Source: Escherichia coli | Lineage (GTDB): Bacteria > Pseudomonadota > Gammaproteobacteria > Enterobacterales > Enterobacteriaceae | Direction: 5' to 3' (one strand) | DNA: 64,000 bases | Assembly: GCF_003018255.1 (NCBI RefSeq) | Contig: NZ_CP027440.1 | Shown: positions 1 through 64,000 of the stretch, piece by piece | Layout of the letters: each line of letters begins with the position of its first letter | Position numbering within the stretch: the stretch's first letter is position 1 | Notes under the pieces: generated by a model | What the model saw: only the letters and a program-made list of their open reading frames with translations | The model's database searches: none | What the model was told of the DNA's origin: nothing | Position numbers and translations under genes: made by a program

Positions 1-243
1 ATCTGCAACTTCCGTCTGGATTACGCTCCCATTGAGCAACAGTGGGATTTGCTCTTCGCTGATTACTTTGCCGAAGATCTCAAGCTGCTCGCCCCGTTAG
101 CAAAAGATGGGCTGGTGGATGTGGATGAGAAGGGAATACAGGTGACGGCGAAAGGTCGCTTGCTGATCCGCAACATTTGCATGTGCTTTGATACCTATCT
201 GCGCCAGAAAGCGCGGATGCAGCAGTTCTCTCGGGTGATTTAA
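1..243 (+). CDS. hemN: Oxygen-independent coproporphyrinogen III oxidase HemN, C-terminal part (5' end outside window)
   Basis: Frame open from base 1 to the stop at 241-243; ORF-track peptide ends ...QQFSRVI; position upstream of glnG as in E. coli. Confidence 0.75.
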   Translation: MCNFRLDYAPIEQQWDLLFADYFAEDLKLLAPLAKDGLVDVDEKGIQVTAKGRLLIRNICMCFDTYLRQKARMQQFSRVI

Positions 244-310
244 ATTGTGAATGGCGCTTCGTTTACAAAGTAGAAAACGAAAGCGCCATCAATGTGCTGA
301 GAACAAGATT

Positions 311-399
311 GCCTGATGCGCTACGCTTATCAGGCCTGCAAAATCTGTTGAAAATATTGCTTTTGTAGGCCGGATAAGGCGTTCACGCCGCATCCGGCA
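311..399. repeat. REP/BIME palindromic elements (gcctgatgcgctacgcttatcaggcc ... gtaggccggataaggcgttcacgccgcatccggca)
   Basis: Typical E. coli REP consensus read directly in the hemN-glnG intergenic region. Confidence 0.7.
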
Positions 400-432
400 T
401 GAACAAAGAGCACTTCATCAGCAATCTGAAAC

Positions 433-543
433 TCAACTAAACAGCCCAATCATCGCGGCACACAGCACGGCAGCAACAGCAGTTTGCGGTGTGTGGCTGT
501 CAACTGCGCCACTCGATACCAGATTAATTATTGATTCCAGCAT
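433..543 (-). CDS. yshB: Small protein, 36 aa (MLESIINLVSSGAVDSHTPQTAVAAVLCAAMIGLFS), YshB-like
   Basis: Hand-translated minus-strand ORF (ATG at 541-543, stop at 433-435), below the ORF-track length cutoff; identity from recollection of a small gene in this intergenic region. Confidence 0.4.
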   Translation of the reverse strand: MLESIINLVSSGAVDSHTPQTAVAAVLCAAMIGLFS

Positions 544-654
544 AATGACTCTCCCCGTTTTCCGGGCAAGATCATACTGAACTTATCGGAACAGTAAAGC
601 GCAAAACACCAGCAATTTGCGCTCAATAATCAATCTTTACACACAAGCCGTGAA

Positions 655-2064
655 TCACTCCATCCCCAGCTCTTTTAACTTCCGCGTCAGAGTGTTACGC
701 CCCCAGCCGAGTAGCCGCGCCGCTTCCTGTTTATGCCCTTGCGTATGTCGCAACGCGGTCGTCAGTAACGTCCGCTCCAGCTCAGGCTGCGCTTCGGAAA
801 GCAGATTTTGATGACCGGAACGCAGCGCTCTGTCTGCCCACTGCGCTAAAAGTGTCGCCCAACTGTCCGGTTGCATTTGAGAAGTACTCTCCGCAACCGT
901 TGATTCAAACAGTTCACCGGGCAAATCCTGAATCAACACTTCCTGCCCGGCGGCCATCACCGTTAGCCAGCGACAGGTGTTTTCCAGCTGGCGCACGTTC
1001 CCCGGCCACGCCAGGCGCGTCAGCGCGGCTTCGGTTTCCGGATGCAGCAACTTCGCTTCTACGCCCAGTTCGCGCGCGGCAACCTGTAAAAAATGGCGTG
1101 CCAGACGGGGAATATCTTCCCGACGCTCACGCAGTGGCGGCAGATGAACGCGGATGACGTTCAGGCGGTGGAACAGATCCTCACGGAACTTACCTTCCTG
1201 CACCCGCTGTTCAAGATTCTGGTGAGTGGCAGCGATAATCCGCACATCTACTTTCACCGGCGCATAGCCGCCAACGCGATAAAACTGACCATCTGCCAGT
1301 ACGCGCAGCAAACGCGTCTGCACATCCAGCGGCATATCGCCAATTTCATCGAGGAATAATGTGCCACCATCAGCCTGTTCAAAACGCCCCTGACGAATGG
1401 TATTCGCGCCGGTAAATGCGCCTTTCTCGTGACCAAACAGTTCGGATTCGATCAAATCCTTCGGGATAGCCGCCATATTGAGCGCGATAAACGGCGCTTT
1501 GGCTCGCGGACTGTGGCGATGCAGGGCATGAGCGACCAGTTCTTTACCGGTGCCGGACTCGCCGTTAATCAGCACGCTAATAGAAGAACGCGAAAGCCGA
1601 CCGATAATCCGGAACACGTCCTGCATGGCTGGCGCTTCACCGATGATATCGGTCGTTGGGCCGTTAAGCTGAACATTACGCGGCTGCTGCTGTTCCTGGT
1701 AATGACTGATGGCGCGCTCAACCAGCGCCACGGCTTCGTCGATATCAAACGGTTTGGGCAGATAATCAAATGCCCCTTGTTGATAGGCGCTGACGGCAGC
1801 ATCCAGATCGGAATGTGCGGTCATAATGATGACCGGAAGCATCGGATGGCGCTGTTTAATCTGCTTGAGCAGCGCCAGCCCGTCCATTCCCGGCATACGG
1901 ATATCTGAAAGCAGCACATCCGGCGTTTTGCTCGCCAGCGCCTCCAGTACCTCCGCGCCGTTCTCAAATGTTGTACAGGTTAAACCCGCTCCAGCGAGCG
2001 CACGTTCAAGCACCCAACGGATGGAACTATCGTCATCGACTACCCAGACTATCCCTCGTTGCAT
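655..2064 (-). CDS. glnG: Nitrogen regulation response regulator NtrC (NRI), sigma54 activator, 469 aa
   Basis: ORF 655..2124; start placed at internal Met ([23 protein letters not shown]...) giving 469 aa; receiver, AAA+ (GESGTGKE) and HTH domains. Confidence 0.93.
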
Positions 2065-2075
2065 AAACGTCACCT

Positions 2076-3125
2076 TTATTTCCTGATAGGCAGGTAAACC
2101 GAGAACTCGGTATGACCTGGCCAACTGGTAAATTCAATTTTGCCTGAATGCTGATCAATCAAATTACGGGCGATGGATAAGCCAAGCCCGGTGCCACCTT
2201 CGCGGCCGCTGACCATCGGGTAAAACAGCGTATCCTGCAAATGAGGCGGAATACCTGGCCCGTTATCTTCCACATCAATTCGCGCCGCCAGCCGATAGCG
2301 CTCGCCGTGTAAGGTCAGTTGAAACGCTGTGCGGGTACGCAGAATGATTTCACCACCCTCCGGCCCCAGCGCCTGTAGCGCATTGCGCACAATATTCAGC
2401 AAGACCTGTTCAATTTGATCCGGGTCGTGCGCCAGTTCCGGCAGGCTGGGGTCGTAATCCCGAATCAACCGCACGTTGTCCGGCAGTTCCATCGACACCA
2501 GCGTCACCACGCGTTCAGCTACTTTATGAATACTTTCGGTAACGCGCGTACCGGGCAGTTGCGGTCCCAACAGACGGTCGACCAGATTTCGCAGCCGGTC
2601 CGCCTGTTCGATAATCACTTTGGTATATTCGAGTAGTGACGGGTCAGGTAATGCTTTGCTGAGCAGCTGCGCCGCGCCACGTAAACCGCCAAGCGGATTT
2701 TTAATCTCATGTGCCAGGCCGCGCACTAAATCACGGGCAGCAACCTGCTGGGCGTGCTGTAGCTGTTCCTGACTTAAGCGGCGCTGGTTATCCATCGGTG
2801 CCATCTCCAGCAGGATCATGCCGTCCGGCATACGCTGGGCCGTCACAGAAAGGATATGCGAGCGCCCGTCGATGACCAGCGTCACTTCGTTATCAGTAAA
2901 ACCTTGCCCCGCCTCCAGACTTTCTTGCATCAGCTCGATATTTAATGAGAAGTAGCTCAACAGTTCCGGTAACGGTGTACCAAACAATTTGCGGGAGCTT
3001 TGGGCGAGCAGTTGTTGCGCGGCGGGGTTGGCGTAATGGATCGCCAGGTTGTCATCGATTAACAAAATACTGTTAATCAGCGAGTTGAGGATCTGCCCAG
3101 CATCGGGCTGCGTGCCTGTTGCCAT
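2076..3125 (-). CDS. glnL: Nitrogen regulation sensor histidine kinase NtrB (NRII), 349 aa
   Basis: ORF-track peptide [25 protein letters not shown]... with H-box HEIKNPLGG; 11-nt gap to glnG. Confidence 0.93.
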
Positions 3126-3213
3126 AAAGCAGTCTCCTGAACAGGTTGCACCATTTTAGTGCATTATAGCTTTTTACGGATAAAAAGCGCGAAGCATCAG
3201 AGAATTGACGGAG

Positions 3214-3238
3214 AAAAAAGCCCATGCAGAGATGGGCT
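3214..3238 (-). terminator. Rho-independent terminator of glnA (hairpin gcccatctctgcatgggc followed by a T-run on the minus strand)
   Basis: Plus-strand aaaaaag-cccatgcagagatgggc read at 3214-3237. Confidence 0.6.
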
Positions 3239-3298
3239 GAAAGTTTCCACGGCAACTAAATCCCGGCGTTGTTGCGCCGGGTAGTACAACTTCAACTA
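3214..3298 (-). ncRNA. glnZ: glnA 3'UTR, candidate 3'UTR-derived sRNA (GlnZ-like)
   Basis: Region between the glnA stop and its terminator; 3'UTR-derived sRNAs from glnA are described in enterobacteria; no structure-level confirmation here. Confidence 0.3.
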
Positions 3299-4708
3299 TT
3301 AGACGCTGTAGTACAGCTCAAACTCTACCGGGTGCGGAGTCATACGCACGCGGTCATCTTCTTCGCGACGCAGAGCGATGTACGCATCGATCGCTTCATC
3401 AGTGAACACGCCACCGGCTTTCAGGAACTCACGGTCCAGATCCAGTTCGTTCAGTGCTTCTTCCAGAGAACCAGCAACCTGTGGGATCTCTTTCGCTTCT
3501 TCCGGCGGCAGGTCATACAGGTTTTTGTCCATCGCTTCGCCCGGATGGATCTTGTTCTTGATACCGTCAAGACCGGCCATCAGCAGGGCAGCAAAGCACA
3601 GGTACGGGTTAGCCGCCGGGTCCGGGAAACGTACTTCGATACGACGTGCTTTCGGAGAAGAAACCACTGGAATACGGATAGACGCAGAACGGTTACGCGC
3701 AGAGTAAGCCAGCATTACCGGTGCTTCGTAGCCCGGGACCAGACGCTTGTAAGAGTTGGTGGTCGGGTTTGCCAGGGCGTTAATCGCTTTCGCGTGTTTG
3801 ATGACGCCGCCAATGTAGTACAGCGCCTGTTCAGACAGACCTGCATATTTGTCGCCCGCGAACAGGTTAACGCCATTTTTAGCCAGCGACATATGGCAGT
3901 GCATACCGGAGCCGTTATCACCGAACATCGGTTTTGGCATAAAGGTCGCGGTTTTACCGAAGCGGTGCGCTACGTTGTGCACAACATATTTGTAGATCTG
4001 AATTTCGTCAGCTTTTTTGGTCATGGTATTGAAGCGGGTAGCCACTTCGTTCTGACCAGCAGTCGCTACTTCGTGGTGATGGGCTTCAACCACCAGACCC
4101 ATCTGTTCCATCACCAGACACATTTCAGAACGAATATCCTGAGCAGAGTCTACCGGCGGAACCGGGAAGTAACCGCCTTTCACTGCCGGACGGTGACCTT
4201 TGTTACCACCTTCGTATTGGGTGGAGGAGTTCCATGCGCCTTCGATATCGTCGATAGCAACGTGAGAACCGGAGATAGATGATCCGAAACGGATGTCATC
4301 GAACAGGAAGAATTCAGGTTCTGGCCCGAACAGTACGGTGTCGGCAATGCCAGTGGAACGCAGGTAATCTTCGGCGCGCTTCGCAATAGAGCGCGGGTCA
4401 CGGTCATAGCCTTGCAGGGTGCCAGGTTCAAGGATGTCGCAACGGATAATCAGGGTAGAATCGGCGAAGAACGGGTCAATCACTGCGGTGGATGCGTCTG
4501 GCATCAGCACCATGTCGGATTCGTTAATGCCTTTCCAGCCGCCAATCGAGGAGCCGTCAAACATTTTGCCTTCTTCGAAGAATTCAGCATTCACCTGATG
4601 AGCAGGGATAGTGACGTGCTGTTCTTTACCTTTGGTATCGGTGAAGCGCAAATCAACAAACTTCACTTCGTGCTCGTTCAGCATCGTCAGTACGTGTTCA
4701 GCGGACAT
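3299..4708 (-). CDS. glnA: Glutamine synthetase, 469 aa
   Basis: ORF-track peptide [35 protein letters not shown]...; ATG read at 4706-4708. Confidence 0.97.
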
Positions 4709-4791
4709 ACTTTAACTCTCCTGGATTGGTCATGGTCGTCGTGGTAACGAAATCTGCAATTATTTTGGCCGTGTCGCCGTAAAAAAGATAA

Positions 4792-4808
4792 AGCGAAAAC
4801 TGTGCCAA
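4792..4808 (-). promoter_or_regulatory. glnAp2 sigma54 promoter (-24/-12 element TTGGCACagtttTCGCTT on the minus strand)
   Basis: Plus-strand aagcgaaaactgtgccaa at 4791-4808 is the reverse complement of the GG-N10-GC sigma54 consensus, about 85 nt upstream of the glnA ATG. Confidence 0.75.
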
Positions 4809-4860
4809 CTTTTAAATTGCCCCTAAAAGGCGTTATCATGCTTAACATCGTGCAAAAGGG

Positions 4861-4929
4861 CTGCACCATGATGTGAATGTTGCACCAATATAGTGCTTCA
4901 ATGGAAACATTAAGCACCATATTGGTGCA
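4861..4929. promoter_or_regulatory. NtrC (NRI) upstream activator sites for glnAp2
   Basis: TGCACC...GGTGCA-type dyads read at 4881-4896 (tgcaccaatatagtgc) and 4914-4929 (gcaccatattggtgca), plus a further tgcacc repeat from 4861. Confidence 0.65.
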
Positions 4930-5080
4930 ATGACCTTTGGATAACCCTTTTTATGCTCCGTGAAAGCGATCACAAAGGGACTCTGCAATACTTGTTTGCG
5001 GAGGATGTTTGTGATCCTGTTTTGTAGTGCGATTAATCCGTGTACAATAACGCGCTATTTCTAATGCCTGAGGCAAAGTT

Positions 5081-6904
5081 GTGATCGAAAAATTGCGTAA
5101 TATCGCCATCATCGCGCACGTAGACCATGGTAAAACCACCCTGGTAGACAAGCTGCTCCAACAATCCGGTACGTTCGACTCTCGTGCCGAAACCCAAGAG
5201 CGCGTGATGGACTCCAACGATTTGGAGAAAGAGCGTGGGATTACCATCCTCGCGAAAAACACCGCTATCAAATGGAATGATTACCGTATCAACATCGTTG
5301 ATACCCCGGGGCACGCCGACTTCGGTGGTGAAGTTGAACGTGTAATGTCCATGGTAGACTCAGTGCTGCTGGTGGTTGACGCATTTGACGGCCCGATGCC
5401 GCAAACGCGCTTCGTAACCAAAAAAGCGTTTGCTTACGGCCTGAAGCCGATTGTTGTTATCAACAAAGTTGACCGCCCTGGCGCGCGTCCTGATTGGGTT
5501 GTGGATCAGGTATTCGATCTGTTCGTTAACCTCGACGCGACCGACGAGCAGCTGGACTTCCCGATCGTTTACGCTTCTGCGCTGAACGGTATCGCGGGTC
5601 TGGACCACGAAGATATGGCGGAAGACATGACCCCGCTGTATCAGGCGATTGTTGACCACGTTCCTGCGCCGGACGTTGACCTTGACGGTCCGTTCCAGAT
5701 GCAGATTTCTCAGCTCGATTACAACAGCTATGTTGGCGTTATCGGCATTGGCCGCATCAAGCGCGGTAAAGTGAAGCCGAACCAGCAGGTTACTATCATC
5801 GATAGCGAAGGCAAAACCCGCAACGCGAAAGTCGGTAAAGTGCTGGGCCACCTCGGTCTGGAACGTATCGAAACCGATCTGGCGGAAGCTGGCGATATCG
5901 TGGCGATCACGGGCCTGGGCGAACTGAACATTTCTGACACCGTTTGCGACACGCAAAACGTTGAAGCGCTGCCGGCACTCTCCGTTGATGAGCCGACCGT
6001 TTCTATGTTCTTCTGCGTTAACACCTCGCCGTTCTGCGGTAAAGAAGGTAAGTTCGTAACGTCTCGTCAGATCCTGGATCGTCTGAACAAAGAACTGGTA
6101 CACAACGTTGCGCTGCGCGTAGAAGAAACCGAAGACGCCGATGCGTTCCGCGTTTCTGGTCGTGGCGAACTGCACCTGTCTGTTCTTATCGAAAACATGC
6201 GTCGTGAAGGTTTCGAACTGGCGGTATCCCGTCCGAAAGTAATCTTCCGTGAAATCGACGGTCGTAAACAAGAGCCGTATGAAAACGTGACGCTGGACGT
6301 TGAAGAACAGCATCAGGGTTCTGTGATGCAGGCGCTGGGCGAACGTAAAGGCGACCTGAAAAACATGAATCCAGACGGTAAAGGCCGCGTACGTCTCGAC
6401 TACGTGATCCCAAGCCGTGGTCTGATTGGCTTCCGTTCTGAGTTCATGACCATGACTTCCGGTACTGGTCTGCTGTACTCCACCTTCAGCCACTACGACG
6501 ACGTACGTCCGGGCGAAGTGGGTCAGCGTCAGAACGGTGTACTGATCTCTAACGGTCAGGGTAAAGCGGTCGCGTTCGCGCTGTTCGGTCTGCAGGATCG
6601 CGGTAAGCTGTTCCTCGGTCACGGTGCAGAAGTTTACGAAGGTCAGATTATCGGTATTCATAGCCGCTCTAACGACCTGACTGTAAACTGCCTGACCGGT
6701 AAGAAACTGACCAACATGCGTGCTTCCGGTACTGACGAAGCCGTTGTTCTGGTTCCGCCTATCCGCATGACTCTGGAACAAGCTCTGGAGTTCATCGATG
6801 ATGACGAACTGGTAGAAGTGACTCCGACCTCTATCCGTATTCGTAAACGTCACCTGACGGAAAACGATCGTCGTCGCGCCAACCGCGCACCGAAAGACGA
6901 TTAA
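5081..6904 (+). CDS. typA: Ribosome-dependent translational GTPase TypA/BipA, 607 aa, GTG start
   Basis: ORF-track peptide (V)[25 protein letters not shown]...; gtg read at 5081. Confidence 0.96.
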
Positions 6905-6927
6905 TTTCGCTTTTCAGTCATAAAAAA

Positions 6928-6954
6928 CCTGCCATCGCTGGCAGGTTTTTTTTT
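6928..6954 (+). terminator. Rho-independent terminator of typA (cctgccatcgctggcagg plus T9)
   Basis: Hairpin and T-run read directly downstream of the typA stop. Confidence 0.8.
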
Positions 6955-7120
6955 ACCTGTCGTGAGCGCACACCAATGCGAGTATCTCCCTTATAAGTCT
7001 GTGATTACGTCAATAGAGAGCTTTGTCACAATTATCTGCAAAGTCATACGCCGTTAATTGCTTTCTTTTTTGGCGTAAGCGTAAGATGCCTCATCTGGTT
7101 TAAACCAAAAGGATTAAACA

Positions 7121-7831
7121 ATGGCGGAGAATCAATCCACCGTAGAAAATGCAAAAGAGAAACTGGATCGGTGGTTGAAAGATGGCATCACCACGCCGGG
7201 TGGAAAACTCCCTTCAGAAAGAGAGCTGGGAGAACTGCTGGGCATTAAACGTATGACGCTGCGCCAGGCGTTGTTGAACCTCGAGGCAGAATCCAAAATC
7301 TTCCGTAAGGATCGTAAAGGGTGGTTCGTGACCCAGCCGCGATTTAATTACAGTCCAGAGCTGTCGGCGAGCTTTCAGCGGGCTGCAATTGAGCAAGGGC
7401 GGGAGCCTTCCTGGGGGTTTACCGAGAAAAGCCGTACCAGAGATATTCCCGAGACGCTCGTGCCACTGATTACAGTGACACCATCAACTGAACTCTATCG
7501 CATCACCGGCTGGGGAGCGCTGGAAGGACATAAAGTTTTCTATCACGAAACATATATTAATCCTGAAGTTGCCCCGGGTTTTATTGAACAACTTGAAAAC
7601 CACTCATTTTCTGCAGTCTGGGAAAAGTGCTACCAAAAAGAGACGGTAGTAAAAAAATTGATTTTCAAACCCGTCAGAATGCCGGGCGATATCAGCAAGT
7701 ATCTTGGCGGTTCTGCGGGTATGCCAGCGATCTTAATTGAAAAGCATCGCGCCGACCAGCAAGGCAATATTGTCCAGATAGATATTGAATATTGGCGATT
7801 TGAGGCCGTAGACCTCATCATTAATCTGTAG
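7121..7831 (+). CDS. yihL: GntR-family transcriptional regulator, 236 aa
   Basis: N-terminal winged-HTH (SERELGELLGIKRMTLRQAL); matches K-12 YihL in length and position. Confidence 0.85.
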   Translation: MAENQSTVENAKEKLDRWLKDGITTPGGKLPSERELGELLGIKRMTLRQALLNLEAESKIFRKDRKGWFVTQPRFNYSPELSASFQRAAIEQGREPSWGFTEKSRTRDIPETLVPLITVTPSTELYRITGWGALEGHKVFYHETYINPEVAPGFIEQLENHSFSAVWEKCYQKETVVKKLIFKPVRMPGDISKYLGGSAGMPAILIEKHRADQQGNIVQIDIEYWRFEAVDLIINL

Positions 7832-7838
7832 GTGTTTT

Positions 7839-8819
7839 ATGGTGACAATAAATAACGCAAGAAAGATTCTACAACGTGTCGACACTCTTCCTCTTTATTT
7901 ACATGCTTATGCCTTTCATTTAAATATGCGGCTGGAAAGAGTGTTGCCTGCTGATTTACTTGATATCGCAAGTGAAAATAATCTACGTGGCGTCAAAATC
8001 CATGTTCTGGATGGCGAGCGTTTTTCTCTTGGTAATATGGACGATAAAGAACTCTCTGCCTTTGGGGATAAAGCCCGCCGTCTGAACCTTGATATTCATA
8101 TTGAAACCAGCGCTTCAGATAAGGCATCTATTGACGAAGCCGTCGCCATTGCGTTGAAAACTGGGGCATCGTCCGTACGTTTTTATCCACGTTATGAAGG
8201 TAATTTGCGCGACGTATTATCGATCATCGCTAACGACATTGCCTATGTACGGGAAACGTATCAGGACAGCGGCCTGACTTTTACGATCGAACAGCATGAA
8301 GATTTAAAAAGCCATGAGCTGGTGTCGCTGGTCAAAGAAAGTGAGATGGAATCTCTTTCCTTACTGTTTGATTTTGCGAACATGATCAATGCAAATGAGC
8401 ATCCCATCGACGCTTTAAAAACGATGGCACCGCATATTACCCAGGTCCATATCAAAGATGCCTTGATCGTTAAAGAAGAGGGTGGCCTGGGTCATAAAGC
8501 CTGTATTTCAGGTCAGGGTGATATGCCGTTCAAAGCGTTATTAACGCACCTTATCTGCCTGGGTGATGATGAGCCGCAGGTGACGGCATATGGCCTGGAA
8601 GAAGAGGTTGATTACTATGCGCCGGCGTTCCGCTTTGAAGACGAAGATGATAATCCGTGGATCCCTTATCGCCAGATGAGTGAAACACCATTGCCAGAAA
8701 ATCATTTACTGGATGCGCGGTTACGTAAAGAAAAAGAAGATGCAATTAATCAGATAAATCATGTGCGTAATGTACTACAACAAATCAAACAAGAGGCAAA
8801 CCATCTTCTGAACAACTAA
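7839..8819 (+). CDS. yihM: Sugar-phosphate isomerase/epimerase (xylose-isomerase-like TIM barrel) family protein, 326 aa
   Basis: ORF-track peptide; position and length match K-12 YihM. Confidence 0.8.
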   Translation: MVTINNARKILQRVDTLPLYLHAYAFHLNMRLERVLPADLLDIASENNLRGVKIHVLDGERFSLGNMDDKELSAFGDKARRLNLDIHIETSASDKASIDEAVAIALKTGASSVRFYPRYEGNLRDVLSIIANDIAYVRETYQDSGLTFTIEQHEDLKSHELVSLVKESEMESLSLLFDFANMINANEHPIDALKTMAPHITQVHIKDALIVKEEGGLGHKACISGQGDMPFKALLTHLICLGDDEPQVTAYGLEEEVDYYAPAFRFEDEDDNPWIPYRQMSETPLPENHLLDARLRKEKEDAINQINHVRNVLQQIKQEANHLLNN

Positions 8820-8920
8820 TAAGTTTTAACTCATACGCTGTTAATAAAACCATTCCATATGAATGGTCGGTATCTTATTGCCTTTAAAACAGTGATTTTA
8901 AAAATCGCTTAGGGGATGTT

Positions 8921-10186
8921 ATGCTCACGAAAAAGAAATGGGCGTTATTTAGTCTATTAACATTGTGTGGCGGTACAATTTATAAATTACCGTCTCTGAA
9001 AGATGCGTTTTATATCCCGATGCAGGAATATTTCCATTTGACCAATGGTCAAATTGGTAATGCTATGTCGGTAAACTCATTTGTCACCACAGTGGGCTTT
9101 TTTCTGTCTATTTATTTTGCCGATAAACTACCGCGCAGATACACCATGTCATTCTCACTCATTGCGACAGGATTACTGGGTGTTTATTTGACGACAATGC
9201 CGGGGTATTGGGGCATCCTCTTTGTCTGGGCGCTATTTGGCGTTACTTGCGACATGATGAACTGGCCGGTCTTGCTCAAGTCGGTAAGTCGATTGGGCAA
9301 TAGCGAACAACAAGGTCGGTTGTTTGGCTTCTTCGAAACAGGGCGTGGCATTGTCGATACCGTGGTGGCATTTTCTGCGTTGGCAGTATTTACCTGGTTT
9401 GGCAGTGGCTTATTGGGTTTTAAAGCAGGCATCTGGTTCTATTCCCTTATTGTGATTGCCGTAGGCATTATCATTTTCTTTGTCCTGAATGACAAAGAAG
9501 AGGCACCGTCCGTTGAGGTGAAAAAAGAAGACGGAGCATCGCAAAACACCAGTATGACCTCGGTGCTGAGAGATAAAACCATCTGGCTTATCGCTTTCAA
9601 CGTCTTCTTCGTTTACGCGGTTTACTGTGGCCTAACATTCTTCATTCCATTCCTGAAAAACATCTATCTATTGCCCGTTGCTCTGGTGGGGGCTTACGGC
9701 ATCATTAACCAATACTGTCTGAAAATGATTGGAGGACCGATTGGTGGCATGATTTCAGATAAGATCCTGAAATCGCCGAGTAAATATCTATGCTACACCT
9801 TTATCATAAGTACCGCTGCGCTCGTACTGTTGATTATGCTGCCGCACGAAAGTATGCCGGTCTATTTAGGGATGGCATGTACGCTGGGCTTTGGCGCTAT
9901 AGTCTTCACACAGCGAGCCGTATTTTTTGCACCTATCGGCGAAGCAAAAATTGCTGAAAATAAAACAGGCGCGGCGATGGCGTTGGGTAGCTTTATTGGT
10001 TACGCCCCGGCGATGTTCTGCTTCAGTCTGTATGGCTACATTCTGGATTTAAATCCGGGGATTATTGGCTACAAAATCGTGTTTGGCATTATGGCCTGCT
10101 TCGCATTCTGTGGTGCGGTGGTTTCCGTAATGCTGGTTAAGCGTATTAGCCAACGTAAGAAAGAGATGCTGGCGGCTGAAGCTTAA
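8921..10186 (+). CDS. yihN: MFS transporter, 421 aa
   Basis: Polytopic membrane protein; position and length match K-12 YihN. Confidence 0.85.
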   Translation: MLTKKKWALFSLLTLCGGTIYKLPSLKDAFYIPMQEYFHLTNGQIGNAMSVNSFVTTVGFFLSIYFADKLPRRYTMSFSLIATGLLGVYLTTMPGYWGILFVWALFGVTCDMMNWPVLLKSVSRLGNSEQQGRLFGFFETGRGIVDTVVAFSALAVFTWFGSGLLGFKAGIWFYSLIVIAVGIIIFFVLNDKEEAPSVEVKKEDGASQNTSMTSVLRDKTIWLIAFNVFFVYAVYCGLTFFIPFLKNIYLLPVALVGAYGIINQYCLKMIGGPIGGMISDKILKSPSKYLCYTFIISTAALVLLIMLPHESMPVYLGMACTLGFGAIVFTQRAVFFAPIGEAKIAENKTGAAMALGSFIGYAPAMFCFSLYGYILDLNPGIIGYKIVFGIMACFAFCGAVVSVMLVKRISQRKKEMLAAEA

Positions 10187-10245
10187 TTAGTGGCCGGATG
10201 TGCTTAATCCGGCCAACGAAAACCGTATCAACCGAAGTTTCAATT

Positions 10246-11034
10246 TCAGGATACTTCTTGCTCGGCAACCACCAGTTCAACATTCTCTTCACTTAACAAC
10301 TGGCAGAAAGAATTGGGAGGCGGGGCATCAGTAAAAAAAGCCCTGACATTCCGTGCATTGCCAATTGAAACGGCAGCAGACGCGGTAAACTTCGTATGAT
10401 CGGCCACTAACAATGTATTCCGCGCATGTTTAATCATCGTTCTCGCGACTAACGCTTCATTGACATCAAATTCCAGTAGGGTGCCGTCATGTTCAATGGC
10501 ACCTATACTGGTGATTAAATAATCTGCGCGGAAGCCTTCAATAAAATCCACGGCTCCTGGGCCGATAATCCCACCGTTATGAGCGCGTAAAGTGCCTCCC
10601 GGCACCATCACTTCAATATCCTGATTCTTATAAAGAATCTGTGCCACACGCAGGCTATTAGTGATAATGCGTAAATCACGCCGGTTGAGTAATGCCCTGG
10701 CAACGGCTTCTACGGTTGTACCGATGGTGATAAAGACGGTACAGCGTTCGGGAAGGTAATCGGCGACTGCCTCAGCGATCGCCCGTTTCTCGGCGGTGAG
10801 CGAAAGTTCCCGTTGCTCAAAAGCGGTATTCATGACGCTGGAGACGCGCCCGGCCCCTCCATGATGACGGGTGATCAAGCCCTGCTCACTGAGTTTTCGG
10901 ATATCCCGGCGCACGGTTTGCGTTGAAACATCCAGCAGTTGTGCCAGTTCTTCAATATTCATATAACCGCGTTCTGCGATTAGATGAACGAGTTGGTCAT
11001 GGCGTGGATTACCTGTCACTTCGATGATACTCAT
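10246..11034 (-). CDS. DeoR-family transcriptional regulator (YihW/CsqR-like), 262 aa
   Basis: N-terminal HTH (IEELAQLLDVSTQTVRRDIRKL) and DeoR C-terminal sugar-phosphate-binding domain; ATG read at 11032-11034 with upstream RBS. Confidence 0.8.
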   Translation of the reverse strand: MSIIEVTGNPRHDQLVHLIAERGYMNIEELAQLLDVSTQTVRRDIRKLSEQGLITRHHGGAGRVSSVMNTAFEQRELSLTAEKRAIAEAVADYLPERCTVFITIGTTVEAVARALLNRRDLRIITNSLRVAQILYKNQDIEVMVPGGTLRAHNGGIIGPGAVDFIEGFRADYLITSIGAIEHDGTLLEFDVNEALVARTMIKHARNTLLVADHTKFTASAAVSIGNARNVRAFFTDAPPPNSFCQLLSEENVELVVAEQEVS

Positions 11035-11073
11035 GAATACTCCCTTGCCCCTCCTCGGTAGATGTTTACCATT

Positions 11074-11970
11074 TTACGCATAAAGTGACAAAAATGATTC
11101 GGTTTGCTCACGATTAGGAATGCCGGCCCGACCGCCAGGCTGGGTACATTTCATCGCGGCAACCGCACTGGCAAAACGAATAGCCTCTTTTGTTGGCATT
11201 TTTTCTGCCAACGCTACCGCGAGTGCGCCGTGAAAAACATCGCCTGCTCCAGTGGTATCAACCACATTGACAGAAAATGCCTCCTGTTGACACAAATGAC
11301 CATCTTCAATCCACAACGATCCTTCAGAACCCAGCGTAACATACACTTTACCTGCTGTTTGTGTCGTTGCCTGGAACAAACCTTCTTCAGGTGACTGCAG
11401 GCCAGTCATGCGTTTCAGCCCAGGTGTTGAGAACACGGCGTGATCGGCAAGCGCGACAAGTGGAGAAATATCCTGCGGTGTCATATCGGCGTCTAAAAGC
11501 GTTGTCACACCCGCAAGGCGCGCTAGCGAGAATGCTTTTTCAGTACCGCTATGCCAGCGAACATCGGCCAGAATCAGATCATAACGAGAGAAATCGATCG
11601 CTTCTAACCATTCGGCATCAGTACCGAGATCAGGACTTGGATAATTAACGATAATCCGTTCGCCATGCTGATCAACGAGGATCGCTGATTGCGACGAACG
11701 GGCGTTAGGATATCGGCGGCAAAATGCGGTATTGACGCCCCAACCCTCAAGTTCTGCAAGTAAGGTATTTCCACAACTGTCATCGCCGACGCGACCGATG
11801 AAATCAACCTCCACGCCAAGCTTTGCGATTGCAACAGCGGCTGTTGCTGCCGGGCCGCCACCAATCTCAAGATAATGATTTGCCTGATATTTCCCGCCGC
11901 CCTCCGGCAGAGTGGGCAAAGAATAAATCCTGTCCTGAACTGTGATACCCACGCATGCAATTCTGGTCAT
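11074..11970 (-). CDS. PfkB-family sugar kinase (YihV / 6-deoxy-6-sulfofructose kinase-like), about 298 aa
   Basis: ORF 11074..12021; start placed at internal ATG ([13 protein letters not shown]...); PfkB signature [18 protein letters not shown]. Confidence 0.8.
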
Positions 11971-12142
11971 ATTTGTCTTGTCCTGTTTAATTTTGTCGTC
12001 TTTGGTCAATTTAAATGACACAAATGATCAAATTAGTGATGCGTGTCGTGTTTTTGAACATAAATTACAAATATGCTCAAAAACAGACGAAAACGAATTT
12101 TCAATTGTCATTATTTTGTCAATGTCAGACAGGAGAGTATTC
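11971..12142. promoter_or_regulatory. Divergent intergenic control region between the kinase/regulator and reductase/aldolase operons, with TTGTCA direct repeats
   Basis: AT-rich 172-bp region; TTGTCA read at 12105-12110 and 12116-12121 (11-bp spacing), tgtcag at 12123-12128; RBS aggagag at 12131-12137. Confidence 0.4.
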
Positions 12143-13021
12143 ATGGCAACCATTGCATTTCTCGGGCTGGGGCAGATGGGTAGCCCAATGGCTAACAATC
12201 TATTGCAAAAAGGGCATTCATTGCAGGTATTTGATGTCAATGCACAGGCCGTCGATGTGCTAGTTACGCAGGGGGCCACTGCGGCACAAACCCCAGCGGA
12301 AGCAGCAGCAGGCGCTGAATTTATCATCACTATGCTTCCCAATGGTGACATTGTTCGACAGGTTCTGTTGGGGGAAAAAGGCGTCTGTGAGGCTGTTTCA
12401 TCTGACGCGTTATTGATTGATATGTCGACTATTCATCCCTTACAGACCGATGCATTAATACGGGAGTTACAAGAAAAAGGCATCAGTATGATGGACGCTC
12501 CCGTGGGCAGAACGTCCGTGAATGCGATTGATGGCACATTGCTGATTTTAGCGGGTGGCACTGATGAGCAGATTGCACGTGCACGCCCGATTCTCATGTG
12601 CATGGGTAATGAACTGGTCGAGGCTGGCGGCCCAGGAATGGGGATCCGCGTGAAGCTAATTAACAACTATATGAGCATTGCGCTTAATGCGCTGTCCTCC
12701 GAGGCCGCTGTGTTATGTGAGTCACTGGGATTAAATCTTGATGTCGCAATTAAGGTGATGAGTGGTACGGCAGCAGGGAAAGGACATTTTACGACCACCT
12801 GGCCTGGCAAAGTGCTGAAAGGCGATCTTTCACCCGCCTTCATGGTGGATCTGGCGTTGAAAGATCTGCGTATTGCAGTTGACGTCGCTCGGGAGACGGG
12901 GGCACCGCTCAATATGGGGATTGCAGCAGAAAGTTATTACGCCGCAGCAAGTCAAGACGGCAAAGGGCGGCAGGATTGGAGTGCCCTGCTAAATCAGGTT
13001 CGCCAGCAGGCTGGTCTTTAA
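12143..13021 (+). CDS. NAD(P)-dependent HIBADH-family reductase (YihU / 3-sulfolactaldehyde reductase-like), about 292 aa
   Basis: ORF 11942..13021; start placed at ATG 12143 ([20 protein letters not shown], Rossmann GxGxxG). Confidence 0.8.
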
Positions 13022-13045
13022 TTTTATCTATTAACAGGAGTTTCT

Positions 13046-13933
13046 ATGTCATCCCACTTCACCCCATTTACGCTGAAAGATATCTCCCGCCCAGGTGGTG
13101 GATTCGCCATGTTAGCTGTCGATCAGCGTGAGGCCATGCGCCTGATGTTTGCGGCAGCAGGGCAGCCAAAACCCATCGCCGACAGTGTACTCACCGATTT
13201 TAAAGTTGCCGCGACCCGAATCCTTTCTCCTTATGCTTCTGCCGTTCTGGCGGATAAACAATTTTGTCTTGAACAAATAGTCGAGCAGGGCGCTGTGGCT
13301 AATTCTTGCGGCCTGATTGTCGCTGCCGATCTTTTTATCCCAGGTAATGGCATCCCGGTTGATAGCGTTGAAATAGATATGTCCGTCGACCCGCATAAAG
13401 CCCGTGAAATGGGGGCTAAGGCAATGAAATTACTTGTACTCTGGCGTGAAGATGAACCCGCAGAGGAACGTCTGGCAATGGTTGATAAATTTGTTCGTCG
13501 CTGCCGTAGTGCCGGGCTGGTTAGCATTATTGAACCTGTGGTGCGTCCACCTCGTCGCGGTTGGGACTTTGATCGTGAAAGCGCCATTGTTGCCGCCGCC
13601 GCAGAGCTTGGTGGAACAGAGGCTGATCTTTACAAAGCCGAGATGCCATTAGGGGGCAAAGGCGATGAAAAAACCTTACTTGCCGCCTGTCAGCAACTTA
13701 ACGATCAGATGAAGATGCCGTGGGTAATTCTTTCTTCTGGCGTTGATGCCGATATTTTTGGCCGTGCAGTAAGTATTGCCATGAAAGGTGGTGCGTCGGG
13801 CTTCCTGGCTGGACGAGCGGTATGGGCGTCGGTTGTTGGTGCACAAGATCCACAAACCATGCTGCGCGATGTCTCCGTTCCACGCTTGCAACGGCTGGCT
13901 GAAATTGTCGATGAAGGTATCGCGCAACGCTAA
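13046..13933 (+). CDS. Class I aldolase of the LacD/DeoC family (YihT / sulfofructose-phosphate aldolase-like), 295 aa
   Basis: ORF-track peptide [29 protein letters not shown]...; family assignment from recollection. Confidence 0.7.
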
Positions 13934-13965
13934 TCCCCTATGGATATCGATTCTGGAGAATAACA

Positions 13966-14976
13966 ATGGATAAAATTACCCAGGTTTTATTTTCAGATAT
14001 TGGGAAAGTCACCACTCAATATGTTGAAGTACCACACCAGCAACTTAAACCGCACGAAGTACGGATTGCGCCCGTGTTCTACGGGATATGCGGTTCGGAT
14101 CTGCATGTTCTGAAAGGCGGTCATCCGTTTGCCAAGCCGCCTGTCGTCCCCGGTCATGAAATTGCAGCGCGCGTTACGGAAGTGGGCAGCGACGTTAAAA
14201 ATGTACAGCCGGGCGATCATGTTGTGGTCGATCCCATCATGGCTTGCATGGAATGCCGAGCCTGCAAAGCAGGACGTTTTAATCTTTGTGAACCACCGCA
14301 GGTTGCTGGTTTTCGCGCACCGGGCTTTGCTCGCTCACAACACATTGTTCCTGCGCGTAATTGCCATGTCGCACCAGCCTCTTTACCGCTAAAAGTGTTG
14401 GCCTTTGCCGAACCGGCGGCTTGTGCTCGTCACTGCGTTAACCGAATGCCGAAAGCTTCTCTGGAAAGCGTACTGGTGATTGGTGCCGGAACGATAGGCT
14501 TATCCATCGTGCAGGCACTGCGCATTATGGGGGCAGGTAAGATTACCGTGATTGAACCTGACGCTGCCAAACGCGCGCTGGCGTTAAAGCTGGGCGCAGC
14601 AGAAGTTTGGGCACCAGGTGAGCTGGCCGCAGATGTGAGATTTACGGGGGCGATTGATGTCGTTGCAGCGCAGGCCACGCTTAACGATGCATGTACCCGT
14701 GTATATGCCGGAGGCACCGTCGTGTGCATGGGCGTACCAAGTGGGCCGCGTGAAATACCATTACCGATGATGCAACGTTTCGAGCGTGACTTGCTCAACT
14801 CTGGCATGTACATCCCTGAAGATTTCGATGCTGTTATCGAATGGCTGGCGGATGGGCGGTTTGATACCAGTGAACTGGTTACCGATTTATTTGCCATTGA
14901 GGATGCAGCGGCGGCATTCGAACGCGCGCAGCAAAATGACTCCATAAAGGTCATGCTGCAATTTGCGCCGGAATGA
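13966..14976 (+). CDS. Zn-dependent medium-chain alcohol/polyol dehydrogenase (sorbitol/galactitol-1-phosphate dehydrogenase-like), 336 aa
   Basis: Catalytic-zinc motif CGSDLH...GHE, structural-zinc cysteines CMECRACKAGRFNLC, NAD-binding VIGAGTIGL. Confidence 0.8.
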   Translation: MDKITQVLFSDIGKVTTQYVEVPHQQLKPHEVRIAPVFYGICGSDLHVLKGGHPFAKPPVVPGHEIAARVTEVGSDVKNVQPGDHVVVDPIMACMECRACKAGRFNLCEPPQVAGFRAPGFARSQHIVPARNCHVAPASLPLKVLAFAEPAACARHCVNRMPKASLESVLVIGAGTIGLSIVQALRIMGAGKITVIEPDAAKRALALKLGAAEVWAPGELAADVRFTGAIDVVAAQATLNDACTRVYAGGTVVCMGVPSGPREIPLPMMQRFERDLLNSGMYIPEDFDAVIEWLADGRFDTSELVTDLFAIEDAAAAFERAQQNDSIKVMLQFAPE

Positions 14977-15045
14977 TTTTCTAAATCTCTGTCTGGCGCT
15001 GCGTCACGTCAGCGCCACCCTACAACAATTAAAAAGGACACTGCG

Positions 15046-16479
15046 ATGAGTCAAATCACCAGTCCTGCAACTTATTCAATTAGTCGGCCACAGGACGTAA
15101 TTGATATTGTTAATAAGAACTCTGCAATCAACACCAGTATCGGCGTTATTTTTATTGCTTTGGGCGGCATATTGATTGATGCCTACCAGGTGGCGATGGT
15201 GGGGTTTGGTAATAAATACATTGCCGCTCAATTCGGCATTTCTCCGGGTCTTGCTGCGACCGTCAATGCGTCAGTATTAATCGCCGCGTTAATTGGCGGT
15301 TTATTAGCGAACCGAGTAATAAACCGCTTTGGGCAAAAGCGGGCATTTATTATTGGCATGGGGCTGTGCACCATCGGTGCTGCAGCGGTAGCTATTGCTC
15401 CCAGTATCTGGTGGGTGCTGGTGTGCCGCGTCATCATGGGCTTTGGTTTAGGCATCGACTTCCCTTTGGCAACTAATGCCGTGGCAGAGCTTCGTGGTTC
15501 AACGTCGAAGAAAACCGGAACGTCGGTCAACCTCTGGCAAATGGCCTGGTATGTTTCGACAACCGTTGTTTATTTGGTGCTTTTGCCGCTGCTTCTGTCG
15601 GGTATCGCTGAAGAACAATTGTGGCGTTACGGAATATTCATCGGAGCTATTTTTGCAGTCATCTTCATGATTTTGCGTTACTTCTTTATTGGTGAATCCG
15701 CAATGTGGGCCGCACGCGTTGGGCGTTACCAGGAAGCGTGCGACATTCTGGGAAAACGTTATGGTGTTCAGGCTCGCGTTGCGGCATCGGGTACAACAGA
15801 AGCGAAATTCTCGGAAAAAGCAGAGAATAAATACAGTGGTGGATATGGCATCTTATTTAATGATCGTTACCGCAAACGCACCATTCTTGGCTGTGTCGTG
15901 GCAACCATGCAGGCGTGGCAATATAACGCCGTAGGTGTTTATCTTCCTCTTACGTTGGCGGGAATAATAAGTGGCGGGCTTACTGGCGCGTTGACCGGTT
16001 CTGCCGTCGTGAATGCCCTTTGTGGGGTGACAGGTGGGATGATCGGCTCGTTTATTCTCCAACGACTGGGTACTCGCCGACAGTCGATGTATGGATTTGC
16101 TGTTGTGACCTTAGCATTGCTGTCGTTAGGCGCACTGGCAACGACTAATCCTTGGCTGTCTTTAGGGTTATTGGGATCAATTATTTTCTTCCATTCAGCG
16201 GGTCCTGGTGGGCTGGGCATGACCATTGCCACACTCTCTTATCCTCCCGCTATTCGCCCTACTGGGGTCGGATTTGCCCGCGCTATTATGCGCACAGGGG
16301 CAATTGCAGGACTCATTTTCTGGCCGATGCTGTGGGGTGCGTTGAAAACTGAAGCGTTTTACTGGTTGGCAATCGTGCCATTCCTGGGATTCCTAACCTG
16401 TGTATTGATTAATTGGGAACCACTGGGTGCAAATGTTGATGCTGAGGACGCAGAGGTTCTGGCTGAATTGAAGAAATAA
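15046..16479 (+). CDS. MFS transporter, 477 aa
   Basis: Multiple hydrophobic segments; MFS motif A (GGLLANRVINRFGQKRAF). Confidence 0.8.
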   Translation: MSQITSPATYSISRPQDVIDIVNKNSAINTSIGVIFIALGGILIDAYQVAMVGFGNKYIAAQFGISPGLAATVNASVLIAALIGGLLANRVINRFGQKRAFIIGMGLCTIGAAAVAIAPSIWWVLVCRVIMGFGLGIDFPLATNAVAELRGSTSKKTGTSVNLWQMAWYVSTTVVYLVLLPLLLSGIAEEQLWRYGIFIGAIFAVIFMILRYFFIGESAMWAARVGRYQEACDILGKRYGVQARVAASGTTEAKFSEKAENKYSGGYGILFNDRYRKRTILGCVVATMQAWQYNAVGVYLPLTLAGIISGGLTGALTGSAVVNALCGVTGGMIGSFILQRLGTRRQSMYGFAVVTLALLSLGALATTNPWLSLGLLGSIIFFHSAGPGGLGMTIATLSYPPAIRPTGVGFARAIMRTGAIAGLIFWPMLWGALKTEAFYWLAIVPFLGFLTCVLINWEPLGANVDAEDAEVLAELKK

Positions 16480-16577
16480 TTTAATGCGCATCGGCTTAAG
16501 CCGATGCGCATTAATTCAAACTGCCCACGTTTAGTGGTTCGTATCCCAGATTTCTCGCCTACCAGGAGAGGAAAATT

Positions 16578-17927
16578 ATGTCTGAAAAGTTACCCGCACC
16601 GCGTGAAGGGCTTTCCGGTAAAGCCATGAGACGTGTCGTTATGGGCAGTTTCGCAGGCGCGTTAATGGAATGGTATGACTTCTTTATTTTTGGCACGGCA
16701 GCAGGACTGGTATTTGCACCGCTGTTTTATCCAGACAGCGATCCTTTTATAGGTCTTATAGCTTCCTTTGCGACCTTTGGTGTCGGTTTTCTGACTCGTC
16801 CTTTAGGGGGCATCGTCTTTGGTCATTTTGGCGATAAAATCGGGCGAAAAATAACACTTATCTGGACGCTGGCTATTGTCGGTTGCTCCACATTTTTGAT
16901 TGGTTTTATTCCGACGTATCAGGAAATTGGCATTTGGGCACCGCTTGTATTAATGGTGCTGCGTTTGATTCAGGGCTTTGGTCTTGGTGGCGAGTACGGT
17001 GGAGCGGCATTGATGACCATAGAATCAGCGCCCGAATCCCGACGCGGATTTTTAGGTTCACTCCCGCAAACGGCTGCGTCTGTGGGTATTATGCTGGCAA
17101 CCGGTATTTTTGCTCTCTGTAACCATTTTCTTACTTCGGAGCAGTTTCTCTCCTGGGGATGGCGCATTCCGTTTTGGCTTTCTGCGGTGATGTTGATCGT
17201 TGGGCTGTTTATCCGCCTACATACCGAAGAAACGCTGGATTTTCAAAAGCAAAAAACGACGAATAATAAAGAAAAGTCCGTTCCTCCGTTGATTGAATTA
17301 TTCAAAAAACATCCACGAAATATTTTATTGGCACTGGGTGCGAGGCTGGCGGAAAGTGTCTCCTCTAATATTATTAATGCCTTTGGTATTGTCTATATTT
17401 CCAGCCAATTAGCATTGTCGCGAGATATTCCCCTGACGGGTATGTTGATTGCCTCGGCGATCGGTATTTTCAGTTGTCCATTGGTTGGATGGTTATCAGA
17501 TCGTATAGGTCAAAAAAGTCTGTATTTGTCGGGAGCAGGATTTTGTGTCCTGTTCGCGTTTCCTTTCTTCTTATTATTGGATAGCAAAAGTACGCTCATC
17601 ATCTGGTGCAGTATGATCCTCGGCTACAACTTAGGTCCGACGATGATGTTTGCCGTGCAGCCAACACTTTTCACCCGCATGTTCGGTACCAAAGTACGAT
17701 ATACCGGCCTTTCTTTTGCTTATCAATTTTCCGCGATTCTTGGCGGACTAAGCCCCCTTATCGCCTCAAGTTTGCTGGCGCTAGGGGGAGGAAAACCGTG
17801 GTATGTCGCTCTGTTTTTATTTGCTGTCTCAGTTCTTTCCTTTGTTTGCGTCTGGCTGATTGAGCCGACCGATGAACAAGAAACCGCTTCTTACCGCTAC
17901 ATCAGGGAACAATCTCATGAAAACTGA
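16578..17927 (+). CDS. MFS transporter of the metabolite:H+ symporter type (ProP/KgtP/ShiA-like), 449 aa
   Basis: Characteristic N-terminus EWYDFFIFG and GHFGDKIGRK loop motif. Confidence 0.75.
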   Translation: MSEKLPAPREGLSGKAMRRVVMGSFAGALMEWYDFFIFGTAAGLVFAPLFYPDSDPFIGLIASFATFGVGFLTRPLGGIVFGHFGDKIGRKITLIWTLAIVGCSTFLIGFIPTYQEIGIWAPLVLMVLRLIQGFGLGGEYGGAALMTIESAPESRRGFLGSLPQTAASVGIMLATGIFALCNHFLTSEQFLSWGWRIPFWLSAVMLIVGLFIRLHTEETLDFQKQKTTNNKEKSVPPLIELFKKHPRNILLALGARLAESVSSNIINAFGIVYISSQLALSRDIPLTGMLIASAIGIFSCPLVGWLSDRIGQKSLYLSGAGFCVLFAFPFFLLLDSKSTLIIWCSMILGYNLGPTMMFAVQPTLFTRMFGTKVRYTGLSFAYQFSAILGGLSPLIASSLLALGGGKPWYVALFLFAVSVLSFVCVWLIEPTDEQETASYRYIREQSHEN

Positions 17928-18804
17928 ACGAAAAAACGAGCATTACCTGGCGCTACAACAGGCGTTTGACGCGCCATGGCCTGGGCCTGTAGGAGAGTTA
18001 GTGATGCTGGAAAAAGGCAATATTCACCTGCAGATTTATCCGCATGATGGTGCCAGGATAACCTCGTTAAAGGCATTTGGTTCTGAAGTATTACGCCAAT
18101 GGCAGCCGCAGCGCAGAGCTTTTCAGTATGGCTGTTTCCCAATGGTGCCGTGGGCAGGGCGACTGGGGAATGCGACGCTGAATGCTGGTGGGCAATGTTA
18201 TTCTTTACCCGCCAATAAACCACCACATGCGTTGCATGGTATGGCTTGTTACTCAACGTGGGAAATCATCGACAAAACAGCAGATTCCCTGACTTTACGT
18301 ATGCCCCTGGCTTCACCGTGGCCCTGGCAAGGGGAAGTGATTCAGACTTTTTTGCTGGAGAACGATGCGCTGGTTTTGCAACTGGAAGTCCATTCATATG
18401 CCGATACATTCCCGGCCTCCGCAGGCTGGCATCCGTGGTTTGCGAAAAAGCTGACTCCGCAAAATACAGAATCGTTGCAGGTGCTTTTTGATGCGGACTG
18501 GCAAGAAGAAGCGGGTAGTGATGAACTGCCAACTGGAAATCGTATCTCTCCTCAAGTCGGTCCCTGGGATGACTGTTTTGGTTTTTATGACGGGGTGAAG
18601 GTTAAGTTACTGTGGCCTGGTAAACTCGCGATGACCATGACCTCTTCTGCAAACAGTCTGGTGGTATTTGATAAACAGCCCGATGCCACCTGTATTAACC
18701 CGCTGACTCAGGCACCTAACGCAATAAATCTAACGCCGGAATTTGTGACACCAGATAAGCCGCTGGTCATCGAAACTCGTTGGCAATTTACACCTGAATC
18801 TTAA
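17872..18804 (+). CDS. Aldose 1-epimerase (mutarotase)-like protein (YihR-like), about 310 aa; alternative ATG at 17917
   Basis: ORF 17860..18804 begins at a TTG; ATG codons at 17872 and 17917; start overlaps the end of the upstream transporter gene. Confidence 0.65.
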   Translation: MNKKPLLTATSGNNLMKTERKNEHYLALQQAFDAPWPGPVGELVMLEKGNIHLQIYPHDGARITSLKAFGSEVLRQWQPQRRAFQYGCFPMVPWAGRLGNATLNAGGQCYSLPANKPPHALHGMACYSTWEIIDKTADSLTLRMPLASPWPWQGEVIQTFLLENDALVLQLEVHSYADTFPASAGWHPWFAKKLTPQNTESLQVLFDADWQEEAGSDELPTGNRISPQVGPWDDCFGFYDGVKVKLLWPGKLAMTMTSSANSLVVFDKQPDATCINPLTQAPNAINLTPEFVTPDKPLVIETRWQFTPES

Positions 18805-18944
18805 CCATTCATCTATTGCGAAAAAGACAGTGAAATTACTCTGCTTTTTCGCAATCAGCATCACAAGATTACCCTTATTGCCACATAGCCAAACCCATCC
18901 TTTCCCGCTACAGTTAATTTCTTGTGGCGCGAAAGGAGGCAAAA

Positions 18945-19544
18945 ATGCTCTATATCTTTGATTTAGGTAATGTGATTGTCGATATCGACTTTAACCGTGT
19001 GCTGGGGGCCTGGAGCGATTTAACGCGTGTTCCACTGGCTACGCTTAAGAAGAGTTTCCACATGGGCGAGGCGTTTCATCAGCATGAGCGTGGGGAAATT
19101 AGCGACGAAGCGTTCGCAGAGGCGCTGTGTCATGAGATGGCCCTGCCGCTAAGCTACGAGCAGTTCTCTCACGGCTGGCAGGCGGTGTTTGTCGCGCTGC
19201 GCCCGGAAGTGATCGCCATCATGCATAAACTGCGTGAGCAGGGGCATCGCGTGGTGGTGCTTTCCAATACCAACCGCCTGCATACCACCTTCTGGCCGGA
19301 AGAATATCCGGAAATTCGTGATGCTGCTGACCATATCTATCTGTCGCAAGATCTGGGGATGCGCAAACCCGAAGCACGAATTTACCAGCATGTTTTGCAG
19401 GCGGAAGGTTTTTCACCAGACGATACGGTCTTTTTCGACGATAACGCCGATAATATAGAAGGAGCTAATCGGCTAGGCATTACTAGTATTCTGGTGAAAG
19501 ATAAAACCACCATCCCGGACTATTTCGCGAAGGTGTTATGCTAA
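18945..19544 (+). CDS. yihX: HAD-family alpha-D-glucose-1-phosphate phosphatase, 199 aa
   Basis: ORF 18924..19544; start at internal Met ([17 protein letters not shown]...), HAD motif I. Confidence 0.9.
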
Positions 19545-20410
19545 AAACCATTCAGGACAAAGCCAGGCATCGTACCCGTCCACTATGGGCCTGGCTAAAA
19601 CTACTCTGGCAACGCATTGATGAGGACAACATGACAACCCTGGCAGGTAACCTTGCCTATGTGTCGTTGCTCTCATTAGTGCCGCTGGTTGCCGTTGTTT
19701 TTGCGCTTTTCGCCGCTTTTCCCATGTTTTCCGACGTCAGCATTCAGTTGCGTCACTTTATTTTTGCCAACTTTCTGCCTGCTACTGGCGATGTTATTCA
19801 GCGGTATATCGAACAATTTGTTGCCAATTCCAACAAGATGACCGCCGTTGGGGCGTGTGGGCTGATCGTCACAGCATTATTGCTGATGTACTCCATCGAT
19901 AGCGCGTTGAATACCATCTGGCGCAGCAAACGAGCGCGACCAAAAATTTACTCGTTTGCCGTGTACTGGATGATTTTAACGCTGGGGCCGCTGCTGGCAG
20001 GGGCCAGTCTGGCGATCAGTTCCTATCTGCTCTCCCTGCGCTGGGCGAGCGATCTCAATACTGTCATCGACAACGTGCTGCGTATTTTTCCGCTGCTGTT
20101 GTCGTGGATCTCCTTCTGGTTGCTGTACAGCATTGTTCCTACCATCCGCGTACCTAACCGCGACGCGATTGTCGGCGCGTTTGTCGCCGCACTCCTGTTC
20201 GAAGCAGGAAAGAAAGGTTTCGCGCTTTATATCACCATGTTCCCGTCATATCAGCTCATTTACGGCGTGCTGGCGGTGATCCCCATTCTCTTTGTCTGGG
20301 TCTACTGGACATGGTGTATCGTCTTGCTTGGCGCGGAAATTACTGTCACTCTCGGGGAATACCGCAAATTAAAACAAGCTGCTGAACAAGAAGAAGACGA
20401 CGAACCATGA
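19538..20410 (+). CDS. yihY: Inner-membrane protein YihY (formerly called RNase BN, rbn), 290 aa
   Basis: ORF-track peptide [21 protein letters not shown]...; overlaps yihX by 7 nt. Confidence 0.9.
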
Positions 20411-20844
20411 TTGCATTAATTCAACGCGTAACCCGTGCCAGCGTCACCGTGGAGGGAGAAGTGACGGGCGAAATTGGCGCGGGACTTTTGGTGTTATTGG
20501 GTGTCGAAAAGGATGACGACGAACAGAAAGCAAACCGTCTGTGCGAGCGTGTGCTCGGCTACCGCATCTTTAGCGATGCCGAAGGCAAGATGAATCTCAA
20601 CGTGCAACAGGCGGGCGGCAGTGTACTGGTGGTTTCCCAGTTTACCCTTGCCGCAGATACCGAACGGGGGATGCGTCCAAGTTTCTCCAAAGGTGCATCA
20701 CCGGATCGCGCAGAGGCGTTATATGACTATTTCGTCGAACGCTGCCGTCAGCAAGAGATGAACACGCAAACAGGACGCTTCGCTGCGGATATGCAGGTAT
20801 CGCTGGTCAATGATGGCCCCGTGACATTCTGGTTGCAGGTATGA
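20407..20844 (+). CDS. dtd: D-aminoacyl-tRNA deacylase, 145 aa
   Basis: ORF-track peptide [19 protein letters not shown]...; 4-nt overlap with yihY. Confidence 0.93.
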
Positions 20845-21830
20845 GCCAGCTTCCAGGGTTGTCACGGGAAACAAGAGAGAGTATCGCTATGTATCACCTT
20901 CGGGTTCCACAAACAGAAGAAGAATTAGAGCGTTACTATCAGTTTCGCTGGGAAATGTTGCGTAAGCCCCTGCATCAACCGAAAGGTTCGGAACGCGACG
21001 CGTGGGATGCGATGGCGCATCACCAGATGGTCGTCGACGAGCAGGGTAATCTGGTGGCGGTAGGCCGACTGTATATTAATGCCGACAATGAAGCGTCCAT
21101 TCGCTTTATGGCCGTTCATCCCGACGTGCAGGACAAAGGGTTAGGAACGCTGATGGCGATGACCCTCGAATCTGTGGCGCGTCAGGAAGGTGTTAAGCGC
21201 GTGACCTGTAGCGCCCGCGAAGACGCGGTGGAGTTTTTCGCCAAGCTGGGGTTTGTTAATCAGGGAGAAATCACCACGCCAACCACCACGCCGATTCGCC
21301 ATTTTTTGATGATTAAACCCGTTGCCACTCTGGATGATATTTTGCATCGCGGCGACTGGTGCGCGCAGCTGCAACAGGCGTGGTATGAACACATCCCGCT
21401 GAGTGAAAAAATGGGCGTGCGCATTCAGCAATATACCGGGCAAAAATTTATCACCACCATGCCGGAAACAGGCAATCAGAATCCGCATCACACGCTGTTT
21501 GCCGGGAGTTTATTCTCGCTGGCAACGCTCACCGGTTGGGGGCTTATCTGGCTGATGCTGCGCGAACGCCACCTCGGCGGAACGATTATTCTGGCGGATG
21601 CGCATATCCGCTACAGCAAGCCGATTAGCGGCAAACCTCATGCGGTAGCCGACCTTGGTGCCTTAAGCGGCGATCTCGACCGTCTGGCGCGCGGACGAAA
21701 AGCACGGGTGCAGATGCAAGTAGAAATCTTTGGCGACGAGACGCCGGGTGCAGTGTTTGAAGGCACGTATATCGTTCTGCCCGCGAAGCCATTTGGCCCG
21801 TATGAAGAGGGCGGGAACGAAGAAGAGTAG
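20841..21830 (+). CDS. yiiD: GNAT acetyltransferase / thioesterase-domain protein YiiD (FabY), 329 aa
   Basis: ORF-track peptide; 4-nt overlap with dtd. Confidence 0.88.
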
Positions 21831-21847
21831 GGGCGTTTTACTTGACT

Positions 21848-21876
21848 GAAAAGGTTTTCAATCTGAAAACCTTTTC
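21848..21876. terminator. Bidirectional hairpin terminator between yiiD and the esterase gene (gaaaaggttttcaatctgaaaaccttttc)
   Basis: Inverted repeat read directly between the two convergent stops. Confidence 0.6.
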
Positions 21877-21893
21877 TGGGCCCTGGTCCGGAG

Positions 21894-22877
21894 TTACCTT
21901 CCCGCTCTCCAGGCAACATCCCGTAGCGCCGATCGCGCAGCCTCGCTGATACCACCTAACTGAAAAAATCCGTGGATAACGCCAAGGTAGCGTTGGCAGG
22001 TGCATTGCACTCCTTGCCCTGTCATGCGGTGATACAACGCTTCACCTTCATCGCAAAGTGGGTCGTATTCAGCGGTAATGATATGTACAGGTGGCAAGCC
22101 ATTGAAATCATCGCGCCAAAGAGGGCTGGCTTCAGGATGCCTGCGTTCAATGCCTGGCAGGTACATCTCAAAGCCGCTCAGTAAAGTGTCGCGTGTGATG
22201 ATGTAATCGTGACCATTGCGTATGTAGCTTTCGAAATGCGCAGTCGCATCAAGCATGGGATAAATTAAGATGAGTTGTGCTGGTTGCCACTCGCCAGCAC
22301 GCTTCAATCGCAAAGCAGTTACCAGCGCCAGATGCCCTCCCGCACTGTCACCGGCAAGAGTTATTCGTTGTTTATCAACGCCGAGTCGTTCGGCGTGTTG
22401 CCGGACTAATTCTGCACCTCGTTGTGCATCATCATGGGCGGCGGGGAAAGTATGTTCCGGTGCCAGCCGATACTGGACGGCAATAATCCGACATTGCCCG
22501 TAATAGGCTAACTGGCGCAGCTGGTTGTCGTGAGTTGCGAACCCGCCGCTAACAAAACAGCCACCGTAGTAATAAATTATCGTCGGGAGTAATGTCGGGG
22601 CATTCAGCGGTGACACTATTCGTAAGGTCATCCCTTCAAGTTCGATAGTCTGAATATCTACCCGCGTTTCTGTCTCACCCGCAAGGACAGCGCTGGCGAT
22701 ATAGCCCTCTCTGCGCTGCGTAATACTTTGTTGGCGCGATGAGGGGCGACCCGCAGCGATAAACTCTTCGACTAACTCTGCAATTCCTTTTTCCAGTGCC
22801 ATAGTAGAACTCATTTTGCTGTATGAATGTACAGTTTTATACACCCGTTTTTGCTGGATGGATACAGGGAAATTCAC
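21894..22877 (-). CDS. Alpha/beta-hydrolase, hormone-sensitive-lipase (Aes-like) family carboxylesterase, up to 327 aa
   Basis: GDSAGG nucleophile-elbow motif; ORF starts at a GTG (22877), first in-frame ATG at about 22814. Confidence 0.75.
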   Translation of the reverse strand: MNFPVSIQQKRVYKTVHSYSKMSSTMALEKGIAELVEEFIAAGRPSSRQQSITQRREGYIASAVLAGETETRVDIQTIELEGMTLRIVSPLNAPTLLPTIIYYYGGCFVSGGFATHDNQLRQLAYYGQCRIIAVQYRLAPEHTFPAAHDDAQRGAELVRQHAERLGVDKQRITLAGDSAGGHLALVTALRLKRAGEWQPAQLILIYPMLDATAHFESYIRNGHDYIITRDTLLSGFEMYLPGIERRHPEASPLWRDDFNGLPPVHIITAEYDPLCDEGEALYHRMTGQGVQCTCQRYLGVIHGFFQLGGISEAARSALRDVAWRAGR

Positions 22878-22976
22878 GGGCGTGAAAAATCTGGAAAGCG
22901 CCTCGCAAATGTAAAGACAAACCCGGCAGAGACGTGGTTTTGCTGGAGCACTATCAGTAAGCTAGTGGTTTCAAGG

Positions 22977-22993
22977 GTACGTCAATGACGTAC
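22977..22993. promoter_or_regulatory. Perfect 17-bp palindrome (gtacgtcaatgacgtac) upstream of the toxin-antitoxin pair; candidate operator
   Basis: Read directly; lies between the divergent esterase gene and the toxin gene, upstream of a TATAAT at 23024-23029. Confidence 0.4.
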
Positions 22994-23030
22994 AAAAAGG
23001 ATTGTTACTCTAAGCCAATGGCGTATAATT

Positions 23031-23342
23031 ATGCTCTTCATCGAAACGGAAATTTTTACTGAAGATGTTCAAAAACTGCTGACCGACGATGAATTCAGTC
23101 GTTTTCAGTTTTTCCTGGCCTTGAATCCTGACTATGGTGAGGTAATACCTGAAACTGGTGGGTTAAGAAAGGTTCGATGGGTGTCAGGAGGAAAGGGGAA
23201 ACGTGCTGGTGTCAGGGTTATTTACTTTCATCAGGTTAAACATTATGAGATCAGATTACTGCTTATTTATCGTAAGGGTATTAAAGATGATCTGTCTCCC
23301 CAGGAAAAAGCAATGCTCCGGTTGTTAAATACGAGGTGGTAA
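23031..23342 (+). CDS. RelE/ParE-superfamily (HigB-like) type II toxin, 103 aa
   Basis: Small basic protein (MLFIETEIFTEDVQKLL...) immediately followed, with no gap, by an XRE-family HTH gene. Confidence 0.6.
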   Translation: MLFIETEIFTEDVQKLLTDDEFSRFQFFLALNPDYGEVIPETGGLRKVRWVSGGKGKRAGVRVIYFHQVKHYEIRLLLIYRKGIKDDLSPQEKAMLRLLNTRW

Positions 23343-23633
23343 ATGGATAAGGCACTTTTTGAGCGGTTGACTCACAGCATGGCCCAGATGAATGAAATTA
23401 TTGAAGGAACGCGACAGCCTTCGCGGACTTTTGAAGTTGATGCTATGAAAATCAAAGAAATACGCCGCGCTTCAGGGTTGTCACAATCTAAATTTGCCGA
23501 TCTTATTTCTGTAAGCGTAGACACGTTGCGTAACTGGGAGCAGGGGCGACGTTCACCGACCGGGCCTGCAAAGGCTTTGCTGCGAGCGATTGCCAATGAT
23601 CCGCAACATGTGCTGCAAGCACTTAACCGTTAG
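23343..23633 (+). CDS. XRE-family HTH antitoxin (HigA-like), 96 aa
   Basis: HTH (IRRASGLSQSKFADLISVSVDTLRNWEQG); start codon abuts the toxin stop (tggTAAATGg). Confidence 0.6.
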   Translation: MDKALFERLTHSMAQMNEIIEGTRQPSRTFEVDAMKIKEIRRASGLSQSKFADLISVSVDTLRNWEQGRRSPTGPAKALLRAIANDPQHVLQALNR

Positions 23634-24237
23634 AGGCATGGTTATGCCATACAGAAAGCACCAGCATTCAGAACTCCTGTGAAAGCGGCGTAGTGCCACC
23701 TGCTCAGGAGTTTTGCTATGACCCGTAATCGTGCTGACCGTTGCCACCCTATGATGCGATTAAAAAAACTCATCGTCGCGCCGATGATTGACGTCAATGC
23801 TATCGGATGATACCGGGGGTGTTCCGGAAGGAATTCCTTGTTTCCCGAACTGTTACCAACAAAATTATAACGATAAGCAAGTAAAGACCGGTTGGTGGCA
23901 GTACTGACCGGTCTGTGATGGATGATTAATTTCACCTTAAATCCTGGTGCTGTTAGGATGCTGACATTTTTCGGCTACACCATTCAGATTATGCAAATAA
24001 AGATCCAATCAAAAGATAAATATCCCTGAATATAATATATTTATAGCACCCATATCTCATCCTGGGCGATAACCCAACCATTTTTGATTAACAAATGAAA
24101 CAACTGCAACGTTCTTATTATTTCTGGAAAACGTCTCGCAAAAACAAAACAGCATGCAAAAATCCGCTTTTTTTAAATGATTTTTCGGCGTAATTTTCGC
24201 ACATACATTAATGAGTAATATATGTAAGGTATTGGTA

Positions 24238-24456
24238 ATGGCGATGAATACGGTTTTTCTTCATTTATCAGAAGAGGCAATTAAACGGCTGAACAAGCTT
24301 AGGGGCTGGCGTAAGGTTTCACGATCTGCAATTTTACGCGAAGCGGTTGAGCAATATCTGGAGCGGCAGCAATTTCCGGTGCGTAAAGCAAAGGGTGGCA
24401 GGCAAAGGGGGGAGACAGTAGTTGTTGATGATCAGTGTAAGGAGCATAAGGAATGA
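24238..24456 (+). CDS. yiiE: Ribbon-helix-helix (CopG-like) small regulator, 72 aa
   Basis: ORF 24211..24456 with start at internal Met (MAMNTVFLHLSEEAIKRLNKLRGW...); name from recollection of K-12. Confidence 0.55.
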   Translation: MAMNTVFLHLSEEAIKRLNKLRGWRKVSRSAILREAVEQYLERQQFPVRKAKGGRQRGETVVVDDQCKEHKE

Positions 24457-24670
24457 CAAAAAATTTATTATTCTTGAATATAAAAACCAGATGCCCTTAT
24501 TCTGGTATTAATACAAAGCTGTTTTACTTGAACTTATAATAACTGCAACTGTTACATCATATCTGGAAAACGCCTCGCGAAATACGAGAGATTTTGCGGG
24601 AATAGCAGGTGTCGTCATACCCTATGAACTGTAATCCGGGCGACCAGCGCCACCCGGAAAACGTCAGAGA

Positions 24671-25600
24671 TTACTCCCCTTCACCCGGAAACAGGAACGG
24701 GTTGATGGAACTACGGGCATAGCCTTCTTGCTCCATTCGCGCGTCCAGTACCAGAGAGGCGAGGTCATCTGCCACGGCTTCAACTTTCGGTTCTTTTTCC
24801 TGATAAAGAATCTTCAGGTAAGTGCCGCAGTCATCGCAGCTTTCGGCTTTAATCGCGGCCTGTTCGTCATCCAGCGACCAGTAATGCAGTTTGCCGCTTT
24901 GTTCACAGTTGCTGCATTTTACGCGTACTACGTGCCATTCAGTTTCACACAGGTTGCAGTGCAGGTAACGCAGCCCCTGAGTGGTGCCAATTTGCACCAT
25001 GCTGGACACCGGCATAGAACCACAAACCGGGCAATATTGACGTTGTTCGCCATATTCCGCACGCGCTTTGCCGGGGATCAGATTGGCCATCTGCGCCCAG
25101 TAGAGCGACAGTGCAGCCCAGATAAACGGCGCTTTATCGCTGCTGACGGACGAGAAATCAGAGGCAAACAGTGCGCTGGCCATATCTTCCAGCTCCTGAG
25201 TCGATGCCTTCTCCAGATTCTCAATCACTGCCAGCGCCGGGCCGCTCATTTCAGGTTTCAGCTCAGCAATCAGCGCCATCAGCAGCTTTTGCCAGTGCTT
25301 ATCACGCGGCAGAACGTGAATATCCAGCGGGGGCTTGCCCTGTGCGCTGGCTTCTTTAATGCGCGCGGTCAGATCCATCTCCAGCGGATGGTCGTACAGC
25401 ACCACTTCCTGGGCGTGGGCGATAAGCGCAGCAAAGCGCAGGTAATCACCCAGCGGATTATTTTCTGCCAGCTCGCGCAGACGCTCGGCGCGGCGGTTGT
25501 ATAAATTCTTGAGCCGAGGGAACAATAACGGCGGAATCATATCCGCCGTACGTTTCTCGCTCGAACCCAGCTCATCTTGCGGGATTATGCGAATACTCAT
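24671..25600 (-). CDS. fdhE: Formate dehydrogenase accessory protein FdhE, 309 aa
   Basis: CxxC cysteine clusters ([31 protein letters not shown]). Confidence 0.93.
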
Positions 25601-26232
25601 TCAGCTTTCTTTTCCGTTGTCTTGCGGACCTCACGGTACCAGCGCGGGTGATGTTTCTTCGCCCAGGCGCTGGTCACCCATCCTTCCACCATGGCGGTAA
25701 TCGTGCCTTTCACCCAAAGGGCGGCGTAGATATGCACCATGATAACCACAATTAACGCCACTGCGGCAAATGAATGCAGCATTAACGCGAATCGGATCAC
25801 CGGGATTGAGAAAGCAGGCGCAAAATAAGGACGCCAGATAATCACGCCGCTCACCAGCAACAGGACCAGGAAAATAATCGCCGCCCAGAAAACGCATTTC
25901 TGACCGAAGTTATAACGCCCGGTGTCACCTACTTCCTCGTTGACGACGATCTTACGAATATTCTTCGCCCAAAAGATATCATCCCGATTGATTAGGTTGT
26001 GATGCCAGTAACGGAAAAACATGATGATGAACGAGGCAAACATAACCACGCCGACAAACGGGTGCAGAATTCGCGCCAGCTGCGGTGTGCCCATGATTTG
26101 CATCAACCAGTTGAAGGACGGGAACAAAAAGCCCAGCCCGCTCACCGCCGCCAGGATGAAGCAGAAGGCGGTGATCCAGTGGTTGATACGTTCCGGCGCG
26201 GTGTAGCGCACGATGGTGTCACGTCGTTTCAT
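25597..26232 (-). CDS. fdoI: Formate dehydrogenase-O cytochrome b556 subunit, 211 aa
   Basis: Polytopic membrane protein; 4-nt overlaps with fdoH and fdhE. Confidence 0.93.
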
Positions 26233-27131
26233 TTGCGCTCCTCGTCTTTCTCTTCGTGCAGATTATTCTCTTCCTCATCCGCACGGTTCGGACCGACACC
26301 CACGTAGTGGAATATACTGGCTGCGAAGGTAGCCGCAAAGCCAACAGCTGCGAGCGGTTTCCAGATGCCTTTCCAGAATTTCACGGTTTCGCTGATTTCC
26401 GGGTTCTCCGGCAAGCCATGATACAGATTTGGCTTGTCAGCATGGTGCAGCACGTACATAACATGTGTACCACCGACGCCTGCCGGGTCGTACAAACCCG
26501 CATTGTCGTAACCACGGGTTTTCAGCTCCGCCACGCGCTCGCTCGCCAGCGTTTTCATCGACTCTTTCGTACCGAAGTGAATCGCGCCCGTTGGGCAGGT
26601 CTTCACGCAGGCCGGTTCTTGCCCAACCACCACGCGGTCAACGCACAACGTACATTTGTAGACGCGGTTGTCTTCCGGGTTGAGGCGCGGAATGTCGAAC
26701 GGACAGCCCGCAATGCAATAACCGCAGCCGATGCACTGCTCGGACTGGAAGTCGACGATACCGTTGGCATACTGAATAATTGCCCCTTCCGCCGGGCACG
26801 CTTTCAGGCAGCCTGGATCGGAACAGTGCATACAGCCGTCTTTGCGGATCAGCCATTCCAGTTTGTCGTTCTGCTCCACTTCCGAGAATCGCATCACCGT
26901 CCACGATTTGGCACTTAAATCATTGGGGTTGTCGTACACCCCAATGTTATTGCCGACGGTATCGCGAATGTCGTTCCACTCTGAACACGCCACCTGACAG
27001 GCTTTACAGCCGATACAGGTGGTAACGTCGATGAGTTTCGCCACTTCTTCCTGGAAGTCCCGCGCCTGAGGCGCGGGGGTCAGACCGTTAGTCGCGGAAC
27101 GACGAATGATATCTTGCGATTGATAAGCCAT
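26229..27131 (-). CDS. fdoH: Formate dehydrogenase-O iron-sulfur subunit, 300 aa
   Basis: Four ferredoxin-type Cys clusters in the ORF-track peptide. Confidence 0.93.
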
Positions 27132-27143
27132 ATGTCGTCTCCG

Positions 27144-30100
27144 TTACACCTTTTCCACATTCACAAGGAAGGACTTAAACTCCGGCGTCTGCGTGTTCGC
27201 ATCACCGACGAATGGCGTCAACGTATTGGCAATAAAGCCTTTTTTCGCAACACCTTCATAGCCCCAGTGAATCGGAATACCGATGGTATCGATATCTTTG
27301 CCGTTTGCTTTCAGCGTGCGAATACGTTTGGTCACTACCGCTTTGGCTTTGATATAGCCACGGTTGGAGGAGACTTTCACAGTATCGCCCTGGGCAATGC
27401 CAAGTTTATTCGCCAGCGACTCCCCGATTTCCACAAACTGCTCTGGTTGCAAAATCGCATTCAACAGCGCGTGTTTGGTCCAGTAGTGGAAGTGCTCGGT
27501 CAGACGATAGGTGGTTCCGACATACGGGAACTTATCGGCTTTACCCAATGCTTCGGCGTCGTCTTTAAAGATACGCGCAGCCGGGTTCGAGATAACGTTT
27601 GGATGCAGCGGGTTAGTTCCCAGCGGCGTTTCAAACGGCTCGTAGTGTTCCGGGAACGGACCTTCCGCCATCTTATCGAGGGCAAACAGACGTCCCATGC
27701 CTTCCTGCTGCATGATAAACGGCCCTACGCCGCTGCCCGGAGGCGCTGCGCTGTAGTCCGGAATATCCCAGCCGGTCCACTTAGTGCCGTCCCATTTCAG
27801 CAACTGACGCTTCGGATCCCATGGGTTACCCTGCGGATCTGCGGAGGCGCGGTTATACAGAATGCGGCGGTTAAGCGGCCATGCCCATGCCCAGCCCAGC
27901 GTGTTACCGAGGCCAGACGGATCGGCGTTATCACGACGCGCCATCTGGTTACCTTCTGGCGTCCAGCTACCGGCGAAAATCCAGCAGCCACAGGAGGTCG
28001 TACCGTCATCGCGCAGTTGGGCGAACGAGCTAAGTTGTTGGCCTTTCTTGACGATAACCGCACCGGTTGCCGGATCGGTAATATCGGCCAGCGCCTTACC
28101 GTTGCTCTCCATCGCCACTTCTTCCGACTTCGGCTCATGCGGAATGGCGTAGTTCCAGGTCATATTCAGCACCTGGTCCGGGTTTGCGCCACCCTGTTCG
28201 GCATACATCTTGCGCAAGCGCAGGAAGATACCGGAGAGGATCTCGCCATCAGTCAGCGCAATCCCTGGGGCGTCCGCACCTTTCCAGTGCCACTGTAACC
28301 AGCGACCGGAGTTAACGATTGAACCGTTCTCTTCTGCGAAGCAAGTCGATGGCAGACGGAACACTTCGGTCTGGATCTTCGACGAGTCAACTTCGTTCAG
28401 CTCACCGTGGTTCTGCCAGAAGTTAGAGGTTTCAGTGTTCAGCGGGTCGATGGTGACGAGGAACTTCAGTTTCGACAGACAACCGATCACTTTGTTTTTG
28501 TTCGGGAATGAGGCAACAGGGTTAAAGCCCTGGCAGATATAGCCATTGACCTTGCCTTCTTTCATCATCTCGAAGTATTGCAGGACGTCGTAGCCTTTAT
28601 CCCACTTCGGCAACCAGTCAAAGCCCCAGCTATTTTCCGCCGTCGCTTTATCACCAAAGAATGCCTTCATCATTGAGACGAAGAATTTCGGGTAGTTGCC
28701 CCAGTAGTTGACCTGGCCTTCCAGCAGTGGTTTTGGCGTGTTGGCAGCGAGGTAAGTTTGCAGATCGGTCTGCTTCTCGCTTGGCAACGTCATGTAACCT
28801 GGCAGACTCTGCGACAGCAGCCCCAGGTCGGTCAGCCCCTGAATATTGGAGTGACCGCGCAGGGCGTTAACGCCGCCGCCAGCCATCCCCATATTGCCGA
28901 GCAGCAACTGGATCATCGCCATCGTACGAATGTTTTGCGCACCAATGGAGTGTTGCGTCCAGCCGAGCGCGTAAAGGAACGAGGCAGTTTTATCGTGAGC
29001 ACTGGTCTCAGCGATGTATTCGCAGACTTTCAGGAATGCGTCTTTTGGCGTACCACAGATGTTTTCAACCACATCTGGCGTGTAGCGGGAAACGTGCTGT
29101 TTCAGCAAGTTCCACACGCAACGTGGATGTTGCAGGGTAGTATCGCGTTTGGCGAAGCCGTTTTCGTCCAGTTCGTAAGTCCAGGAGGATTTATCGTACT
29201 TACGTTTTTCCGCGTCATAGCCGGTGAACAGGCCATCTTCAAAGCCGTAATCCTCACGCACGATCAGGCTGGCGTTGGTATAGGCTTCGGTGTATTCGCG
29301 GTTGAATTTTTCATTGTTCAGCAGGTACAGCAATACGCCTGACAGGAAAGCAATGTCAGTACCGGAACGAATAGGGGCATAGTAGTCAGCTACCGCCGCC
29401 GTACGCGTAAAGCGAGGATCGATCACAATCAGCTTCGCGCCATTGTGAATTTTGGCTTCCATCGCCCAGCGGAACCCGACCGGGTGAGCTTCAGCGGCGT
29501 TACCGCCCATCACCACGACGAGGTTGGCGTTCTTGATGTCGACCCAGTGGTTGGTCATCGCACCGCGACCAAATGTTGGAGCAAGACTTGCTACCGTTGG
29601 TCCGTGTCAGACACGCGCCTGGTTGTCGACCGCGAGCATACCCAGCGCGCGGGAGAATTTTTGCGTTAAATAGCCGGTTTCGTTACTCGACGCGGAAGCA
29701 CACAGCATCCCGGTGGAGAGCCAGCGGTTAACGGTCACGCCTTCGGCGTTTTGCGCAATGTAGTTAGCATCGCGGTCTTCTTTCATCAGTTTGGCGATGC
29801 GATCAAACGCCTCTTCCCAACTGATTTGCTGCCATTTATCAGAACCTGGCGCACGGTATTCCGGAAACTTCAGACGGCTTTCGGAGTGGATGAAATCCAC
29901 CAGGCCAGCGCCTTTCGGACAAAGTGCACCGCGGTTGACCGGGTGATCCGGGTCACCTTCGATATGGAAGATAGATGCTTTGGCGTTTTTTGCTCCGTCA
30001 CCGAGGCTGTACATCAACAGCCCACAGCCTACGGAACAATAGGTGCAGGTATTACGGGTTTCGCGGGTGCGCAGCAGTTTATACTGCCGGGTTTCCGCGA

Positions 30101-30194
30101 GTGCTACGCTGGGTGCAAAACCCAGTGCCGCTGCCGTGGTGCCTGCCATACCGCCAGCGCAGATCTTAAAGAACTGCCTTCTGCTGACCTGCAT
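27144..30194 (-). CDS. fdoG: Formate dehydrogenase-O catalytic subunit, selenoprotein with in-frame UGA (Sec) at 29607-29609; about 1016 aa
   Basis: ORF track splits the gene into 29607..30194 (Tat signal MQVSRRQFFKICAGG...) and 27144..29558; both are in the same frame and the sequence after the UGA reads H-G-P-T-V-A-S. Confidence 0.92.
29560..29606 (-). promoter_or_regulatory. Putative SECIS element directing selenocysteine insertion at the fdoG UGA
   Basis: mRNA immediately 3' of the UGA (CACGGACCAACGGUAGCAAGUCUUGCUCC...) in the position of bacterial SECIS hairpins; structure not computed. Confidence 0.5.
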
Positions 30195-30387
30195 GGATTG
30201 CTCCTTGTTTCGACATTGTCACGTCCCATTTACATTCGCTTGCTGCGTGTGCAGGGAGTGGGAGTTATTTTTCTTTGCGGAAGGGGCCGCAAAGGTCCAG
30301 AATTGGCTCAATTTCCCTCCATCCAGGAAGGGTTTGTAACAGAATACCATAATGTTGGTGTGTGTGTTCTTATCTGGTTAAGAGAAA

Positions 30388-31221
30388 GTGAAAAAAACAC
30401 AGCAAAAAGAAATCGAAAATGTGACAAATATCACAGGTGTTCGTCAAATTGAGTTATGGCGGCATGATGATTTACAACACCCACGGTTAGATGAGGTGGC
30501 GGAAGAAGTTCCCGTTGCGCTGGTCTACAACGGTATTTCGCATGTGGTGATGATGGCGTCGCCCAAAGACCTTGAGTACTTTGCGCTCGGTTTTTCGCTT
30601 TCCGAGGGGATAATCGAAAGTCCGCGCGATATCTTCGGCATGGATGTCGTTCCTTCCTGTAATGGTCTTGAAGTTCAAATTGAGCTTTCCAGCCGCCGCT
30701 TTATGGGGTTGAAGGAGCGTCGCCGGGCACTGGCGGGACGTACGGGATGTGGCGTGTGCGGCGTGGAGCAACTTAATGACATCGGAAAACCGGTGCAGCC
30801 GCTACCGTTCACCCAGACGTTTGATCTCAACAAACTGGATGATGCATTACGTCATCTCAATGATTTTCAGCCAGTGGGGCAACTGACCGGTTGTACTCAC
30901 GCCGCCGCCTGGATGTTGCCATCTGGCGAACTGGTCGGCGGGCATGAAGACGTGGGTCGCCATGTGGCGCTGGACAAACTGTTAGGCCGCCGGTCACAAG
31001 AAGGGGAAAGCTGGCAGCAAGGTGCGGTACTGGTTTCCAGCCGTGCCAGTTATGAAATGGTGCAAAAGTCGGCGATGTGCGGCGTAGAGATTTTGTTTGC
31101 GGTGTCTGCCGCGACCACACTTGCTGTAGAAGTGGCTGAACGCTGTAATTTGACGCTGGTGGGCTTTTGTAAACCGGGTCGGGCAACGGTTTATACCCAT
31201 CCGCAGCGTTTGAGCAATTAA
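30388..31221 (+). CDS. fdhD: Formate dehydrogenase sulfurtransferase FdhD, 277 aa
   Basis: ORF-track peptide [28 protein letters not shown]... Confidence 0.93.
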
Positions 31222-31228
31222 TTAAAAT

Positions 31229-31270
31229 AAGTCCTGCGATATATATTAAATTGCAGGACTTATTCATTTC
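31229..31270 (+). terminator. Hairpin terminator after fdhD (aagtcctgc ... gcaggactt)
   Basis: 9-bp inverted repeat read directly after the fdhD stop, followed by a T-rich tract. Confidence 0.55.
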
Positions 31271-31933
31271 GTGAATTTTATTATTTTATTTATAAACAAA
31301 ACGCGTGTAGTGGCGTTAACGCCTGCGTTGCAACCTATTGATGGCGTGGCGGTGAGTTATATTGATGCTGCCGTAGCGTTGGGTAATACCATTAACGAAA
31401 TGGATAAATATTACATCCAGGAAAATTATAAAGACGATGCGTTTGCGAAAGGGAAAACGCTGCACCAGACATTCTTAAAAAATCTGGAAGCCTTTGAACC
31501 TGTAGCAGAATCTTATCATGCGGCGATTCAGGAAATTAATGACAAGCGCCAGCTTACGGAATTGAAAAATATTGAAGAAAGAGAAGGGAAAACATTCCAC
31601 TACTACTCTCTGGCAGTCATGATTTCAGCGAAACAAATTAATAACCTGATATCGCAAGATAAGTTTGATGCAGAAGCGGCAATGAAGAAAGTGTCTGAAC
31701 TGGAAACGCTGGTGGCGCAGGTCAAAGAAGCGGATAAAAGCGGCATGAATTTCTCGTTTATTAATTCGGCAGGCCAGTATCAACTCGAGGCTAAAAAATA
31801 CGTTCGCCGCATCAGAGATAAAGTCCCGTACTCTGACTGGGATAAAGAGCAACTTCAGGACGCAAACTCAAGCTGGATGGCCGAAGACTCATTTCCCGAG
31901 AGCATTATGCGAGTACAACGAAATGGTCGATGA
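31271..31933 (+). CDS. YiiG-position ORF, up to 220 aa from a GTG start; no signal peptide; possibly a 5'-truncated remnant
   Basis: Begins directly after the fdhD terminator; K-12 YiiG as recalled is a longer lipoprotein; first ATG is well inside the frame. Confidence 0.4.
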   Translation: MNFIILFINKTRVVALTPALQPIDGVAVSYIDAAVALGNTINEMDKYYIQENYKDDAFAKGKTLHQTFLKNLEAFEPVAESYHAAIQEINDKRQLTELKNIEEREGKTFHYYSLAVMISAKQINNLISQDKFDAEAAMKKVSELETLVAQVKEADKSGMNFSFINSAGQYQLEAKKYVRRIRDKVPYSDWDKEQLQDANSSWMAEDSFPESIMRVQRNGR

Positions 31934-32353
31934 AATATTTCAGTCAATTGTAATCGCGGAGCGGGTTTGTGATGAGCGCGGATATGTCACGAAGTCGTGA
32001 CAATATAAAGCAGAGTGAAGGATAAATTTTGTGAATAAAGTATCATTATTTAATGATTTTGTGAATGTTTAAATGTCTCAGATAATTTGTTTAAGCGTTA
32101 TTTATATTTGTGGCTTATGAGTCAGCGTGAATCATATCTAATATTTTTTACGATTTTTAGTTAAAAACGGCACTATTGTTATATTCCTCACGTTCCAGGA
32201 AATCAGCGGATTTACTCATATTATGCAGCGGGATACTATCCATCGGCCTGCTGAAGTTGGATTAAAAATTCGAAAGTGCACACCTTATATTTCTCTATAT
32301 ACGTATTCCTTTTGGAAAGCGTAGGGTCTCTTTTATTTCAGGGAACGTAAATA

Positions 32354-33748
32354 ATGAAAAAATCGACATTATCTTTAGCCATCGGTTTATTATTGGCATG
32401 TAGTACCGGAATGGCAAAAACACAGCATTTAACGCTGGAACAACGCATGGCATTGCTGGAAGAACGCCTGGAAGCGGCAGAAATGCGGGCAGCAAAAGCA
32501 GAGAGCCAGGTTAAACAGCTGCAGACACAACAAGCCGCTGAGATCCGCGAAATTAAGGCTGCCCAGGGCAATACGCCGGTAAATGGACAGGCAACGGCGG
32601 AATCTGCAAAGAAAAATTCCACCTCACCTAATCTTTTGCTCTCAGGTTATGGCGATTTAAAAATCTACGGCGACGTAGAATTTAATATGGATGCGGAAAG
32701 TAATCATGGCCTTCTGGCAATGACCAACGCTGATGTGAATAGCGATCCCACTAATGAACAGTGGAATCTCAATGGTCGTATTCTGTTAGGTTTTGATGGT
32801 ATGCGAAAACTGGATAATGGTTATTTCGCCGGGTTCTCCGCACAACCGCTGGGGGACATGCACGGTTCAGTAAATATCGATGATGCGGTATTCTTCTTTG
32901 GCAAAGAAAACGACTGGAAGGTCAAAGTAGGTCGTTTTGAAGCCTACGATATGTTCCCGCTGAATCAGGATACCTTTGTTGAACATTCCGGTAATACTGC
33001 GAACGATCTTTATGACGATGGCAGCGGTTATATCTATATGATGAAAGAGGGCCGCGGGCGCTCTAACGCTGGCGGTAATTTCCTCGTCAGCAAACAACTT
33101 GATAACTGGTATTTTGAATTAAACACGTTACTTGAAGACGGAACATCTTTATATAATGACGGTAATTATCATGGACGCGATATGGAGCAGCAGAAAAATG
33201 TTGCTTATCTGCGTCCAGTAATTGCCTGGTCGCCGACGGAAGAATTCACCGTTTCCGCAGCGATGGAAGCGAACGTAGTAAATAATGCTTATGGTTATAC
33301 CGATAGCAAGGGTAATTTTGTCGATCAGTCCGATCGTACCGGCTATGGTATGAGCATGACCTGGAATGGCCTGAAAACGGATCCGGAAAATGGTGTCGTG
33401 GTTAATCTTAATACCGCCTATTTAGATGCTAATAATGAGAAAGATTTCACTGCCGGGATTAACGCGCTGTGGAAACGTTTCGAGCTCGGTTATATCTACG
33501 CGCACAATAAGATTGATGAATTCAGCGGTGTAGTTTGTGATAACGACTGCTGGATTGATGATGAAGGGACGTACACCATTCACACCATTCATGCGTCTTA
33601 TCAGTTCGCTAATGTGATGGATATGGAGAACTTTAATATTTACCTCGGGACGTATTACTCCATTCTGGATAGCGACGGTGATAAAAAACACGGTGATGAT
33701 ACTGATGACCGTTACGGGGCACGCGTTCGCTTTAAATACTTCTTCTGA
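32354..33748 (+). CDS. Outer-membrane beta-barrel porin with N-terminal coiled-coil extension (carbohydrate-porin-like), 464 aa
   Basis: Signal peptide MKKSTLSLAIGLLLACSTGMA, heptad-rich segment LEQRMALLEERLEAAEMRAAKAESQVKQLQ, alternating beta-strand pattern, C-terminal ...RFKYFF. Confidence 0.7.
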   Translation: MKKSTLSLAIGLLLACSTGMAKTQHLTLEQRMALLEERLEAAEMRAAKAESQVKQLQTQQAAEIREIKAAQGNTPVNGQATAESAKKNSTSPNLLLSGYGDLKIYGDVEFNMDAESNHGLLAMTNADVNSDPTNEQWNLNGRILLGFDGMRKLDNGYFAGFSAQPLGDMHGSVNIDDAVFFFGKENDWKVKVGRFEAYDMFPLNQDTFVEHSGNTANDLYDDGSGYIYMMKEGRGRSNAGGNFLVSKQLDNWYFELNTLLEDGTSLYNDGNYHGRDMEQQKNVAYLRPVIAWSPTEEFTVSAAMEANVVNNAYGYTDSKGNFVDQSDRTGYGMSMTWNGLKTDPENGVVVNLNTAYLDANNEKDFTAGINALWKRFELGYIYAHNKIDEFSGVVCDNDCWIDDEGTYTIHTIHASYQFANVMDMENFNIYLGTYYSILDSDGDKKHGDDTDDRYGARVRFKYFF

Positions 33749-33756
33749 TGAAGTCG

Positions 33757-33781
33757 CGGTGCTGGATATTTTCCGGCACCG
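33757..33781. terminator. Bidirectional hairpin between the porin gene and rhaM
   Basis: Imperfect inverted repeat cggtgctgg...ccggcaccg between convergent stops. Confidence 0.45.
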
Positions 33782-33788
33782 CAACTCA

Positions 33789-34103
33789 TTAAGGCAGGTA
33801 AAACACTTCTTGCAGCTCGCTACTGACTGGGCTGTTATCCGGGTTAGTTGGCATAACGTCGGTCATATATTTCCACCAACGTTGGCAAACATCAGTACTG
33901 GCTACCGCATTCCACCGTTCTTCAGATTCAATCTCTACCGTGGCAAACAGCAGATTACGCGCTTTGTCGAGGTAAATGGCGTAGTTATGCGCACCGTGAG
34001 ATTTCAACACTGCTTCCAGTTCCGGCCAGATTGGATTATGACGACGCTGATACTCTTCGTGGGCGTCGGGGTTAACCTGCATGACAAAGGCTTTGCGGAT
34101 CAT
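33789..34103 (-). CDS. rhaM: L-rhamnose mutarotase, 104 aa
   Basis: ORF-track peptide [30 protein letters not shown]...; ATG read at 34101-34103. Confidence 0.93.
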
Positions 34104-34112
34104 GTTTGCTCC

Positions 34113-34937
34113 TTACAGCGCCAGCGCACTGGCGAGTGGTGTAACGCCGAAACGCTGGCCGAGCGCTATCAGCTCTTCACGACTGATGGTCTGTTTCATG
34201 CCGCCCATCGAATAAACCTTCACTAATACTTGTGCTGATTTTTCTGCGGTGTCGATTAAACCGAATGTTTCATCCAGTGTCGGACCGCTGCCGAAGACGC
34301 CGTGGAAGGGCCACAACACCAGCGAATGTTTTTGCATTTCCTGTGCGGTCGCCTGGCCGATTTCGTCGGTGCCGGGCACCATCCACGGCAAAATGCCGAC
34401 GCCATCCGGGAACACTACCAGACATTCGGTGCTGCCTTCCCACAGTTGGCGAGTGAAGACCGCGGTGTCGTTTTCCAGTACGTAGGTAAGGGCGATCAGG
34501 TTGGTGGCATGGCAGTGCATGATCACCCGATCTTTACCGTTGGTGGCTTTAATGCGCTCGCAGTGGGAGAGAAAGTGAGCCGGAAGTTCGGAAGTGGGGA
34601 CGGCTTTGTTGGTTAACCCCCAAAGAATGTGGTAGCCCGCGCCGTCGCTGTCGACTTTTACGATGCCTAAGTTAGCCGCAGGATCAAGCTGGACGTTACG
34701 GAAGAATTTGCCTGAGCCGGTGACAATAAACGGTGTATTTGCCAGTAAAGGCATGGGCTGGCTGAGCGGGATATAGCGCGGTTGTTGGTGAAAATTGTCG
34801 TGATATGGTGCGATATCGGCGTCATCCAGGCGCAGCGTCAGGTTGCCGCCGTTGCGCTCGTCCCAGCCTTTCAGCCAGGCGTCGGTGGTGGCTTTAATCA
34901 TTCCCTGGACAAACCAGGACTGAGTAATGTTTTGCAT
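34113..34937 (-). CDS. rhaD: Rhamnulose-1-phosphate aldolase, 274 aa
   Basis: ORF 34113..35030 with start at internal ATG ([32 protein letters not shown]...). Confidence 0.93.
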
Positions 34938-34969
34938 GTTCGGTGTTCCTGTTAATTGGACGTCCGTGC

Positions 34970-35118
34970 CTGTTGCCGGATATACGATCTGTAGGCCGGA
35001 TAAGGCACTCGTGCCGCATCCGGCAATCAATGCCTGATGCGACGCTGTCGCGTCTTATCAGGCCTACAACTATTGCCGACCCGTAGGCCGGATAAGGCAC
35101 TTGTGCCGCATCCGGCAG
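34970..35118. repeat. REP/BIME cluster in the rhaD-rhaA intergenic region
   Basis: Repeated gtaggccggataaggc...gccgcatccggca and gcctgatgcgacgc...cttatcaggcctac units. Confidence 0.75.
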
Positions 35119-35121
35119 TGT

Positions 35122-38134
<3,013 letters not shown>

Positions 38135-38971
38135 ATGACCGTATTACATAGTGTGGATTTTTTTCCGTCTGGTAACGCGTCCGTGGCGATAGAACCCCGG
38201 CTCCCGCAGGCGGATTTTCCTGAACATCATCATGATTTTCATGAAATTGTGATTGTCGAACATGGCACGGGTATTCATGTGTTTAATGGGCAGCCCTATA
38301 CCATCACCGGTGGCACGGTCTGTTTCGTACGCGATCATGATCGGCATCTGTATGAACATACCGATAATCTGTGTCTGACCAATGTGCTGTATCGCTCGCC
38401 GGATCGATTTCAGTTTCTCGCCGGGCTGAATCAGTTGCTGCCACAAGAGCAGGATGGGCAGTATCCGTCTCACTGGCGCGTTAACCACAGCGTGTTGCAG
38501 CAGGTGCGACAGCTGGTTGCACAGATGGAACAGCAGGAAGAGGAAAATGATTTACCCTCGACCGCCAGTCGCGAGATCTTATTTATGCAATTACTGCTCT
38601 TGCTGCGTAAAAGCAGTTTGCAGGAGAACCTGGAAAACAGCGCGTCACGTCTCAACTTGCTTCTGGCCTGGCTGGAGGACCATTTTGCCGATGAGGTGAA
38701 TTGGGATGCCGTGGCGGATCTATTTTCTCTTTCGCTGCGTACGCTACATCGGCAGCTTAAGCAGCAAACGGGACTGACGCCTCAGCGTTACCTGAACCGC
38801 CTGCGACTGATGAAAGCCCGACATCTGCTACGCCACAGCGAGGCCAGCGTTACTGACATCGCCTATCGCTGCGGATTCAGCGACAGTAACCACTTTTCGA
38901 CGCTTTTTCGCCGAGAGTTTAACTGGTCACCGCGTGATATTCGCCAGGGACGGGATGGCTTTCTGCAATAA
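38135..38971 (+). CDS. rhaS: AraC-family activator RhaS, 278 aa
   Basis: ORF-track peptide [44 protein letters not shown]... Confidence 0.93.
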
Positions 38972-39044
38972 CGCGAATCTACTCAACGTATTTGTACGCC
39001 ATATTGCGAATAATCAACTTCGTTCTCTGGCCGAGGTAGCCACG

Positions 39045-39893
39045 GTGGCGCATCAGTTAAAACTTCTCAAAGATGATTTTTTTGCCAGCGACCAGCAGGC
39101 AGTCGCTGTGGCTGACCGTTATCCGCAAGATGTCTTTGCTGAACATACACATGATTTTTGTGAGCTGGTAATTGTCTGGCGCGGTAATGGTCTGCATGTA
39201 CTCAACGATCGCCCTTATCGCATTACCCGTGGCGATCTCTTTTACATTCATGCTGACGATAAACACTCCTACGCTTCCGTTAACGATCTGGTTTTGCAGA
39301 ATATTATTTATTGCCCGGAGCGGCTGAAGCTGAATCTTGACTGGCAGGGGGCGATTCCGGGATTTAGTGCCAGCGCAGGGCAACCACACTGGCGCTTAGG
39401 TAGCGTGGGGATGGCGCAGGCGCGGCAGATTATCGGTCAGCTTGAGCATGAAAGTAGTCAGCATGTGCCGTTTGCTAACGAAATGGCAGAGTTGCTGTTC
39501 GGGCAGTTGGTGATGTTGCTGAATCGCCATCGTTACACCAGTGATTCGTTGCCGCCAACATCCAGCGAAACGTTGCTGGATAAGCTGATTACCCGGCTGG
39601 CGGCCAGCCTGAAAAGTCCCTTTGCGCTGGATAAATTTTGTGATGAGGCATCGTGCAGTGAGCGCGTTTTGCGTCAGCAATTTCGCCAGCAGACTGGAAT
39701 GACCATCAATCAATATCTGCGGCAGGTCAGAGTGTGTCATGCGCAATATCTTCTCCAGCATAGCCGCCTGTTAATCAGTGATATTTCAACCGAATGTGGC
39801 TTTGAAGATAGTAACTATTTTTCGGTAGTGTTTACCCGGGAAACCGGGATGACGCCCAGCCAGTGGCGTCATCTCAATTCGCAGAAAGATTAA
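39045..39893 (+). CDS. rhaR: AraC-family activator RhaR; GTG start giving 282 aa (alternative upstream starts at 38934 or 38955)
   Basis: ORF 38934..39893; GTG at 39045 precedes [17 protein letters not shown]; longer alternatives would overlap rhaS. Confidence 0.85.
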
Positions 39894-40924
39894 TTCGCCA
39901 TGCCCATGCCGACGATGTTGGCGGCGACAATAATCACCACACAACCGAGGCTCAACACCGTTACCGGACGGCGACCTGCATTGTTCCACTCTTTCAGCAC
40001 CAACCCGACGATACCGCCGCACAATACATAGAAGCTCATATGCAGCATCCAACTGATGTAGTCATACTGCGCCGGAATACGCGCGTGGCCCCAGGCATAG
40101 AAAAAGAATTGCAGATACCACATCAACCCGCCCAGTGCTGAGAGTAACACATTGTGAATGATCAGCGGTTTTGCCAGCGAGAAGTCGGCTTTTAGCGACA
40201 AATCCTTCACTTTTGCCAGACGAATGAAGCAGAAACCGAGGTTAATGATCGCGCCGCCGCCCATGATGACAACATAGCTTGGCAGAGCGACATACAGTGG
40301 ATCGACGCCCAGTGCAGCAGCGGCTTCATGCATCGGTTTTGCGGCGTTCATCGCAAAGGACATCCCGGCAGAGAAAATGCCGCACATCACCGCCAGCACC
40401 AGCCCTTTTTTCAGGTTGAACTCTTCGGCTTTAATGCCCATCTTGCGCTCTTTCAACTGCCCGGCGCGAGTTACAATCCCTACGCCAATCAGCGCCACCA
40501 GAACGCCGAGCAACGTCATGCGTCCGCCTTCGGTATTAATCAGCACATCGAAATTGCCGTTGATAATTGGCGTCATCAGCGTACCGACAATCAACGTAAT
40601 GCCAATGGCGATGCCAATTCCCATCGACATGCCGAGATAACGCATGGTCAGGCCGTAGTTGATATTACCGATCCCCCACATAGCGCCGAACAGAAAAACA
40701 GGCAGCAGCGTAGAGAGACTAAACGAGCTGTAATACGCCCAGAAATTCGGTAGTAACAGGGCGCTGATGGCCCACGGCAGGATAATCCACGAAACAATCC
40801 CACCGACTGACCACATGGTTTCCCATGACCATTTTTTTACTTTTTTGAACGGAGCGTAAAAACAGGCTGCACTGGCCGCGCCGATCAAATGCCAAAATAT
40901 CCCCATCGTAATCGCGTTACTCAT
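39890..40924 (-). CDS. rhaT: L-rhamnose:H+ symporter, 344 aa
   Basis: Polytopic membrane protein, peptide [29 protein letters not shown]... Confidence 0.93.
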
Positions 40925-41115
40925 CTTCTTATCCTCATCATTTTTCGTCGCGTCACATCTCCGACGAGATGAGTGTAAAAATCGTGCTGTCGATTAACCT
41001 TTCGCCTATTGCCGCCGCTGCCGATTTACTGGCAATCACGGCATTAAGTGGGTGATTTGCTTCACATCTTGGGCATTTTCCTGCAAAACCATACCCTTAC
41101 GAAAAGTACGGCATT

Positions 41116-41151
41116 GATAATCATTTTCAATATCATTTAATTAACTATAAT
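41116..41151 (+). promoter_or_regulatory. sodA promoter region: Fur-box-like element (gataatcattttcaatatcatt) and -10 TATAAT at 41146-41151
   Basis: AT-rich GATAAT/ATCATT repeats typical of Fur sites, upstream of sodA. Confidence 0.5.
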
Positions 41152-41208
41152 GAACCAACTGCTTACGCGGCATTAACAATCGGCCGCCCGACAATACTGG
41201 AGATGAAT

Positions 41209-41829
41209 ATGAGCTATACCCTGCCATCCCTGCCGTATGCTTACGATGCCCTGGAACCGCACTTCGATAAGCAGACCATGGAAATCCACCACACCAAACA
41301 CCATCAGACCTATGTCAACAACGCCAACGCGGCGCTGGAAAGCCTGCCAGAATTTGCCAACCTGCCGGTTGAAGAGCTGATCACCAAACTGGACCAGCTG
41401 CCAGCAGACAAGAAAACCGTACTGCGCAACAACGCTGGCGGTCACGCTAACCACAGCCTGTTCTGGAAAGGTCTGAAAAAAGGCACCACCTTACAGGGTG
41501 ACCTGAAAGCGGCTATCGAACGTGACTTCGGCTCCGTTGATAACTTCAAAGCAGAATTTGAGAAAGCGGCAGCTTCCCGCTTTGGTTCCGGCTGGGCATG
41601 GCTGGTGCAAAAAGGCGATAAACTGGCGGTGGTTTCTACTGCTAACCAGGATTCCCCGCTGATGGGTGAAGCTATTTCTGGCGCTTCCGGCTTCCCGATT
41701 CTGGGCCTGGATGTGTGGGAACATGCTTACTACCTGAAATTCCAGAACCGCCGTCCGGACTACATCAAAGAGTTCTGGAACGTGGTGAACTGGGACGAAG
41801 CAGCGGCACGTTTCGCGGCGAAAAAATAA
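41209..41829 (+). CDS. sodA: Manganese superoxide dismutase, 206 aa
   Basis: ORF 41203..41829; start at the second ATG ([33 protein letters not shown]) with GGAG RBS 6 nt upstream. Confidence 0.96.
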
Positions 41830-42088
41830 TCATTTGCCGCCTGCTGCAATGAGGCGTTTACGCCGCATATCAGCTTAAAAAATGAACCATCGCCAACGGC
41901 GGTGGTTTTTTTGTGATCAATTTCAAAATAAAAACAATGATCCGATAAAAATAAAACGATGTTTCAATTGATGTGGTTTTGATCACTTTTATTGATTAAA
42001 TGAATGTCTATCTTCGTTTCCATCAACACTGATGCTCCATTGAGGAATTACGCATCAGCCCTTAAAAATATGCCGACAGGTGATGGAA

Positions 42089-43072
42089 ATGCAGATAAAA
42101 CGCTCGATTGAGAAAATCCCGGGGGGGATGATGCTCGTCCCGCTATTCCTTGGCGCACTGTGCCACACCTTCTCGCCGGAGGCGGGGAAATATTTTGGAT
42201 CATTCACCAACGGGATGATTACCGGTACGGTGCCCATTCTGGCGGTGTGGTTTTTTTGCATGGGGGCGTCAATAAAATTAAGCGCGACGGGAACGGTATT
42301 GCGTAAATCCGGTACGCTGGTGGTAACAAAAATTGCCGTCGCGTGGGTGGTTGCGGCAATTGCCTCGCGCATTATTCCGGAACATGGTGTTGAAGTTGGA
42401 TTCTTTGCCGGACTTTCAACGCTGGCGCTGGTGGCGGCGATGGATATGACCAACGGCGGACTTTACGCTTCCATCATGCAGCAGTACGGCACAAAAGAAG
42501 AAGCTGGGGCATTTGTGTTGATGTCATTGGAGTCCGGGCCGCTCATGACGATGATTATTCTGGGCACTGCCGGGATTGCCTCGTTTGAACCGCATGTTTT
42601 CGTCGGCGCAGTATTACCGTTCCTGGTGGGCTTTGCCCTTGGGAACCTTGACCCTGAATTACGAGAATTTTTCAGCAAAGCGGTGCAGACGCTGATTCCA
42701 TTCTTTGCCTTCGCACTGGGTAATACCATTGATTTGACTGTAATTGCCCAGACAGGTTTGCTGGGGATCCTGTTGGGTGTGGCAGTAATTATCGTGACCG
42801 GTATTCCGTTGATTATCGCTGATAAATTGATTGGCGGTGGCGATGGCACTGCCGGAATTGCCGCTTCCAGTTCCGCAGGGGCCGCGGTAGCGACACCTGT
42901 GCTGATTGCAGAAATGGTGCCTGCGTTTAAACCGATGGCTCCGGCAGCAACTTCGCTGGTCGCGACGGCGGTCATTGTGACTTCGATTCTGGTGCCAATT
43001 CTTACCTCTATCTGGTCACGTAAAGTCAAAGCCAGAGTGGCGAAAATCGAAATTTTAGGTACGGTGAAATAA
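42089..43072 (+). CDS. kdgT: 2-keto-3-deoxygluconate permease, 327 aa
   Basis: ORF 42080..43072; start at ATG 42089 ([24 protein letters not shown]...). Confidence 0.9.
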
Positions 43073-43220
43073 ACCAACTTCCTTAATCCCCACAGCCGGA
43101 TGAACTAACGTTCGTCCGGTTTTCAATTGCGTTTCTGCCTGGATACTTACCGCGAAAACAGCACGCCTGACATAAAATAAATATGGTCTAATGGGGAAAT
43201 TTCTCGTGGAGAGGGAACAG

Positions 43221-43895
43221 ATGCGATATCCGGTTGATGTATACACAGGCAAGATTCAGGCTTATCCCGAAGGCAAACCCAGCGCAATTGCCAAAATCCA
43301 GGTTGATGGTGAGTTGATGCTGACGGACCTGGGGCTGGAAGGTGACGAACAGGCGGAGAAAAAGATCCACGGCGGGCCAGACAGAGCGCTGTGTCATTAT
43401 CCTCGTGAGCATTATCTCTACTGGGCGCGGGAATTTCCGGAACAGGCGGAGCTGTTTGTTGCGCCTGCGTTTGGCGAAAATCTCTCAACCGACGGTCTGA
43501 CGGAAAGTAATGTTTATATTGGTGATATTTTCCGCTGGGGAGAGGCATTAATTCAGGTCAGCCAGCCACGCTCACCTTGCTATAAACTCAATTACCATTT
43601 TGATATCAGCGATATAGCGCAGTTGATGCAAAACACGGGTAAAGTGGGGTGGTTGTATAGCGTAATTGCACCAGGGTTGGTATCTGCTGATGCGCCGCTG
43701 GAGTTGGTTTCCCGTGTCAGCGATGTGACCGTGCAGGAGGCTGCCGCCATCGCATGGCATATGCCGTTTGATGACGATCAGTATCACCGTTTACTCTCCG
43801 CCGCAGGGTTATCGAAAAGCTGGACGCGAACGATGCAAAAGCGCCGACTGAGCGGCAAGCTCGAAGATTTTTCCCGCCGTTTGTGGGGAAAATAA
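43221..43895 (+). CDS. yiiM: MOSC-domain protein YiiM, 224 aa
   Basis: ORF 43191..43895; start at internal Met (MRYPVDVYTGKIQAYPEG...). Confidence 0.88.
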   Translation: MRYPVDVYTGKIQAYPEGKPSAIAKIQVDGELMLTDLGLEGDEQAEKKIHGGPDRALCHYPREHYLYWAREFPEQAELFVAPAFGENLSTDGLTESNVYIGDIFRWGEALIQVSQPRSPCYKLNYHFDISDIAQLMQNTGKVGWLYSVIAPGLVSADAPLELVSRVSDVTVQEAAAIAWHMPFDDDQYHRLLSAAGLSKSWTRTMQKRRLSGKLEDFSRRLWGK

Positions 43896-43902
43896 CCCCG
43901 GA

Positions 43903-44045
43903 GTGTAGGCCTGATAAGACGCTATCAGCGTCGCATCAGGCATCCTGCTCAAATGCCGGATGCGGCGTAAACGCCTTATCCTGCCTACAAAACCCATAAA
44001 TTCAACAGGTTTTGTAGGCCTGATAAGCGTAGTGCATCAGGCATT
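43903..44045. repeat. REP/BIME cluster between yiiM and cpxA
   Basis: gtaggcctgataagacgc...gcatcaggc and gccggatgcggcgtaaacgccttatc units read directly. Confidence 0.75.
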
Positions 44046-44066
44046 TTTTTTACCTGAATGTTGACG

Positions 44067-45440
44067 TTATGACCGCTTATACAGCGGCAACCAAATCACC
44101 AGCCGTAAACCGCCCAGCGGGCTGTCTTCTGCCTTCACCCAGCCACGATGCTGCTGAATGGCGGTTTCTACAATCGCCAGCCCCAAACCTGTACCGCCAG
44201 ATTCACGATCGCGTGCTTCATCGGTCCGATAGAATGGACGGAAAATCTGTTCGCGATCTTCCGGGCTAACGCCAGGACCATCGTCGTCCACCGTAATGGT
44301 GATACCGTCTTTATCTACCGCAAAGCCCACTTCAATCTTCGTATGGGAATAACGCAGAGCATTACGAACAATGTTTTCCAGCGCACTTTCCAGGGCGTTC
44401 GGGTTGCCGTACAGCGGCCACGGCCCAGGTGGGAAGTTAACCGTCAACGACTTGCCCATTTGCTCGGCTTCGAACGCCGCGTTATCCAGCACTTCACTCC
44501 ACAACTGGTTGGCTTTGATGGTCTCGCTAACCAGCGCATTTTTCTGCTGATTACGTGACATCACCAACAGATCGTTGATCATGCTGTCCAGACGTTGCGC
44601 TTCGGTTTCAATACGCTCCAGTTCCTTGCTTTCACCGCTACGACGGCGCAGTAACGCCGTACCCAGTTGCAGACGCGTCAGCGGGGTGCGCAGTTCGTGA
44701 GAGATATCAGAAAGTAGACGCTGCTGAGAGGTCATCATGCGCTCCAGCGCGGTGACCATCTGGTTAAAACTGGCACCGGCGGCAAGGAATTCCTGTGGCC
44801 CCGCTTCCAGTTCCGGGTGCTGGCGTAAGTTTCCCTGGGCAACTTCATCGGCAGCGTTTTTCAGCTTACGCGCCGGTTTTGCCAGACTCCAGGCCAACCA
44901 CAACAGCAGCGGCGTACTGACCAGCATGGTGACAATCAGCAGTAATAGCGGGCGGTCAAACAGTAAGTTTATGAAATCGGATTGAGAACTGCTGGCCGGA
45001 CGAATCAGATAAAGTTGGTAATTATCTTCGCCATCACGCACGGAGAACGGACCGACCAGTTCCACGCGGCCATACTTTTTCTTCTGCGGATGATCGGCGT
45101 TATCGGCCTGACCAATAAAGTTACGAATGATCTGCATTTCGCTGCGTTCAGCGCCGATCACGCGGCCTTCGGTGGTCACCAATAACAAACGCTGTCCTGG
45201 CGGTGCCCACTTATCAATCGCCCGGAACAGACGCCGCCACCACATTAAATCGTTGGGCGGATCGTTCGCCAGCTCCGCTTCAACATGCTGCTCAATCATC
45301 AGACCCTGACGCTGTTCGCTATCCAGAAGCTCGGTCATCTGGCGTGAATCGAGCTTGGGTAACATCAAAACCAACATCAACACCAGCGCCAGCGTCAGCC
45401 AGAAGATGGCGAAGATGCGCGCGGTTAAGCTGCCTATCAT
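44067..45440 (-). CDS. cpxA: Envelope-stress sensor histidine kinase CpxA, 457 aa
   Basis: ORF-track peptide MIGSLTARIFAIFWLTLALVLMLVLMLPKLDSRQ... Confidence 0.95.
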   Translation of the reverse strand: MIGSLTARIFAIFWLTLALVLMLVLMLPKLDSRQMTELLDSEQRQGLMIEQHVEAELANDPPNDLMWWRRLFRAIDKWAPPGQRLLLVTTEGRVIGAERSEMQIIRNFIGQADNADHPQKKKYGRVELVGPFSVRDGEDNYQLYLIRPASSSQSDFINLLFDRPLLLLIVTMLVSTPLLLWLAWSLAKPARKLKNAADEVAQGNLRQHPELEAGPQEFLAAGASFNQMVTALERMMTSQQRLLSDISHELRTPLTRLQLGTALLRRRSGESKELERIETEAQRLDSMINDLLVMSRNQQKNALVSETIKANQLWSEVLDNAAFEAEQMGKSLTVNFPPGPWPLYGNPNALESALENIVRNALRYSHTKIEVGFAVDKDGITITVDDDGPGVSPEDREQIFRPFYRTDEARDRESGGTGLGLAIVETAIQQHRGWVKAEDSPLGGLRLVIWLPLYKRS

Positions 45441-46135
45441 GAAGCAGAAACCATCAGATAGCCACGACCACGCAGGGTTTTAAACCACGGGTGACCATCC
45501 TTACGATCCGGCAGTTTACGACGCAGGTTGGAAATATGCATATCGATAGCGCGGTCGAAAGGCGTCAGGCGCTTGCCCAGCACTTCCTGGCTTAAATGCT
45601 CACGGGAAACCACCTGACCCAGATGCTGTGCCAGCAAATAGAGCAGGGTAAACTCAGTACCGGTTAACTCCAGTGTTTGCCCGTCGAAGGTGGCTTCCTG
45701 GCGACCAGGATTGAGACTTAAGGCATCAACTTCCAGTGTCGGTGAACCGTTGTCGTTGTTTTGCTGTTGTTCGCTCCAGTGCGAACGGCGCAGGATCGCG
45801 CGAATACGTGCCACCAGCTCACGATCATTAAACGGTTTCGGGAGATAGTCATCTGCGCCCAGCTCAAGGCCGAGAACGCGATCAAGTTCACTGCCGCGCG
45901 CCGTCAACATAATGACAGGCGTCTGGTGTGTCTGGCGAAGTGCTTTTAATGTGTCGATACCATTTTTCTTCGGCATCATTACATCAAGCAAAAGTAAATC
46001 AATGCTGTCGTCCAGAAGATCAAGCGCCTGTTCCCCATCGTGGGCAACAATCACGTTGAAGCCTTCCATCTCGAGCAGCTCCTTTAATAGGGAAGTCAGC
46101 TCTCGGTCATCATCAACTAACAGGATTTTATTCAT
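45437..46135 (-). CDS. cpxR: Envelope-stress response regulator CpxR, 232 aa
   Basis: ORF-track peptide MNKILLVDDDRELTSLLKELLEMEGFNV...; 4-nt overlap with cpxA. Confidence 0.95.
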   Translation of the reverse strand: MNKILLVDDDRELTSLLKELLEMEGFNVIVAHDGEQALDLLDDSIDLLLLDVMMPKKNGIDTLKALRQTHQTPVIMLTARGSELDRVLGLELGADDYLPKPFNDRELVARIRAILRRSHWSEQQQNNDNGSPTLEVDALSLNPGRQEATFDGQTLELTGTEFTLLYLLAQHLGQVVSREHLSQEVLGKRLTPFDRAIDMHISNLRRKLPDRKDGHPWFKTLRGRGYLMVSAS

Positions 46136-46190
46136 TGTTTAAATACCTCCGAGGCAGAAATTACGTCATCAGACGTCGCTAATCCATGAC

Positions 46191-46205
46191 TTTACGTTGT
46201 TTTAC
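46191..46205 (-). promoter_or_regulatory. CpxR box (GTAAA-N5-GTAAA) in the cpxR-cpxP divergent region
   Basis: Plus-strand tttacgttgttttac is the reverse complement of GTAAAacaacGTAAA; an additional GTAAA at about 46236. Confidence 0.65.
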
Positions 46206-46284
46206 ACCCCCTGACGCATGTTTGCAGCCTGAATCGTAAACTCTCTATCGTTGAATCGCGACAGAAAGATTTTGGGAGCAAATG

Positions 46285-46785
46285 ATGCGCATAGTTACCG
46301 CTGCCGTCATGGCCTCAACGCTGGCAGTCAGTTCATTAAGCCACGCTGCTGAAGTCGGTTCAGGCGATAACTGGCATCCGGGTGAAGAACTTACGCAGCG
46401 CAGTACGCAGAGCCATATGTTCGACGGCATAAGTTTAACCGAACATCAGCGTCAGCAGATGCGAGATCTTATGCAACAGGCCCGGCACGAACAGCCTCCT
46501 GTTAATGTTAGCGAACTGGAGACAATGCATCGCCTTGTCACCGCAGAAAATTTTGATGAAAACGCTGTGCGCGCACAGGCAGAAAAAATGGCGAATGAGC
46601 AAATTGCTCGTCAGGTTGAGATGGCAAAAGTCCGCAACCAAATGTATCGCCTGTTAACGCCGGAGCAGCAAGCGGTTTTAAATGAGAAACATCAACAACG
46701 AATGGAGCAGTTGCGTGACGTGACGCAATGGCAAAAAAGTTCATCGTTGAAGCTATTGAGTAGTAGCAACTCACGTTCCCAGTAG
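46285..46785 (+). CDS. cpxP: Periplasmic Cpx-pathway inhibitor/adaptor CpxP, 166 aa
   Basis: ORF 46282..46785; peptide [36 protein letters not shown]... Confidence 0.93.
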
Positions 46786-46794
46786 TAAACCCTG

Positions 46795-46852
46795 TTTTCC
46801 TTGCCATAGACACCATCCCTGTCTTCCCCCACATGATGTGGGGGTTTTTTTT
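46795..46852 (+). ncRNA. cpxQ: cpxP 3'UTR-derived sRNA (CpxQ-like), ending at the cpxP terminator
   Basis: Segment from the cpxP stop to the terminator hairpin cccccacatgatgtggggg plus T8 (46826-46852); CpxQ is known to be processed from this 3'UTR. Confidence 0.45.
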
Positions 46853-46933
46853 ATCCTCAATTTGCCTGCTGCTTAATGCATTGCAGATGATTTGCTTCCG
46901 TTATACTAGCGTCAGTTGATAGCGGGAGTATTT

Positions 46934-47836
46934 ATGAATCAATCTTATGGACGGCTGGTCAGTCGGGCGGCGATTGCTGCAACGGCGATGGCTTCACTGC
47001 TATTGCTGATTAAAATTTTTGCATGGTGGTATACCGGGTCGGTGAGTATTCTCGCCGCGCTGGTGGATTCGCTGGTGGATATCGGCGCGTCGTTGACGAA
47101 TTTACTGGTGGTGCGATATTCCCTGCAACCTGCCGACGATAATCACTCGTTTGGTCACGGTAAAGCTGAGTCCCTCGCGGCGCTGGCGCAAAGTATGTTT
47201 ATCTCCGGTTCAGCACTATTCCTGTTTTTGACGGGTATTCAACATCTGATATCTCCAACACCGATGACAGATCCAGGCGTCGGGGTTATCGTGACAATTG
47301 TGGCGCTAATTTGTACGATTATCCTTGTCTCGTTTCAGCGTTGGGTGGTGCGCCGGACGCAAAGCCAGGCGGTGCGGGCTGATATGCTACATTACCAGTC
47401 TGATGTTATGATGAACGGTGCAATTCTGCTGGCGCTGGGGTTGTCCTGGTACGGCTGGCATCGCGCCGATGCTCTGTTTGCATTGGGAATCGGCATCTAT
47501 ATTTTATATAGCGCGTTACGCATGGGATATGAGGCGGTACAGTCATTACTGGATCGCGCATTGCCTGATGAAGAACGGCAAGAAATTATTGATATCGTGA
47601 CTTCCTGGCCGGGTGTTAGCGGCGCTCACGATCTTCGCACGCGGCAGTCAGGGCCGACCCGCTTTATTCAGATTCATTTGGAAATGGAAGACTCTCTGCC
47701 TTTGGTTCAGGCACATATGGTGGCGGATCAGGTAGAGCAGGCTATTTTACGGCGTTTTCCGGGATCGGATGTGATTATCCATCAGGACCCCTGTTCCGTC
47801 GTACCCAGGGAGGGTAAACGGTCTATGCTTTCATAA
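46934..47836 (+). CDS. fieF: Cation-diffusion-facilitator Fe/Zn efflux transporter FieF (YiiP), 300 aa
   Basis: ORF 46916..47836; start at internal Met ([36 protein letters not shown]...). Confidence 0.92.
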
Positions 47837-48016
47837 TCAGTATAAAAGAGAGCCAGACCCGCATTTTGTGTATAAAATACCGCCATTTGGCCTGACCTGA
47901 ATCAATTCAGCAGGAAGTGATTGTTATACTATTTGCACATTCGTTGGATCACTTCGATGTGCAAGAAGACTTCCGGCAACAGATTTCATTTTGCATTCCA
48001 AAGTTCAGAGGTAGTC

Positions 48017-48979
48017 ATGATTAAGAAAATCGGTGTGTTGACAAGCGGCGGTGATGCGCCAGGCATGAACGCCGCAATTCGCGGGGTTGTTCGTTCTGCG
48101 CTGACAGAAGGTCTGGAAGTAATGGGCATTTATGACGGCTATCTGGGTCTGTATGAAGACCGTATGGTACAGCTAGACCGTTACAGCGTTTCTGACATGA
48201 TCAACCGTGGTGGTACGTTCCTCGGTTCTGCGCGTTTCCCGGAATTCCGCGACGAGAACATCCGCGCCGTGGCTATCGAAAACCTGAAAAAACGTGGTAT
48301 CGACGCGCTGGTGGTTATCGGCGGTGACGGTTCCTACATGGGTGCAATGCGTCTGACCGAAATGGGCTTCCCGTGCATCGGTCTGCCGGGCACTATCGAC
48401 AACGACATCAAAGGCACTGACTACACTATCGGTTTCTTCACTGCGCTGAGCACCGTTGTAGAAGCGATCGACCGTCTGCGTGACACCTCTTCTTCTCACC
48501 AGCGTATTTCCGTGGTGGAAGTGATGGGCCGTTATTGTGGCGATCTGACTTTGGCTGCGGCTATTGCCGGTGGCTGTGAATTCGTTGTGGTTCCGGAAGT
48601 TGAATTCAGCCGTGAAGACCTGGTAAACGAAATCAAAGCGGGTATCGCGAAAGGTAAAAAACACGCGATAGTGGCGATTACCGAACATATGTGTGATGTT
48701 GACGAACTGGCGCATTTCATCGAGAAAGAAACCGGTCGTGAAACCCGCGCAACTGTGCTGGGCCACATCCAGCGCGGTGGTTCTCCGGTGCCTTACGACC
48801 GTATTCTGGCTTCCCGTATGGGCGCTTACGCTATCGAGCTGCTGCTGGCAGGTTACGGTGGTCGTTGCGTAGGTATCCAGAACGAACAGCTGGTTCACCA
48901 CGACATCATCGACGCTATCGAAAACATGAAGCGTCCGTTCAAAGGCGACTGGCTGGACTGCGCGAAAAAACTGTATTAA
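48017..48979 (+). CDS. pfkA: 6-phosphofructokinase I, 320 aa
   Basis: ORF 47921..48979; ATG at 48017 ([26 protein letters not shown]...). Confidence 0.96.
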
Positions 48980-49034
48980 TGATTTCGGAAAAAGGCAGAT
49001 TCCTTTAGCCTGAAACCGATGACAGAAGCAAAAA

Positions 49035-49135
49035 TGCCTGATGCGCTTCGCTTATCAGGCCTACATGAATTCTGCAATTTATTGAATTTGCGAACTTTTG
49101 TAGGCCGGATAAGGCGTTCGCGCCGCATCCGGCAT
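49035..49135. repeat. REP/BIME elements after pfkA
   Basis: gcctgatgcgcttcgcttatcaggcctac and gtaggccggataaggcgttcgcgccgcatccggca read directly. Confidence 0.75.
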
Positions 49136-49298
49136 GGACAAAGCGCACTTTGTCAGCAATATGAGGCGGATTTCTTCCGCCTTTTTAATCCCCCTACATA
49201 TACCCGCAAGTTATAGCCAATCTTTTTTTATTCTTTAATGTTTGGTTAACCTTCTGGCACGCTTTGCTCATCACAACACAACATAAGAGAGTCGGGCG

Positions 49299-50288
49299 AT
49301 GAACAAGTGGGGCGTAGGGTTAACATTTTTGCTGGCGGCAACCAGCGTTATGGCAAAGGATATTCAGCTTCTTAACGTTTCATATGATCCAACGCGCGAA
49401 TTGTACGAACAGTACAACAAGGTATTCAGCGCCCACTGGAAACAGCAAACTGGCGATAACGTGGTGATCCGTCAGTCCCACGGTGGTTCAGGCAAACAAG
49501 CGACGTCGGTAATCAACGGTATTGAAGCTGATGTTGTCACGCTGGCTCTGGCCTATGACGTGGACGCGATTGCGGAACGCGGGCGGATTGATAAAGAGTG
49601 GATCAAACGTCTGCCGGATAACTCCGCACCGTACACTTCCACCATTGTTTTCCTGGTGCGTAAGGGCAATCCGAAGCAGATCCATGACTGGAACGATCTG
49701 ATTAAACCGGGTGTTTCGGTGATCACGCCTAATCCGAAAAGCTCTGGTGGCGCGCGCTGGAACTACCTGGCAGCCTGGGGCTACGCGCTGCATCACAACA
49801 ACAACGATCAGGCAAAAGCACAGGATTTTGTTCGGGCACTGTATAAAAACGTCGAAGTTCTGGATTCTGGCGCGCGCGGCTCCACTAATACCTTTGTCGA
49901 GCGCGGGATTGGCGATGTACTGATTGCCTGGGAAAACGAAGCTCTGCTGGCAGCGAATGAACTGGGGAAAGATAAATTCGAAATTGTCACGCCGAGTGAG
50001 TCTATCCTCGCAGAGCCAACCGTGTCGGTGGTCGATAAAGTGGTCGAGAAAAAAGGCACCAAAGAGGTGGCGGAAGCCTACCTGAAATATCTCTACTCGC
50101 CAGAAGGTCAGGAAATTGCCGCGAAAAACTACTACCGTCCGCGCGATGCTGAGGTGGCGAAAAAGTACGAAAATGCGTTTCCAAAGCTGAAGTTATTCAC
50201 CATTGATGAAGAGTTCGGCGGCTGGACGAAAGCGCAAAAAGAGCATTTTGCTAACGGCGGTACGTTCGATCAGATTAGCAAACGCTGA
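49299..50288 (+). CDS. sbp: Periplasmic sulfate-binding protein, 329 aa
   Basis: Signal peptide [19 protein letters not shown] followed by the mature binding protein. Confidence 0.93.
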
Positions 50289-50393
50289 TTTCTCCAGGAT
50301 AATTATCAAACCCGGTGGTTTCTCGCGACTGGGTTTTTTATTTGTCACGATTTTGCGTTACCCTTGCATCTCTTTGAGGTACAGGGAAAAAAG

Positions 50394-51149
50394 ATGAAAA
50401 AAGCGGGTCTTCTTTTTTTGGTGATGATAGTTATCGCCGTTGTGGCTGCCGGTATTGGTTACTGGAAATTAACCGGTGAAGAGTCGGATACATTACGTAA
50501 GATTGTCCTTGAGGAATGTTTGCCCAATCAGCAGCAAAATCAAAATCCTTCGCCATGTGCGGAAGTCAAACCCAATGCCGGATACGTGGTTTTAAAAGAT
50601 CTTAATGGCCCACTGCAATATCTGTTGATGCCAACGTATCGTATTAACGGTACTGAAAGTCCTTTGTTGACCGATCCTTCAACGCCGAACTTCTTTTGGT
50701 TGGCCTGGCAGGCGCGTGATTTTATGAGCAAAAAATACGGCCAGCCGGTTCCCGATCGCGCGGTTTCTTTGGCGATCAACTCTCGCACCGGGCGTACGCA
50801 AAACCATTTTCATATTCATATCTCTTGTATTCGTCCTGATGTGCGCGAACAGCTGGATAACAATCTGGCGAACATCAGCAGCCGCTGGTTGCCACTGCCA
50901 GGTGGTTTGCGCGGGCATGAATACCTGGCGCGTCGGGTAACGGAAAGCGAACTGGTACAACGCAGCCCATTTATGATGCTTGCAGAAGAAGTGCCTGAGG
51001 CGCGGGAACATATGGGAAGCTACGGGCTGGCGATGGTGCGGCAGAGTGATAACTCATTTGTATTGCTGGCGACACAACGAAATCTACTGACGCTTAACCG
51101 TGCTTCAGCCGAGGAAATCCAGGATCATCAGTGTGAGATTTTGCGTTAA
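50394..51149 (+). CDS. cdh: CDP-diacylglycerol pyrophosphatase, 251 aa
   Basis: ORF 50364..51149; start at internal Met ([24 protein letters not shown]...). Confidence 0.9.
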
Positions 51150-51171
51150 GGCGAGGAGTTAAGGAAAGTAA

Positions 51172-51194
51172 GTGCCGGATATGAAATCCGGCAC
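51172..51194. terminator. Bidirectional hairpin terminator between cdh and tpiA (gtgccggatatgaaatccggcac)
   Basis: Perfect 8-bp stem read between the convergent stops. Confidence 0.65.
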
Positions 51195-51203
51195 CTGTCA
51201 GAC

Positions 51204-51971
51204 TTAAGCCTGTTTAGCCGCTTCTGCAGCTTTAACGATCACTGCGAAAGCGTCAGCTTTCAGAGAAGCACCGCCAACCAGCGCGCCGTCGATGTCTGGT
51301 TGAGCAAACAGTTCTGCAGCGTTAGACGCGTTTACAGAGCCGCCGTACTGAATGATCACTTGTTCAGCGATGTTAGCGTCAACTTTAGCGATGTGGTCAC
51401 GGATGAATTTGTGAACAGCCTGTGCCTGAGCCGGAGTTGCAGATTTGCCAGTACCGATTGCCCATACGGGTTCGTAAGCGATAACCGCACCTTCGAATGC
51501 CGCAGCACCCTGAGTTTTCAGTACCGCGTCGATCTGACGTGCACAAACTTCTTCAGTTTTGCCCGCTTCGTTTTCAGCTTCGGTTTCACCGATGCACAGA
51601 ACCGGAGTCAGACCCTGCTCTTTCAGCACCGCGAATTTTTTCGCGATCAGTTCGTCAGACTCTTTGTGGTAAGTACGACGTTCAGAGTGGCCGATGATGA
51701 TGTACTGTGCGCCGATGTCTTTCAGCATAGCAGCAGAGGTTTCACCGGTGAATGCGCCGGACAGGTTCAGGTCCACGTTTTGCGCACCCAGCATGATGTG
51801 GCTGCCTTCAGCTTCACGCTTCGCCATATCGATGTACATTTCCGGTGGTGCGATTGCAACCGCACAGCCAGCAACACCTGCCAGCTCTTTACGCAGGTTA
51901 GATACCAGCTCGTGAACCATGTGGCGGCTGCCGTTCAGTTTCCAGTTACCCATCACTAAAGGATGTCGCAT
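51204..51971 (-). CDS. tpiA: Triosephosphate isomerase, 255 aa
   Basis: ORF-track peptide [32 protein letters not shown]... Confidence 0.97.
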
Positions 51972-52078
51972 TTTAATTCTCCACGCTTATAAGCGAATAA
52001 AGGAAGATGGCCGCCCCGCAGGGCAGCAGGTCTGTGAAACAGTATAGAGATTCATCGGCACAAAGGCTTTGCTTTTTG

Positions 52079-52678
52079 TCATTTATTCAAACCTTCAAGC
52101 GATTCAGATAGCGCCAGCTTAATCGGTTCAACAGCGAAGGTCAGCCCCTTTTCGCCGTTGTCCGCGACAACATAACGCAGTGCACCTTCTGTCTCGGTGT
52201 AATAACGTTTGTTTTTCCCCGCCGTTAGTAGCGCCTGCAGTTTTTTCTGGCTTTGAGTTTTGGTCATTAATGGGGTGAGTGTGCGGATCACCGCTGCCAT
52301 GTATGCCTGAGCTTTCGCTTTCGCGGCTTTTTGCTCTGGCCCCTGGATGGGTAGCCAGGTCATTTGAATGCTTTTGATTTTTAAGGTACCGCGCTCCAGC
52401 GCAGTAGAAGCATACAAGTTCTCGTTAATTTTACTTGCTGCACGAGTGAGATTGGCTTTGTCGGGACTGCTGTCGATGGCACGAAATTCGTTCAGTGGCA
52501 GGCTGGGATTCTGGCTGTTAAAGTCTTCTCGAAACTGGCTGATGGAGAGATCGAAAGTAGGGGCTCCAGCCAGCAGATAAGGCGCGGTCGTTGCCGTATC
52601 TGGTGTTTGTGCATGCGCCGTTGTTGTAACGGTTAATGCAGAACATAAGAGAAAAAACAGCGTACACCCTGGCTTCAT
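52079..52678 (-). CDS. yiiQ: Exported DUF1454-family protein YiiQ, 199 aa
   Basis: Signal peptide MKPGCTLFFLLCSALTVTTTAHA. Confidence 0.85.
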   Translation of the reverse strand: MKPGCTLFFLLCSALTVTTTAHAQTPDTATTAPYLLAGAPTFDLSISQFREDFNSQNPSLPLNEFRAIDSSPDKANLTRAASKINENLYASTALERGTLKIKSIQMTWLPIQGPEQKAAKAKAQAYMAAVIRTLTPLMTKTQSQKKLQALLTAGKNKRYYTETEGALRYVVADNGEKGLTFAVEPIKLALSESLEGLNK

Positions 52679-52778
52679 TGACAGTACCTTTTGTTATGAC
52701 TGGCTCCGATTAAAACGATATCTGTCGCCCTTGTCAAAAGGGTAGAATCCTGGAAAAGACAACCATCAAGGAACTTAC

Positions 52779-53219
52779 ATGACCATACAGCAATGGTTAT
52801 TCTCATTTAAAGGGCGTATTGGACGCCGTGATTTCTGGATTTGGATAGGCCTGTGGTTTGCAGGCATGCTGGTGCTTTTCTCACTGGCGGGTAAAAATTT
52901 ACTCGATATTCAGACCGCGGCGTTTTGCCTTGTGTGCTTGCTTTGGCCAACAGCGGCAGTAACCGTTAAGCGCTTGCATGATCGCGGGCGTTCCGGCGCA
53001 TGGGCATTTCTGATGATTGTGGCGTGGATGCTGCTGGCGGGTAACTGGGCAATTTTACCGGGTGTCTGGCAATGGGCGGTGGGGCGTTTTGTCCCGACAT
53101 TGATTCTGGTGATGATGCTTATCGATCTTGGTGCGTTTGTTGGCACACAAGGCGAAAATAAATATGGTAAAGATACCCAGGATGTGAAGTATAAAGCCGA
53201 CAATAAATCAAGTAATTAA
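52779..53219 (+). CDS. yiiR: DUF805-family inner-membrane protein YiiR, 146 aa
   Basis: ORF-track peptide MTIQQWLFSFKGRIGRRDFWIWIGLWFAG... Confidence 0.85.
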   Translation: MTIQQWLFSFKGRIGRRDFWIWIGLWFAGMLVLFSLAGKNLLDIQTAAFCLVCLLWPTAAVTVKRLHDRGRSGAWAFLMIVAWMLLAGNWAILPGVWQWAVGRFVPTLILVMMLIDLGAFVGTQGENKYGKDTQDVKYKADNKSSN

Positions 53220-53430
53220 CCTTTAATATATCTCTTATCGCTATTTTTTTCCGGGATTGTTATTTCCACGATGCAAGTGACAATGCCCGGAAAATCCTTC
53301 TGAACTCTTCACCTTAAGCAATATCAAAAAAAATGGTAATCCATAAGATCATTACTTGTTTGTTCTTCCTTTAACGGCGCATTATTCTTAAGTCGTAATC
53401 GACAGAGAGGCGAATATACAGAGGTGCCCT

Positions 53431-53730
53431 ATGAAAGATGTCGTAGATAAATGCAGTACTAAAGGATGTGCGATTGATATCGGTACGGTGATTGATAACG
53501 ACAACTGTACCAGTAAGTTTTCGCGCTTTTTTGCCACCCGCGAAGAAGCAGAGTCCTTTATGACCAAACTGAAAGAGCTTGCCGCCGCTGCATCCTCTGC
53601 AGATGAAGGGGCCAGCGTGGCCTATAAGATTAAGGATCTGGAAGGGCAAGTTGAGCTTGATGCGGCCTTCACCTTCTCATGCCAGGCCGAGATGATTATT
53701 TTTGAGTTATCACTGCGTTCGTTAGCTTGA
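53431..53730 (+). CDS. yiiS: DUF406-family protein YiiS, 99 aa
   Basis: ORF-track peptide [26 protein letters not shown]... Confidence 0.8.
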
Positions 53731-53756
53731 TGGAGTTGCTTTAGAAGGAGTTAAAT

Positions 53757-54185
53757 ATGGCTTATAAACACATTGGCGTGGCAATTTCCGGGAATGAAGA
53801 AGATGCCTTACTGGTGAATAAAGCCCTGGAGCTCGCCAGACATAATGACGCTCACCTGACGTTAATTCATATTGATGATGGCTTAAGCGAGTTGTATCCG
53901 GGTATCTACTTCCCTGCAACAGAAGATATTCTTCAATTGTTGAAGAATAAGTCGGATAACAAGCTGTATAAACTGACGAAAAATATTCAATGGCCGAAGA
54001 CAAAACTGCGTATTGAACGCGGAGAAATGCCGGAAACACTGCTGGAAATTATGCAAAAAGAGCAGTGCGACCTCCTTGTCTGTGGTCATCACCACTCATT
54101 TATCAACCGTTTGATGCCGGCATATCGCGGGATGATCAATAAGTTGAGTGCGGATTTGCTCATCGTGCCGTTTATCGATAAGTAA
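53757..54185 (+). CDS. uspD: Universal stress protein D, 142 aa
   Basis: ORF-track peptide [40 protein letters not shown]... Confidence 0.9.
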
Positions 54186-54189
54186 CCGC

Positions 54190-54936
54190 TTACCAGTAAT
54201 GCTCCGCTGTCATATGGCCCGGTCGGCGACGTAAATGTTTCGTCATCTGCCGGGTCTCTTTCAGTAACTGTTGCGTATCGCGCACCATCTGTGGATTGCC
54301 GCACAGCATCACATGGCTGGTTTCTTTATTCATCGGCAGGCCAACCGCGCTTTCCAGTTCACCACTTTCAATTAATGCCGGTATCCGTCCGGTGAGCGAC
54401 CCCGCTGTCGTTTCCCGACTGACCACCGTCTGAATGCGCAGTTTGCCTTCGTAGCGTTTTTCCAGTTCTTGCATCAGTGGCAAATAGCTTAAGTCGGCGG
54501 CATAACGTGCGGCGTGAACCAGGACCAGATTTTTGAAGCGCTCTAAATCTTTGCCCAGTTGCAGAATCGATAAATAAGGGCCAATCGCTGTACCGGTTGC
54601 CAGCATCCATAGCGTTTCGCAATCTGGTACTTCATCCAGCACAAAGAAGCCAGCTGCTTCGCTAACCACCTGCACTTCATCGCCCGGTTTCAGTGCCGCC
54701 AGTCGTGGGCTTAATTTGCCATCGGGGACGGTGACCAGGTAAAACTCCAGATCGGGATTATCGGGCGAGTTAACATAGGAGTAGGCGCGCTGGACGCGTT
54801 CGCCGTCGATTTCAAGGCCAAGCTTGGTGAATTGCCCGGCGGTAAACGGAAGCACGGGGGCGTGAACGGTGAGACTAAACAGGGCGTCGGTCCAGTTCTG
54901 CACTTTAGTGACTTTGCCTGTTACCCAATCAGCCAT
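54190..54936 (-). CDS. fpr: Ferredoxin/flavodoxin-NADP+ reductase, 248 aa
   Basis: ORF-track peptide MADWVTGKVTKVQNWTDALFSLTVHAPVLPFTAGQFTKLG... Confidence 0.93.
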   Translation of the reverse strand: MADWVTGKVTKVQNWTDALFSLTVHAPVLPFTAGQFTKLGLEIDGERVQRAYSYVNSPDNPDLEFYLVTVPDGKLSPRLAALKPGDEVQVVSEAAGFFVLDEVPDCETLWMLATGTAIGPYLSILQLGKDLERFKNLVLVHAARYAADLSYLPLMQELEKRYEGKLRIQTVVSRETTAGSLTGRIPALIESGELESAVGLPMNKETSHVMLCGNPQMVRDTQQLLKETRQMTKHLRRRPGHMTAEHYW

Positions 54937-54983
54937 GTTTTTCTCCTGTTTTGATTGACTTGCCTTATCTTCGTTCTCCGAAC

Positions 54984-55010
54984 AAAAAAATTCCAGTCCC
55001 GAAGGACTGG
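54984..55010 (-). terminator. Rho-independent terminator of glpX (ccagtccttcgggactgg plus T-run on the minus strand)
   Basis: Plus-strand aaaaaaa-ttccagtcccgaaggactgg read downstream of the glpX stop. Confidence 0.7.
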
Positions 55011-55032
55011 AAGGCTCAATCGATCAAATCAA

Positions 55033-56043
55033 TCAGAGGATGTGCACCTGCATTTCTGGGTCTTTGCGATCCAGATAGTGGATAGACTGAATGCGGCGAA
55101 TGGTGCGTGACTTGCCGCGGATCAGCAGCGTTTCGGTAGTCGCGATATTGCCTTTGCGGCTAATACCTTCCAGCAGATCACCTTTGGTGATGCCGGTGGC
55201 AGAAAAGATGACGTTGTCGCTGCGCGCCATATCGCCCAAACGCAATACTTTACCGGCTTCGATGCCCATCGCTTTGCAGCGTGCCAGCTCCTGCTCGCCA
55301 ATGCGACGATTCTCTTCGTTGTCGCCTTTGACGTCATGACGCGCCAGCAGACGACCGTTCATGTCACCATCTAATGCGCGGATCACCGCCGCAGAAACCA
55401 CGCCTTCCGGCGCGCCACCAATACCGTACAGCACGTCAACTTCGCTGTCTGGCATACAGGTGAGAATTGAGGCTGCAACGTCGCCGTCCGGAATAGCAAA
55501 TACGCGCACGCCGAGTTGCTGCATTTCTGCGATAACGGCATCGTGGCGCGGTTTTGCCAGAATCGTTACCGTCAGTTCGCTCAACGGTTTGCCGAGCGCC
55601 GCCGCAACATTGCGCAGGTTATCCGCCAGCGGCAGGTTCAGATCAATGGTGCCTTTGGCTCCCGGTCCGACGATCAGCTTCTCCATATACATATCTGGCG
55701 CGTTGAGGAAGCAGCCTTTATCGCCTACTGCCAGCACCGCCAGCGCGTTAGCCTGGCCCATCGCCGTCATGCGCGTGCCTTCAATCGGATCAACAGCAAT
55801 ATCTACCGCGTCGCCGCGACCAGTACCGACTTTTTCACCAATGTAGAGCATCGGTGCTTCGTCGATTTCACCTTCACCAATAACGATGGTGCCGTCAATG
55901 TTGACCTGGTTGAGCATAATACGCATGGCGTTTACCGCCGCGCCGTCCGCGGTGTTTTTATCGCCGCGTCCTAACCATTTGTAGCCAGCCAGCGCCGCTG
56001 ATTCGGTGACGCGGGAAAATTCGATGGCAAGTTCTCGTCTCAT
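55033..56043 (-). CDS. glpX: Fructose-1,6-bisphosphatase class II (GlpX), 336 aa
   Basis: ORF 55033..56172; start at internal Met (MRRELAIEFSRVTESAALAGYKWLGRGDKN...). Confidence 0.92.
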   Translation of the reverse strand: MRRELAIEFSRVTESAALAGYKWLGRGDKNTADGAAVNAMRIMLNQVNIDGTIVIGEGEIDEAPMLYIGEKVGTGRGDAVDIAVDPIEGTRMTAMGQANALAVLAVGDKGCFLNAPDMYMEKLIVGPGAKGTIDLNLPLADNLRNVAAALGKPLSELTVTILAKPRHDAVIAEMQQLGVRVFAIPDGDVAASILTCMPDSEVDVLYGIGGAPEGVVSAAVIRALDGDMNGRLLARHDVKGDNEENRRIGEQELARCKAMGIEAGKVLRLGDMARSDNVIFSATGITKGDLLEGISRKGNIATTETLLIRGKSRTIRRIQSIHYLDRKDPEMQVHIL

Positions 56044-56109
56044 AGTAAACTCTAAGCAGTAAGGAATGGCGCGAAGTGTAGCACAGGGGAAGGGCGGGAT
56101 TATTGATGT

Positions 56110-56172
56110 GTGCGGGGTTGCCCCCGCACGATTCAGGACTACCGGATGCGGCATAAACGCTTCATCCGGCAT
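56110..56172. repeat. REP-like palindromic element between glpK and glpX
   Basis: gcggggttgcccccgc hairpin and ccggatgcggcataaacgcttcatccggca read directly. Confidence 0.55.
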
Positions 56173-56177
56173 TTACA

Positions 56178-59225
<3,048 letters not shown>

Positions 59226-59280
59226 TTACGCTTCATCTTTCGCGTAATTTCTTTACTGTGTAGGCCAACAGGTAACGCAG

Positions 59281-59310
59281 AAAAAAGGCACCTTGCGGTG
59301 CCTTTTTTAT
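59281..59310. terminator. Bidirectional terminator between zapB and rraA (aaaaaa-ggcaccttgcggtgcc-tttttt)
   Basis: Perfect hairpin flanked by A- and T-runs. Confidence 0.8.
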
Positions 59311-59795
59311 CATTCAATATCCAGCGGATCTTCTGAAAGAATAATCCCGGTATTGTCGGCGTAAAGATGGTCGCCGGAGAAGAAGGTTACACCGCCAAAA
59401 TTGACGCGGACATCGCTTTCGCCAATGCCTTCGCCAGCGGCACCAACCGGAATTGCGGCCATTGCCTGGATGCCGATATCCAGCTCTTCCAGGTCATCTA
59501 CCTGACGCACCGCGCCGTAAATGACCAGACCTTCCCATTCATTTTGTACTGCCAGACGCGCCAGTTCAGCATCGACCAGTGCGCGACGAACAGAACCACC
59601 GCCATCGACGACAAGAACACGACCACGGCCATTCTGTTCGAGCAGATCGTACAGCAACCCGTTGTCCTCGAAACATTTTACCGTGATTATTTGTCCGCCA
59701 AACGACGCCCGTCCGCCAAAGTTGGAGAACAGCGGTTCCACGACGTTAACATCTTCTTGATAGATGTCACAAAGCTCGGAAGTATCGTATTTCAT
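59310..59795 (-). CDS. rraA: RNase E inhibitor RraA, 161 aa
   Basis: ORF-track peptide [36 protein letters not shown]... Confidence 0.93.
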
Positions 59796-59887
59796 AGGCT
59801 TAACATTCAGTTGCTGCGAGAATTTTCAGTATATCGCGCTATGTAGGCTGTTGGCAAAATCATCAATTGTTAATTGATATTTGTCAG

Positions 59888-60814
59888 TTATGCTGCCCAC
59901 TGGCTTAGGAATATCCCTAAAACAAACAGCAGGTTAGTCAGTAACGCTCCCTTGACAGTGCGTTCCAGCATCGGTCGCATCGCCACCGGGTCCATTTCCC
60001 GCATCACATAACGGGCTTGCTTCACCAGTAATGGTGCCGCCAGCAGGAACAGCCAGCCCCACAGGCTATGCAGCGAAAAGAGATTAAACAGCGCCAGGCA
60101 CACCAGAGAGCCCATCAGCAGGCAGGCATGATAACGACGCGCGTTCACTTCACCTAAGCGCACCACCAGCGTGTTTTTGCCATTTTCGCGGTCGCTATTG
60201 ATATCACGCAGGTTATTAATGTTCAGTACTGCCGTTGCCAGCAGGCCGCATGCGGTCGCCGGAAGGATCAGCGCCGGAATCAATGTATGAGCCTGTAAAT
60301 ACCAGCTGCCCATGACGCTCAACCAGCCAAAGAAAACCAGTACGGAAATATCACCCAGACCGATATAACCATAAGGACGATTGCCCACGGTGTAGGTGAT
60401 AGCGGCAATGATCGACAACCCGCCAAGAATCAGGAAACCGACAAAATCGGCCAGTGTATGGCACGCCACTGCAACCAGTGCCAGCCCGGAGAGACAGATG
60501 AGCACGACGGTAATAATGAGCGCCCGTTTCATCTCTTGCTGGGTAATGACCCCTTTTTGCATGCCGCGTAGCGGTCCGATACGGTCAGGTTTATCGCTGC
60601 CTTTTACCGCATCGCCGTAATCATTGGCGAGGTTAGAAAGGATCTGTAATAGCCCGGCGGTAATCAGTGCCAGCAGGGCGACCAGCGGATCGAAGTGACC
60701 TTGCCACCATGCCAGCGCCGTCCCGACGATAATTGCAGCAAAGGCGAGGGGGAGGGTTTTAGGTCGTAAACTTTCCAGCCACGCCTGAGTTCGGCTAATT
60801 TGTTGTTCAGTCAT
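59888..60814 (-). CDS. menA: 1,4-dihydroxy-2-naphthoate octaprenyltransferase, 308 aa
   Basis: ORF 59888..60826; start at internal Met (MTEQQISRTQAWLESLRPKTLPLAFAAIIVG...). Confidence 0.9.
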   Translation of the reverse strand: MTEQQISRTQAWLESLRPKTLPLAFAAIIVGTALAWWQGHFDPLVALLALITAGLLQILSNLANDYGDAVKGSDKPDRIGPLRGMQKGVITQQEMKRALIITVVLICLSGLALVAVACHTLADFVGFLILGGLSIIAAITYTVGNRPYGYIGLGDISVLVFFGWLSVMGSWYLQAHTLIPALILPATACGLLATAVLNINNLRDINSDRENGKNTLVVRLGEVNARRYHACLLMGSLVCLALFNLFSLHSLWGWLFLLAAPLLVKQARYVMREMDPVAMRPMLERTVKGALLTNLLFVLGIFLSQWAA

Positions 60815-60880
60815 AATACGCGCCAATAAAAATGGGGCCTTTCAGCCCCATCAAACAATGATGAAAATGATTGAACGCGA

Positions 60881-62212
60881 TTATAGGATAAAACGGCTCA
60901 GATCTTCATCTGCCACCAACGCATCCAGATGTTTGCTCACATAATCTGCGTCAATAGTGATGGTTTGACCGCTTAAATCGCTGGCGTCGTAGGAAATCTC
61001 TTCCATTAAACGCTCCAGAACGGTATGTAAACGACGAGCACCGATGTTTTCGGTAGATTCGTTCACCTGCCATGCCGCTTCCGCGATGCGCTTAATACCG
61101 GAGTCGGTAAACTCGATATTTACGCCTTCAGTCGCCATCAGTGCTTTGTACTGCACGGTAATAGAGGCATTCGGCTCGGTCAGAATACGCTCGAAGTCGC
61201 TGGTGGTCAGTGCCTGCAGCTCAACGCGGATTGGCAGACGACCTTGCAGTTCCGGGATCAGGTCAGACGGTTTCGCAATCTGGAACGCGCCAGAAGCGAT
61301 AAACAGAATGTGGTCAGTTTTGACCATCCCGTGTTTGGTGGAAACGGTGCAACCTTCTACCAGCGGCAGCAGGTCACGCTGAACACCTTCACGAGAAACA
61401 TCCGGACCGGAAGACTCGCCGCGCTTACAGATTTTGTCGATTTCGTCGATAAACACGATCCCGTGCTGCTCAACAGCGTCGATAGCGTCTTGCTTCAGCT
61501 CTTCCGGATTCACCAGTTTCGCCGCTTCTTCTTCAATCAGCAGCTTCATGGCGTCTTTGATTTTCAGCTTACGCGCTTTTTGCTTCTGACCGCCCAGGTT
61601 CTGGAACATGGACTGCAGCTGGCTGGTCATCTCTTCCATGCCCGGAGGAGCCATAATTTCAACGCCCATCGGTGCTGCGGCAAGATCGATCTCGATTTCT
61701 TTGTCATCAAGCTGGCCTTCACGCAGTTTTTTGCGGAATGCCTGACGAGCAGCGGACGGTTCCTGCTGCTGTTCGGTCTGTCCCCAGTTGTTTTTAGCCG
61801 GTGGGATCAGTACGTCGAGAATACGTTCTTCTGCCAGTTCTTCAGCGCGATAACGGTTTTTCTCGATAGCCTGGACACGTACCATTTTCACGGCGGCATC
61901 GGTCAGATCGCGAATAATAGAATCCACTTCCTTACCGACATAGCCCACTTCGGTGAATTTGGTCGCTTCAACTTTGATGAACGGCGCATTCGCCAGCTTA
62001 GCCAGACGACGGGCGATTTCAGTTTTACCGACACCGGTCGGGCCGATCATCAGGATATTTTTCGGGGTCACTTCATGGCGCAGCTCTTCGTTGAGCTGCA
62101 TGCGACGCCAGCGGTTACGCAGAGCAATCGCCACGGAACGCTTGGCGTTGTCCTGGCCGATGATGTGCTTATCCAGTTCGCTGACGATTTCGCGTGGGGT
62201 CATTTCAGACAT
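60881..62212 (-). CDS. hslU: ATP-dependent protease ATPase subunit HslU, 443 aa
   Basis: Walker A GPTGVGKT; peptide [37 protein letters not shown]... Confidence 0.97.
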
Positions 62213-62221
62213 GGGAGATCC

Positions 62222-62752
62222 TTACGCTTTGTAGCTTAATTCTTCGATGGTGTGGAAATGGTTGGTATAGATGCAAATGTCGCCTGCAATATCCAACGCC
62301 TTTTCAGCAATTTCACGGGCGCTAAGTTCAGTGTTTTCTAACAGCGCGCGCGCCGCAGCCTGGGCGTAAGGGCCGCCGGAGCCGATAGCAATAAGATCGT
62401 TTTCTGGCTGCACCACGTCACCGTTACCGGTGATGATAAGCGAAGCGGTTTCATCCGCGACTGCCAGCAGTGCTTCAAGTTTGCGCAGCATGCGATCGGT
62501 ACGCCAGTCTTTTGCCAGCTCAACGGCGGCTTTGACCAGATGGCCCTGATGCATTTCCAGTTTACGTTCAAACAGTTCGAACAGCGTAAAAGCATCCGCA
62601 GTACCGCCCGCAAAGCCCGCGATGACTTTGTCGTTGTACAGACGGCGGACCTTTTTCACGTTGCCTTTCATTACGGTATTGCCCAACGTGGCCTGACCAT
62701 CACCAGCGATGACCACATGGCCGTTACGGCGTACGCTTACTATAGTTGTCAC
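62222..62752 (-). CDS. hslV: ATP-dependent protease subunit HslV, 176 aa
   Basis: N-terminal Thr protease peptide [31 protein letters not shown]... Confidence 0.97.
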
Positions 62753-62820
62753 GAGCTGACCCCTTGGTTACGAATACAGAGTACAAACCCCGTACAAAAG
62801 TACGGGGCATAATGCAATTA

Positions 62821-62848
62821 TAGATGGGGGGGATTTTGAGGGTTTCAA
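62821..62848 (-). promoter_or_regulatory. hslVU sigma32 heat-shock promoter (TTGAAAcc-N13-CCCCATCTA on the minus strand)
   Basis: Plus-strand tagatggggg (62821-62830) and ggtttcaa (62841-62848) are the reverse complements of the sigma32 -10 and -35 consensus. Confidence 0.7.
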
Positions 62849-63804
62849 CCCCCGGCGGCGAGCCGAATGCAGTTTGTATGACCCGCCATCTTCAAGCGAT
62901 TGAGGGTGCTGTCTGCGTTCTCTTTGCCTTTCACCGGGCCAATGACCACACGATTCCAGCCATTGTTGGTGGTGATTTTCGAGTCAAAGCCTTCAAACGC
63001 CAGCTGAGCACGTACCGTCTCTGCCTGTTCCGCGCCTCTGAACGAACCGCACTGCACCATCCAGCGGCGTTCGTCTTTTTTCTCCGCCGTCGGTTTTGGC
63101 GCGTCAGCGGCACGAGCAACCGGCGCAGCTTGCTGCGGCTTCGACTGCGCGGTCGTGTGCGCAGGGGTTTGCAGCAGATCCTGGTACGGCTGCTGAGTAG
63201 AAGCCGGTTTAGACTGGCGCGGTTGCGCCTGTACCGGCGCGGCTTGCGACGTACGCGTCTGCTGCTGCCAGCTTTGTTCAGTCGTACGCGACTGCTGAGC
63301 CAGGCGTTGCTGCTCCGCTAATTGCTGCGCCTGACGCTGGCGCTGTAGCGTTTGCTGACGCTGTTCCGGCGTCTGTTCATTCCACGGAACTTCAACCAGC
63401 TGCGTTGGCTGCTGGCGCATATCAGCCTGCATTTGCTCAAGAAGCTGGCGTTGTTCTGGTGTCAGTTGCTCCGGCGTTTTCACTTCACCACCGGCAGAAG
63501 GTTCTGTAGGCGCACGCACACCCGGCTGGCGACTTTCCAGCTCTTTGATGTAGCGCCAGCGTTCTTCTGGTTTTGGTGGTAGTCCGTTTCCGGTCACTTT
63601 CTGGCTTTGCAGTGTCTCGGACTCTTCTTTCTTGTGATGCGTAATGAAGTACAGACCACCGATAAAGGTCACAAGAACGGCGGCAGCAATAGCGACCATA
63701 GCGGGAGAAACCGCAGGCAGATTTCGTTGCTTTTTCCGTGAGGTGCTCTTTTTTCGCCGCGAAGGTGCCGGTTGGCTGCGGCGTACATAATCTCGTTGTG
63801 CCAC
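62845..63804 (-). CDS. ftsN: Cell-division protein FtsN, 319 aa
   Basis: ORF-track peptide MAQRDYVRRSQPAPSRRKKSTSRKKQRNLPAVSPAMVAIAAAVLV... with Q/P-rich periplasmic linker and C-terminal SPOR domain. Confidence 0.93.
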   Translation of the reverse strand: MAQRDYVRRSQPAPSRRKKSTSRKKQRNLPAVSPAMVAIAAAVLVTFIGGLYFITHHKKEESETLQSQKVTGNGLPPKPEERWRYIKELESRQPGVRAPTEPSAGGEVKTPEQLTPEQRQLLEQMQADMRQQPTQLVEVPWNEQTPEQRQQTLQRQRQAQQLAEQQRLAQQSRTTEQSWQQQTRTSQAAPVQAQPRQSKPASTQQPYQDLLQTPAHTTAQSKPQQAAPVARAADAPKPTAEKKDERRWMVQCGSFRGAEQAETVRAQLAFEGFDSKITTNNGWNRVVIGPVKGKENADSTLNRLKMAGHTNCIRLAAGG

Positions 63805-63895
63805 TATCGTTTCGCTGTATTTATTCGTTCGTCAGCCCGCCATGTTACTTAAGCGGCGGGCCTTTGACCAGTCACGGCAGTCTTAAAGGTTTACT

Positions 63896-64000
63896 TTAAG
63901 GTAACGCGCGTGTTGATCCCCGGATGATAAGTTCGCAGTCCATTAAACGAGAGCCACTGCCAACGTGTTGCCCCTGCATTTGATCAAGCAATAACAGCAT
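63896..64000 (-). CDS. cytR: LacI-family repressor CytR, C-terminal 34 codons (5' end outside window)
   Basis: Hand translation of the minus strand from 64000 gives ...LLLLDQMQGQHVGSGSRLMDCELIIRGSTRALP with stop at 63896-63898; identity from gene order and recollection. Confidence 0.55.
   Translation of the reverse strand: MLLLLDQMQGQHVGSGSRLMDCELIIRGSTRALP

Follow-up and report, generated by a model that had tools for sequence, protein, structure and literature searches.

The eight genes lying between yihN and yihX in this Escherichia coli sequence form a complete alternative allele of the known sulfoquinovose (SQ) cluster, a new variant of a known pathway, in which a dehydrogenase stands in the place of the isomerase and points to an uncharacterised entry into sulfoglycolysis, possibly one serving an unrecognised sulfonated substrate. 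At slightly less than even confidence, we assign this enzyme as an NAD+-dependent 6-deoxy-6-sulfo-hexitol 2-dehydrogenase that makes sulfofructose (SF); we infer the identity of its substrate, the position that it oxidises and the direction of flux.

The cassette and its locus

The sulfo-EMP pathway of E. coli K-12 is encoded by the yihO-yihW/csqR cluster (Denger 2014, Sharma 2021), which fills the same yihN-yihX slot in that strain. The cassette described here (Table 1) shares with it this position, an orthologous regulator, SF kinase, sulfofructose-1-phosphate (SFP) aldolase and sulfolactaldehyde (SLA) reductase (67-73% identity), and the expected products, DHAP plus DHPS. It differs in being inverted in orientation, in lacking the YihQ sulfoquinovosidase, the YihS isomerase, the GPH transporters YihO and YihP, and OmpL, and in carrying a Zn-MDR dehydrogenase, two unrelated MFS transporters and a divergent mutarotase-fold protein. 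The PfkB kinase, class I aldolase and YihU-like reductase that the first-pass annotation had named as neighbours are all real, as judged from RefSeq and the comparison with K-12.

Table 1 Features of the cassette in the analysed sequence
Feature	Coordinates	Strand	Evidence
DeoR-family regulator, YihW/CsqR-like, 262 aa	10246..11034	-	72% to K-12 CsqR; RefSeq DeoR/GlpR regulator
PfkB-family kinase, YihV-like sulfofructose kinase, 298 aa	11074..11970	-	67% to K-12 YihV
Divergent intergenic control region between kinase and reductase genes, 172-bp AT-rich spacer	11971..12142	.	
Beta-hydroxyacid-dehydrogenase-family sulfolactaldehyde reductase, YihU-like, 292 aa	12143..13021	+	73% to K-12 YihU
Class I (LacD/DeoC-type) aldolase, YihT-like sulfofructose-1-phosphate aldolase, 295 aa	13046..13933	+	67% to K-12 YihT
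NAD-type Zn-dependent MDR dehydrogenase, polyol-dehydrogenase group, 336 aa	13966..14976	+	ORF, Pfam, profiles, orthologues, model
MFS transporter 1 (MFS1), aromatic-acid:H+ symporter / sugar-porter-like, 477 aa	15046..16479	+	TIGR00895 best, below cut-off
Perfect 15-bp-stem palindromic hairpin, 2 nt past the MFS1 stop codon	16481..16514	.	
MFS transporter 2 (MFS2), metabolite:H+ symporter (ShiA-like) family, 449 aa	16578..17927	+	
Galactose-mutarotase-fold protein, annotated aldose 1-epimerase, 295 aa	17917..18804	+	Fold match

No YihQ, YihO, YihP or OmpL was present in the window, that is, the whole 64-kb stretch of DNA analysed, and tblastn with YihS found no homologue in any of its frames. 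The claim that the cassette is without an aldose-ketose isomerase is thereby upheld, and the bona fide isomerase that might have been encoded elsewhere was not found within the window. Strains with this allele are reported to have no yihS homologue elsewhere, and likewise no YihQ, YihO or YihP (PMC12608037). The sugar-phosphate isomerase/epimerase family gene yihM (7839-8819) was considered as the missing isomerase of the cassette and rejected; it is 99.4% identical to its K-12 counterpart, lies in the conserved flank of both alleles and is absent from cassettes outside Enterobacteriaceae.

The allele has been described in part by Kaznadzey et al. 2025 (PMC12608037), who found a "short yihTUVW cassette", called truncated, in Nissle 1917 and many ExPEC strains; its position, reversed orientation and 72% YihW identity mark it as the same allele. 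Their account covers four genes and leaves the dehydrogenase, the two MFS genes and the epimerase-like gene unmentioned, the four that we find to be a conserved, co-inherited core in other phyla. The first-pass annotation had missed the yih locus, the status of the cassette as an alternative allele and this partial earlier description.

The intergenic spacer is the counterpart of the yihU/V region to which YihW binds (PMC12608037). A sigma-70 consensus scan gave nothing above background in the spacer; overall it found fewer sigma-70-like sites than in shuffled controls (6 versus 11.6) and is uninformative on operon starts. The hairpin downstream of MFS1 (RNA fold -25.9 kcal/mol, z = -6.25) has no sense-strand U-tract, so it is probably attenuating or mRNA-stabilising and less likely to be a full terminator. 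MFS2 scored below the cut-off with both TIGR00883 (406.8 bits) and the shikimate-transporter model (409.7 bits), and its gene overlaps the mutarotase-fold gene by 11 nt.

Family placement of the dehydrogenase

The dehydrogenase gene is an intact open reading frame from ATG to stop, with exact coordinates. The identical gene is entered in RefSeq as WP_000357981.1, "zinc-dependent alcohol dehydrogenase", and public annotations are generic throughout. The call of a Zn-dependent polyol-type MDR dehydrogenase stands in each of its parts: the protein has the ADH_N (2.9e-26) and ADH_zinc_N (2.9e-17) Pfam domains, with both a GroES-like catalytic domain and a Rossmann domain, CGSDLH at residues 42-47, GHE at residues 63-65 and a structural-zinc lobe (C94/C97/C100/C108) that is invariant among orthologues. 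The predicted catalytic zinc ligands are Cys42, His64, Glu65 and Glu149, the last corresponding to the additional Glu that polyol dehydrogenases typically have; all four match ligand positions of RspB, ketose reductase and Tdh in alignment and do not vary among 25 orthologues. In the same set, CGSDLH, GHE, the GxGxxG motif at 173-178 and Glu197/Asp199 show little or no variation, and the position of these acidic residues after GxGxxG suggests a preference for NAD.

Comparison with profiles of known dehydrogenases showed that the protein is not Tdh, GatD, IdnD, RspB or IolM, since it falls below every curated cut-off: 165.2 bits with the RspB/L-gulonate 5-dehydrogenase model PRK10083 (equivalog cut-off 376), 139.2 and 119.6 bits with the L-threonine 3-dehydrogenase models NF003808 and TIGR00692 (380 and 458), 113.4 bits with the GatD model NF007642 (550; alignment confined to residues 20-225), 125.1 bits with the IdnD model NF007375 (469) and 149 bits with the IolM (scyllo-inosose 3-dehydrogenase) model NF041097 (450), which is its second-best NCBIfam match. 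An AlphaFold model (pLDDT 91.6) had polyol-type Zn-MDRs as its top structural matches, namely IdnD, RspB, sorbitol dehydrogenases (SDH) and HpsP, with TM 0.88-0.91 versus IdnD, RspB and SDH; identity to every characterised relative is just 24-28%. The nearest relatives in sequence and structure are RspB, sorbitol/ketose reductases, IdnD, and xylitol and arabinitol dehydrogenases, whose substrates are polyols or sugar acids, oxidised at the secondary alcohol that adjoins a terminal CH2OH.

Among named enzymes the nearest are RspB, IdnD and LgoD (PRK10083 165 bits; PDB 4ilk 2e-37); an "HPFAKPP" loop is common to the RspB group and the dehydrogenase, and some orthologues have been auto-named L-gulonate 5-dehydrogenase by JGI. 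Enzymes of this type take a polyol with an anionic end group and oxidise its penultimate carbon, as in the Ashwell pathway and the L-gulonate and L-galactonate routes, and their product is the keto-sugar that would arise from the aldose through an isomerase, which is thereby bypassed. The dehydrogenase differs from the RspB group in its low identity (24-27%, below curated cut-offs), in a loop of its own around Arg117 and in its sulfoglycolytic context, that of RspB-type enzymes being uronate-related. Arg117 is invariant and specific to the dehydrogenase family, its position being taken by His, Asp or Pro in relatives, and it lies in a flexible loop of the model (pLDDT ~60) whose counterpart in sorbitol dehydrogenase lines the substrate pocket; Arg117 may mark an anion site.

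The E. coli ydj cluster is similarly composed, with a DeoR regulator (YdjF), a PfkB kinase (YdjH), a DHAP-releasing aldolase (YdjI), Zn-MDRs (YdjJ/YdjL), an aldehyde reductase (YdjG) and two MFS transporters (YdjE/YdjK), and its route has been proposed to begin with oxidation of an anion-terminated polyol to a 2-ketose. The third-best structural match of the dehydrogenase, PDB 5vm2 (ECK1772), is presumably a ydj-cluster dehydrogenase. The ydj cluster differs in its carboxylate-sugar substrates and class II aldolase, and the proteins are non-orthologous (27% identity).

HpsP, the (S)-DHPS dehydrogenase that forms SLA (PDB 8wwd; PMC11131964), is likewise a Zn-MDR of sorbitol-dehydrogenase type and acts on a sulfonated polyol with catalytic and structural zinc. 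Its site of oxidation, however, is the primary hydroxyl of a C3 substrate, and it is encoded in hpsOPN operons with DHPS transporters, whereas the dehydrogenase of the window is only 26% identical to 8wwd and is flanked by an SFP-type aldolase on one side and MFS transporters on the other, in a kinase/aldolase/MFS context without hpsO or hpsN. Since a sorbitol-dehydrogenase-like MDR can thus act on a primary hydroxyl, regiochemistry is not readable from family membership.

Partner enzymes

Partner enzymes were compared at the sulfonate- and substrate-binding residues published for YihV, YihT and YihU (PMC8006165). The YihV-like kinase keeps the sulfonate triad Lys27/Asn109/Arg138, the catalytic Asp244 and Asp13/Ser95/Asp162, while the YihT-like aldolase keeps the Schiff-base Lys193, Arg253 of the sulfonate/phosphate pocket, Ser226/Ser227 and Ala26. 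The same aldolase residues are kept in the R. palustris and Streptomyces orthologues; the kinases of the alphaproteobacterial and Streptomyces cassettes, which are non-orthologous, do not have the Lys-Asn-Arg triad. The YihU-like reductase keeps the DHPS/SLA-binding Arg123/Asn174/Ser178 and scores 580 bits with the SLA 3-reductase equivalog NF012005 (cut-off 348). Because all three enzymes keep these residues, sulfofructose must be supplied to them. The first-pass annotation had also cast the reductase as a possible aldose-reducing partner of the dehydrogenase. That role is disfavoured, both because the protein passes the SLA-reductase cut-off with its DHPS/SLA-binding residues intact and because, in other lineages, the reductase is absent or replaced by a non-orthologous beta-HAD while the dehydrogenase stays.

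The mutarotase-fold protein is 27% identical to YihR over 164 aa and has the expected beta-sandwich (Foldseek 3nre E = 6.6e-19, TM 0.75) with the HALHG and GWHPWF motifs, and so two conserved His, kept. The canonical general-base Glu (Glu304 of L. lactis GalM; "VEP" in YihR) is Asn261 in the window protein, and among 11 orthologues this position is Asn in seven and Glu in four. The gene is absent from some otherwise complete cassettes, including actinobacterial ones, which makes a role as a true isomerase unlikely, and a role as SF anomerase was rejected since SF anomerises spontaneously (t1/2 26 s).

Distribution and selection

The dehydrogenase gene is present and intact in 1,326 of 5,426 complete E. 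coli genomes (~24%); the strains that have the cassette in place of the textbook yih genes are enriched in ExPEC and B2 lineages and include the probiotic Nissle 1917. Orthologues at 55-94% identity were found in the same cassette at 20 or more loci in four bacterial classes, the aldolase-dehydrogenase-MFS1-MFS2 block recurring in Alpha-, Beta- and Gammaproteobacteria and Actinobacteria (Citrobacter, Phytobacter, Budvicia, Sutterella, Vibrio, Rhodopseudomonas, Rhodovastum, Pleomorphomonas, Telmatospirillum, Streptomyces and Propionibacteriaceae). A scan of a genome collection was swamped by generic MDR paralogues, one peptide pattern being too general, and gave only about nine true orthologue loci. 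MFS1 is co-inherited with the dehydrogenase at 65-91% identity and MFS2 at 62-89%, while the kinase, the reductase and the class of aldolase vary among the lineages that carry the block. No YihS homologue was detected within 10 kb of 12 orthologous loci (tblastn with YihS as the query, which does not cover SqvD), and in further loci no isomerase-type Pfam family lay inside the cassette; contig L091 does carry a PGI gene ~5 kb away from the dehydrogenase, but an unrelated one. This arrangement, conserved across phyla, indicates that the dehydrogenase is a genuine pathway component. No other gene of the cassette has a dN/dS as low as its 0.015-0.026, and a value of ~0.02 marks it as subject to strong purifying selection and not a chance ORF. 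The dehydrogenase is, in short, a real, intact and strongly constrained gene of polyol-dehydrogenase type.

These data bear on the reading implied by PMC12608037, that the short cassette is what remains, without function, of the long yih cluster, and on a related one, that the substrate of the dehydrogenase is some common polyol or alcohol with no connection to sulfonates. Both agree with the generic public annotations, with the lack of SQ induction and the term truncated in that study, and with an out-clade of 45% identity in Prauserella that sits among uronate-type genes; we set that clade aside as probably of different specificity. All eight genes are intact, however, with dN/dS of 0.015-0.15 between genera, the dehydrogenase is unbroken in more than a thousand genomes, the cassette is kept across four classes and the sulfonate residues survive in three partner enzymes. 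Contig L089 moreover ties the kinase-aldolase-dehydrogenase trio to sulfonate genes, and we regard either version of this explanation as extremely improbable.

On L089 the dehydrogenase is translationally packed with the kinase and aldolase, and the trio is joined to aldehyde dehydrogenase, SuyAB-like and sulfolactate-dehydrogenase-like genes, with the DHPS glycyl-radical enzyme HpsG (1517 versus 1000 bits) and SauS (669 versus 600 bits) nearby. The cassette is thus linked to sulfonate metabolism outside E. coli. The same contig lacks the beta-HAD reductase, which could leave the SLA-to-DHPS step to the dehydrogenase in a genome with DHPS-cleaving HpsG. HpsP, of the same structural group, also matches the dehydrogenase at E = 6e-30 with TM 0.84-0.86. 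A downstream C3 role as an HpsP-like SLA/DHPS oxidoreductase, either a second SLA reductase or a DHPS dehydrogenase in a cassette that starts from imported sulfofructose or another ketose, nevertheless seems quite improbable. Identity to HpsP is no higher than to SDH, RspB or IdnD, nearly all cassettes already have a beta-HAD reductase, the E. coli one being of bona fide YihU type, and on L089 SLA is handled by the aldehyde dehydrogenase and a sulfolactate route. Such a role would also leave the cassette with no means of making the ketose and would not explain the tight co-inheritance with the aldolase and transporters. Because L089 keeps the dehydrogenase without an SLA reductase, we favour a role upstream of SLA.

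Proposed route and alternatives

The sulfo-hexitol assignment places the dehydrogenase at that upstream position. One of the two MFS transporters would import a 6-deoxy-6-sulfo-hexitol, most simply 6-deoxy-6-sulfo-D-glucitol or -mannitol, and the dehydrogenase would oxidise the C2 hydroxyl adjoining the terminal CH2OH to give 6-deoxy-6-sulfofructose and NADH. The YihV-like kinase would then form sulfofructose-1-phosphate, which the YihT-like aldolase would split into DHAP and sulfolactaldehyde, and the YihU-like reductase would spend the NADH on making DHPS for export. The upper pathway would be redox-neutral, as the NADH from the dehydrogenase is consumed by the reductase; YihU-type reductase is NADH-dependent (PMC12890257), which matches an NAD-type dehydrogenase and gives redox balance. 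The reading also gains from HpsP, which proves that a sulfonated polyol, DHPS, is a substrate for this enzyme class. On the other side, a 6-deoxy-6-sulfo-hexitol is not known from nature; full-text searches under sulfoquinovitol, sulfoglucitol and related names were empty, and nothing usable was found in the literature on SQ or SF reductases or on sulfosugars with Zn-ADHs. The mutarotase-fold gene of most cassettes would be of use with a reducing sugar but not with an alditol, an argument weakened by the Asn at the catalytic position in most orthologues and by the absence of the gene from several cassettes.

Published work on the regulator cuts both ways. The Nissle YihW orthologue binds the yihU/V region and is released from the DNA by SQ in vitro, more weakly than CsqR (PMC12608037), and this release counts against a sulfo-hexitol. 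In the same study SQ left the cassette of Nissle 1917 uninduced, whereas the K-12 genes were up by log2FC of at least 5. Growth of Nissle "on SQ" was reported in M9 plus 5% LB (OD 0.2-0.3), so that SQ use is not demonstrated. The missing induction and the weaker response of the regulator fit a cognate substrate that resembles SQ yet is other than SQ.

Were SQ the substrate all the same, YihS could be functionally replaced by a redox isomerisation in which the open-chain C1 is reduced to the alditol and C2 is oxidised to sulfofructose, either by the dehydrogenase alone with recycling NAD(H) or together with a further putative aldose reductase, the mutarotase-fold protein delivering the reactive form. 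We consider this unlikely, although no other C6 sulfonate is known to be abundant in nature, the cassette is found across a range of habitats that offer SQ, and SQ releases the Nissle regulator. The spontaneous mutarotation of SQ is also very slow (t1/2 299 min), which would give a mutarotase-like partner a role, HpsP, acting on a sulfonated chain, turns an aldehyde into a primary alcohol and back while zinc binds the adjacent hydroxyl, and no locus examined has both the dehydrogenase and YihS. The absence of induction by SQ, the LB supplement in the growth experiment, a YihU-like protein that looks like a dedicated SLA reductase and an E. coli mutarotase-like protein without the canonical base argue against it, and no second oxidoreductase is conserved. 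Extra Zn-ADHs adjoin the Streptomyces, Prauserella and L091 cassettes, but they are mutually just 26-32% identical, and a second conserved dehydrogenase for an aldose-alditol-ketose conversion by two enzymes was therefore rejected.

The narrower version, in which the dehydrogenase is a self-contained redox isomerase that recycles NAD(H), reduces C1 of SQ and re-oxidises C2 without ever releasing the intermediate, strikes us as rather improbable; the catalytically altered mutarotase-fold protein would then be a ring-opening helper. In nicotinoprotein MDRs an insertion holds the cofactor, and the modelled 336-aa dehydrogenase has none, which counts against redox isomerisation of SQ as a whole.

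Another reducing sulfosugar, for instance an epimer like sulfofucose or sulforhamnose, or else a keto-sulfosugar, might instead be oxidised at a ring or chain hydroxyl, the product leading to a 6-deoxy-6-sulfo-ketohexose cleaved by a promiscuous LacD-type aldolase. Algae and archaea contain sulfofucose, YihS forms sulforhamnose, and the aldolase of the cassette belongs to the tagatose-bisphosphate aldolase family. IolM acts on a cyclitol ring, which makes Zn-MDRs on ring hydroxyls plausible, YcjQ is another such enzyme, and most cassettes have the mutarotase-fold gene. One dehydrogenase alone cannot turn an aldose epimer into a 2-ketose, however, no second redox or isomerase partner is conserved, and the E. 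coli kinase keeps all SF-specific contacts of YihV, so we rate this possibility as very improbable. The sulfofucose pathway itself was set aside, as it is of Entner-Doudoroff type and unrelated.

Implications for sulfoglycolysis

E. coli is a model sulfoglycolytic organism, and sulfonates derived from sulfoquinovose feed H2S-producing gut bacteria. The literature so far treats the cassette as a truncated, probably inactive remnant. If a sulfonated substrate such as a sulfo-alditol exists, it would be a new organosulfur currency; the alternative, if true, would be a second, redox-based bacterial conversion of sulfoquinovose to sulfofructose. A self-contained redox isomerase would be a mechanistically new, non-homologous substitute for the YihS aldose-ketose isomerase, and one E. 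coli strain in four, ST131, ExPEC and Nissle 1917 among them, would then degrade sulfoquinovose by an unrecognised route. Either reading would change how genomes and metagenomes are scored for sulfoglycolytic potential, which now relies on yihQ and yihS as markers.

Results

A variant cassette at the yih locus

The gene order in the window (glnA-typA-yihLMN ... yihX-yihY-dtd-fabY) is that of the E. coli chromosome, in which the yihN-yihX interval of K-12 holds the sulfoquinovose (SQ; sulfo-EMP) cluster ompL-yihOPQRSTU/yihVW. Here, the interval is occupied by an inverted cassette of eight genes, whose regulator, kinase, reductase and aldolase are 67-73% identical to their K-12 counterparts compared to 98-99% for the flanking yihL, yihM, yihN and yihX. 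Across all reading frames of the 64-kb window there is no homologue of YihS, YihQ, YihO, YihP or OmpL, in keeping with the first-pass annotation, which describes a cassette without a sugar isomerase. Among 5,426 complete E. coli genomes, 1,326 carry the dehydrogenase gene in single copy at a threshold of at least 95% identity, ST131 included; two of 1,327 matches fall on plasmid-typed records, not chromosomes. Directly upstream of the cassette, yihL (GntR regulator), yihM (a TIM-barrel protein resembling xylose isomerase, with the annotation sugar-phosphate isomerase/epimerase family) and yihN (MFS transporter) occur alongside both yih alleles, in Citrobacter as in E. coli, and are not among the cassette genes of other taxa. 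Between the two MFS genes lies a perfect palindrome of 34 nt (15-bp stem, 4-nt loop; -25.9 kcal/mol, z = -6.25), 2 nt past the stop codon of MFS1 and 64 nt ahead of MFS2. It has no U-tract on the sense strand and may form a hairpin with a stabilising or attenuating effect on the mRNA, dividing operon expression.

Features of the cassette and its upstream border (window coordinates)
Feature	Coordinates	Strand	Remarks
yihL, yihM, yihN	7121-10186		
DeoR regulator	10246-11034	-	72% identical to CsqR
PfkB kinase	11074-11970	-	67% identical to YihV
Reductase	12143-13021	+	73% identical to YihU
Class I aldolase	13046-13933	+	67% identical to YihT
Dehydrogenase	13966-14976	+	336 codons, uninterrupted; RefSeq 'zinc-dependent alcohol dehydrogenase' WP_000357981.1, identical gene
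MFS1	15046-16479	+	cassette transporter
Palindrome	16481-16514		
MFS2	16578-17927	+	cassette transporter
Protein annotated aldose 1-epimerase	17917-18804	+	27% identical to YihR across half its length

The dehydrogenase and its conservation

The Zn dehydrogenase was confirmed: the reading frame is intact, ADH_N and ADH_zinc_N domains are present, and so are the motifs first described, CGSDLH (residues 42-47), GHE (63-65) and four structural-Zn cysteines (94/97/100/108). Glu149 is the second catalytic-site Glu, and a GxGxxG motif at 173-178 is accompanied by acidic Glu197 and Asp199, which indicate a predicted preference for NAD over NADP; each of these features is invariant or almost so among 25 orthologues. 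Confidence in the AlphaFold model is high (pLDDT 91.6), and its top structural matches are polyol-type Zn-dependent medium-chain dehydrogenases/reductases (MDRs), namely IdnD, RspB, xylitol and arabinitol dehydrogenases, Tdh and HpsP, as well as sorbitol dehydrogenases (human, sheep, whitefly). Scored against NCBI curated models, the protein fell under the cut-off for RspB (165/376), IolM (149/450), Tdh (139/380), IdnD (125/469) and GatD (113/550), and is therefore of the polyol-dehydrogenase type, outside every named equivalog.

Orthologues at 55-94% identity, with an abrupt fall-off below, were located at no fewer than 20 loci, in Citrobacter (three), Phytobacter, Budvicia, Sutterella, Vibrio rhodolitus, Rhodopseudomonas palustris, Rhodovastum, Pleomorphomonas, Telmatospirillum, Streptomyces marincola, a Propionibacteriaceae MAG and several metagenome contigs. 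Essentially every locus preserves the order aldolase-dehydrogenase-MFS1-(reductase)-MFS2-(epimerase-like), the proteins being co-inherited at similar identity, and neither a YihS-type isomerase nor a YihQ glycosidase occurs in any of the orthologous loci inspected. Partners are more variable: the Alphaproteobacteria and Streptomyces cassettes use non-orthologous PfkB and beta-HAD members (~30% identity) as kinase and reductase, Vibrio-type loci carry a class II aldolase in place of class I, and Budvicia apparently does too, no YihT-like ORF being detected there. The dehydrogenase thus belongs to the conserved core of the cassette and has the lowest dN/dS in it (0.015-0.026 among E. coli, Citrobacter and Phytobacter, values that are approximate since dS is saturated). 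Such constraint and conservation indicate that the cassette is not a decaying remnant, and a remnant, or an enzyme unrelated to sulfonates, is a very remote prospect.

Two divergent arrangements were also observed. One metagenomic cassette (L091, Logan SRR11809820, 837-10983) has a CUT1 ABC transporter (SBP_bac_1 and two permeases) instead of the MFS pair, with a DUF2090/DeoC-like protein and a second, non-orthologous Zn-ADH. A Prauserella out-clade of the dehydrogenase (L013/L014, 2194-16289; 45% identity) is grouped with genes for a kinase, a DeoR regulator, an MFS2-like transporter and a YihT-like aldolase (56%). Around them lie a fructuronate-reductase-like gene, a further Zn-ADH, an SDR and a TRAP transporter, and the arrangement may be the cassette's counterpart for carboxylate sugars.

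Predicted sulfonate recognition by the partner enzymes

Structural work by Sharma et al. (PMC8006165) defined where the K-12 enzymes bind sulfonate, and at those sites the kinase of the window retains Lys27/Asn109/Arg138 and Asp244, the aldolase Ala26/Lys193/Ser226/Ser227/Arg253, and the reductase Arg123/Asn174/Ser178. The reductase also clears the cut-off of the sulfolactaldehyde (SLA) reductase equivalog (580 vs 348 bits). Judged from these residues and this score, the three enzymes almost certainly process sulfofructose (SF), sulfofructose-1-phosphate and SLA, so that SF must come from some supplier. The same features, and its absence from metagenome contig L089, disfavour the YihU-like reductase as the redox-isomerisation partner proposed in the first-pass annotation.

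In L089 (JGI metagenome 3300026363), which lacks the beta-HAD reductase, the kinase-aldolase-dehydrogenase trio directly follows genes for SAF and GD_AH (SuyAB-like) proteins, an aldehyde dehydrogenase, a 2-hydroxyacid dehydrogenase and an Ldh_2 protein best matching L-sulfolactate dehydrogenase, with the DHPS glycyl-radical enzyme HpsG (1517 vs 1000 bits) and the sulfoacetaldehyde dehydrogenase SauS (669 vs 600 bits) close by. The region (770-18720) also holds an alkanesulfonate-monooxygenase-like gene, a CoA ligase and an activase of the HpsG-type enzyme, and looks like a complete sulfosugar-to-sulfite island. The dehydrogenase stays with kinase and aldolase while SLA reduction gives way to an oxidative step, which argues for a role upstream of SLA. 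An HpsP-like SLA/DHPS oxidoreductase, which would duplicate the reductase and leave the ketose without a source, is improbable.

Discussion

Close characterised relatives of the dehydrogenase oxidise the secondary alcohol next to a terminal CH2OH, and RspB-type enzymes convert anion-terminated chains to the same keto-sugar that an isomerase makes from the aldose (L-gulonate and L-galactonate routes). HpsP shows that a Zn-MDR fold of this type accepts a sulfonated polyol. On these grounds a 6-deoxy-6-sulfo-hexitol 2-dehydrogenase is the most economical reading, which we propose by analogy and tentatively, at somewhat short of even chances. The enzyme would convert the sulfo-hexitol to SF, yielding NADH that the SLA reductase would use up. 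Arg117, invariant and family-specific, lies in a flexible loop (pLDDT ~60) whose equivalent in sorbitol dehydrogenase lines the substrate pocket, making it a candidate anion ligand.

Two points count against a sulfo-hexitol: no natural one is known, full-text literature searches having returned no paper describing a sulfo-alditol, and the mutarotase-fold protein of most cassettes suggests a reducing sugar. The searches likewise returned no paper tying a Zn-ADH to sulfosugars. Oxidation of another sulfosugar is decidedly improbable. The mutarotase fold was confirmed with both His motifs, but the canonical catalytic Glu position is Asn261 ('CINPL'); of 11 cassette orthologues, 7 have Asn there and 4 have Glu. 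The family has invariant motifs of its own (RAFQYGCFPMxPWxGR, GPWDDxFGF, FDKQPDAxC), and its gene is the least constrained of the cassette and missing from several. A role as SF anomerase was rejected as pointless, since SF anomerises in 26 s (SQ, 299 min).

The allele was described by Kaznadzey et al. 2025 (PMC12608037) as a 'short, truncated yihTUVW cassette' in the same position and reversed orientation, enriched in pathogens and found in Nissle 1917, with no yihO-S homologues elsewhere in short-cassette genomes. The dehydrogenase, both MFS genes and the epimerase-like gene are neither mentioned there nor among its listed differentially expressed genes; their public names are all generic. 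In that study SQ gave no transcriptional response of the short cassette, and its YihW bound DNA and had a weaker response to SQ than CsqR has, which fits a true substrate that is SQ-like yet not SQ. Redox isomerisation of SQ itself (aldose-alditol-ketose) by the dehydrogenase is unlikely: HpsP is a precedent for the fold coping with an aldehyde/primary-alcohol couple on a sulfonated chain, but the cassette is not SQ-induced, and a second oxidoreductase is not conserved among cassettes. Growth of K-12 and Nissle 1917 on SQ as 'sole carbon source' was in M9 plus 5% LB, with harvest at OD 0.2-0.3 (PMC12608037); given the LB, SQ catabolism by Nissle is not established and growth on SQ without the long cassette is insecure.

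By treating the short cassette as a truncation, the literature has in part mis-described it. An isomerase-free sulfo-EMP variant is not listed in a 2026 review. The finding is real and goes beyond one isolated odd enzyme, pointing, on the sequence evidence, to a variant sulfo-EMP cassette with a proposed substrate and regiochemistry.

Follow-up and report, generated by a model that had tools for sequence, protein, structure and literature searches.

The window, the whole 64,000-nucleotide stretch of E. coli DNA that was analysed, contains the yih locus in the form published as the 'short cassette', a self-contained cassette of eight genes. A DeoR-family, YihW/CsqR-like regulator (10246-11034; 71% identical to K-12 CsqR; DeoR/GlpR regulator in RefSeq) and a PfkB kinase of the YihV type, a predicted sulfofructose kinase (11074-11970; 67% identical to K-12 YihV), are encoded on the minus strand. 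The six remaining genes lie on the plus strand and encode a YihU-type sulfolactaldehyde (SLA) reductase (12143-13021; 73% identical to K-12 YihU), a YihT-type class I aldolase predicted to act on sulfofructose 1-phosphate (13046-13933; 67% identical to K-12 YihT), a Zn-dependent dehydrogenase (Zn-ADH) placed in the polyol-dehydrogenase subgroup by its NCBIfam and PDB matches and located at the position of K-12 yihS, the SQ isomerase gene (13966-14976), two MFS transporters, and an aldose-1-epimerase-family protein (17917-18804 with the RefSeq start). Family scans, orthologs, genomic contexts and structural models were used to assign the two transporters: MFS1 (15046-16479; 477 aa) to an organosulfonate-associated MFS family as a predicted DHPS exporter, and MFS2 (16578-17927; 449 aa) to the metabolite:H+ symporter (MHS) type as a predicted H+-coupled importer of a C6 sulfosugar. 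A search of positions 9900-19200 against Rfam returned zero RNA families, and a consensus promoter scan yielded fewer matches than expected by chance.

Both transporter reading frames are intact and begin with ATG. No full-length similarity between MFS1 and MFS2 was found by BLASTP, the best segment (28% identity over 134 residues) aligning the N-terminal half of one protein with the C-terminal half of the other; the pair is therefore not a tandem duplication. The initial annotation was right in placing the two transporters in different families. The topology prediction which that annotation had called for was carried out on AlphaFold models (pLDDT of 84.9 for MFS1 and 87.6 for MFS2), a crude hydropathy count having proved unreliable and been replaced, and gave 12 transmembrane helices for each protein. 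Fold searches of both models against the PDB returned generic MFS neighbours only (GLUTs, PfHT1, PiPT, SV2A and OAT1, at 13-21% identity) and thus did not separate the two families, nor were sequence searches of solved structures more informative for either protein. The MFS2 stop codon (17925-17927) lies beyond the annotated ATG of the epimerase gene (17917), giving the overlap that had been noted earlier for a gene then called a mutarotase; it amounts to 11 nt and makes translational coupling of the two genes plausible. The motif AGGGA is found about 10 nt upstream of this ATG, and the longest epimerase reading frame, starting from TTG at 17860, would extend the overlap to 68 nt. MFS1 and MFS2 are separated by a 98-nt spacer in which a perfect 34-nt palindrome (16481-16514, assigned to neither strand) directly follows the MFS1 stop codon. 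This palindrome has a 15-bp stem, folds as RNA with an energy of -25.9 kcal/mol (z = -6.5) and occurs once in the window; stem-loops of different sequence are present at the same place in other Enterobacterales.

The MFS1-MFS2 pair was found in 1342 of 5426 complete E. coli genomes, and the cassette thus occupies the yih locus in place of yihO-yihS in about a quarter of the species. Compared with the K-12 yih locus, ompL, yihQ and yihS are missing from the window, which instead carries the Zn-ADH and a distant epimerase. Two annotated MFS transporter genes matching at full length with 98-99.9% identity were present in nearly all rows sampled from 1328 genomes, and in a RefSeq genome 99.7% identical both genes are called simply 'MFS transporter'. 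The cassette is known from several bacterial phyla: Zn-ADH, MFS1, MFS2 and the epimerase-like protein are orthologous (45-95% identity) in about 35 loci spanning Enterobacterales, Vibrio, Succinivibrionaceae, Sutterella, Propionivibrio, Alphaproteobacteria and Actinomycetota, with the synteny of all eight genes kept across phyla, while the kinase, the aldolase (class I or class II) and the reductase are replaced by non-orthologous types across these loci. Most of the loci were located by means of MFS1 itself, so how often MFS1 occurs in cassettes is subject to bias. Among the E. coli carriers of the short cassette are ExPEC strains, CFT073 and Nissle 1917.

A short cassette described in 2025 lies at the same locus in the same inverted orientation, the YihW of Nissle 1917 being 72% identical to K-12 CsqR (PMC12608037). 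That study treats the cassette as truncated and lists only yihTUVW; the Zn-ADH, both MFS genes and the epimerase are not mentioned, and its supplement holds no entry for an ADH, MFS or epimerase gene. No yihS homolog was reported elsewhere in the genomes of short-cassette strains (PMC12608037). Growth of Nissle 1917, a carrier of the cassette, on SQ was similar to that of K-12, and addition of SQ released its YihW from DNA; RNA-seq and qRT-PCR detected no induction of yihT, yihU, yihV or yihW by SQ, and the authors concluded that the cassette no longer takes part in SQ degradation (PMC12608037).

The initial annotation had placed the transporters in a setting resembling sulfoglycolysis with a C3 sulfonate product, and the cassette enzymes bear this out. 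With the sulfonate triad and catalytic residue defined as in PMC8006165, the window kinase retains K27/N109/R138 and D244; the reductase, at 580 bits, passes the cut-off of 348 for the NCBIfam equivalog NF012005 and keeps N174 and S178; and the aldolase keeps K193, S226, S227, R253 and A26. The residues and family match expected of a sulfo-EMP SF kinase (the triad), SFP aldolase (K193/R253) and SLA reductase are thus all present. Complete sulfonate pockets are likewise found in the YihV and YihU orthologs of the E. coli and Vibrio cassettes, whereas the sulfonate residues of YihV and YihU are absent from the kinases and reductases of cassettes outside the Gammaproteobacteria; the reductase of a Streptomyces cassette is 60% identical to the dehydrogenase of SuyAB-containing DHPS clusters. 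No SQ-SF isomerase, either YihS (PF07221) or SqvD-type, was found between 10246 and 18804. The Zn-ADH in its place gives its best NCBIfam and PDB matches with YdjJ, RspB, ketose reductase, sorbitol dehydrogenase and similar enzymes, and its orthologs at 55% identity or above turned up only in cassette-bearing loci. Assignment of the Zn-ADH as an HpsP-type (S)-DHPS 2-dehydrogenase was considered and rejected as the main reading, as the enzyme is kept with kinase, aldolase and MFS2 in reductase-free variants and its match to DsHpsP (8WWD; 108 bits) is no better than those to other polyol dehydrogenases. The epimerase-like protein is 27% identical to YihR, has 3nre as its best PDB match and, in E. 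coli, carries Asn at the usual position of the catalytic Glu.

MFS2 was described in the initial annotation as MHS-like on the strength of two motifs, and this placement holds at the level of family resemblance. The protein aligns over residues 27-421 with profile positions 1-399 of 400 of the MHS model TIGR00883, scoring 406.8 bits against a curated cut-off of 443.45, and scores 409.7 bits against 538 on the ShiA equivalog model. The motifs E31-W-Y-D-F-F-I-F-G39 in TM1 and G82-H-F-G-D-K-I-G-R-K91 between TM2 and TM3 are invariant across 14 orthologs, several of which are named 'MHS family MFS transporter' by RefSeq. MFS2 thus has the EWYDF and GxxGDxxGRK motifs of the family that includes ShiA, KgtP and ProP, aligns with both models over their full length and has 12 helices; however, it falls just below the curated cut-offs, and its genomic partners are sulfosugar genes rather than shikimate or dicarboxylate genes. 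Characterised MHS members (TC 2.A.1.6) are uptake symporters with mostly organic acids as substrates. In all variants for which sequence was available, MFS2 accompanies kinase, aldolase and Zn-ADH; among these variants are three loci (L061, L075 and L076) in which it is retained at 56-59% identity although MFS1, the reductase and the epimerase-like protein are missing. Homologs of MFS2 (56-60% identity) also occur in sulfo-ED clusters of Deefgea and Azospirillum, together with a dehydratase, an HpaI-type aldolase, a mutarotase, a lactonase, a reductase, an SDR and TauE. This SDR matches the sulfoquinovose 1-dehydrogenase of P. putida (9gwu) at 304 bits, and the sulfonate residues of that enzyme, Arg152 and Arg154, are conserved in it. 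In a neighbour-joining tree the sulfo-ED homologs nest within the cassette-linked MFS2 clade, and MFS2 is the only component common to the two cluster types at the ortholog level, their epimerases and reductases being just 24-34% identical. TauE proteins are generally regarded as sulfonate/sulfite exporters, and MFS2 is the only non-TauE transporter in the sulfo-ED clusters that encode the sulfoquinovose dehydrogenase ortholog, which leaves import as the vacant role there. From this context and from its retention in all cassette variants, MFS2 is most likely a sulfosugar importer. Literature searches combining 'MHS family' with sulfoquinovose returned nothing.

The sugar-porter signature initially ascribed to MFS1 does not set it apart, and MFS1 does not belong to the sugar porters. 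The protein scores 69.6 bits on the sugar porter model TIGR00879 (cut-off 237.8), its best NCBIfam match is an aromatic acid:H+ symporter model (106.5 bits against 418.55), and the Pfam Sugar_tr domain (PF00083; 104 bits for MFS1) matches both transporters. Among its fold neighbours, at 15-19% identity, sugar porters are mixed with SV2A, OAT1 and PiPT, a phosphate transporter. Orthologs at 60-92% identity occur across phyla, and more distant homologs (33-44% identity) are found in loci of C3-sulfonate metabolism. In L051 and L069 such a homolog lies between aldehyde dehydrogenase and beta-hydroxyacid dehydrogenase genes, in clusters that also hold SuyAB-like and sulfolactate-dehydrogenase-like (Ldh_2) genes and a YeiH exporter; in L061 it adjoins HisD-like (HpsN-type) and SDR genes; and similar loci include L040, L054 and L055. 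Relatives are also found on Pantoea plasmids beside ssuD-type genes, and a 51% homolog is encoded with one GPH transporter in classical sulfo-EMP clusters of Gilliamella (YihQ, YihS, YihU). The identities of this GPH transporter to YihO (48%) and YihP (47%) do not indicate which role the MFS1-like protein has there. In the cassette variant L076, TauE and an aldehyde dehydrogenase take the place of MFS1 and the SLA reductase. Both this exchange and the presence of MFS1 relatives in DHPS/sulfolactate catabolic clusters mark MFS1 as a C3-sulfonate carrier, and comparative genomics makes DHPS export its most likely function. The relatives in catabolic clusters would import their substrate, so that an export role requires a reversal of direction.

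It therefore appears probable that MFS1 and MFS2 form the transport arm of a complete eight-gene cassette of the sulfoglycolysis type, with MFS2 importing a sulfosugar and MFS1 exporting DHPS. The functional assignments, including substrates and transport direction, are drawn from comparative genomics and gene neighbourhoods; what was observed is which genes are present, to which families they belong, how they are conserved and co-vary across genomes, and that the published sulfonate-binding residues are retained. MFS2, as an MHS-type proton symporter, would take up an anionic C6 sulfosugar, either sulfoquinovose or a close derivative, which would be converted to a sulfofructose-type ketose in a step that would involve the Zn-ADH and perhaps the epimerase-like protein as well. 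This ketose would then be phosphorylated and cleaved to DHAP and sulfolactaldehyde, the latter would be reduced to DHPS, and DHPS would be let out by MFS1, whose family within the MFS accompanies C3-sulfonate genes. We know of no chemistry by which a single Zn-ADH converts SQ to sulfofructose, which, together with the missing SQ isomerase, makes the substrate of MFS2 uncertain; searches of the literature for sulfonated hexitols (sulfoquinovitol and similar names) returned nothing. More tentatively, the short yih cassette may be a third variant of sulfo-EMP, a form of sulfoglycolysis that has gone unrecognised, works without an isomerase and is present in several phyla. In it, an MHS protein would import SQ, or a sulfosugar that is reduced or modified in some other way and has yet to be found in nature; the SQ isomerase would be replaced by a Zn-dependent enzyme of the polyol-dehydrogenase type, and DHPS would be exported by a new MFS family.

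Sulfosugar import and DHPS/sulfolactate export have been described as poorly characterised (PMC8873060). The proposed arrangement parallels that of K-12 YihO and YihP, the putative SQ importer and DHPS exporter, in chromosomal locus, in the logic of one sulfosugar importer paired with one DHPS exporter, and in partner enzymes (the window homologs of YihV, YihT, YihU and CsqR being 67-73% identical). However, YihO and YihP are mutual paralogs of the GPH family, whereas MFS1 and MFS2 come from two other, unrelated MFS families. MFS1 can also be compared with HpsU, an MFS system that serves in DHPS uptake and is encoded in the hpsRNOUPsuyAB cluster of Cupriavidus pinatubonensis: relatives of MFS1 (33-44% identity) occur with HpsN-like, HpsO/P-like, SuyAB-like and sulfolactate-dehydrogenase-like genes, a likeness of gene context, and HpsU takes up DHPS whereas export is predicted for the cassette MFS1. 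The one Cupriavidus plasmid record matching MFS1 that was examined is unannotated, is not an hps cluster and provides no link to the published HpsU. TauE/SafE (TSUP), which replaces MFS1 in L076 and accompanies MFS2-type importers in sulfo-ED clusters, belongs to an unrelated protein family with a different fold.

The initial annotation had paired import with export, an idea supported here with the roles most likely reversed: it had MFS1 importing the sugar substrate and MFS2 exporting, or taking up, an acidic C3 product such as DHPS or sulfolactate. The sugar-porter-like fold and Sugar_tr match of MFS1, the position of its gene directly after that of the Zn-ADH, the organic acid substrates of most MHS proteins, the MFS2 gene following the reductase gene in non-enteric cassettes and MHS-type paralogs (40% identity) near DHPS-type clusters in Prauserella all speak for that orientation. 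It is nevertheless rather unlikely, as MFS2 is kept in L061, L075 and L076 without reductase and MFS1 and co-occurs with TauE in sulfo-ED clusters, leaving import open, while MFS1 fails the sugar-porter model and has relatives embedded in C3-sulfonate catabolic clusters, and characterised MHS members act in uptake. Both proteins could instead be importers, MFS2 of one sulfosugar and MFS1 of a second sulfonated substrate (for example that of the Zn-ADH, or a C3 sulfonate), with the product leaving by an unlinked route. The relatives of MFS1 in DHPS/sulfolactate clusters and near the Pantoea ssuD-type genes would most simply be importers, the ADH-MFS1 adjacency is conserved, and the stable hairpin would part the MFS1 and MFS2 transcription segments. 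However, the SLA reductase would make DHPS, for which to our knowledge E. coli has no catabolism, so that an exporter is needed; the exchange of MFS1 and reductase for TauE and aldehyde dehydrogenase fits a product-side role; and these strains lack the K-12 candidates, YihO and YihP (PMC12608037). This arrangement is accordingly also unlikely, if a little less so.

Two further readings concern the cassette as a whole. In most hosts it might degrade a non-sulfonated polyol or acid sugar, with both MFS proteins importing such compounds, much as a dehydrogenase, kinase and aldolase logic has been proposed for the E. coli ydj cluster. The resemblance of the Zn-ADH to polyol and aldonate dehydrogenases (YdjJ, IdnD, RspB) is consistent with this, as are the Kin2 and Red2 types of kinase and reductase, which lack the YihV and YihU sulfonate residues, the best scores of Red2 on tartronate-semialdehyde and 3-hydroxyisobutyrate dehydrogenase models, and the missing SQ induction in Nissle. 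We consider it very unlikely given the complete sulfonate pockets of the E. coli and Vibrio YihV/YihU orthologs, the 60% identity of Red2 to the dehydrogenase of SuyAB-containing clusters and the recurrence of both transporter clades in sulfonate clusters with the SQ dehydrogenase ortholog, TauE or SuyAB. Still less probable is that the genes are decaying remnants of a 'truncated' yih cassette without current function. The unchanged expression of yihT, yihU, yihV and yihW on SQ and the weak DNA binding of YihW at 37 °C in Nissle 1917 would agree with decay, as would the Asn replacing the catalytic Glu of the epimerase-like protein, but constitutive expression would equally give no differential expression, Nissle continues to grow on SQ, and decay is difficult to reconcile with the near-identity of both full-length MFS genes among the sampled E. 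coli genomes or with eight genes conserved in synteny across phyla at 45-95% identity.

Under the preferred reading, in which MFS2 imports a sulfosugar and MFS1 exports DHPS, the locus provides candidates for two new families of transporters whose roles are opposed, and co-variation across many genomes makes the assignments directly testable. It also changes the reading of the 2025 study, in that the cassette called truncated and non-functional there is complete and conserved across phyla. Its carriers include gut-adapted and extraintestinal pathogenic E. coli; if SQ or a related sulfosugar is indeed converted to DHPS, they would constitute an added source of DHPS for sulfide-producing gut bacteria, and the pathway would expose a new entry reaction with a Zn-ADH in the isomerase's place.

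The two transporter genes were confirmed at window positions 15046-16479 (MFS1, 477 aa) and 16578-17927 (MFS2, 449 aa), where the initial annotation had placed them, in a region (10000-22000) with up to 99.7% identity to complete E. coli genomes. The RefSeq gene order of the yih locus is yihL, yihM, yihN, DeoR regulator (minus strand), sugar kinase (minus strand), yihU (plus strand) and aldolase, followed by a zinc-dependent alcohol dehydrogenase (Zn-ADH), two MFS transporters, an aldose 1-epimerase, yihX, yihY, dtd and fabY. The eight genes from regulator to epimerase (10246-18804) are referred to here as the cassette. Of 5426 complete E. coli genomes, 1342 carry the MFS1-MFS2 pair, and in nearly all of these the annotation shows two MFS transporter genes. 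The stop codon of MFS2 (17925-17927) lies downstream of the annotated ATG of the epimerase-like gene (17917), giving the overlap noticed initially, which amounts to 11 nt, and an AGGGA sequence is located ~10 nt upstream of this ATG. In Atlantibacter, the corresponding overlap is 17 nt.

Several further features of the locus were recorded. A perfect 34-nt palindrome (16481-16514), unique within the window, begins 1 nt past the stop codon of MFS1. Its RNA form has a folding energy of -25.9 kcal/mol (z = -6.5), and on the plus strand it is not followed by a U-run. Stem-loops of unlike sequence occupy the same MFS1-MFS2 spot in other Enterobacterales, some of them followed by a T-run. The palindrome may act within the operon as an attenuator or as an element affecting mRNA stability, dividing yihU-aldolase-ADH-MFS1 from MFS2-epimerase. 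The longest ORF at 11942-13021 (GTG start, 359 aa) extends back into the divergent kinase gene, covering its 5' end; yihU is annotated to start at the ATG at 12143, where homology also begins, and 11971-12142 (172 nt) is the divergent yihU/yihV control region, as used in a published EMSA. Between fabY and yiiE (~21894-23700) are an alpha/beta hydrolase gene (minus strand), a hypothetical gene and a nadS gene, and no genes are annotated in the matching K-12 interval.

The two transporters were compared using BLASTP, family models and structure prediction. BLASTP aligned a single 134-residue segment (28% identity), matching the N-terminal half of one protein to the C-terminal half of the other, and the two are therefore not duplicates. 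The metabolite:H+ symporter (MHS) model TIGR00883 aligned with MFS2 from end to end at 406.8 bits (curated cut-off 443.45), and the ShiA model gave 409.7 bits; the two reported motifs of MFS2 (E31-WYDFFIFG and G82-HFGDKIGRK) are present and invariant among orthologs. MFS1 had weak family matches, the aromatic acid:H+ symporter model giving 106.5 bits and the sugar porter model 69.6 bits (cut-off 237.8), and Pfam Sugar_tr was matched by both proteins and so is not specific to MFS1. AlphaFold models, calculated with ortholog alignments as input, contain 12 helices each (6+6) with pLDDT values of 84.9 (MFS1) and 87.6 (MFS2), and in both cases fold searches returned generic MFS neighbours. From the family scans, BLASTP and model comparison, the description of the pair as transporters of different types is therefore correct and the assignment of MFS1 as a sugar porter is wrong.

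A common gene set (DeoR regulator, kinase, aldolase, Zn-ADH, MFS1, reductase, MFS2 and epimerase) was identified in ~35 loci using the genomic contexts of MFS1 orthologs, a genome-collection scan and ORF labelling; as most loci were retrieved via MFS1, its frequency among cassettes is biased. The hosts include Escherichia, Citrobacter, Atlantibacter, Erwinia, Mixta, Pantoea, Leminorella, Budvicia, Vibrio, Succinivibrionaceae, Sutterella, Propionivibrio, Rhodopseudomonas, Rhodovastum, Roseospira, Pleomorphomonas, Streptomyces, Schaalia and Propionibacteriaceae, with MFS1 orthologs in distant phyla at 60-92% identity. Zn-ADH, MFS1, MFS2 and epimerase are orthologous throughout (45-95% identity); kinase, reductase and aldolase are swapped between lineages. 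The kinase is either YihV-type or of a second PfkB type (~31% identical to it), the reductase either YihU-type or of a second type (~29% identical to it), and the aldolase either class I, orthologous across phyla, or class II (Vibrio, Leminorella, Budvicia and some Citrobacter). On comparison of window 10246-18804 with loci L003-L005, L008, L017, L025, L029 and L030 from other genomes, the cassette is, as judged from sequence, a mosaic; the same enzyme interchange has previously been described for sulfo-EMP hybrid clusters. Citrobacter sp. NCU1 carries two differing versions in one genome (L027 and L035), one in which the kinase and class II aldolase genes follow the epimerase gene and the other with a Vibrio-like arrangement. 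In Atlantibacter hermannii (L077/L078) the cassette is situated between bipA/typA and yihX, with yihL, yihM and yihN missing, and in Citrobacter L011 and L013 yihX lies directly 3' of the epimerase gene. It may be that the cassette has long resided at the yih locus and did not arrive there as a recent replacement.

Three lines of evidence point to MFS2 as the probable importer. MFS2 was present in all cassette variants with sequence, even in those lacking MFS1, reductase and epimerase, namely Acidiphilium (L061), a Prauserella-like contig (L075) and the Streptomyces rapamycinicus group (L076), at 56-59% identity to the window protein. MFS2 homologs were also found in clusters of Deefgea piscis (60%) and Azospirillum thermophilum (56%), which encode an IlvD/Edd dehydratase, HpaI-type aldolase, mutarotase, SGL-type lactonase, beta-hydroxyacid dehydrogenase, SDR and TauE. 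For the SDR, the solved structure of P. putida sulfoquinovose 1-dehydrogenase gave 304 bits (next PDB match 208 bits), and the SDR retains the sulfonate-binding Arg152 and Arg154; owing to this match and the gene content, these are assigned as sulfoquinovose (SQ) sulfo-ED clusters. TauE being the usual exporter, MFS2 is their only candidate importer, and both homologs nest within the cassette-linked MFS2 clade in a neighbour-joining tree. Proton-coupled uptake is the function of the MHS members that have been characterised.

Genomic contexts were also compared for MFS1 homologs. In Bacillaceae and Actinomycetota, homologs of 33-44% identity are flanked by aldehyde dehydrogenase and beta-hydroxyacid dehydrogenase genes, in clusters also encoding UxaA-type (SuyAB-like) proteins, a YeiH sulfate-exporter-family protein, and 2-hydroxyacid and Ldh_2 dehydrogenases for which the best model was L-sulfolactate dehydrogenase. 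The Acidiphilium homolog lies upstream of HisD-like (HpsN-type) and SDR genes and adjoins a SuyB-like gene; in gene context, this cluster resembles hpsRNOUPsuyAB, whose MFS protein HpsU takes up DHPS. The second-type cassette reductase and the dehydrogenase of the DHPS clusters with MFS1 homologs share 60% identity, and the pairing of MFS1 with this dehydrogenase is therefore common to cassettes and DHPS clusters. A classical cluster of Gilliamella (YihQ, YihS, YihT, YihU, YihV and CsqR) contains a 51% MFS1 homolog and a single GPH transporter that is as similar to YihO as to YihP, and the Streptomyces rapamycinicus-group variant has TauE and an aldehyde dehydrogenase in place of MFS1 and reductase. 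A C3 sulfonate, with DHPS the simplest candidate, would be the metabolite linking all of these contexts and that of the Pantoea plasmids described next. A 37% MFS1-like transporter is also encoded on the Pantoea soli plasmid NZ_CP032703.1 (L070, 12284-13705), and likewise on ~65 other Pantoea plasmids, with ssuD, further genes for LLM-class flavin monooxygenases and sulfonate-binding-protein genes as neighbours; the MFS1 family thus travels with sulfonate-sulfur assimilation genes as well.

Identity of the cassette enzymes to their K-12 counterparts is 71% for the regulator (CsqR), 67% for the kinase (YihV), 73% for the reductase (YihU) and 67% for the aldolase (YihT). The sulfonate-binding and catalytic residues defined for the sulfo-EMP enzymes (PMC8006165) are retained in the window kinase (K27/N109/R138 and D244), aldolase (K193/R253) and reductase (N174/S178). 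The epimerase-like protein (17917-18804) shares only 27% identity with K-12 YihR. The cassette is something other than a truncated yih operon. Near its C-terminus, the epimerase-like protein carries a C-I-N-P-L motif, with Asn where aldose 1-epimerases have the catalytic Glu (VEP motif in YihR). Among 31 cassette epimerases this position is Asn in 19 (from Escherichia, Citrobacter, Vibrio, Sutterella and Succinivibrionaceae) and Glu in 12, and the two His motifs are retained; in the Asn-bearing hosts the protein may be something other than a conventional mutarotase. The arrangement was named the 'short cassette (yihTUVW)' in a 2025 study of Nissle 1917, which found it in many pathogenic strains and reported absence of SQ induction, weaker DNA binding by YihW and growth on SQ similar to K-12, concluding that the cassette no longer takes part in SQ degradation (PMC12608037). 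The Zn-ADH, both MFS genes and the epimerase gene are all absent from the text and supplement of that paper, and existing annotation of the MFS1 and MFS2 genes is just 'MFS transporter'.

The Zn-ADH falls in the polyol-dehydrogenase subgroup of the Zn-dependent medium-chain dehydrogenases, with RspB, ketose reductase, threonine dehydrogenase and sorbitol dehydrogenase as best PDB matches, and its sequence contains the catalytic Cys/His/Glu ligands, four structural Cys and an NAD-type fingerprint. Because its orthologs at or above 55% identity were encountered in cassette-carrying loci only, and because it still accompanies kinase, aldolase and MFS2 in divergent variants, it looks like the entry enzyme of the cassette. 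Were the substrate SQ, as favoured by the placement of MFS2 in SQ sulfo-ED clusters and by growth of Nissle on SQ, the ADH with an epimerase-like helper would replace the isomerase through novel chemistry. If a reduced sulfosugar such as 6-deoxy-6-sulfo-glucitol were the substrate, its oxidation to sulfofructose would need only a classical polyol dehydrogenase and would leave the cassette in internal redox balance; the literature search found no such natural compound. Alternatively, sulfofructose could be imported directly with the ADH in a side role. The Zn-dependent medium-chain dehydrogenase superfamily also includes DsHpsP, which acts as an (S)-DHPS 2-dehydrogenase, but the cassette ADH does not resemble DsHpsP more closely than it does other polyol dehydrogenases.

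The proposed assignment of transporter roles, whose basis is wholly comparative, is the same whichever of these readings is right. In the proposed model, MFS2 would bring in a C6 sulfosugar, which the cassette enzymes would convert to DHAP and sulfolactaldehyde; the reductase would turn sulfolactaldehyde into DHPS, which would leave via MFS1. The pairing of import with export suggested initially is thus supported by the comparative genomic contexts, with the roles probably reversed. A literature search, with most subscription journals outside its scope, turned up no account of an MHS-type sulfosugar importer, of the MFS1 family or of a Zn-ADH-containing sulfo-EMP variant. An earlier description is possible, and the transport pair of this cassette may represent an apparently undescribed variant of sulfoglycolysis with paired import and export.

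Follow-up and report, generated by a model that had tools for sequence, protein, structure and literature searches.

A LexA-box esterase and a HigBA2-type toxin–antitoxin pair as neighbours in a probably old fabY–fdhE arrangement of Escherichia coli

In Vibrio cholerae, higBA2 is a cassette of the superintegron, with the toxin gene placed before the antitoxin gene. Structures are available for this system (PDB 5JA8, 5JA9, 5JAA, 8A0X, 9TV9), Arg51, Arg64, Tyr82 and Lys84 of VcHigB2 were found to be catalytic by mutagenesis (PMC5416850), and the footprinted operator of VcHigA2 reads TGTACGC-N5-GCGTACA. HigBA2 of Acinetobacter baumannii pAB120 and related copies are plasmid-borne. In adherent-invasive E. 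coli NRG857c, the toxin–antitoxin pair relE-1/yiaG-1 (TA27; genes of 312 bp and 291 bp) was catalogued between yiiD and fdhE, and the pair with its bordering genes was reported to be missing from K-12 and HS (Front Microbiol 2020, PMC7232551). Esterases of family IV, such as Est8 (4YPV), EST2 (1EVQ) and Aes of E. coli (4KRX), have the Abhydrolase_3 fold, a GDSAG nucleophile elbow, and the catalytic Asp and His in DPLxDEG and HGF motifs. The E. coli SOS promoter consensus is TACTG(TA)5CAGTA (quoted in PMC8265657).

The 64-kb stretch of E. coli DNA analysed here (the window) carries relatives of these systems side by side between fabY (yiiD) and fdhE (Table 1). A preliminary description had named an esterase of the hormone-sensitive lipase (HSL) family, a toxin-first pair of a RelE/HigB-like toxin and an XRE antitoxin, and about 600 bp of doubtful coding capacity. 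All of these were found in place, and the protein identities were upheld by profile and homology matches. We consider it probable (roughly 0.78) that the locus is an old fabY-esterase-[cassette]-fdhE arrangement, in which an SOS-type esterase, a HigBA2-type operon and ~600 bp of scar DNA are neighbours and form no functional unit. The arrangement would have been vertically maintained in the Enterobacteriaceae, its E. coli form would be almost complete in the window, and deletion or replacement would have removed the esterase and the pair from K-12-like and O157-like strains.

Table 1 Features of the fabY–fdhE interval (positions in the window)
Feature	Position	Strand	Remarks
fabY (yiiD)	20841..21830	+	left conserved anchor
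Perfect 13-bp inverted repeat, 3-nt loop	21848..21876		within the 63 bp that separate fabY from the esterase gene (convergent)
Esterase, family IV / hormone-sensitive-lipase-type, 302 aa	21894..22802	-	PGAP start; ORF runs to 22877
LexA (SOS) box TGCTGTATGAATGTACAGTT	22817..22836		sequence motif, conserved across loci
-10-like TATAAA, predicted esterase promoter	22836..22841	-	position inferred; directly abuts the LexA box
19-nt element copy 1, CTGGAAAGCGCCTCGCAAA	22891..22909	+	heads the toxin–antitoxin cassette
Operator O1, GTACGTCA-A-TGACGTAC (= GTACGTCAATGACGTAC)	22977..22993		half-sites GTACG-N7-CGTAC
Operator O2, TAAGC-CAATG-GCGTA (TAAGCCAATGGCGTA)	23011..23025		just upstream of toxin ATG
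higB2-like toxin gene, 103 aa, RelE superfamily	23031..23342	+	
higA2-like antitoxin gene, 96 aa, C-terminal XRE helix-turn-helix	23343..23633	+	PGAP NadS family; CDD YiaG
105-nt repeat	23608..23712	+	last 26 nt of antitoxin gene + 79 nt downstream
Deletion junction	23768..23774		~396 bp lost vs fuller E. coli haplotypes L004, L006, L008
3' remnant of 92-aa hypothetical ORF	23774..23880	+	~80% identical to L008 allele
84-nt repeat upstream of yiiE	24099..24182	+	contains 19-nt element copy 2 (24124-24142)
yiiE, 72-aa ribbon-helix-helix (CopG-type) protein	24238..24456	+	PGAP start; ORF opens at 24211
Orphan upstream repeat of missing yiiF	24537..24607	+	contains 19-nt element copy 3 (24563-24581)
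fdhE	24671..25600	-	right conserved anchor

The esterase matches Pfam Abhydrolase_3 (PF07859) with an E-value of 1.4e-68 and shares the fold and catalytic motifs of Est8, EST2 and Aes, with GDSAGG at residue 151, DPLCDEG at about residue 247 and IHGF at about residue 276. Among 64 esterase sequences checked, GDSAGG was present in 63, the DPLxDEG motif in 62 and xxHGF in 63. The oxyanion motif, however, is YGGCF in all six E. coli loci, the window included, whereas outside E. coli it is HGGCF in 57 of 58 orthologues and HGGFF in the other one, with Tyr in none. The window protein thus departs from the HGG(G) oxyanion hole by which family IV is recognised; by homology it stays a member, as an atypical and possibly impaired allele. 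The Shine-Dalgarno sequence is also weaker in E. coli than in other genera. Together, the replacement of the conserved His by Tyr and the weaker Shine-Dalgarno sequence suggest that the E. coli enzyme may be impaired. The protein fell under every NCBIfam equivalog cut-off (best LipP1, 238 bits against 350), and PADLOC gave no match for it.

The promoter region sets this gene apart from family IV esterases. The core of its LexA box, CTGT-N8-ACAG (22819-22834), precedes the ATG by 17-32 nt. The box agrees with the SOS consensus at 15 of 20 positions, abuts a -10-like element, and has the CTG-N10-CAG trimers and AT-rich spacer of canonical SOS promoters. A LexA box was found at all 65 esterase loci, as CTGT-N8-ACAG in 53 and as CTGG-N8-ACAG in 12, always 15-21 nt from the ATG and directly after a TATAA-type -10-like element. 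This element reads TATAA(A/C/G) in nearly all orthologous loci, and ATATAA or CAAAAT in a few. The orthologous locus L045 carries a perfect 16-nt LexA core, and box and -10 element are intact in 6/6 E. coli loci examined. The 64-kb window contains one other match to the LexA core, with a GC-rich spacer. By sequence, then, the operator type, the promoter position and the conservation across genomes are those of an SOS regulon member, whereas the controlled gene, in contrast to canonical SOS genes, is an esterase without an evident role in DNA repair. A TATAA-type -10-like element followed by a canonical LexA box suggests that LexA would repress the esterase and DNA damage would induce it, which we regard as most likely. 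Since the esterase is missing from K-12, it is not in the classical lists of the LexA regulon. A literature search for a LexA-regulated esterase found no report, and the conserved LexA box at this gene is apparently a new point.

By tblastn, 55 of the 61 loci fetched from species other than E. coli have the esterase orthologue with fabY on one side and fdhE on the other, and the remaining loci run into contig edges. The orthologues have 69-83% amino-acid identity, and their position and orientation are conserved in about 60 other Enterobacteriaceae species. The toxin–antitoxin pair was present in eight of the 61 species and as a remnant in one; 28 had only a ribbon-helix-helix gene and 24 had neither. 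In the eight pair-bearing species, the esterase is on average 77% identical to that of the window, FabY 92% and FdhE 93%; toxin identity to E. coli was uniform (69-72%) and the slot was conserved. The non-E. coli loci found include no sister Escherichia species, and we infer the vertical continuity of the locus into E. coli. With the esterase syntenic in ~60 species, and with no mobility gene or target duplication flanking the segment in the window, the marks of a horizontal islet are absent. The pair may have a different history. The toxin gene has a GC content of 41% against 51% for the window, and the AT-rich segment and the patchiness among species suggest that the pair may have entered the slot horizontally although the esterase is ancestral. 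Because the esterase mostly occurs without the pair across species and the two have separate promoter signals, no functional link between them is indicated, a question that the preliminary description had left open; by sequence they would be neighbours.

The esterase and toxin–antitoxin genes are indeed missing from K-12, as previously described. No gene lies between fabY and yiiE in that strain; however, yiiE does not follow directly, as had been supposed, since an 852-bp spacer separates the two. Of this spacer, 474 bp is the remnant of a different two-gene module, of which K-12 retains just the first 480 bp, and the remainder is homologous to window 23841-24237. The segment without a K-12 counterpart is therefore 21831-23840 (2,010 bp), not the ~2.4 kb of 21831-24237. 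Homology to both K-12 and O157 stops exactly at the fabY stop codon; it picks up at 23841, inside the 92-aa ORF, in K-12 and exactly at 23608 in O157. The fullest E. coli form (L008) consists of fabY, a two-gene module, a 105-nt repeat, the esterase, the toxin–antitoxin pair, a 105-nt repeat, small ORFs, yiiE, yiiF and fdhE. In E. coli with the extra module, the second repeat copy (~88-90% identical) adjoins the esterase stop codon. The O157 form equals L008 minus the DNA between the two repeats, and the final 26 nt of the antitoxin gene survive in it. K-12 and O157 are deletion/replacement derivatives with remnants, and the K-12 state is derived, which is contrary to an insertion in the window.

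Among 5426 complete E. coli genomes, the esterase was found in 2639 (49%) and the pair in 2636, almost always as a single copy. An intact esterase ORF, covering at least 80% of the query at 95-100% nucleotide identity, occurs in about 2636 of the genomes, and this spread of identity is as for a long-resident gene. At identities of at least 99%, the pair was found in 2448 genomes and the esterase in 1020. The two co-occur in E. coli because single deletions remove both.

The gap between the antitoxin gene and yiiE (577-604 bp) holds no intact conserved gene. It is made up of the antitoxin gene's 3' flank (with the 105-nt repeat), a deletion scar where small ORFs known from other strains are cut short, and the upstream region of yiiE. 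Through the ~396-bp deletion, a 73-aa ORF is largely lost and the 92-aa ORF lacks its 5' part. Beyond yiiE, a ~600-bp deletion with its junction at 24583-24607 accounts for yiiF, which is present in K-12 and missing from the window. A minus-strand ORF of 97 aa (23642-23935) was rejected as a gene, as it runs across both the repeat and the deletion scar, and other strains have no annotated counterpart. No RNA family was found by Rfam at a permissive threshold in 21700-24800. The 73-aa and 92-aa ORFs and a DUF6708 pair gave nothing significant in NCBIfam and PADLOC, and the two ~300-aa proteins of the O157-type module had no match in NCBIfam, Pfam or PADLOC.

The toxin aligned with the HigB-2 chains of the PDB over residues 2-99 (98 residues) without gaps (phmmer, E 1.5e-19 to 1.5e-18), and with Pfam RelE (PF06296) at an E-value of only 0.006. 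Its residues R49, R62, Y80 and K82 correspond to the four catalytic residues Arg51, Arg64, Tyr82 and Lys84 of VcHigB2, and are kept in six orthologues, save R49W in one metagenome-assembled genome. As in V. cholerae, the toxin gene comes first, and the antitoxin ATG follows directly after the toxin stop codon with zero gap. The antitoxin matched the HigA-2 chains over residues 31-89 (E 1.8e-8), HTH_3 (E 3e-9) and the NCBIfam NadS model (60.7 bits, cut-off 60), with the homology to VcHigA2 residing in the C-terminal XRE helix-turn-helix domain. Residues 1-30 lie outside this alignment, the N-terminal regions of the two antitoxins showing no sequence-level alignment; they are highly conserved among orthologues (MDKALFERL...). 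By homology, the pair is a HigB2/HigA2-type type II toxin–antitoxin module. From the close homology to the V. cholerae system, we infer that the toxin would be a RelE-like, ribosome-dependent mRNA endonuclease, that the N-terminal segment of the antitoxin would neutralise it, and that an antitoxin dimer would repress the operon via two GTACG-N7-CGTAC-type operators overlapping the promoter.

Operator O1 matches the VcHigA2 operator in its GTACG-N7-CGTAC half-sites and their spacing. O2, 33 bp away centre-to-centre, has one mismatch to this pattern; the VcHigA2 system has one operator, whereas the window pair has two. Both are conserved across nine genera, and they presumably overlap with the toxin–antitoxin promoter. 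The best sigma-70 consensus match upstream of the toxin gene (TTGTTA-16-TATAAT, 23002-23029) was rejected as the operon promoter, as its start would fall inside the toxin ORF and the match is not conserved in other genera. Each small-gene cassette of the locus is headed by a copy of a 19-nt element (Table 1). A sigma-54 promoter (TGGCAC-N5-TTGC) was considered for it and rejected: the 10-nt GG/GC spacing fits, but the base in the -24 region does not, the element having A where all 42 intergenic sigma-54 ChIP-seq sites have C or T. The K-12 ChIP-seq paper lists no sigma-54 site upstream of yiiE or yiiF, nor does the RpoN gSELEX paper in its main text.

The VcHigB2/HigA2 genes form a superintegron cassette, whereas the window pair is chromosomal and sits at a fixed syntenic site; an integron-cassette idea for the pair was dropped, as no attC-like core sites were seen by eye. 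Its toxin family is shared with Acinetobacter-type HigBA2, which is, however, plasmid-borne and less than 60% identical to the window toxin. Toxin-family matches were found in 893 plasmid records, of which 307 were from Acinetobacter, and Salmonella plasmid copies are ~71% identical. Both proteins also have phage homologues (PHROGs 5869 and 2104). The window pair is evidently relE-1/yiaG-1 of NRG857c and was thus already catalogued at this locus. That study called it pathogen-associated and islet-like and made no HigBA2 assignment; ancestral synteny, operators and the LexA box were not described there (PMC7232551). A literature search on NadS and the protein accessions gave nothing relevant beyond this paper.

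The preliminary description took the segment for a strain-specific islet inserted horizontally between yiiD and yiiE, whose esterase and addiction module arrived, and possibly work, together. The 2,010-bp segment missing from K-12, the near-perfect co-occurrence of esterase and pair in E. coli (2639 vs 2636 genomes) and the AT-rich toxin–antitoxin part would agree with this. However, the esterase is syntenic, with a conserved promoter, in ~60 species of many genera, the block occurs in 49% of E. coli genomes, integrase, tRNA and target-site duplication are all lacking, remnants in K-12 and O157 point to loss, and the co-occurrence is explained by single deletions, the esterase standing without the pair in most species. 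We therefore regard an islet as very improbable. Equally improbable is a role of the pair, with or without the esterase, as an anti-phage abortive-infection system in a defence hotspot. Such a role, also raised earlier, would fit the highly mosaic nature of the interval, which in other strains holds several uncharacterised modules, and the phage homologues of both proteins. However, the locus is vertically conserved and not island-like, and PADLOC gave no family-level defence-system match: nothing for the toxin, only generic HTH matches for the antitoxin, and no assignment for yiiE and the neighbouring modules of other strains. We know of no report of HigBA2-type modules acting in phage defence.

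Two further readings are harder to set aside. The pair could be a separately mobile cassette of the esterase-fdhE slot, exchanged via flank recombination and alternating with ribbon-helix-helix (yiiE/yiiF-type) cassettes. Its presence in just 8/61 other species, its low GC, the abundance of the family on plasmids and its greater uniformity than the esterase in E. coli are in line with such exchange, as are two Citrobacter amalonaticus-group genomes that differ exactly from the 19-nt element to the fdhE stop codon, one with the pair and the other with a ribbon-helix-helix gene. Yet the position, spacing, operators and upstream element of the pair are identical in nine genera, and toxin identity is uniform across all eight species. 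A decaying antitoxin-gene remnant in one species (L035) and the 26 nt kept in the O157 type, together with this constancy, fit long residence followed by loss, and we hold a mobile cassette to be a tentative alternative, with odds of about one in three. Alternatively, the locus may be decaying in E. coli, the esterase being a crippled relic and the pair persisting only by its own addiction property. The exchange of His for Tyr in the HGG motif, specific to E. coli, the weakened ribosome-binding site and repeated independent deletions (K-12 type, O157 type, the 396-bp scar, yiiF loss) speak for decay, but the esterase ORF and its LexA-box promoter are intact, and addiction does not prevent loss, as the pair itself has disappeared cleanly on two or more occasions. 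We consider this reading unlikely. The old arrangement of neighbouring genes thus remains our preferred reading.

At this locus, taking K-12 as the yardstick for gene presence and absence gave the wrong polarity. As K-12 represents a deleted, derived state, the label of a pathogen-associated islet is unsafe for the pair, and it would be wrong to handle the esterase and the pair as one functional unit. As a toxin–antitoxin finding the pair adds little, the family being structurally characterised and the locus already catalogued. We see evenly balanced chances for a bolder, two-part proposal: that the esterase is an unrecognised, deeply conserved enterobacterial member of the SOS regulon, missed since K-12 deleted it, and that the esterase-fdhE slot is a cassette site that swaps or stacks HigBA2 or ribbon-helix-helix genes, each headed by the 19-nt element CTGGAAAGCGNCTCGCAAA as a shared regulatory site or recombination boundary. 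What could lead to new work is the LexA-box promoter on an esterase of a lipolytic family, invariant across Enterobacteriaceae. If this holds true, the SOS response would control an ester-hydrolysing activity that is invisible to K-12-based studies.

Direct reading of the window and the ORF listing confirmed the features of the preliminary description, which had placed an esterase and a toxin-antitoxin pair between yiiD (fabY) and yiiE. Its gene identities hold, but its evolutionary reading as a strain-specific insertion does not. A scan of one genome per species detected the loci from other species; searched by tblastn with the window proteins, 55 of these 61 showed the esterase in convergent orientation to fabY, with fdhE on its other side, and the rest run off contig ends. 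The scan yielded orthologues with 69-83% identity in Citrobacter, Klebsiella, Enterobacter, Kluyvera, Kosakonia, Raoultella, Lelliottia, Pseudocitrobacter and others, as well as in Salmonella arizonae and diarizonae. Of 5426 complete E. coli genomes, 2639 have the esterase and 2636 have the pair, so neither is specific to a strain; this near-perfect co-occurrence arises because single deletions take both.

Features of the fabY-fdhE locus in the window, from the ORF listing, direct reading and locus comparison
Feature	Position	Strand	Remarks
dtd	20407-20844		ORF listing and direct reading
fabY/yiiD	20841-21830		ORF listing and direct reading
fabY-esterase spacer			63 bp; contains perfect 13-bp inverted repeat, 21848-21876
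Esterase	21894-22802	minus	ORF listing and direct reading
Tyr of esterase YGGCF	22566-22568		codon 79
LexA box core, canonical	22819-22834		CTGTATGAATGTACAG; directly downstream of TATAAA on the esterase strand; box and -10-like element span 22817-22841
Esterase/toxin gene intergenic region			divergent; 228 bp
19-nt element	22891-22909, 24124-24142, 24563-24581		CTGGAAAGCGCCTCGCAAA; variants CTGGAAA(G/A)CGNCTCGC(A/G)AA
O1 (predicted operator)	22977-22993		palindrome GTACGTCAATGACGTAC
O2 (predicted operator)	23011-23025		palindrome TAAGC-CAATG-GCGTA
Toxin ORF	23031-23342		103 aa
Antitoxin ORF	23343-23633		96 aa; ATG directly after toxin stop codon
Gap before yiiE			~600 bp; no intact conserved gene
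Gap part 1: 105-nt repeat	23608-23712
Gap part 2: junction	about 23768-23774		396 bp of E. coli loci L004, L006 and L008 missing
Gap part 3: 92-aa ORF remnant			3' end
Gap part 4: yiiE upstream region			common to K-12, 93% identity
yiiE	24238-24456		ribbon-helix-helix protein
fdhE	24671-25600	minus

The fullest E. coli form (locus L008) contains fabY, a two-gene module, a 105-nt repeat, the esterase and the pair, followed by a second 105-nt repeat, a 73-aa ORF, a 92-aa ORF, yiiE, yiiF and fdhE. The two direct repeats (L008 6184-6286 and 4367-4471) are about 88-90% identical and flank the block of esterase and pair; the antitoxin gene contributes its 3' end as the initial 26 nt of this repeat. 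Removing all DNA between the repeats from the L008 form gives the O157 form, whose homology to the window restarts exactly at 23608 and which keeps 26 nt of the antitoxin gene. In K-12, all that is left of the two-gene module is its first 480 bp, which carry a truncated-pseudogene annotation, and homology restarts at window position 23841, within the 92-aa ORF remnant. The module remnant and the resumption inside this ORF remnant indicate that the K-12 ancestor carried these genes. Together with the synteny in other species and the O157 remnant, they show that the absence in K-12 is a deletion and not an insertion of the window-specific DNA (21831-23840). Four E. coli haplotypes were counted: the window type (about 2300 genomes), the form with module, esterase and pair (330, marked by the module-esterase junction), the O157 type (about 730) and the K-12-like type (about 2050).

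The gap, described earlier as lacking convincing coding capacity, indeed holds no intact conserved gene; it is composed of a repeat, a deletion junction, an ORF remnant and the yiiE upstream region; an Rfam search of it returned no RNA family. In the window, yiiF, which lies downstream of yiiE in K-12, is missing. It was deleted in the window strain with ~600 bp around it (K-12 L002 3728-4328; junction 24583-24607), and the repeat from upstream of yiiF is left behind as an orphan. The two ribbon-helix-helix proteins, YiiE and YiiF (L002 3820-4062), weakly resemble the NCBIfam YbfE model (E about 0.003-0.005), annotated as a LexA-regulated protein. In O157-type strains, the interval from fabY to yiiE contains the two-gene module, which encodes proteins of 297 aa and 304 aa (O157:H7 locus L005 1742-3556). 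These proteins gave no significant hit in Pfam, NCBIfam or PADLOC, and some annotations call the second one a transposase. The "intergenic" K-12 pseudogene (L002 2532-3006) corresponds to the first 39 codons of this module. In some E. coli, genes for a DUF6708 protein and for a hypothetical protein of 246 aa are inserted between two ribbon-helix-helix genes of the fabY-fdhE interval (L004 4571-6184), neither with an NCBIfam or PADLOC match. The inverted repeat in the spacer that separates fabY from the convergent esterase gene is AT-rich with a 3-nt loop and no T-tract, and is absent from the L008-type haplotype.

The slot between esterase and fdhE varies among the 61 other species: the pair occupied it in eight (antitoxin 85-88% and toxin 69-72% identical to the window), an antitoxin-gene remnant in one, only a yiiE/yiiF-like ribbon-helix-helix gene in 28, and neither in 24. 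The pair may have descended vertically with loss, or may have been exchanged through recombination in its flanks. It is AT-rich, its toxin-antitoxin family is common on plasmids, and two Citrobacter amalonaticus-group genomes differ exactly in its cassette.

By each sequence-level criterion tested, the pair belongs to the HigB2/HigA2 family. Toxin residues 2-99 aligned without gaps to Vibrio cholerae HigB-2 in a search of solved structures (E about 1e-19). All four VcHigB2 active-site residues defined by mutagenesis (Arg51, Arg64, Tyr82, Lys84; PMC5416850) have equivalents at a two-residue alignment offset (R49, R62, Y80, K82), which are conserved in orthologues of other genera. Because the toxin scores marginally against Pfam RelE (E 0.006) and matched no NCBIfam model, RefSeq usually names it hypothetical. 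The antitoxin, which contains an XRE helix-turn-helix domain, matched HigA-2 chains (E 1.8e-8) and barely passed the NCBIfam NadS model (60.7 bits, cut-off 60). The pair was previously catalogued at the same locus as relE-1/yiaG-1 (TA27) of AIEC NRG857c, where its absence from K-12 and HS was noted (PMC7232551). Alignment of the intergenic region from nine genera defined three conserved regulatory blocks. The predicted operators O1 and O2 share half-sites and spacing with the footprinted VcHigA2 operator (TGTACGC-N5-GCGTACA; PMC11006873), which supports classical autorepression by the antitoxin.

Judged from its protein sequence, the esterase belongs to family IV, and its oxyanion motif is atypical. 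It matched Pfam Abhydrolase_3 (E 1.4e-68) and aligned with many solved family IV esterases, including Est8 (4YPV, E 4e-51) and E. coli Aes (4KRX, E 4e-29), but fell under all NCBIfam equivalog cut-offs (top LipP1, 238 bits vs 350). All six E. coli loci examined (L001, L003, L004, L006-L008) have YGGCF, with Tyr replacing the conserved His of HGG, whereas the His is retained throughout the 58 orthologues from other species (HGGCF in 57, HGGFF in one). Tyr79 is a lineage-specific substitution that could impair or alter activity. The ribosome-binding site is also weaker in E. coli than in other genera, and these two features, together with frequent gene loss, allow the reading that the E. coli esterase is under relaxed selection.

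Upstream of the esterase, the LexA core was perfect in 53 of 65 loci and had one mismatch (CTGG-N8-ACAG) in the other 12, always 15-21 nt from the ATG. The box abuts a -10-like TATAA(A/C/G) in the window and in nearly all orthologous loci, and an AAGGA-type ribosome-binding site follows in most genera. From this arrangement, the esterase, which K-12 has lost, is predicted to be SOS-inducible. No report of such control was found in the literature searched; classical LexA regulon studies were blind to the gene because K-12 lacks it.

The three copies of the 19-nt element in the 64-kb window are confined to the fabY-fdhE locus, each preceding a cassette start by ~95-120 nt: one copy for higB2, one for yiiE and one for the yiiF gene that was deleted. 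In other genera the element coincides exactly with the left boundary of the exchangeable cassette; its sequence is well conserved in loci where a cassette gene comes next, but most empty loci have a degenerate version. A sigma-54 promoter, prompted by the GG-N10-GC spacing, was rejected, since the element has a base found in none of 42 intergenic ChIP-seq sites. Neither the K-12 ChIP-seq paper nor the main text of the RpoN gSELEX paper lists a sigma-54 site ahead of yiiE or yiiF. Separately, positions 26064-26078 inside fdoI match exactly the intragenic sigma-54 motif IS47 (TGGCGCGAATTCTGC), a binding motif that K-12 ChIP-seq placed upstream of fdhE (PMC4591121).

Overall, the locus is ordinary and largely explained. 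Its modest novelty lies in the unexplained element heading the cassettes and in the conserved SOS box, through which the esterase would be a new member of a known regulon.

What the first reader, a model, noticed from the sequence alone, without database searches (positions are those of the whole stretch)
22977..23633. Toxin-antitoxin module with a perfect palindromic operator candidate and near-leaderless start
A perfect 17-bp palindrome (gtacgtcaatgacgtac) lies about 40 bp upstream of the toxin gene. A TATAAT hexamer (23024-23029) sits only 1 nt before the toxin ATG (23031), implying a leaderless or very short-leader transcript unless another promoter is used. The toxin stop and antitoxin start abut (TAA-ATG), implying tight translational coupling. 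A stem-loop (aactcctg ... caggagtt, about 23670-23715) downstream may terminate the operon.
Basis: seen in the sequence. Interest (0 to 1): 0.5.

Follow-up and report, generated by a model that had tools for sequence, protein, structure and literature searches.

The report
HigBA2/SehCD-type toxin-antitoxin operon with operators

Summary
The genes are a toxin-first type II toxin-antitoxin pair of the HigB2/HigA2 family. They are syntenic with Salmonella sehCD and occur in about half of complete E. coli genomes.

The palindrome GTACGTCA-A-TGACGTAC (22977-22993) has the same core and spacing (GTACG-N7-CGTAC) as the V. cholerae HigA2 operator, which has been footprinted and crystallised. The same motif lies upstream of all 80 homologous loci examined.

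The last four bases of that hexamer are the least conserved part of the region.

A -10 box ending 1 nt before the ATG cannot yield a transcript that contains that ATG. Related loci that do look leaderless have 6-8 nt there. In most relatives the promoter uses a TTGAC inside operator 1 as its -35, which predicts a short leader of about 13 nt with no Shine-Dalgarno sequence. In E. coli that promoter is weak, so the true start is unresolved.

The abutting TAA-ATG and the strong antitoxin Shine-Dalgarno sequence are conserved. The downstream hairpin is real but is not a canonical terminator.

Verdict: a new member of a known kind, of low interest.

The parts
22977..22993 (.). Operator site O1: perfect palindrome GTACGTCA-A-TGACGTAC, core GTACG-N7-CGTAC
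   Evidence: Read directly. It scores 26.0 bits with the family operator matrix. It has the same core and spacing as the V. cholerae HigA2 operator TGTACGC-N5-GCGTACA. Column conservation is 0.90 across 17 enterobacterial lineages, against 0.55 for the upstream flank.
23010..23026 (.). Operator site O2: degenerate second copy CTAAGCCAATGGCGTAT. Its centre lies 33 bp from the centre of O1, and it overlaps the first bases of the TATAAT.
   Evidence: It scores 20.3 bits. Column conservation is 0.93. A second site is present in 51 of 81 loci, at a clade-specific spacing of 33-34, 45-47 or 17 bp.
22985..23011 (+). Candidate promoter P1, the homologue of the family promoter: -35 ATGACG (22985-22990, inside O1), 15-nt spacer, -10 TACTCT (23006-23011). 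The predicted start is about 23017-23019, giving a leader of about 13 nt with no Shine-Dalgarno sequence.
   Evidence: In most relatives the best promoter is TTGAC(G/T) inside site 1, then 16-17 nt, then a -10 (alignment). In E. coli it matches only 7 of 12 positions. This is inference; no start site has been mapped.
23002..23029 (+). Candidate promoter P2: -35 TTGTTA (23002-23007), 16-nt spacer containing O2, -10 TATAAT (23024-23029). The predicted start is about 23035-23039, downstream of the toxin ATG.
   Evidence: The promoter scan gives 10 of 12 matches. It is in the same register with respect to its operator as the V. cholerae PhigBA2 promoter. Among relatives it is near-consensus only in E. 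coli and Pseudocitrobacter. The AATT of the hexamer is poorly conserved, at 0.53.
23031..23342 (+). Toxin gene (103 aa), HigB2/SehC-type RelE-fold mRNA interferase
   Evidence: It matches PDB HigB-2 chains at E = 1.5e-19 to 1e-18. The catalytic residues R49, R62, Y80 and K82 correspond to VcHigB2 R51, R64, Y82 and K84 and are invariant in the alignment. PGAP uses the same start codon. There is no Shine-Dalgarno sequence (anti-SD duplex -1.5 kcal/mol).
23333..23339 (+). Shine-Dalgarno sequence GAGGTGG for the antitoxin, lying inside the 3' end of the toxin gene
   Evidence: Read directly. The anti-SD duplex is -8.0 kcal/mol. GAGGTGGTA(A/G)ATG is conserved across the enterobacterial clade.
23343..23633 (+). 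Antitoxin gene (96 aa), HigA2/SehD-type Xre-HTH repressor (named NadS family by NCBI)
   Evidence: NCBIfam NadS scores 60.7 bits against a cut-off of 60. It matches PDB HigA-2 at E = 2e-8 and Pfam HTH_3 at 3e-9. The recognition-helix segment TL(R/K)NWEQGRR.PTGPA is near-invariant in 78 homologues.
23669..23715 (+). Imperfect hairpin downstream of the operon; a possible weak terminator or RNA structure. Whether it belongs to the module is uncertain.
   Evidence: The arms are 21 nt and 76% complementary. The 102-nt context folds at -36.1 kcal/mol, z = -2.9. The terminator scan does not call it and there is no Rfam match. It is retained in O157 strains that lack the module, and a G-to-A change in B2 strains breaks one stem pair without compensation.

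Best explanation
The locus is a chromosomal, toxin-first type II toxin-antitoxin operon of the HigB2/HigA2 family. It is the E. coli orthologue of Salmonella sehCD.

The proteins. The 103-aa toxin is a RelE-fold, ribosome-dependent mRNA endonuclease. The 96-aa antitoxin has an N-terminal toxin-binding segment and a C-terminal Xre-type HTH domain that dimerises.

Repression. Antitoxin dimers bind two related inverted repeats upstream of the toxin gene. O1 is the perfect palindrome at 22977-22993. O2 is a degenerate copy at 23010-23026, with its centre 33 bp from that of O1. Together they cover the promoter region and repress transcription of the operon.

The promoter. In the family generally, the -35 hexamer (TTGAC) is built into O1, and O2 lies over the start site or leader. 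I infer that the E. coli operon is transcribed from the equivalent but weakened promoter, starting within O2 at about 23017-23019.

Translation. That start gives the toxin a leader of about 13 nt with no Shine-Dalgarno sequence, so the toxin is translated poorly. The antitoxin is translated efficiently from GAGGTGG, placed just before the abutting TAA-ATG. This keeps the antitoxin in excess despite its downstream position.

Shown by sequence: homology, catalytic residues, operator motif and its conservation, absence and presence of Shine-Dalgarno sequences. Inferred, not shown: DNA binding by this antitoxin, repression, the transcription start and the relative translation rates.
For: Homology:
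- The toxin matches HigB-2 structures at E = 1e-19.
- All four residues shown by mutagenesis to matter in VcHigB2 (R51, R64, Y82, K84; PMC5416850) are conserved here and invariant in alignment A1.
- The antitoxin matches HigA-2 structures, NadS and HTH_3.

Operator:
- The V. cholerae HigA2 site is TGTACGC-TTGGT-GCGTACA, defined by footprint, ITC and crystal structure 8A0W (PMC11006873). That is GTACG-N7-CGTAC, identical in core and spacing to 22977-22993.
- The motif is found upstream of 80 of 80 homologous loci, and 51 of 81 have two copies. Apart from O1 and O2 it is essentially absent from the 64-kb window.
- O1 and O2 are conservation islands (0.90 and 0.93) in otherwise diverged DNA (0.55-0.67).
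- The recognition helix is near-invariant in 78 antitoxins. It includes the equivalents of the V. cholerae base contacts N72 and R77.

Orthology with sehCD:
- The genomic position is the same, between fabY and fdhE.
- Toxin identity is 68-72%.
- S. arizonae, which lacks sehAB, has this toxin.
- SehD was reported to shift its own promoter DNA and to repress it about 10-fold, with two palindromes in the promoter region. That paper has since been retracted.
- An independent study scored SehCD as a functional toxin-antitoxin pair (PMC4366850).

Promoter and translation:
- TTGAC(G/T) inside site 1, then 16-17 nt, then a -10, is the best promoter in most relatives.
- The toxin start lacks a Shine-Dalgarno sequence in 72 of 78 loci. 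In the window the antitoxin duplex is -8.0 kcal/mol and the toxin duplex -1.5.
Against: - No experiment on the E. coli proteins or DNA was found in the searched literature.
- The direct Salmonella evidence for SehD binding comes from a paper marked as retracted.
- Two of the four V. cholerae base-contacting residues differ here (R68 to D, E71 to R), so the binding details may differ.
- In E. coli the family-type promoter is poor: ATGACG-15-TACTCT matches 7 of 12 positions. A much better hexamer pair, TTGTTA-16-TATAAT, lies 17 bp downstream, so the start site I favour may not be the main one.
- One study found no toxicity or phenotype for SehC in Salmonella.
- About 10% of sampled E. coli copies have a frameshifted toxin, so activity of the toxin in E. 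coli is not assured.
Confidence: 0.8

Rival explanations
1. This shares the module and operators of the best explanation but uses a different promoter. In E. coli the active promoter would be the near-consensus TTGTTA-16-TATAAT (P2). Transcription would then begin about 23035-23039, after the toxin ATG. The main transcript would encode only the antitoxin, translated from its own Shine-Dalgarno sequence, and the toxin would be made rarely or not at all. O2, lying in the spacer and -10 of P2, would give autorepression.
For: - P2 matches 10 of 12 positions with a 16-nt spacer, while P1 matches 7 of 12 with a 15-nt spacer.
- The register of P2 relative to O2 is the same as that of the V. cholerae promoter relative to its operator, where the right half-site supplies the TA of the -10.
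- Pseudocitrobacter shows the same pattern: TTGTCA-16-TATTAT with a 1-nt gap.
- Toxin frameshifts recur while the antitoxin protein is invariant.
- From general knowledge, extra antitoxin-only transcripts are a known solution in toxin-first modules such as Rts1 higBA and mqsRA.
Against: - The AATT of the hexamer is the least conserved part of the region (0.53).
- Salmonella, Klebsiella and Citrobacter have non-promoter sequences at this position, such as TAGGGA and TACTCA.
- The expected start window 23034-23039 contains only pyrimidines.
- About 90% of E. coli copies keep an intact toxin ORF with its catalytic residues.
- In A. baumannii higBA2 no separate antitoxin promoter was detected (PMC5906591).
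Confidence: 0.22
2. TATAAT (23024-23029) is the -10 of the operon promoter, and the toxin mRNA starts at or next to A23031, so it is leaderless or has a 1-2-nt leader.
For: - The hexamer is a perfect consensus and has a good -35.
- The toxin has no Shine-Dalgarno sequence.
- V. cholerae higBA2 is described as having a common 'transcription/translation start site', with -10 TACACT followed by 6 nt and then the ATG.
- A clade of metagenomic relatives has 7-8 nt between the -10 and the start codon.
Against: - Here only 1 nt separates the hexamer from the ATG. From established knowledge of sigma-70 start-site selection, initiation occurs about 6-9 nt downstream of the -10.
- No -10-like hexamer ends 6-8 nt upstream of 23031; that position reads TGGCGT.
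- The hexamer is not conserved among orthologues.
Confidence: 0.05
3. The palindrome is unrelated to the toxin-antitoxin pair. It would be either a chance palindrome or a site for another regulator, for example one controlling the divergently transcribed esterase gene (21894-22877, minus strand).
For: - Perfect palindromes of this size occur about 2-6 times per 64 kb.
- The palindrome lies in a shared 228-bp divergent intergenic region.
Against: - The motif travels with the toxin-antitoxin genes in 80 of 80 loci in very different genomic contexts. These include Salmonella loci that have no esterase gene.
- It matches the operator of a homologous antitoxin that was defined experimentally.
Confidence: 0.03

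Closest known systems
Vibrio cholerae HigB2/HigA2 (higBA-2; PDB 5JA8, 5JAA, 8A0W)
   Same: - Toxin-first gene order.
- The toxin is 42% identical (E = 1e-19), with all four active-site residues and the Gly/Lys-rich beta2-beta3 loop.
- The antitoxin has a C-terminal Xre-HTH domain carrying the same NWEQGR recognition segment.
- The operator core and spacing are GTACG-N7-CGTAC.
- The right half-site of the operator supplies the TA of a -10-like hexamer.
- The toxin has no Shine-Dalgarno sequence.
   Different: - V. cholerae has a single operator between the -35 and the -10. Here there are two, 33 bp apart.
- V. cholerae has 6 nt between the -10 and the ATG (leaderless). Here there is 1 nt.
- Two of the four base-contacting residues differ (R68 to D, E71 to R).
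- The sixth base of the half-site is T here and C in V. cholerae.
Salmonella enterica SehC/SehD (STM4032.2N-STM4033)
   Same: - The chromosomal position is orthologous (between fabY and fdhE, with an alpha/beta-hydrolase gene next to it in S. Typhimurium).
- The toxin is 68-72% identical.
- The proteins are also 103 aa and 96 aa, with an abutting stop and start.
- The upstream region has two palindromes at the same spacing: ATACGCCATTGACGTAT and ATAAGC(C/T)AATG(A/G)CGTA(T/G).
   Different: - Salmonella keeps TTGACG-16-TACTAT as a good promoter and has no TATAAT next to the ATG (it reads TAGGGA).
- S. Typhimurium also carries the unrelated sehAB pair on the other side of the esterase gene, which E. 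coli lacks.
- The binding and repression data for SehD are in a retracted paper.
Acinetobacter baumannii plasmid higBA2 (pAB120)
   Same: - It belongs to the same HigB2/HigA2 family.
- The antitoxin represses the operon promoter, and the toxin acts as a co-repressor.
- The operon is a single bicistronic transcript.
- Homologues of this family are frequent on plasmids (893 plasmid records, 307 of them from Acinetobacter).
   Different: It is plasmid-borne with a plasmid-stabilising role and is much more distant in sequence. No operator sequence or transcription start site turned up in my term searches of that paper.
Proteus vulgaris Rts1 HigB/HigA and E. coli K-12 HigBA (ygjNM)
   Same: Toxin-first order, a RelE-superfamily toxin, an Xre-HTH antitoxin and autoregulation through inverted repeats overlapping the promoter.
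   Different: They form a different sequence family. The antitoxins are about 100-138 aa with a different domain arrangement, the toxin active site and neutralisation mode differ, and the operator sequences are unrelated.

Membership tests
HigB2/HigA2 toxin-antitoxin family (V. cholerae type) | Toxin gene lies upstream of the antitoxin gene in one operon | tested here: met
   Toxin 23031-23342, antitoxin 23343-23633, same strand, stop and start abutting.
HigB2/HigA2 toxin-antitoxin family (V. cholerae type) | Toxin homologous to VcHigB2 (RelE fold) | tested here: met
   phmmer against PDB gives E = 1.5e-19 to 1e-18 over residues 2-99. The match to Pfam PF06296 is weak, E = 0.006. No structure was predicted here.
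HigB2/HigA2 toxin-antitoxin family (V. cholerae type) | RelE-like active-site residues (VcHigB2 R51, R64, Y82, K84) and the Gly/Lys-rich beta2-beta3 loop | tested here: met
   R49, R62, Y80 and K82 align with these residues and are invariant in A1. The loop reads VSGGKGKRAGV here and ASKGKGKRGGS in V. cholerae.
HigB2/HigA2 toxin-antitoxin family (V. cholerae type) | Antitoxin with a C-terminal Xre-type HTH domain homologous to HigA2 | tested here: met
   It matches PDB HigA-2 at E = 2e-8 over residues 31-89, and HTH_3 and HTH_31.
HigB2/HigA2 toxin-antitoxin family (V. cholerae type) | Antitoxin N-terminal segment is disordered, folds on the toxin and aids DNA binding | not tested
   Residues 1-30 lie outside the significant alignment. 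No structure or disorder prediction was run.
HigB2/HigA2 toxin-antitoxin family (V. cholerae type) | Operator is an inverted repeat with the GTACG-N7-CGTAC core near the promoter | tested here: met
   22977-22993 matches exactly, and a second degenerate copy lies at 23010-23026.
HigB2/HigA2 toxin-antitoxin family (V. cholerae type) | Antitoxin binds the operator and represses transcription; toxin cleaves mRNA on the ribosome | not testable with these tools
   This needs EMSA or footprinting, reporter assays and in vitro translation or cleavage assays.
Salmonella SehCD orthologue | Same chromosomal neighbourhood and high sequence identity | tested here: met
   The order fabY - toxin - antitoxin - fdhE is seen in Salmonella loci L089-L092 and in the window. 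Toxin identity is 68%. The paper reports 72% identity of STM4032.2N to an E. coli protein. The LT2 sequence itself was not available, so a small doubt remains.
NCBIfam NadS family (NF041265) | Whole-protein score at or above the curated cut-off | tested here: met
   60.7 bits against a cut-off of 60, which is marginal. RefSeq annotates the gene as nadS.
Leaderless mRNA | The -10 hexamer ends about 6-8 nt upstream of the A of the start codon, so that transcription starts on the AUG | tested here: not met
   TATAAT ends 1 nt before the ATG, and no -10-like hexamer sits at 23018-23025. V. cholerae has 6 nt and a metagenomic clade has 7-8 nt. No 5'-end data were available.
Intrinsic (Rho-independent) terminator | G+C-rich stem, short loop, followed by a run of U | tested here: not met
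   The stem is 8-10 bp around a 25-nt, partly structured loop. Only UUUU follows, and that run is partly inside the stem. The scan does not call it.

The most novel reading that the evidence does not exclude
In E. coli, and independently in Pseudocitrobacter, the operon promoter may have been remodelled. A near-consensus -10 would then sit 1 nt from the toxin start codon, so that transcription begins inside the toxin ORF and the locus is expressed mainly as an autoregulated, antitoxin-only (NadS) gene. The toxin gene would be kept but left translationally silent and slowly decaying. That would be a natural route by which a toxin-antitoxin module is domesticated into a stand-alone regulator.
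Probability: 0.2. Interest if true: 0.5.

Novelty: new member of a known kind. Interest (0 to 1): 0.25.

Why it matters
Mostly this is housekeeping. The module sits in about half of complete E. coli genomes, including Nissle 1917, APEC O1, NU14 and NC101. RefSeq labels the toxin "hypothetical protein" and the antitoxin "NadS", so its identity as a HigBA2/SehCD-type toxin-antitoxin pair is easy to miss.

The comparison across 80 loci gives a clear operator consensus, (G/A)TACG(C/T)CA(A/T)TG(A/G)CGTA(C/T). It also shows that the promoter -35 is built into one operator copy in most of the family. That is useful for anyone designing binding or reporter experiments.

The only open point of some interest is the unusual promoter geometry in E. 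coli, which might mean the toxin is not expressed there.

Tried and rejected
- SehAB. I first took the Salmonella counterpart to be SehAB (STM4031/STM4030.S). I rejected this because SehB is 142 aa and only distantly related. The toxin next to fdhE is STM4032.2N (SehC), and S. arizonae, which lacks sehAB, has this toxin.\n- The TATAAT as a conserved -10. Rejected, because orthologues read TATTAA, TACTCA, TATGGA, TAGGGA and similar at that position.\n- A conserved mini-ORF starting at the ATG inside O2 (23018). Rejected, because the distance to the toxin ATG, and therefore the frame, differs between genera.\n- The second ACGTCAATG at 23791 as a third operator. Rejected, because it scores below 10 bits.\n- The small ORF 23718-23810. 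Rejected as a gene, because O157 and HS-02 carry 1-nt indels in it.\n- Known RNA families. An Rfam search of 22700-24300 found nothing.\n- Defence systems. PADLOC gave only generic HTH hits for the antitoxin and none for the toxin.\n- Mapped start sites. Literature searches for a mapped 5' end of this operon in E. coli or Salmonella, and for 'higB-2' with 'leaderless', found nothing usable. The 2006 paper on the V. cholerae hig loci is not held in the library.
Full report
**Observation**

The sequence features are all present:
- GTACGTCAATGACGTAC lies at 22977-22993, with 8-bp arms around a central A.
- TATAAT lies at 23024-23029, followed by T and then the ATG at 23031.
- The toxin stop TAA (23340-23342) is followed at once by the antitoxin ATG at 23343.
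- AACTCCTG (23672-23679) and CAGGAGTT (23705-23712) form the arms of a stem-loop.

The ORF list gives a 103-aa ORF at 23031-23342 and a 96-aa ORF at 23343-23633. No in-frame start lies upstream of 23031. RefSeq annotation of a 99.7% identical strain uses the same two starts.

A perfect palindrome of this class is not rare by itself. The window has 6, against 2.35 +/- 1.4 in Markov simulations. The case for function has to come from elsewhere.

**What the genes are**

- The toxin matches solved V. cholerae HigB-2 chains at E = 1.5e-19 to 1e-18 over residues 2-99.
- The antitoxin matches HigA-2 chains at about E = 2e-8 and Pfam HTH_3 at 3e-9. It just passes the NCBIfam NadS cut-off, 60.7 against 60 bits.
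- Alanine substitution of R51, R64, Y82 or K84 in VcHigB2 reduces its activity 170- to 3000-fold (PMC5416850). These residues align with R49, R62, Y80 and K82 here, and they are invariant in an alignment of ten enterobacterial homologues plus V. cholerae HigB2.

The window is E. coli. The flanking genes are fabY (yiiD), an alpha/beta-hydrolase, yiiE and fdhE. The module is present in 2,636 of 5,426 complete E. coli genomes, almost always once and on the chromosome. It is absent from K-12-like and O157 strains.

RefSeq calls the toxin "hypothetical protein" in most genomes. No NCBIfam model hits it.

**Salmonella counterpart**

I first assumed the counterpart was SehAB and then corrected this. 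SehB is 142 aa. The toxin that sits next to fdhE is STM4032.2N (SehC), which the authors describe as 72% identical to an E. coli protein.

Salmonella loci carrying the 68%-identical toxin have the order fabY - toxin (103 aa) - antitoxin (96 aa) - fdhE. S. arizonae, which lacks sehAB, has this toxin.

The E. coli pair is therefore the orthologue of sehCD.
- For SehD the paper reports EMSA binding to its own promoter, about 10-fold derepression on deletion, and two palindromes in the promoter region. It found no phenotype for SehC. That paper is marked as retracted, so I treat it as a lead only.
- An independent study scored SehCD as a functional toxin/antitoxin pair and detected a SehC peptide (PMC4366850).

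**The palindrome as operator**

The V. cholerae HigA2 operator was defined by footprinting, ITC and a co-crystal structure. It is TGTACGC-N5-GCGTACA (PMC11006873), and in full reads ...TTGCCATCTGTACGCTTGGTGCGTACACTTCCTATATGAA. That is GTACG-N7-CGTAC, the same core and spacing as GTACG-TCAATGA-CGTAC in the window.

I fetched 80 homologous loci from other species and scanned 150 bp upstream of each toxin gene with a 17-bp weight matrix.
- Every locus has at least one site, and 51 of 81 have two.
- In the 64-kb window the matrix finds only 22977 (26.0 bits), 23010 (20.3 bits) and one weak 10.8-bit site.

It overlaps the TA of the TATAAT.

An alignment of 17 enterobacterial lineages shows the two sites as conservation islands:

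| Stretch | Column conservation |
|---|---|
| Upstream flank | 0.55 |
| O1 | 0.90 |
| Spacer between sites | 0.67 |
| O2 | 0.93 |
| AATT completing the TATAAT | 0.53 |

The antitoxin recognition segment TL(R/K)NWEQGRR.PTGPA is near-invariant in 78 homologues. It includes the equivalents of the V. cholerae base contacts N72 and R77. The other two contacts, R68 and E71, are D and R here.

**Promoter and leader**

A -10 hexamer ending at 23029 would place the start at about 23035-23039. This follows from established knowledge that sigma-70 holoenzyme starts roughly 6-9 nt after the -10. Such a start lies inside the ORF, so the hexamer cannot produce an mRNA that contains the ATG at 23031. No -10-like hexamer lies 6-8 nt upstream of 23031.

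The idea of a leaderless message is not foreign to the family.
- V. cholerae has -10 TACACT, then 6 nt, then the ATG. The authors speak of a "transcription/translation start site".
- A clade of metagenomic relatives has 7-8 nt at that position.

A promoter search in all loci shows that in most relatives the best promoter uses TTGAC(G/T) inside site 1 as the -35, followed by 16-17 nt and a -10. The distance from the -10 to the start codon depends on the clade:

| Clade | Distance from -10 to start codon |
|---|---|
| Enterobacter, Salmonella, Citrobacter, Klebsiella | 20 nt (leader about 13 nt, start inside O2) |
| Xenorhabdus, Pantoea, Legionella | 29-33 nt |
| Metagenomic clade | 7-8 nt |

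E. coli and Pseudocitrobacter are outliers. The central base of O1 is A, so the -35 reads ATGACG, the spacer is 15 nt and the -10 is TACTCT. That is 7 of 12 matches. By contrast, TTGTTA-16-TATAAT matches 10 of 12 and lies with a 1-nt gap to the ATG.

I therefore cannot say which promoter is used in E. coli.
- I favour the family-type promoter, which gives a short leader with no Shine-Dalgarno sequence.
- I give about 0.2 to the alternative that the strong downstream hexamers drive a transcript lacking the toxin AUG.

**Translation**

The toxin start has no Shine-Dalgarno sequence in 72 of 78 loci. In the window the anti-SD duplex is -1.5 kcal/mol for the toxin and -8.0 kcal/mol for the antitoxin, whose GAGGTGG lies at 23333-23339.

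GAGGTGGTA(A/G)ATG is conserved throughout the enterobacterial clade. This fits the usual need of toxin-first modules to make more antitoxin than toxin.

**Downstream hairpin**

- The arms 23669-23689 and 23695-23715 are 76% complementary.
- The 102-nt context folds at -36.1 kcal/mol with z = -2.9.
- The terminator scan does not call it and Rfam has no match.
- The segment is retained in O157 strains that lack the module. B2 strains carry a G-to-A change that breaks a stem pair without compensation.

It may be a weak terminator, but nothing ties it to the module.

**Comparison and verdict**

The locus works like V. cholerae HigBA2, and by all sequence tests available here it is a member of that family. 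The differences are two operator copies instead of one and a different promoter-to-start geometry. A. baumannii higBA2 shows antitoxin repression with the toxin acting as co-repressor (PMC5906591). Family members are common on plasmids, with 893 records.

Nothing here is new in kind. It is an uncharacterised E. coli member of a known family, with one unresolved oddity in its promoter.

Noticed in passing
window 23187-23203 (within the toxin gene); loci L002, L085, L086: Frameshifts that inactivate the toxin recur in the run GGAGGAAAGGGGAAACG. B2 strains have a +1 shift and strain HS-02 has a -1 shift. About 6 of 60 evenly sampled E. coli genomes carry a toxin pseudogene. The antitoxin protein is identical in all copies read, and its five variable sites are all synonymous.
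   Followed up: partly
window 21831-24210 (fabY-yiiE interval); L087, L088: This interval is a variable spot in E. coli. K-12-like strains have neither the esterase nor the toxin-antitoxin pair. O157 carries two other hypothetical genes there and keeps homology only from 23608, the last 26 nt of the antitoxin gene, onward.
   Followed up: partly
window 23031-23342: RefSeq/PGAP labels the intact toxin 'hypothetical protein' in most E. coli genomes. The name RelE/ParE toxin appears mainly on the frameshifted copies. No NCBIfam model hits the toxin, and Pfam PF06296 reaches only E = 0.006.
   Followed up: yes
window 23718-23810: A 30-codon ORF is preceded by GGAG (23707-23710, the right arm of the hairpin) 7 nt before its ATG. 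O157 and HS-02 have 1-nt indels in it, so it is probably not a gene.
   Followed up: partly
window 23770-23787, minus strand: A terminator-like hairpin, TCATCGGCGCGACGATGA followed by GTTTTTTT, lies on the minus strand with no obvious gene upstream of it.
   Followed up: no
window 23788-23797: The 10-bp palindrome TTGACGTCAA shares ACGTCAATG with operator O1. It scores below 10 bits with the operator matrix, so the resemblance is probably coincidental.
   Followed up: yes
window 23018-23062: The ATG in the centre of O2 would head a 14-codon ORF (MAYNYALHRNGNFY) overlapping the toxin start if transcription began at A23018. The frame relative to the toxin is not conserved between genera.
   Followed up: partly
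window 21894-22877, minus strand: The divergent alpha/beta-hydrolase is of the hormone-sensitive-lipase/acetyl-esterase type, but it falls below every curated NCBIfam cut-off (best hit LipP1, 237.6 against 350 bits). PGAP starts it 25 codons downstream of the longest ORF.
   Followed up: no
window 24211-24670: This strain has yiiE followed directly by fdhE, with no yiiF. K-12-like and O157 strains have a second CopG-type gene between them.
   Followed up: no
L009, L010 (Pseudocitrobacter), about 60 nt upstream of the toxin start: Like E. coli, these loci have a near-consensus TTGTC(A/T)-16-TATTAT whose -10 ends 1 nt before the toxin ATG, and they lack the TTGAC -35 inside site 1.
   Followed up: partly

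Follow-up and report, generated by a model that had tools for sequence, protein, structure and literature searches.

In the stretch of the Escherichia coli genome analyzed here (64,000 nucleotides, hereafter the window), a gene for an HTH antitoxin of the NCBIfam NadS family stops at 23633, and yiiE, an RHH_1 family gene, starts at 24238, in agreement with the RefSeq annotation of its relatives. What fills the 604 bp between them (23634–24237)? An earlier note described this gap between the antitoxin gene and yiiE as non-coding, and proposed either a degraded gene remnant left by an insertion event or an unannotated RNA. The coordinates are right, and the gap contains no intact conserved ORF. 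Our analyses make it probable that the interval is a mosaic, in which a dead two-gene mobile-element cassette with a folded leader is followed by the promoter region of yiiE. It would be non-coding in this strain because it is composed of wreckage and promoter.

An Rfam 15 scan of positions 22500–25000 gave no match at E ≤ 1, and Pfam, NCBIfam and PADLOC searches assigned no family to the two cassette genes (ORF1 and ORF2) or to a 97-aa ORF on the minus strand. Promoter-like and terminator-like consensus matches in the interval were no commoner than in shuffled sequence. Neither an intact conserved gene nor a known RNA was identified, and the description of the gap as non-coding stands.

Searches by blastn and tblastn, together with alignment to the locus L003, recovered pieces of both ORF1 and ORF2, thereby substantiating the idea of a degraded gene remnant. 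Residues 1–18 of ORF1, of the phrog_4499 small-protein family, match positions 23718–23771 of the plus strand (72% identity over 18 aa, E 7e-7 by tblastn). While a full-length phrog_4499 ORF has about 66–95 aa and an invariant C-S-C-W-M-C-G motif, the window copy retains the first 18 codons only; the ORF readable at 23718–23810 has 30 codons, of which just those 18 are homologous to ORF1. The defining CSCWMCG motif is deleted. The N-terminal basic segment (R-A-x-R-R-H-H) is recognizable as MTRNRADRCHPM, with three substitutions, E7D, R9C and H11P, at columns invariant in the four-sequence alignment A2; R9 and H11 are still at least 90% conserved in the 14-sequence alignment A1. In O157:H7, an additional 1-bp deletion lies within the remnant. 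Compared with the phrog_4499 proteins of T5-like phages and genomic islands, the window keeps a recognizable MTRNRA-RRHH-type start of the family and the leader, but has 18 codons left, with the CSCWMCG core lost and conserved residues mutated. This copy is a pseudogene fragment and not a member of the family.

The last ~35 codons of ORF2 occupy 23774–23877 on the plus strand, split between two frames. By tblastn, residues 59–90 align to 23774–23868, as residues 59–73 in one frame (RRADD*RQCYRMIPG, the asterisk denoting a stop) and residues 73–90 in another (GGVPEGIPCFPNCYQQNY), with E 1e-6 for each; the lesions are an in-frame TGA at 23789–23791 and a frameshift near 23815–23818. Pairwise alignment and blastn blocks place a deletion junction between the two remnants, at 23772–23773. 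The missing ~390 bp correspond to L003 2638–3033, and comprise the rest of ORF1, the ORF1–ORF2 spacer and codons 1–58 of ORF2. The identical junction is found in four lineages, namely the window, O157:H7 (L089), UTAK-3 (L090) and GPEC673 (L002); the deletion is old and common to other E. coli lineages. The lesion is internal to the cassette, and the suggested origin in an insertion event is not supported. We propose that this single old deletion removed most of ORF1 and ORF2, and that point mutations and indels came later, which would leave the leader hairpin, 18 ORF1 codons, ~35 disabled ORF2 codons and a terminal hairpin. Such decay is ordinary genome decay.

The junction also bears on what this particular allele might express. 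The 97-aa minus-strand ORF reported earlier does exist (23642–23935, GTG start), the truncated 30-aa ORF1 (23718–23810) retains its SD and leader, and the scan for terminator-like sites called a hairpin with a T-run on the minus strand at the junction (23787–23770), where a transcript would end. Any of these could in principle represent a functional, allele-specific small protein or RNA, a reading that we regard as very unlikely. The junction falls inside the 97-aa ORF, which has no Pfam or NCBIfam match; in L002, L008, L089 and L090, all of them related alleles, a stop or frameshift interrupts it. The truncated ORF1 is altered at residues invariant in alignment A2 and frameshifted in O157:H7. 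Protein families, Rfam and homologues lend no support to such a product, and the promoter-like and terminator-like matches remain at the level of shuffled sequence.

The reading of the interval as a dead cassette gains from comparison with intact copies. Intact ORF1 encodes a basic protein of ~70 aa with the CSCWMCG motif (phrog_4499, E 1.2e-13), and its partner gene, ORF2, a protein of ~92 aa. Among the Escherichia, Klebsiella and Pseudocitrobacter copies, dN/dS is 0.10–0.21 for ORF1 and ORF2 (0.16–0.21 for ORF2); by these sequence comparisons, both are real genes. A long form with both genes intact is present in ~1270 complete E. coli genomes (at least 80% of the long-form probe) and also in Klebsiella, and the 604-bp short form is present, over at least 80% of its length, in 2098. 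ORF1 was found in 446 phage records, and its relatives at 118 genome loci, with 3235 matching cluster representatives. ORF2 matched a single phage record, and a word-indexed search detected no distant homologues of it. The two genes are adjacent in more than 10 genera and contexts.

What the pair does is less readily read from its surroundings. The neighborhoods of ORF1 at 80 loci are heterogeneous, with integrases, type I RM genes, primases and a gyrA–serC position among them, and provided no functional clue. An ORF1 profile found nothing among PDB sequences. Its AlphaFold2 model is mostly helical (pLDDT 70, pTM 0.41) and had no Foldseek match in the PDB, so that the fold is uninformative. 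The literature search yielded no useful information on yiiE, yiiF or the CSCWMCG motif. The string fabY, hydrolase gene, higB-like gene, nadS, ORF1, (ORF2,) RHH gene and fdhE is syntenic in Klebsiella spallanzanii and Pseudocitrobacter vendiensis, with ORF2 detected in the Klebsiella locus and not in the Pseudocitrobacter one. Since this gene order is shared across genera, it suggests that K-12 may have lost the string, instead of having lacked it ancestrally. The fabY–fdhE segment is also a clear case of a hypervariable hotspot where alternative cargos are swapped, while the yiiE-proximal region is kept.

In the normal order of the cassette, a short upstream ORF and an SD-sequestering hairpin would precede ORF1, ORF2 and a terminator, and the dead copy of this conserved mobile-element cassette would fill the upstream two-fifths of the interval (23638–23914). 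Its downstream end is marked by the hairpin AGACCGGT...ACCGGTCT. This hairpin, previously placed at about 23884–23912, is real and lies at 23885–23914 on the plus strand, 8 nt past the former ORF2 stop and at the position taken by the cassette terminator in other copies. Its minimum free energy structure is a GC-rich stem-loop of 13 pairs, with an 8-bp perfect inverted-repeat core and a 4-nt loop (−20.3 kcal/mol, z = −4.3; 0 of 200 shuffles fold as well). It is kept in K-12, O157 and L003. At L004, L009, L012, L022, L024 and L037, a GC-rich hairpin with a T-run follows ORF2, and homologous positions in other genera do possess the T-run; in the window there is no U-run, the stem is followed by GUGAUGGAUGAUUAAU, and the hairpin was not among the terminators called by the consensus scan.

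At the other end, the region ahead of the ORF1 remnant contains a short ORF on the plus strand (MVMPYRKHQHSELL*, 23638–23682), read from the sequence and only putatively coding, with a second in-frame ATG at 23644. Its stop codon (TGA, 23680–23682) comes directly after the 5' arm of a two-tier hairpin at 23669–23715. Mini-ORFs at L005 (MTYRKQRHSELM*), L009 (MMNRKFQYSELM*) and L011 (MASRKQRHSELM*) end at the same place, and the equivalent mini-ORFs include a synonymous AGA/CGG arginine change; at L013, L014 and in Massilia, longer homologous peptides continue through the hairpin. The upstream ORF may not be translated. In the outer stem of the hairpin (23669–23679 paired with 23705–23715), an anti-SD CTCC (23674–23677) pairs with the SD of ORF1, GGAG (23707–23710), and the inner stem-loop, at about 23685–23699, is weakened in the window by a mismatch. 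The structure folds with −20.9 to −23.2 kcal/mol (z about −3, −2.95), and is stronger than that at 23885–23914. By our reading of MFE folds, ~50 of 80 genome loci have the same architecture, separated from the ORF1 start by 0–7 nt (at most 9). These leader-bearing loci sample Gamma- and Betaproteobacteria and beyond, and the folds of 18 representatives have z = −2.9 to −6.8.

The conservation of this helix extends to covariation. In a MAFFT alignment of the leaders the two arms fell out of register, which defeated RNAalifold, and a covariance model based on six leaders of the Nitrosomonadales type recovered Betaproteobacterial copies only; an arms-only alignment was used for this reason. In it, 86% of the outer-stem cells are paired versus 67% in shuffles, with a covariation score of 0.49 versus 0.18 and 0 of 500 shuffles as high, statistics that are optimistic, since the SD and anti-SD served to set the register and the sequences compared are relatives of one another. 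Sliding the partner arm left 37–49% paired. No Rfam match was found at the leader in the window or at eight other loci. What emerges is a stable, conserved and covarying SD/anti-SD helix, as befits an SD-sequestering leader. The earlier suggestion of an unannotated RNA holds only in a restricted sense: the interval contains a conserved, covarying, cis-acting leader hairpin (23669–23715), and no sign of a free-standing small RNA.

The same hairpin could be taken for the intrinsic terminator of the higB-like–nadS operon, with the rest of the interval a featureless spacer. In favor of this, it is a stable structure, lies 36 nt past the end of nadS, and has UUUUG at the end of the 3' arm. However, the U-run lies within the stem, and the consensus terminator scan did not call the hairpin. 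The leader also accompanies ORF1 in loci devoid of nadS (L004 and L005): at L004 it comes after a primase gene, at L005 and L010 it follows unrelated genes, and it recurs in Beta- and Gammaproteobacterial islands. Given that the SD of ORF1 is always paired and the outer stem covaries, we consider an operon terminator unlikely.

The geometry of an SD-sequestering leader instead points to translational control. In intact copies, the hairpin would keep ORF1 untranslated until a ribosome on the upstream ORF melts the anti-SD arm, and the leader and ORF1 are most likely translationally coupled. Coupling through a leader ORF and an SD-sequestering hairpin is a feature of the plasmid repA-tap leaders and of mok-hok. 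Here too, the SD of the main gene pairs with an upstream anti-SD, the short ORF ends in or crosses the 5' arm, and compensatory changes conserve the structure. On the other hand, there is no sequence or Rfam relationship to those systems and no antisense RNA partner was seen; the main gene, ORF1, encodes an uncharacterized basic protein with a Cys motif, and is destroyed in the window. The cassette remnants are now probably functionless, or perhaps they stop or stabilize transcripts reading out of higB–nadS.

Downstream of the cassette, the interval changes character. The AT-rich tract that had been noticed ahead of yiiE is confirmed by a GC content of 0.325–0.355 over 23900–24200, versus ~0.50–0.55 in the flanking genes. 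Its first part (23915–24057, GC 0.355) is an indel-prone filler that lacks conserved ORFs and differs between strains: K-12 and UTAK-3 have a 19-bp indel, L003 has a 60-bp insertion at 24054, and the small ORFs vary from strain to strain. The second part (24058–24237, plus strand) is the yiiE 5' region, with the predicted promoter and leader and the SD AAGG at 24226–24229, as delineated by blastn and alignment A3. Of 5426 complete E. coli genomes, 5408 have a match to some part of the interval, and in K-12-type genomes the match covers 23841–24237. Positions 24099–24182 are paralogous to the 5' region of K-12 yiiF (L001 3178–3260; 77% identity, E 7e-12 by blastn).

We propose that yiiE, which is an orphan RHH gene of VapB-like type, has its live regulatory region at 24058–24237. 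As in other orphan-antitoxin or decayed vapBC loci, yiiE and yiiF encode RHH proteins; in Pseudocitrobacter and many metagenome contigs, their homologue has an intact PIN toxin gene behind it, and yiiE is here flanked by decay products on both sides. The remnant in the interval differs from such loci in that it derives from the ORF1–ORF2 cassette and not from a toxin gene. A vapC origin of the repeat upstream of yiiE (24058–24190) is not supported, its similarity to VapC being non-significant (E ≥ 1).

The yiiE region contains a 20-nt motif (24123–24142) that recurs at 22890–22909, with a degenerate copy at 24562–24581. The consensus of E. coli for CRP-S sites, bound by CRP in dependence on the competence regulator Sxy, is asymmetric, TGCGA-N6-TTCCA (PMC6728893), and the 16-bp core of the motif, TGGAA-AACGTC-TCGCA, matches it exactly on the other strand, both at 24125–24140 (TGGAAAACGTCTCGCA) and at 22892–22907 (TGGAAAGCGCCTCGCA); the assignment uses this 10-base consensus together with conservation. 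The 20-mer occurs three times versus 0.01 expected, and the core twice versus 0.22 expected. The center of the site lies 105.5 nt upstream of the yiiE ATG. In E. coli (K-12 and L003), Klebsiella and Pseudocitrobacter, the center-to-start distance is 102.5–105.5 nt for the RHH genes and 131.5–135.5 nt for higB, and this distance stays fixed while the flanking sequence diverges. Metagenome contigs agree, with the order hydrolase gene, CRP-S site and vapB–vapC; tens of chance matches are expected in such a pattern scan, and isolated ones carry no weight. The same 19-mer recurs ahead of a TfoX/Sxy gene, on a contig (L107) that had no blastn match in E. coli.

Two other origins of the 20-nt motif, both without a CRP-S site, have to be weighed, namely a sigma-54 promoter (TGG-N10-GC spacing) and a relic of the 3' end of a duplicated vapC gene. 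Sigma-54 promoters have the consensus TGGCAC-N5-TTGC; the spacing of GG and GC in the motif fits it, but the C residues of the consensus are missing from the −24 element. In addition, an RpoN genomic SELEX map of K-12 includes the neighboring fdoG/fdhD spacer and nothing at yiiE or yiiF (PMC8743547), and the sigma-54 candidate was rejected. In favor of a relic, the third copy of the motif in the window is directly followed by the final ~18 codons of a PIN/VapC gene; 24512–24631 aligns to VapC residues 84–124 (tblastn, E 1e-8). Yet intact vapBC loci have the motif upstream of vapB and not inside vapC, the copy upstream of yiiE has the non-significant VapC similarity given above, and a neutral relic would not hold 16–20 identical nucleotides in three genera, with their spacing to the start codons unchanged, while the flanks diverge. 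Taken together, we find these readings of the motif decidedly unlikely, slightly more so than the operon terminator.

Since the yiiE region carries a predicted CRP-S site, yiiE is expected to be switched on jointly by cAMP-CRP and Sxy (TfoX), in the way that hicAB P1 and sxy itself reportedly are, and by the same logic so are the higB-like–nadS operon and, in other strains, yiiF. The sites here share with CRP-S promoters of E. coli, such as Psxy and hicAB P1, the asymmetric 16-bp core, in its exact form (PMC6728893), and the gene-proximal half-site is the conserved one, as described for Psxy. Toxin–antitoxin operons, hicAB, higBA and chpSB, are reported members of the Sxy regulon (PMC11951105), and here likewise the sites lie upstream of toxin–antitoxin-type genes. 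The sites at yiiE, yiiF and higB-like–nadS, which are known from their sequence, differ in that their identical stretch (~20 nt) is much longer than the consensus demands, which is in part due to the paralogy of the yiiE and yiiF regions. No convincing −10/−35 pair was called, and with its center ~105 nt from the start codon the site would need a leader of ~35–45 nt for a class I arrangement. The promoter activity, its start position and the dependence of all three units on Sxy and CRP are accordingly offered as predictions.

To conclude, the interval would be better annotated as two pseudogene fragments and the yiiE regulatory region than as empty spacer, with the 97-aa minus-strand ORF left uncalled. 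More tentatively, and as a possibility that we hold to be somewhat less than even, the upstream ORF and hairpin may constitute a translational switch that is widespread among mobile elements and previously undescribed, and ORF1–ORF2 a new functional module, set in Enterobacteriaceae among toxin–antitoxin-like genes, at least two of which (the higB-like–nadS operon and the RHH gene) are preceded by CRP-S sites of the competence regulon; the window would then hold its fossil. The leader hairpin provides a handle on a large, never characterized family of small proteins of phages and islands. If the CRP-S prediction is true, the orphan-antitoxin and toxin–antitoxin genes yiiE, yiiF and higB-like–nadS belong to the Sxy regulon, which would broaden the link already known to connect toxin–antitoxin loci with the regulation of competence, and is easily tested.

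The interval from 23634 to 24237, 604 bp between the nadS stop and the yiiE start, lies in an E. coli chromosome segment at fabY (yiiD) and fdhE-fdoIHG. Gene calls place fabY at 20841-21830 (+), an alpha/beta hydrolase gene at 21894-22877 (-), a RelE/HigB-like gene at 23031-23342 (+), an HTH antitoxin gene annotated as nadS at 23343-23633 (+), yiiE, encoding a ribbon-helix-helix (RHH) protein, at 24238-24456 (+) and fdhE at 24671-25600 (-). The nearest complete genomes, strain ST648 among them, show 99.2% identity across 21800-24700. The interval is made up of a pseudogenised cassette and, after it, a promoter region, and is non-coding for that reason; such an outcome is ordinary at a hypervariable locus. 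In the convergent gap between fabY and the hydrolase gene, a perfect 13-bp inverted repeat (GAAAAGGTTTTCA...TGAAAACCTTTTC, 21848-21876) is probably a bidirectional terminator.

The intact form of the cassette is found in strain NRZ14408, whose flanking genes are those of the window and whose 1055-bp spacer carries two annotated hypothetical genes, ORF1 (70 aa) and ORF2 (92 aa). Alignment of the two spacers revealed that about 390 bp are missing from the window (2638-3033 of the NRZ14408 locus, L003), together with a separate 60-bp segment at 24054. The earlier note had suspected a degraded gene remnant, and tblastn identified fragments of both genes on the plus strand: ORF1 residues 1-18 at 23718-23771 (72% identity, E 7e-7), ORF2 residues 59-73 with an in-frame TGA at 23774-23818, and ORF2 residues 73-90, in a different frame, at 23815-23868. 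The surviving ORF1 codons have acquired E7D, R9C and H11P, all at residues invariant in a four-sequence alignment; R9 and H11 are at least 90% conserved in a 14-sequence alignment. The deletion junction is identical in the window, O157:H7 DEC4E, UTAK-3 and GPEC673, and each has added private indels, which points to a single old deletion followed by ongoing decay. The 97-aa minus-strand ORF mentioned previously does exist (23642-23935) but is not a gene: it crosses this junction, matches no family, and is broken in four relatives, among them the closest one.

Some part of the interval is matched by 5408 of 5426 complete E. coli genomes, but only 2098 hold at least 80% of it; the long form was found in 1270 genomes with at least 80% of the probe covered. 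K-12, without the hydrolase, higB and nadS genes, has only 23841-24237, at 92.9% identity. The earlier note had allowed that the remnant might stem from an insertion event. The order fabY, hydrolase (-), higB, nadS, ORF1, (ORF2), a yiiF-like RHH gene and fdhE (-) is nevertheless common to Klebsiella spallanzanii and Pseudocitrobacter vendiensis, so that the "island" is shared across genera and its insertion did not make the remnant. Other E. coli strains carry quite different cargos at the same site, and the fabY-yiiE gap is therefore a replacement hotspot. One such cargo (L005, of loci L005/L010) comprises three unrelated minus-strand genes and a REP-like array, and another (L091) a different HigB/HTH pair on the opposite strand. 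In O157:H7 (L089), homology with the window begins exactly at the nadS stop, and a 304-aa hypothetical gene abuts the shared spacer.

ORF1 matches phrog_4499 (E 1.2e-13). Its relatives are present in 446 phage records, and the best-scoring matches listed are Salmonella and Escherichia phages of 104-125 kb; the single record inspected is a Tequintavirus (T5-like). Relatives also occur at 118 genome loci, which range from Enterobacterales to Betaproteobacteria and further, and at E <= 0.001 an exhaustive profile search returned 3235 cluster representatives. The family is marked by an R-A-x-R-R-H-H helix at the N-terminus together with a C-S-C-W-M-C-G motif that is invariant. Searches of Pfam, NCBIfam, PADLOC and the PDB yielded no relatives, and the predicted structure, of modest confidence, gave no fold match. 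ORF2, for which no family was found, lies directly 3' of ORF1 in Escherichia, Klebsiella, Mixta, Kosakonia, Edwardsiella, Huaxiibacter and Citrobacter, and on a primase-bearing, satellite-like contig. Comparison of the Escherichia, Klebsiella and Pseudocitrobacter copies gives ORF1 a dN/dS of 0.10-0.19 and ORF2 one of 0.16-0.21, comparable with higB (0.15) and nadS (0.06); both are real genes where intact. Yokenella has an in-frame fusion of ORF1 with an ORF2-like C-terminus (…GADPDGILFP…KPYVYYY), a Citrobacter freundii locus has …CIYYN as its ORF1 end, and Mixta carries two ORF2 copies in tandem (L023 4001-4318, L028 4001-4234 and L012 4423-4966 for these cases), which suggests that ORF1 and ORF2 act together. 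A divergent ORF1 subgroup (MGRGRAWVRHQ…) between gyrA and serC in Chromatiales and other gammaproteobacterial MAGs (L036, L039, L040 and L050) lacks the two-tier leader hairpin described below, and may represent a family branch that is chromosomal and non-mobile. The 105-aa homologue of the T5-like Escherichia phage APCEc03 (L092 1460-1812; GTG start), among tRNA genes and small hypothetical genes, has a simpler leader version, with only a small TCTCC/GGAGA hairpin on its Shine-Dalgarno (SD) sequence.

Directly before the ORF1 start, the plus strand folds into a two-tier hairpin (23669-23715), whose outer stem pairs CTCC (23674-23677) with the ORF1 SD sequence GGAG (23707-23710). A matching architecture lies 0-7 nt upstream of the start codon in about 50 of 80 genome loci, with folding energies of -20 to -44 kcal/mol and z-scores of -2.9 to -6.8 (18 representatives). 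The outer arms vary in sequence while their complementarity is kept (AACTCCTG/CAGGAGTT, ACTCCGA/TCGGAGT, CCTCATA/TATGAGG, TTACTCCA/TGGAGTAA). Covariation was tested on 29 sequences aligned by their arms alone: a fixed linker stood in for the interior, and the SD set the register. Of the outer-stem cells, 86% were paired versus 67% in shuffles, the covariation score was 0.49 versus 0.18 (0 of 500 shuffles reached 0.49), and sliding the partner by 1-3 columns lowered the pairing to 37-49%. Because the sequences are not independent and the analyst chose the register, these values are optimistic. A short ORF ends inside the 5' arm, or passes through it in other clades; the window version encodes MVMPYRKHQHSELL followed by a stop, and homologous peptides with synonymous differences occur in other loci. 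A ribosome on this upstream ORF would open the anti-SD arm, and from the geometry only we infer that translational coupling of the upstream ORF and ORF1 is most likely.

The element might instead have been read as a nadS terminator. This reading was set aside, since the element accompanies ORF1 in loci without nadS and is thus the ORF1 leader. In the window, the leader has gained a mismatch in its inner stem and is vestigial; those of O157:H7 and UTAK-3 carry indels. NRZ14408 has a second copy of the nadS 3' end plus ORF1 leader (L003 659-762; 87% identical), adjoining a transposase gene on the far side of the hydrolase gene. The earlier suggestion of an unannotated RNA holds only as far as this vestigial leader, for which Rfam gave no match in the window or in eight other loci; an Rfam scan of the interval gave no match at E <= 1. 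Simple promoter and terminator scans of the interval gave hits no commoner than in shuffled sequence. The AGACCGGT/ACCGGTCT hairpin remarked on before is present at 23885-23914 (-20.3 kcal/mol, z = -4.3), starting 8 nt past the former ORF2 stop. Six other loci have a canonical GC-rich hairpin and T-run after ORF2; the E. coli version keeps the stem but lacks a U-run. It is best read as the terminal hairpin of the cassette, its present activity being uncertain.

The remainder of the interval includes the AT-rich tract noted before yiiE (GC 0.325-0.355 across 23900-24200); positions 24099-24182 are a paralogue of the sequence preceding yiiF in K-12 (77% identity, E 7e-12). A 20-nt motif, TCTGGAAARCGYCTCGCRAA, has three copies in the 64-kb window versus 0.01 expected, all at this locus: upstream of higB (22890-22909), upstream of yiiE (24123-24142), and, degenerate with TCGCG, downstream of yiiE (24562-24581). 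Klebsiella and Pseudocitrobacter have it in both equivalent places despite diverged intergenic flanks. Read in reverse complement, its core TGGAA-N6-TCGCA gives the asymmetric E. coli consensus for Sxy-dependent CRP (CRP-S) sites, T4G5C6G7A8-N6-T15T16C17C18A19, which Sondberg et al. 2019 (PMC6728893) credit to Sinha et al. 2009; as described for Psxy, the well-conserved half-site faces the gene. The window contains two exact copies of the core (22892-22907 and 24125-24140; 0.22 expected). In all compared genomes, the site is centred 102.5-105.5 nt from the start of yiiE, yiiF and yiiF-like genes, and 131.5-135.5 nt from that of higB. A metagenome pattern scan, in which only recurrent, gene-linked contexts count because tens of chance matches are expected, returned many contigs with hydrolase (-), the site, a vapB-like RHH gene at +111/112, an intact PIN toxin gene and fdhE, and also the same 19-mer about 200 nt upstream of a TfoX/Sxy gene, at a RelB/ParE pair and at a SymE gene. 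The sxy promoter reportedly carries a CRP-S site, hicAB P1 is reported to be CRP-S dependent, and higBA, chpSB and hokD to be induced on sxy overexpression (literature including PMC6728893 and PMC11951105). Based on the consensus match, conserved spacing, gene contexts and this literature, 24125-24140 is read as a CRP-S site, predicted to place yiiE under cAMP-CRP and Sxy control. A sigma-54 reading of the motif bases was rejected, K-12 RpoN genomic SELEX having no site at yiiE/yiiF (PMC8743547). In the nearest relative, an IS1 insertion at 24157-24166 separates the CRP-S-like site from yiiE.

The second exact core sits 131.5 nt before the higB-like start. Closer to that gene lie a perfect palindrome (GTACGTCAATGACGTAC, 22979-22995) and a related half-site, the latter sharing bases with a promoter-like TTGTTA-16-TATAAT sequence (region 22979-23029); together they are likely the NadS operator and promoter; the annotated ATG (23031) is only 2 nt past the -10 hexamer, and the start codon or the promoter call may therefore be wrong. 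On the other side, GTG 22877 is a possible hydrolase start (327 aa) and would leave only 15 nt between the start codon and the CRP-S-like site at 22892; RefSeq relatives have 302 aa, corresponding to a start at 22802. In the metagenome contigs, the 19-nt CRP-S-like sequence was found 66 nt upstream of a RelB/ParE pair that lies between nrdG and cybC and from which it diverges (L132 ~9026-9352), at the 3' end of a SymE toxin gene upstream of a RhuM gene (L135 ~3939-4290), and 167 nt upstream of a PTS EIIBC/6-phospho-glucosidase operon (L139 ~1833-3570).

yiiF is absent from the window. Downstream of yiiE, the degenerate motif copy continues directly into the final ~18-24 codons of a PIN/VapC gene (…RNTRDFAGIAGVVIPYEL, stop 24632-24634; region 24457-24634), homologous to the intact toxin after the yiiF-like gene of Pseudocitrobacter; yiiE and yiiF therefore look like orphan VapB-type antitoxin genes. 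An ATGA-overlapping ORF from 24453 (MTKNLLFLNIKT...) may be the decayed vapC 5' end. A vapC origin of the repeat upstream of yiiE was not demonstrable by comparison. Two aspects are worth following: the CRP-S sites at antitoxin and toxin-antitoxin genes, and the leader, hitherto undescribed, of a very large family of small proteins.
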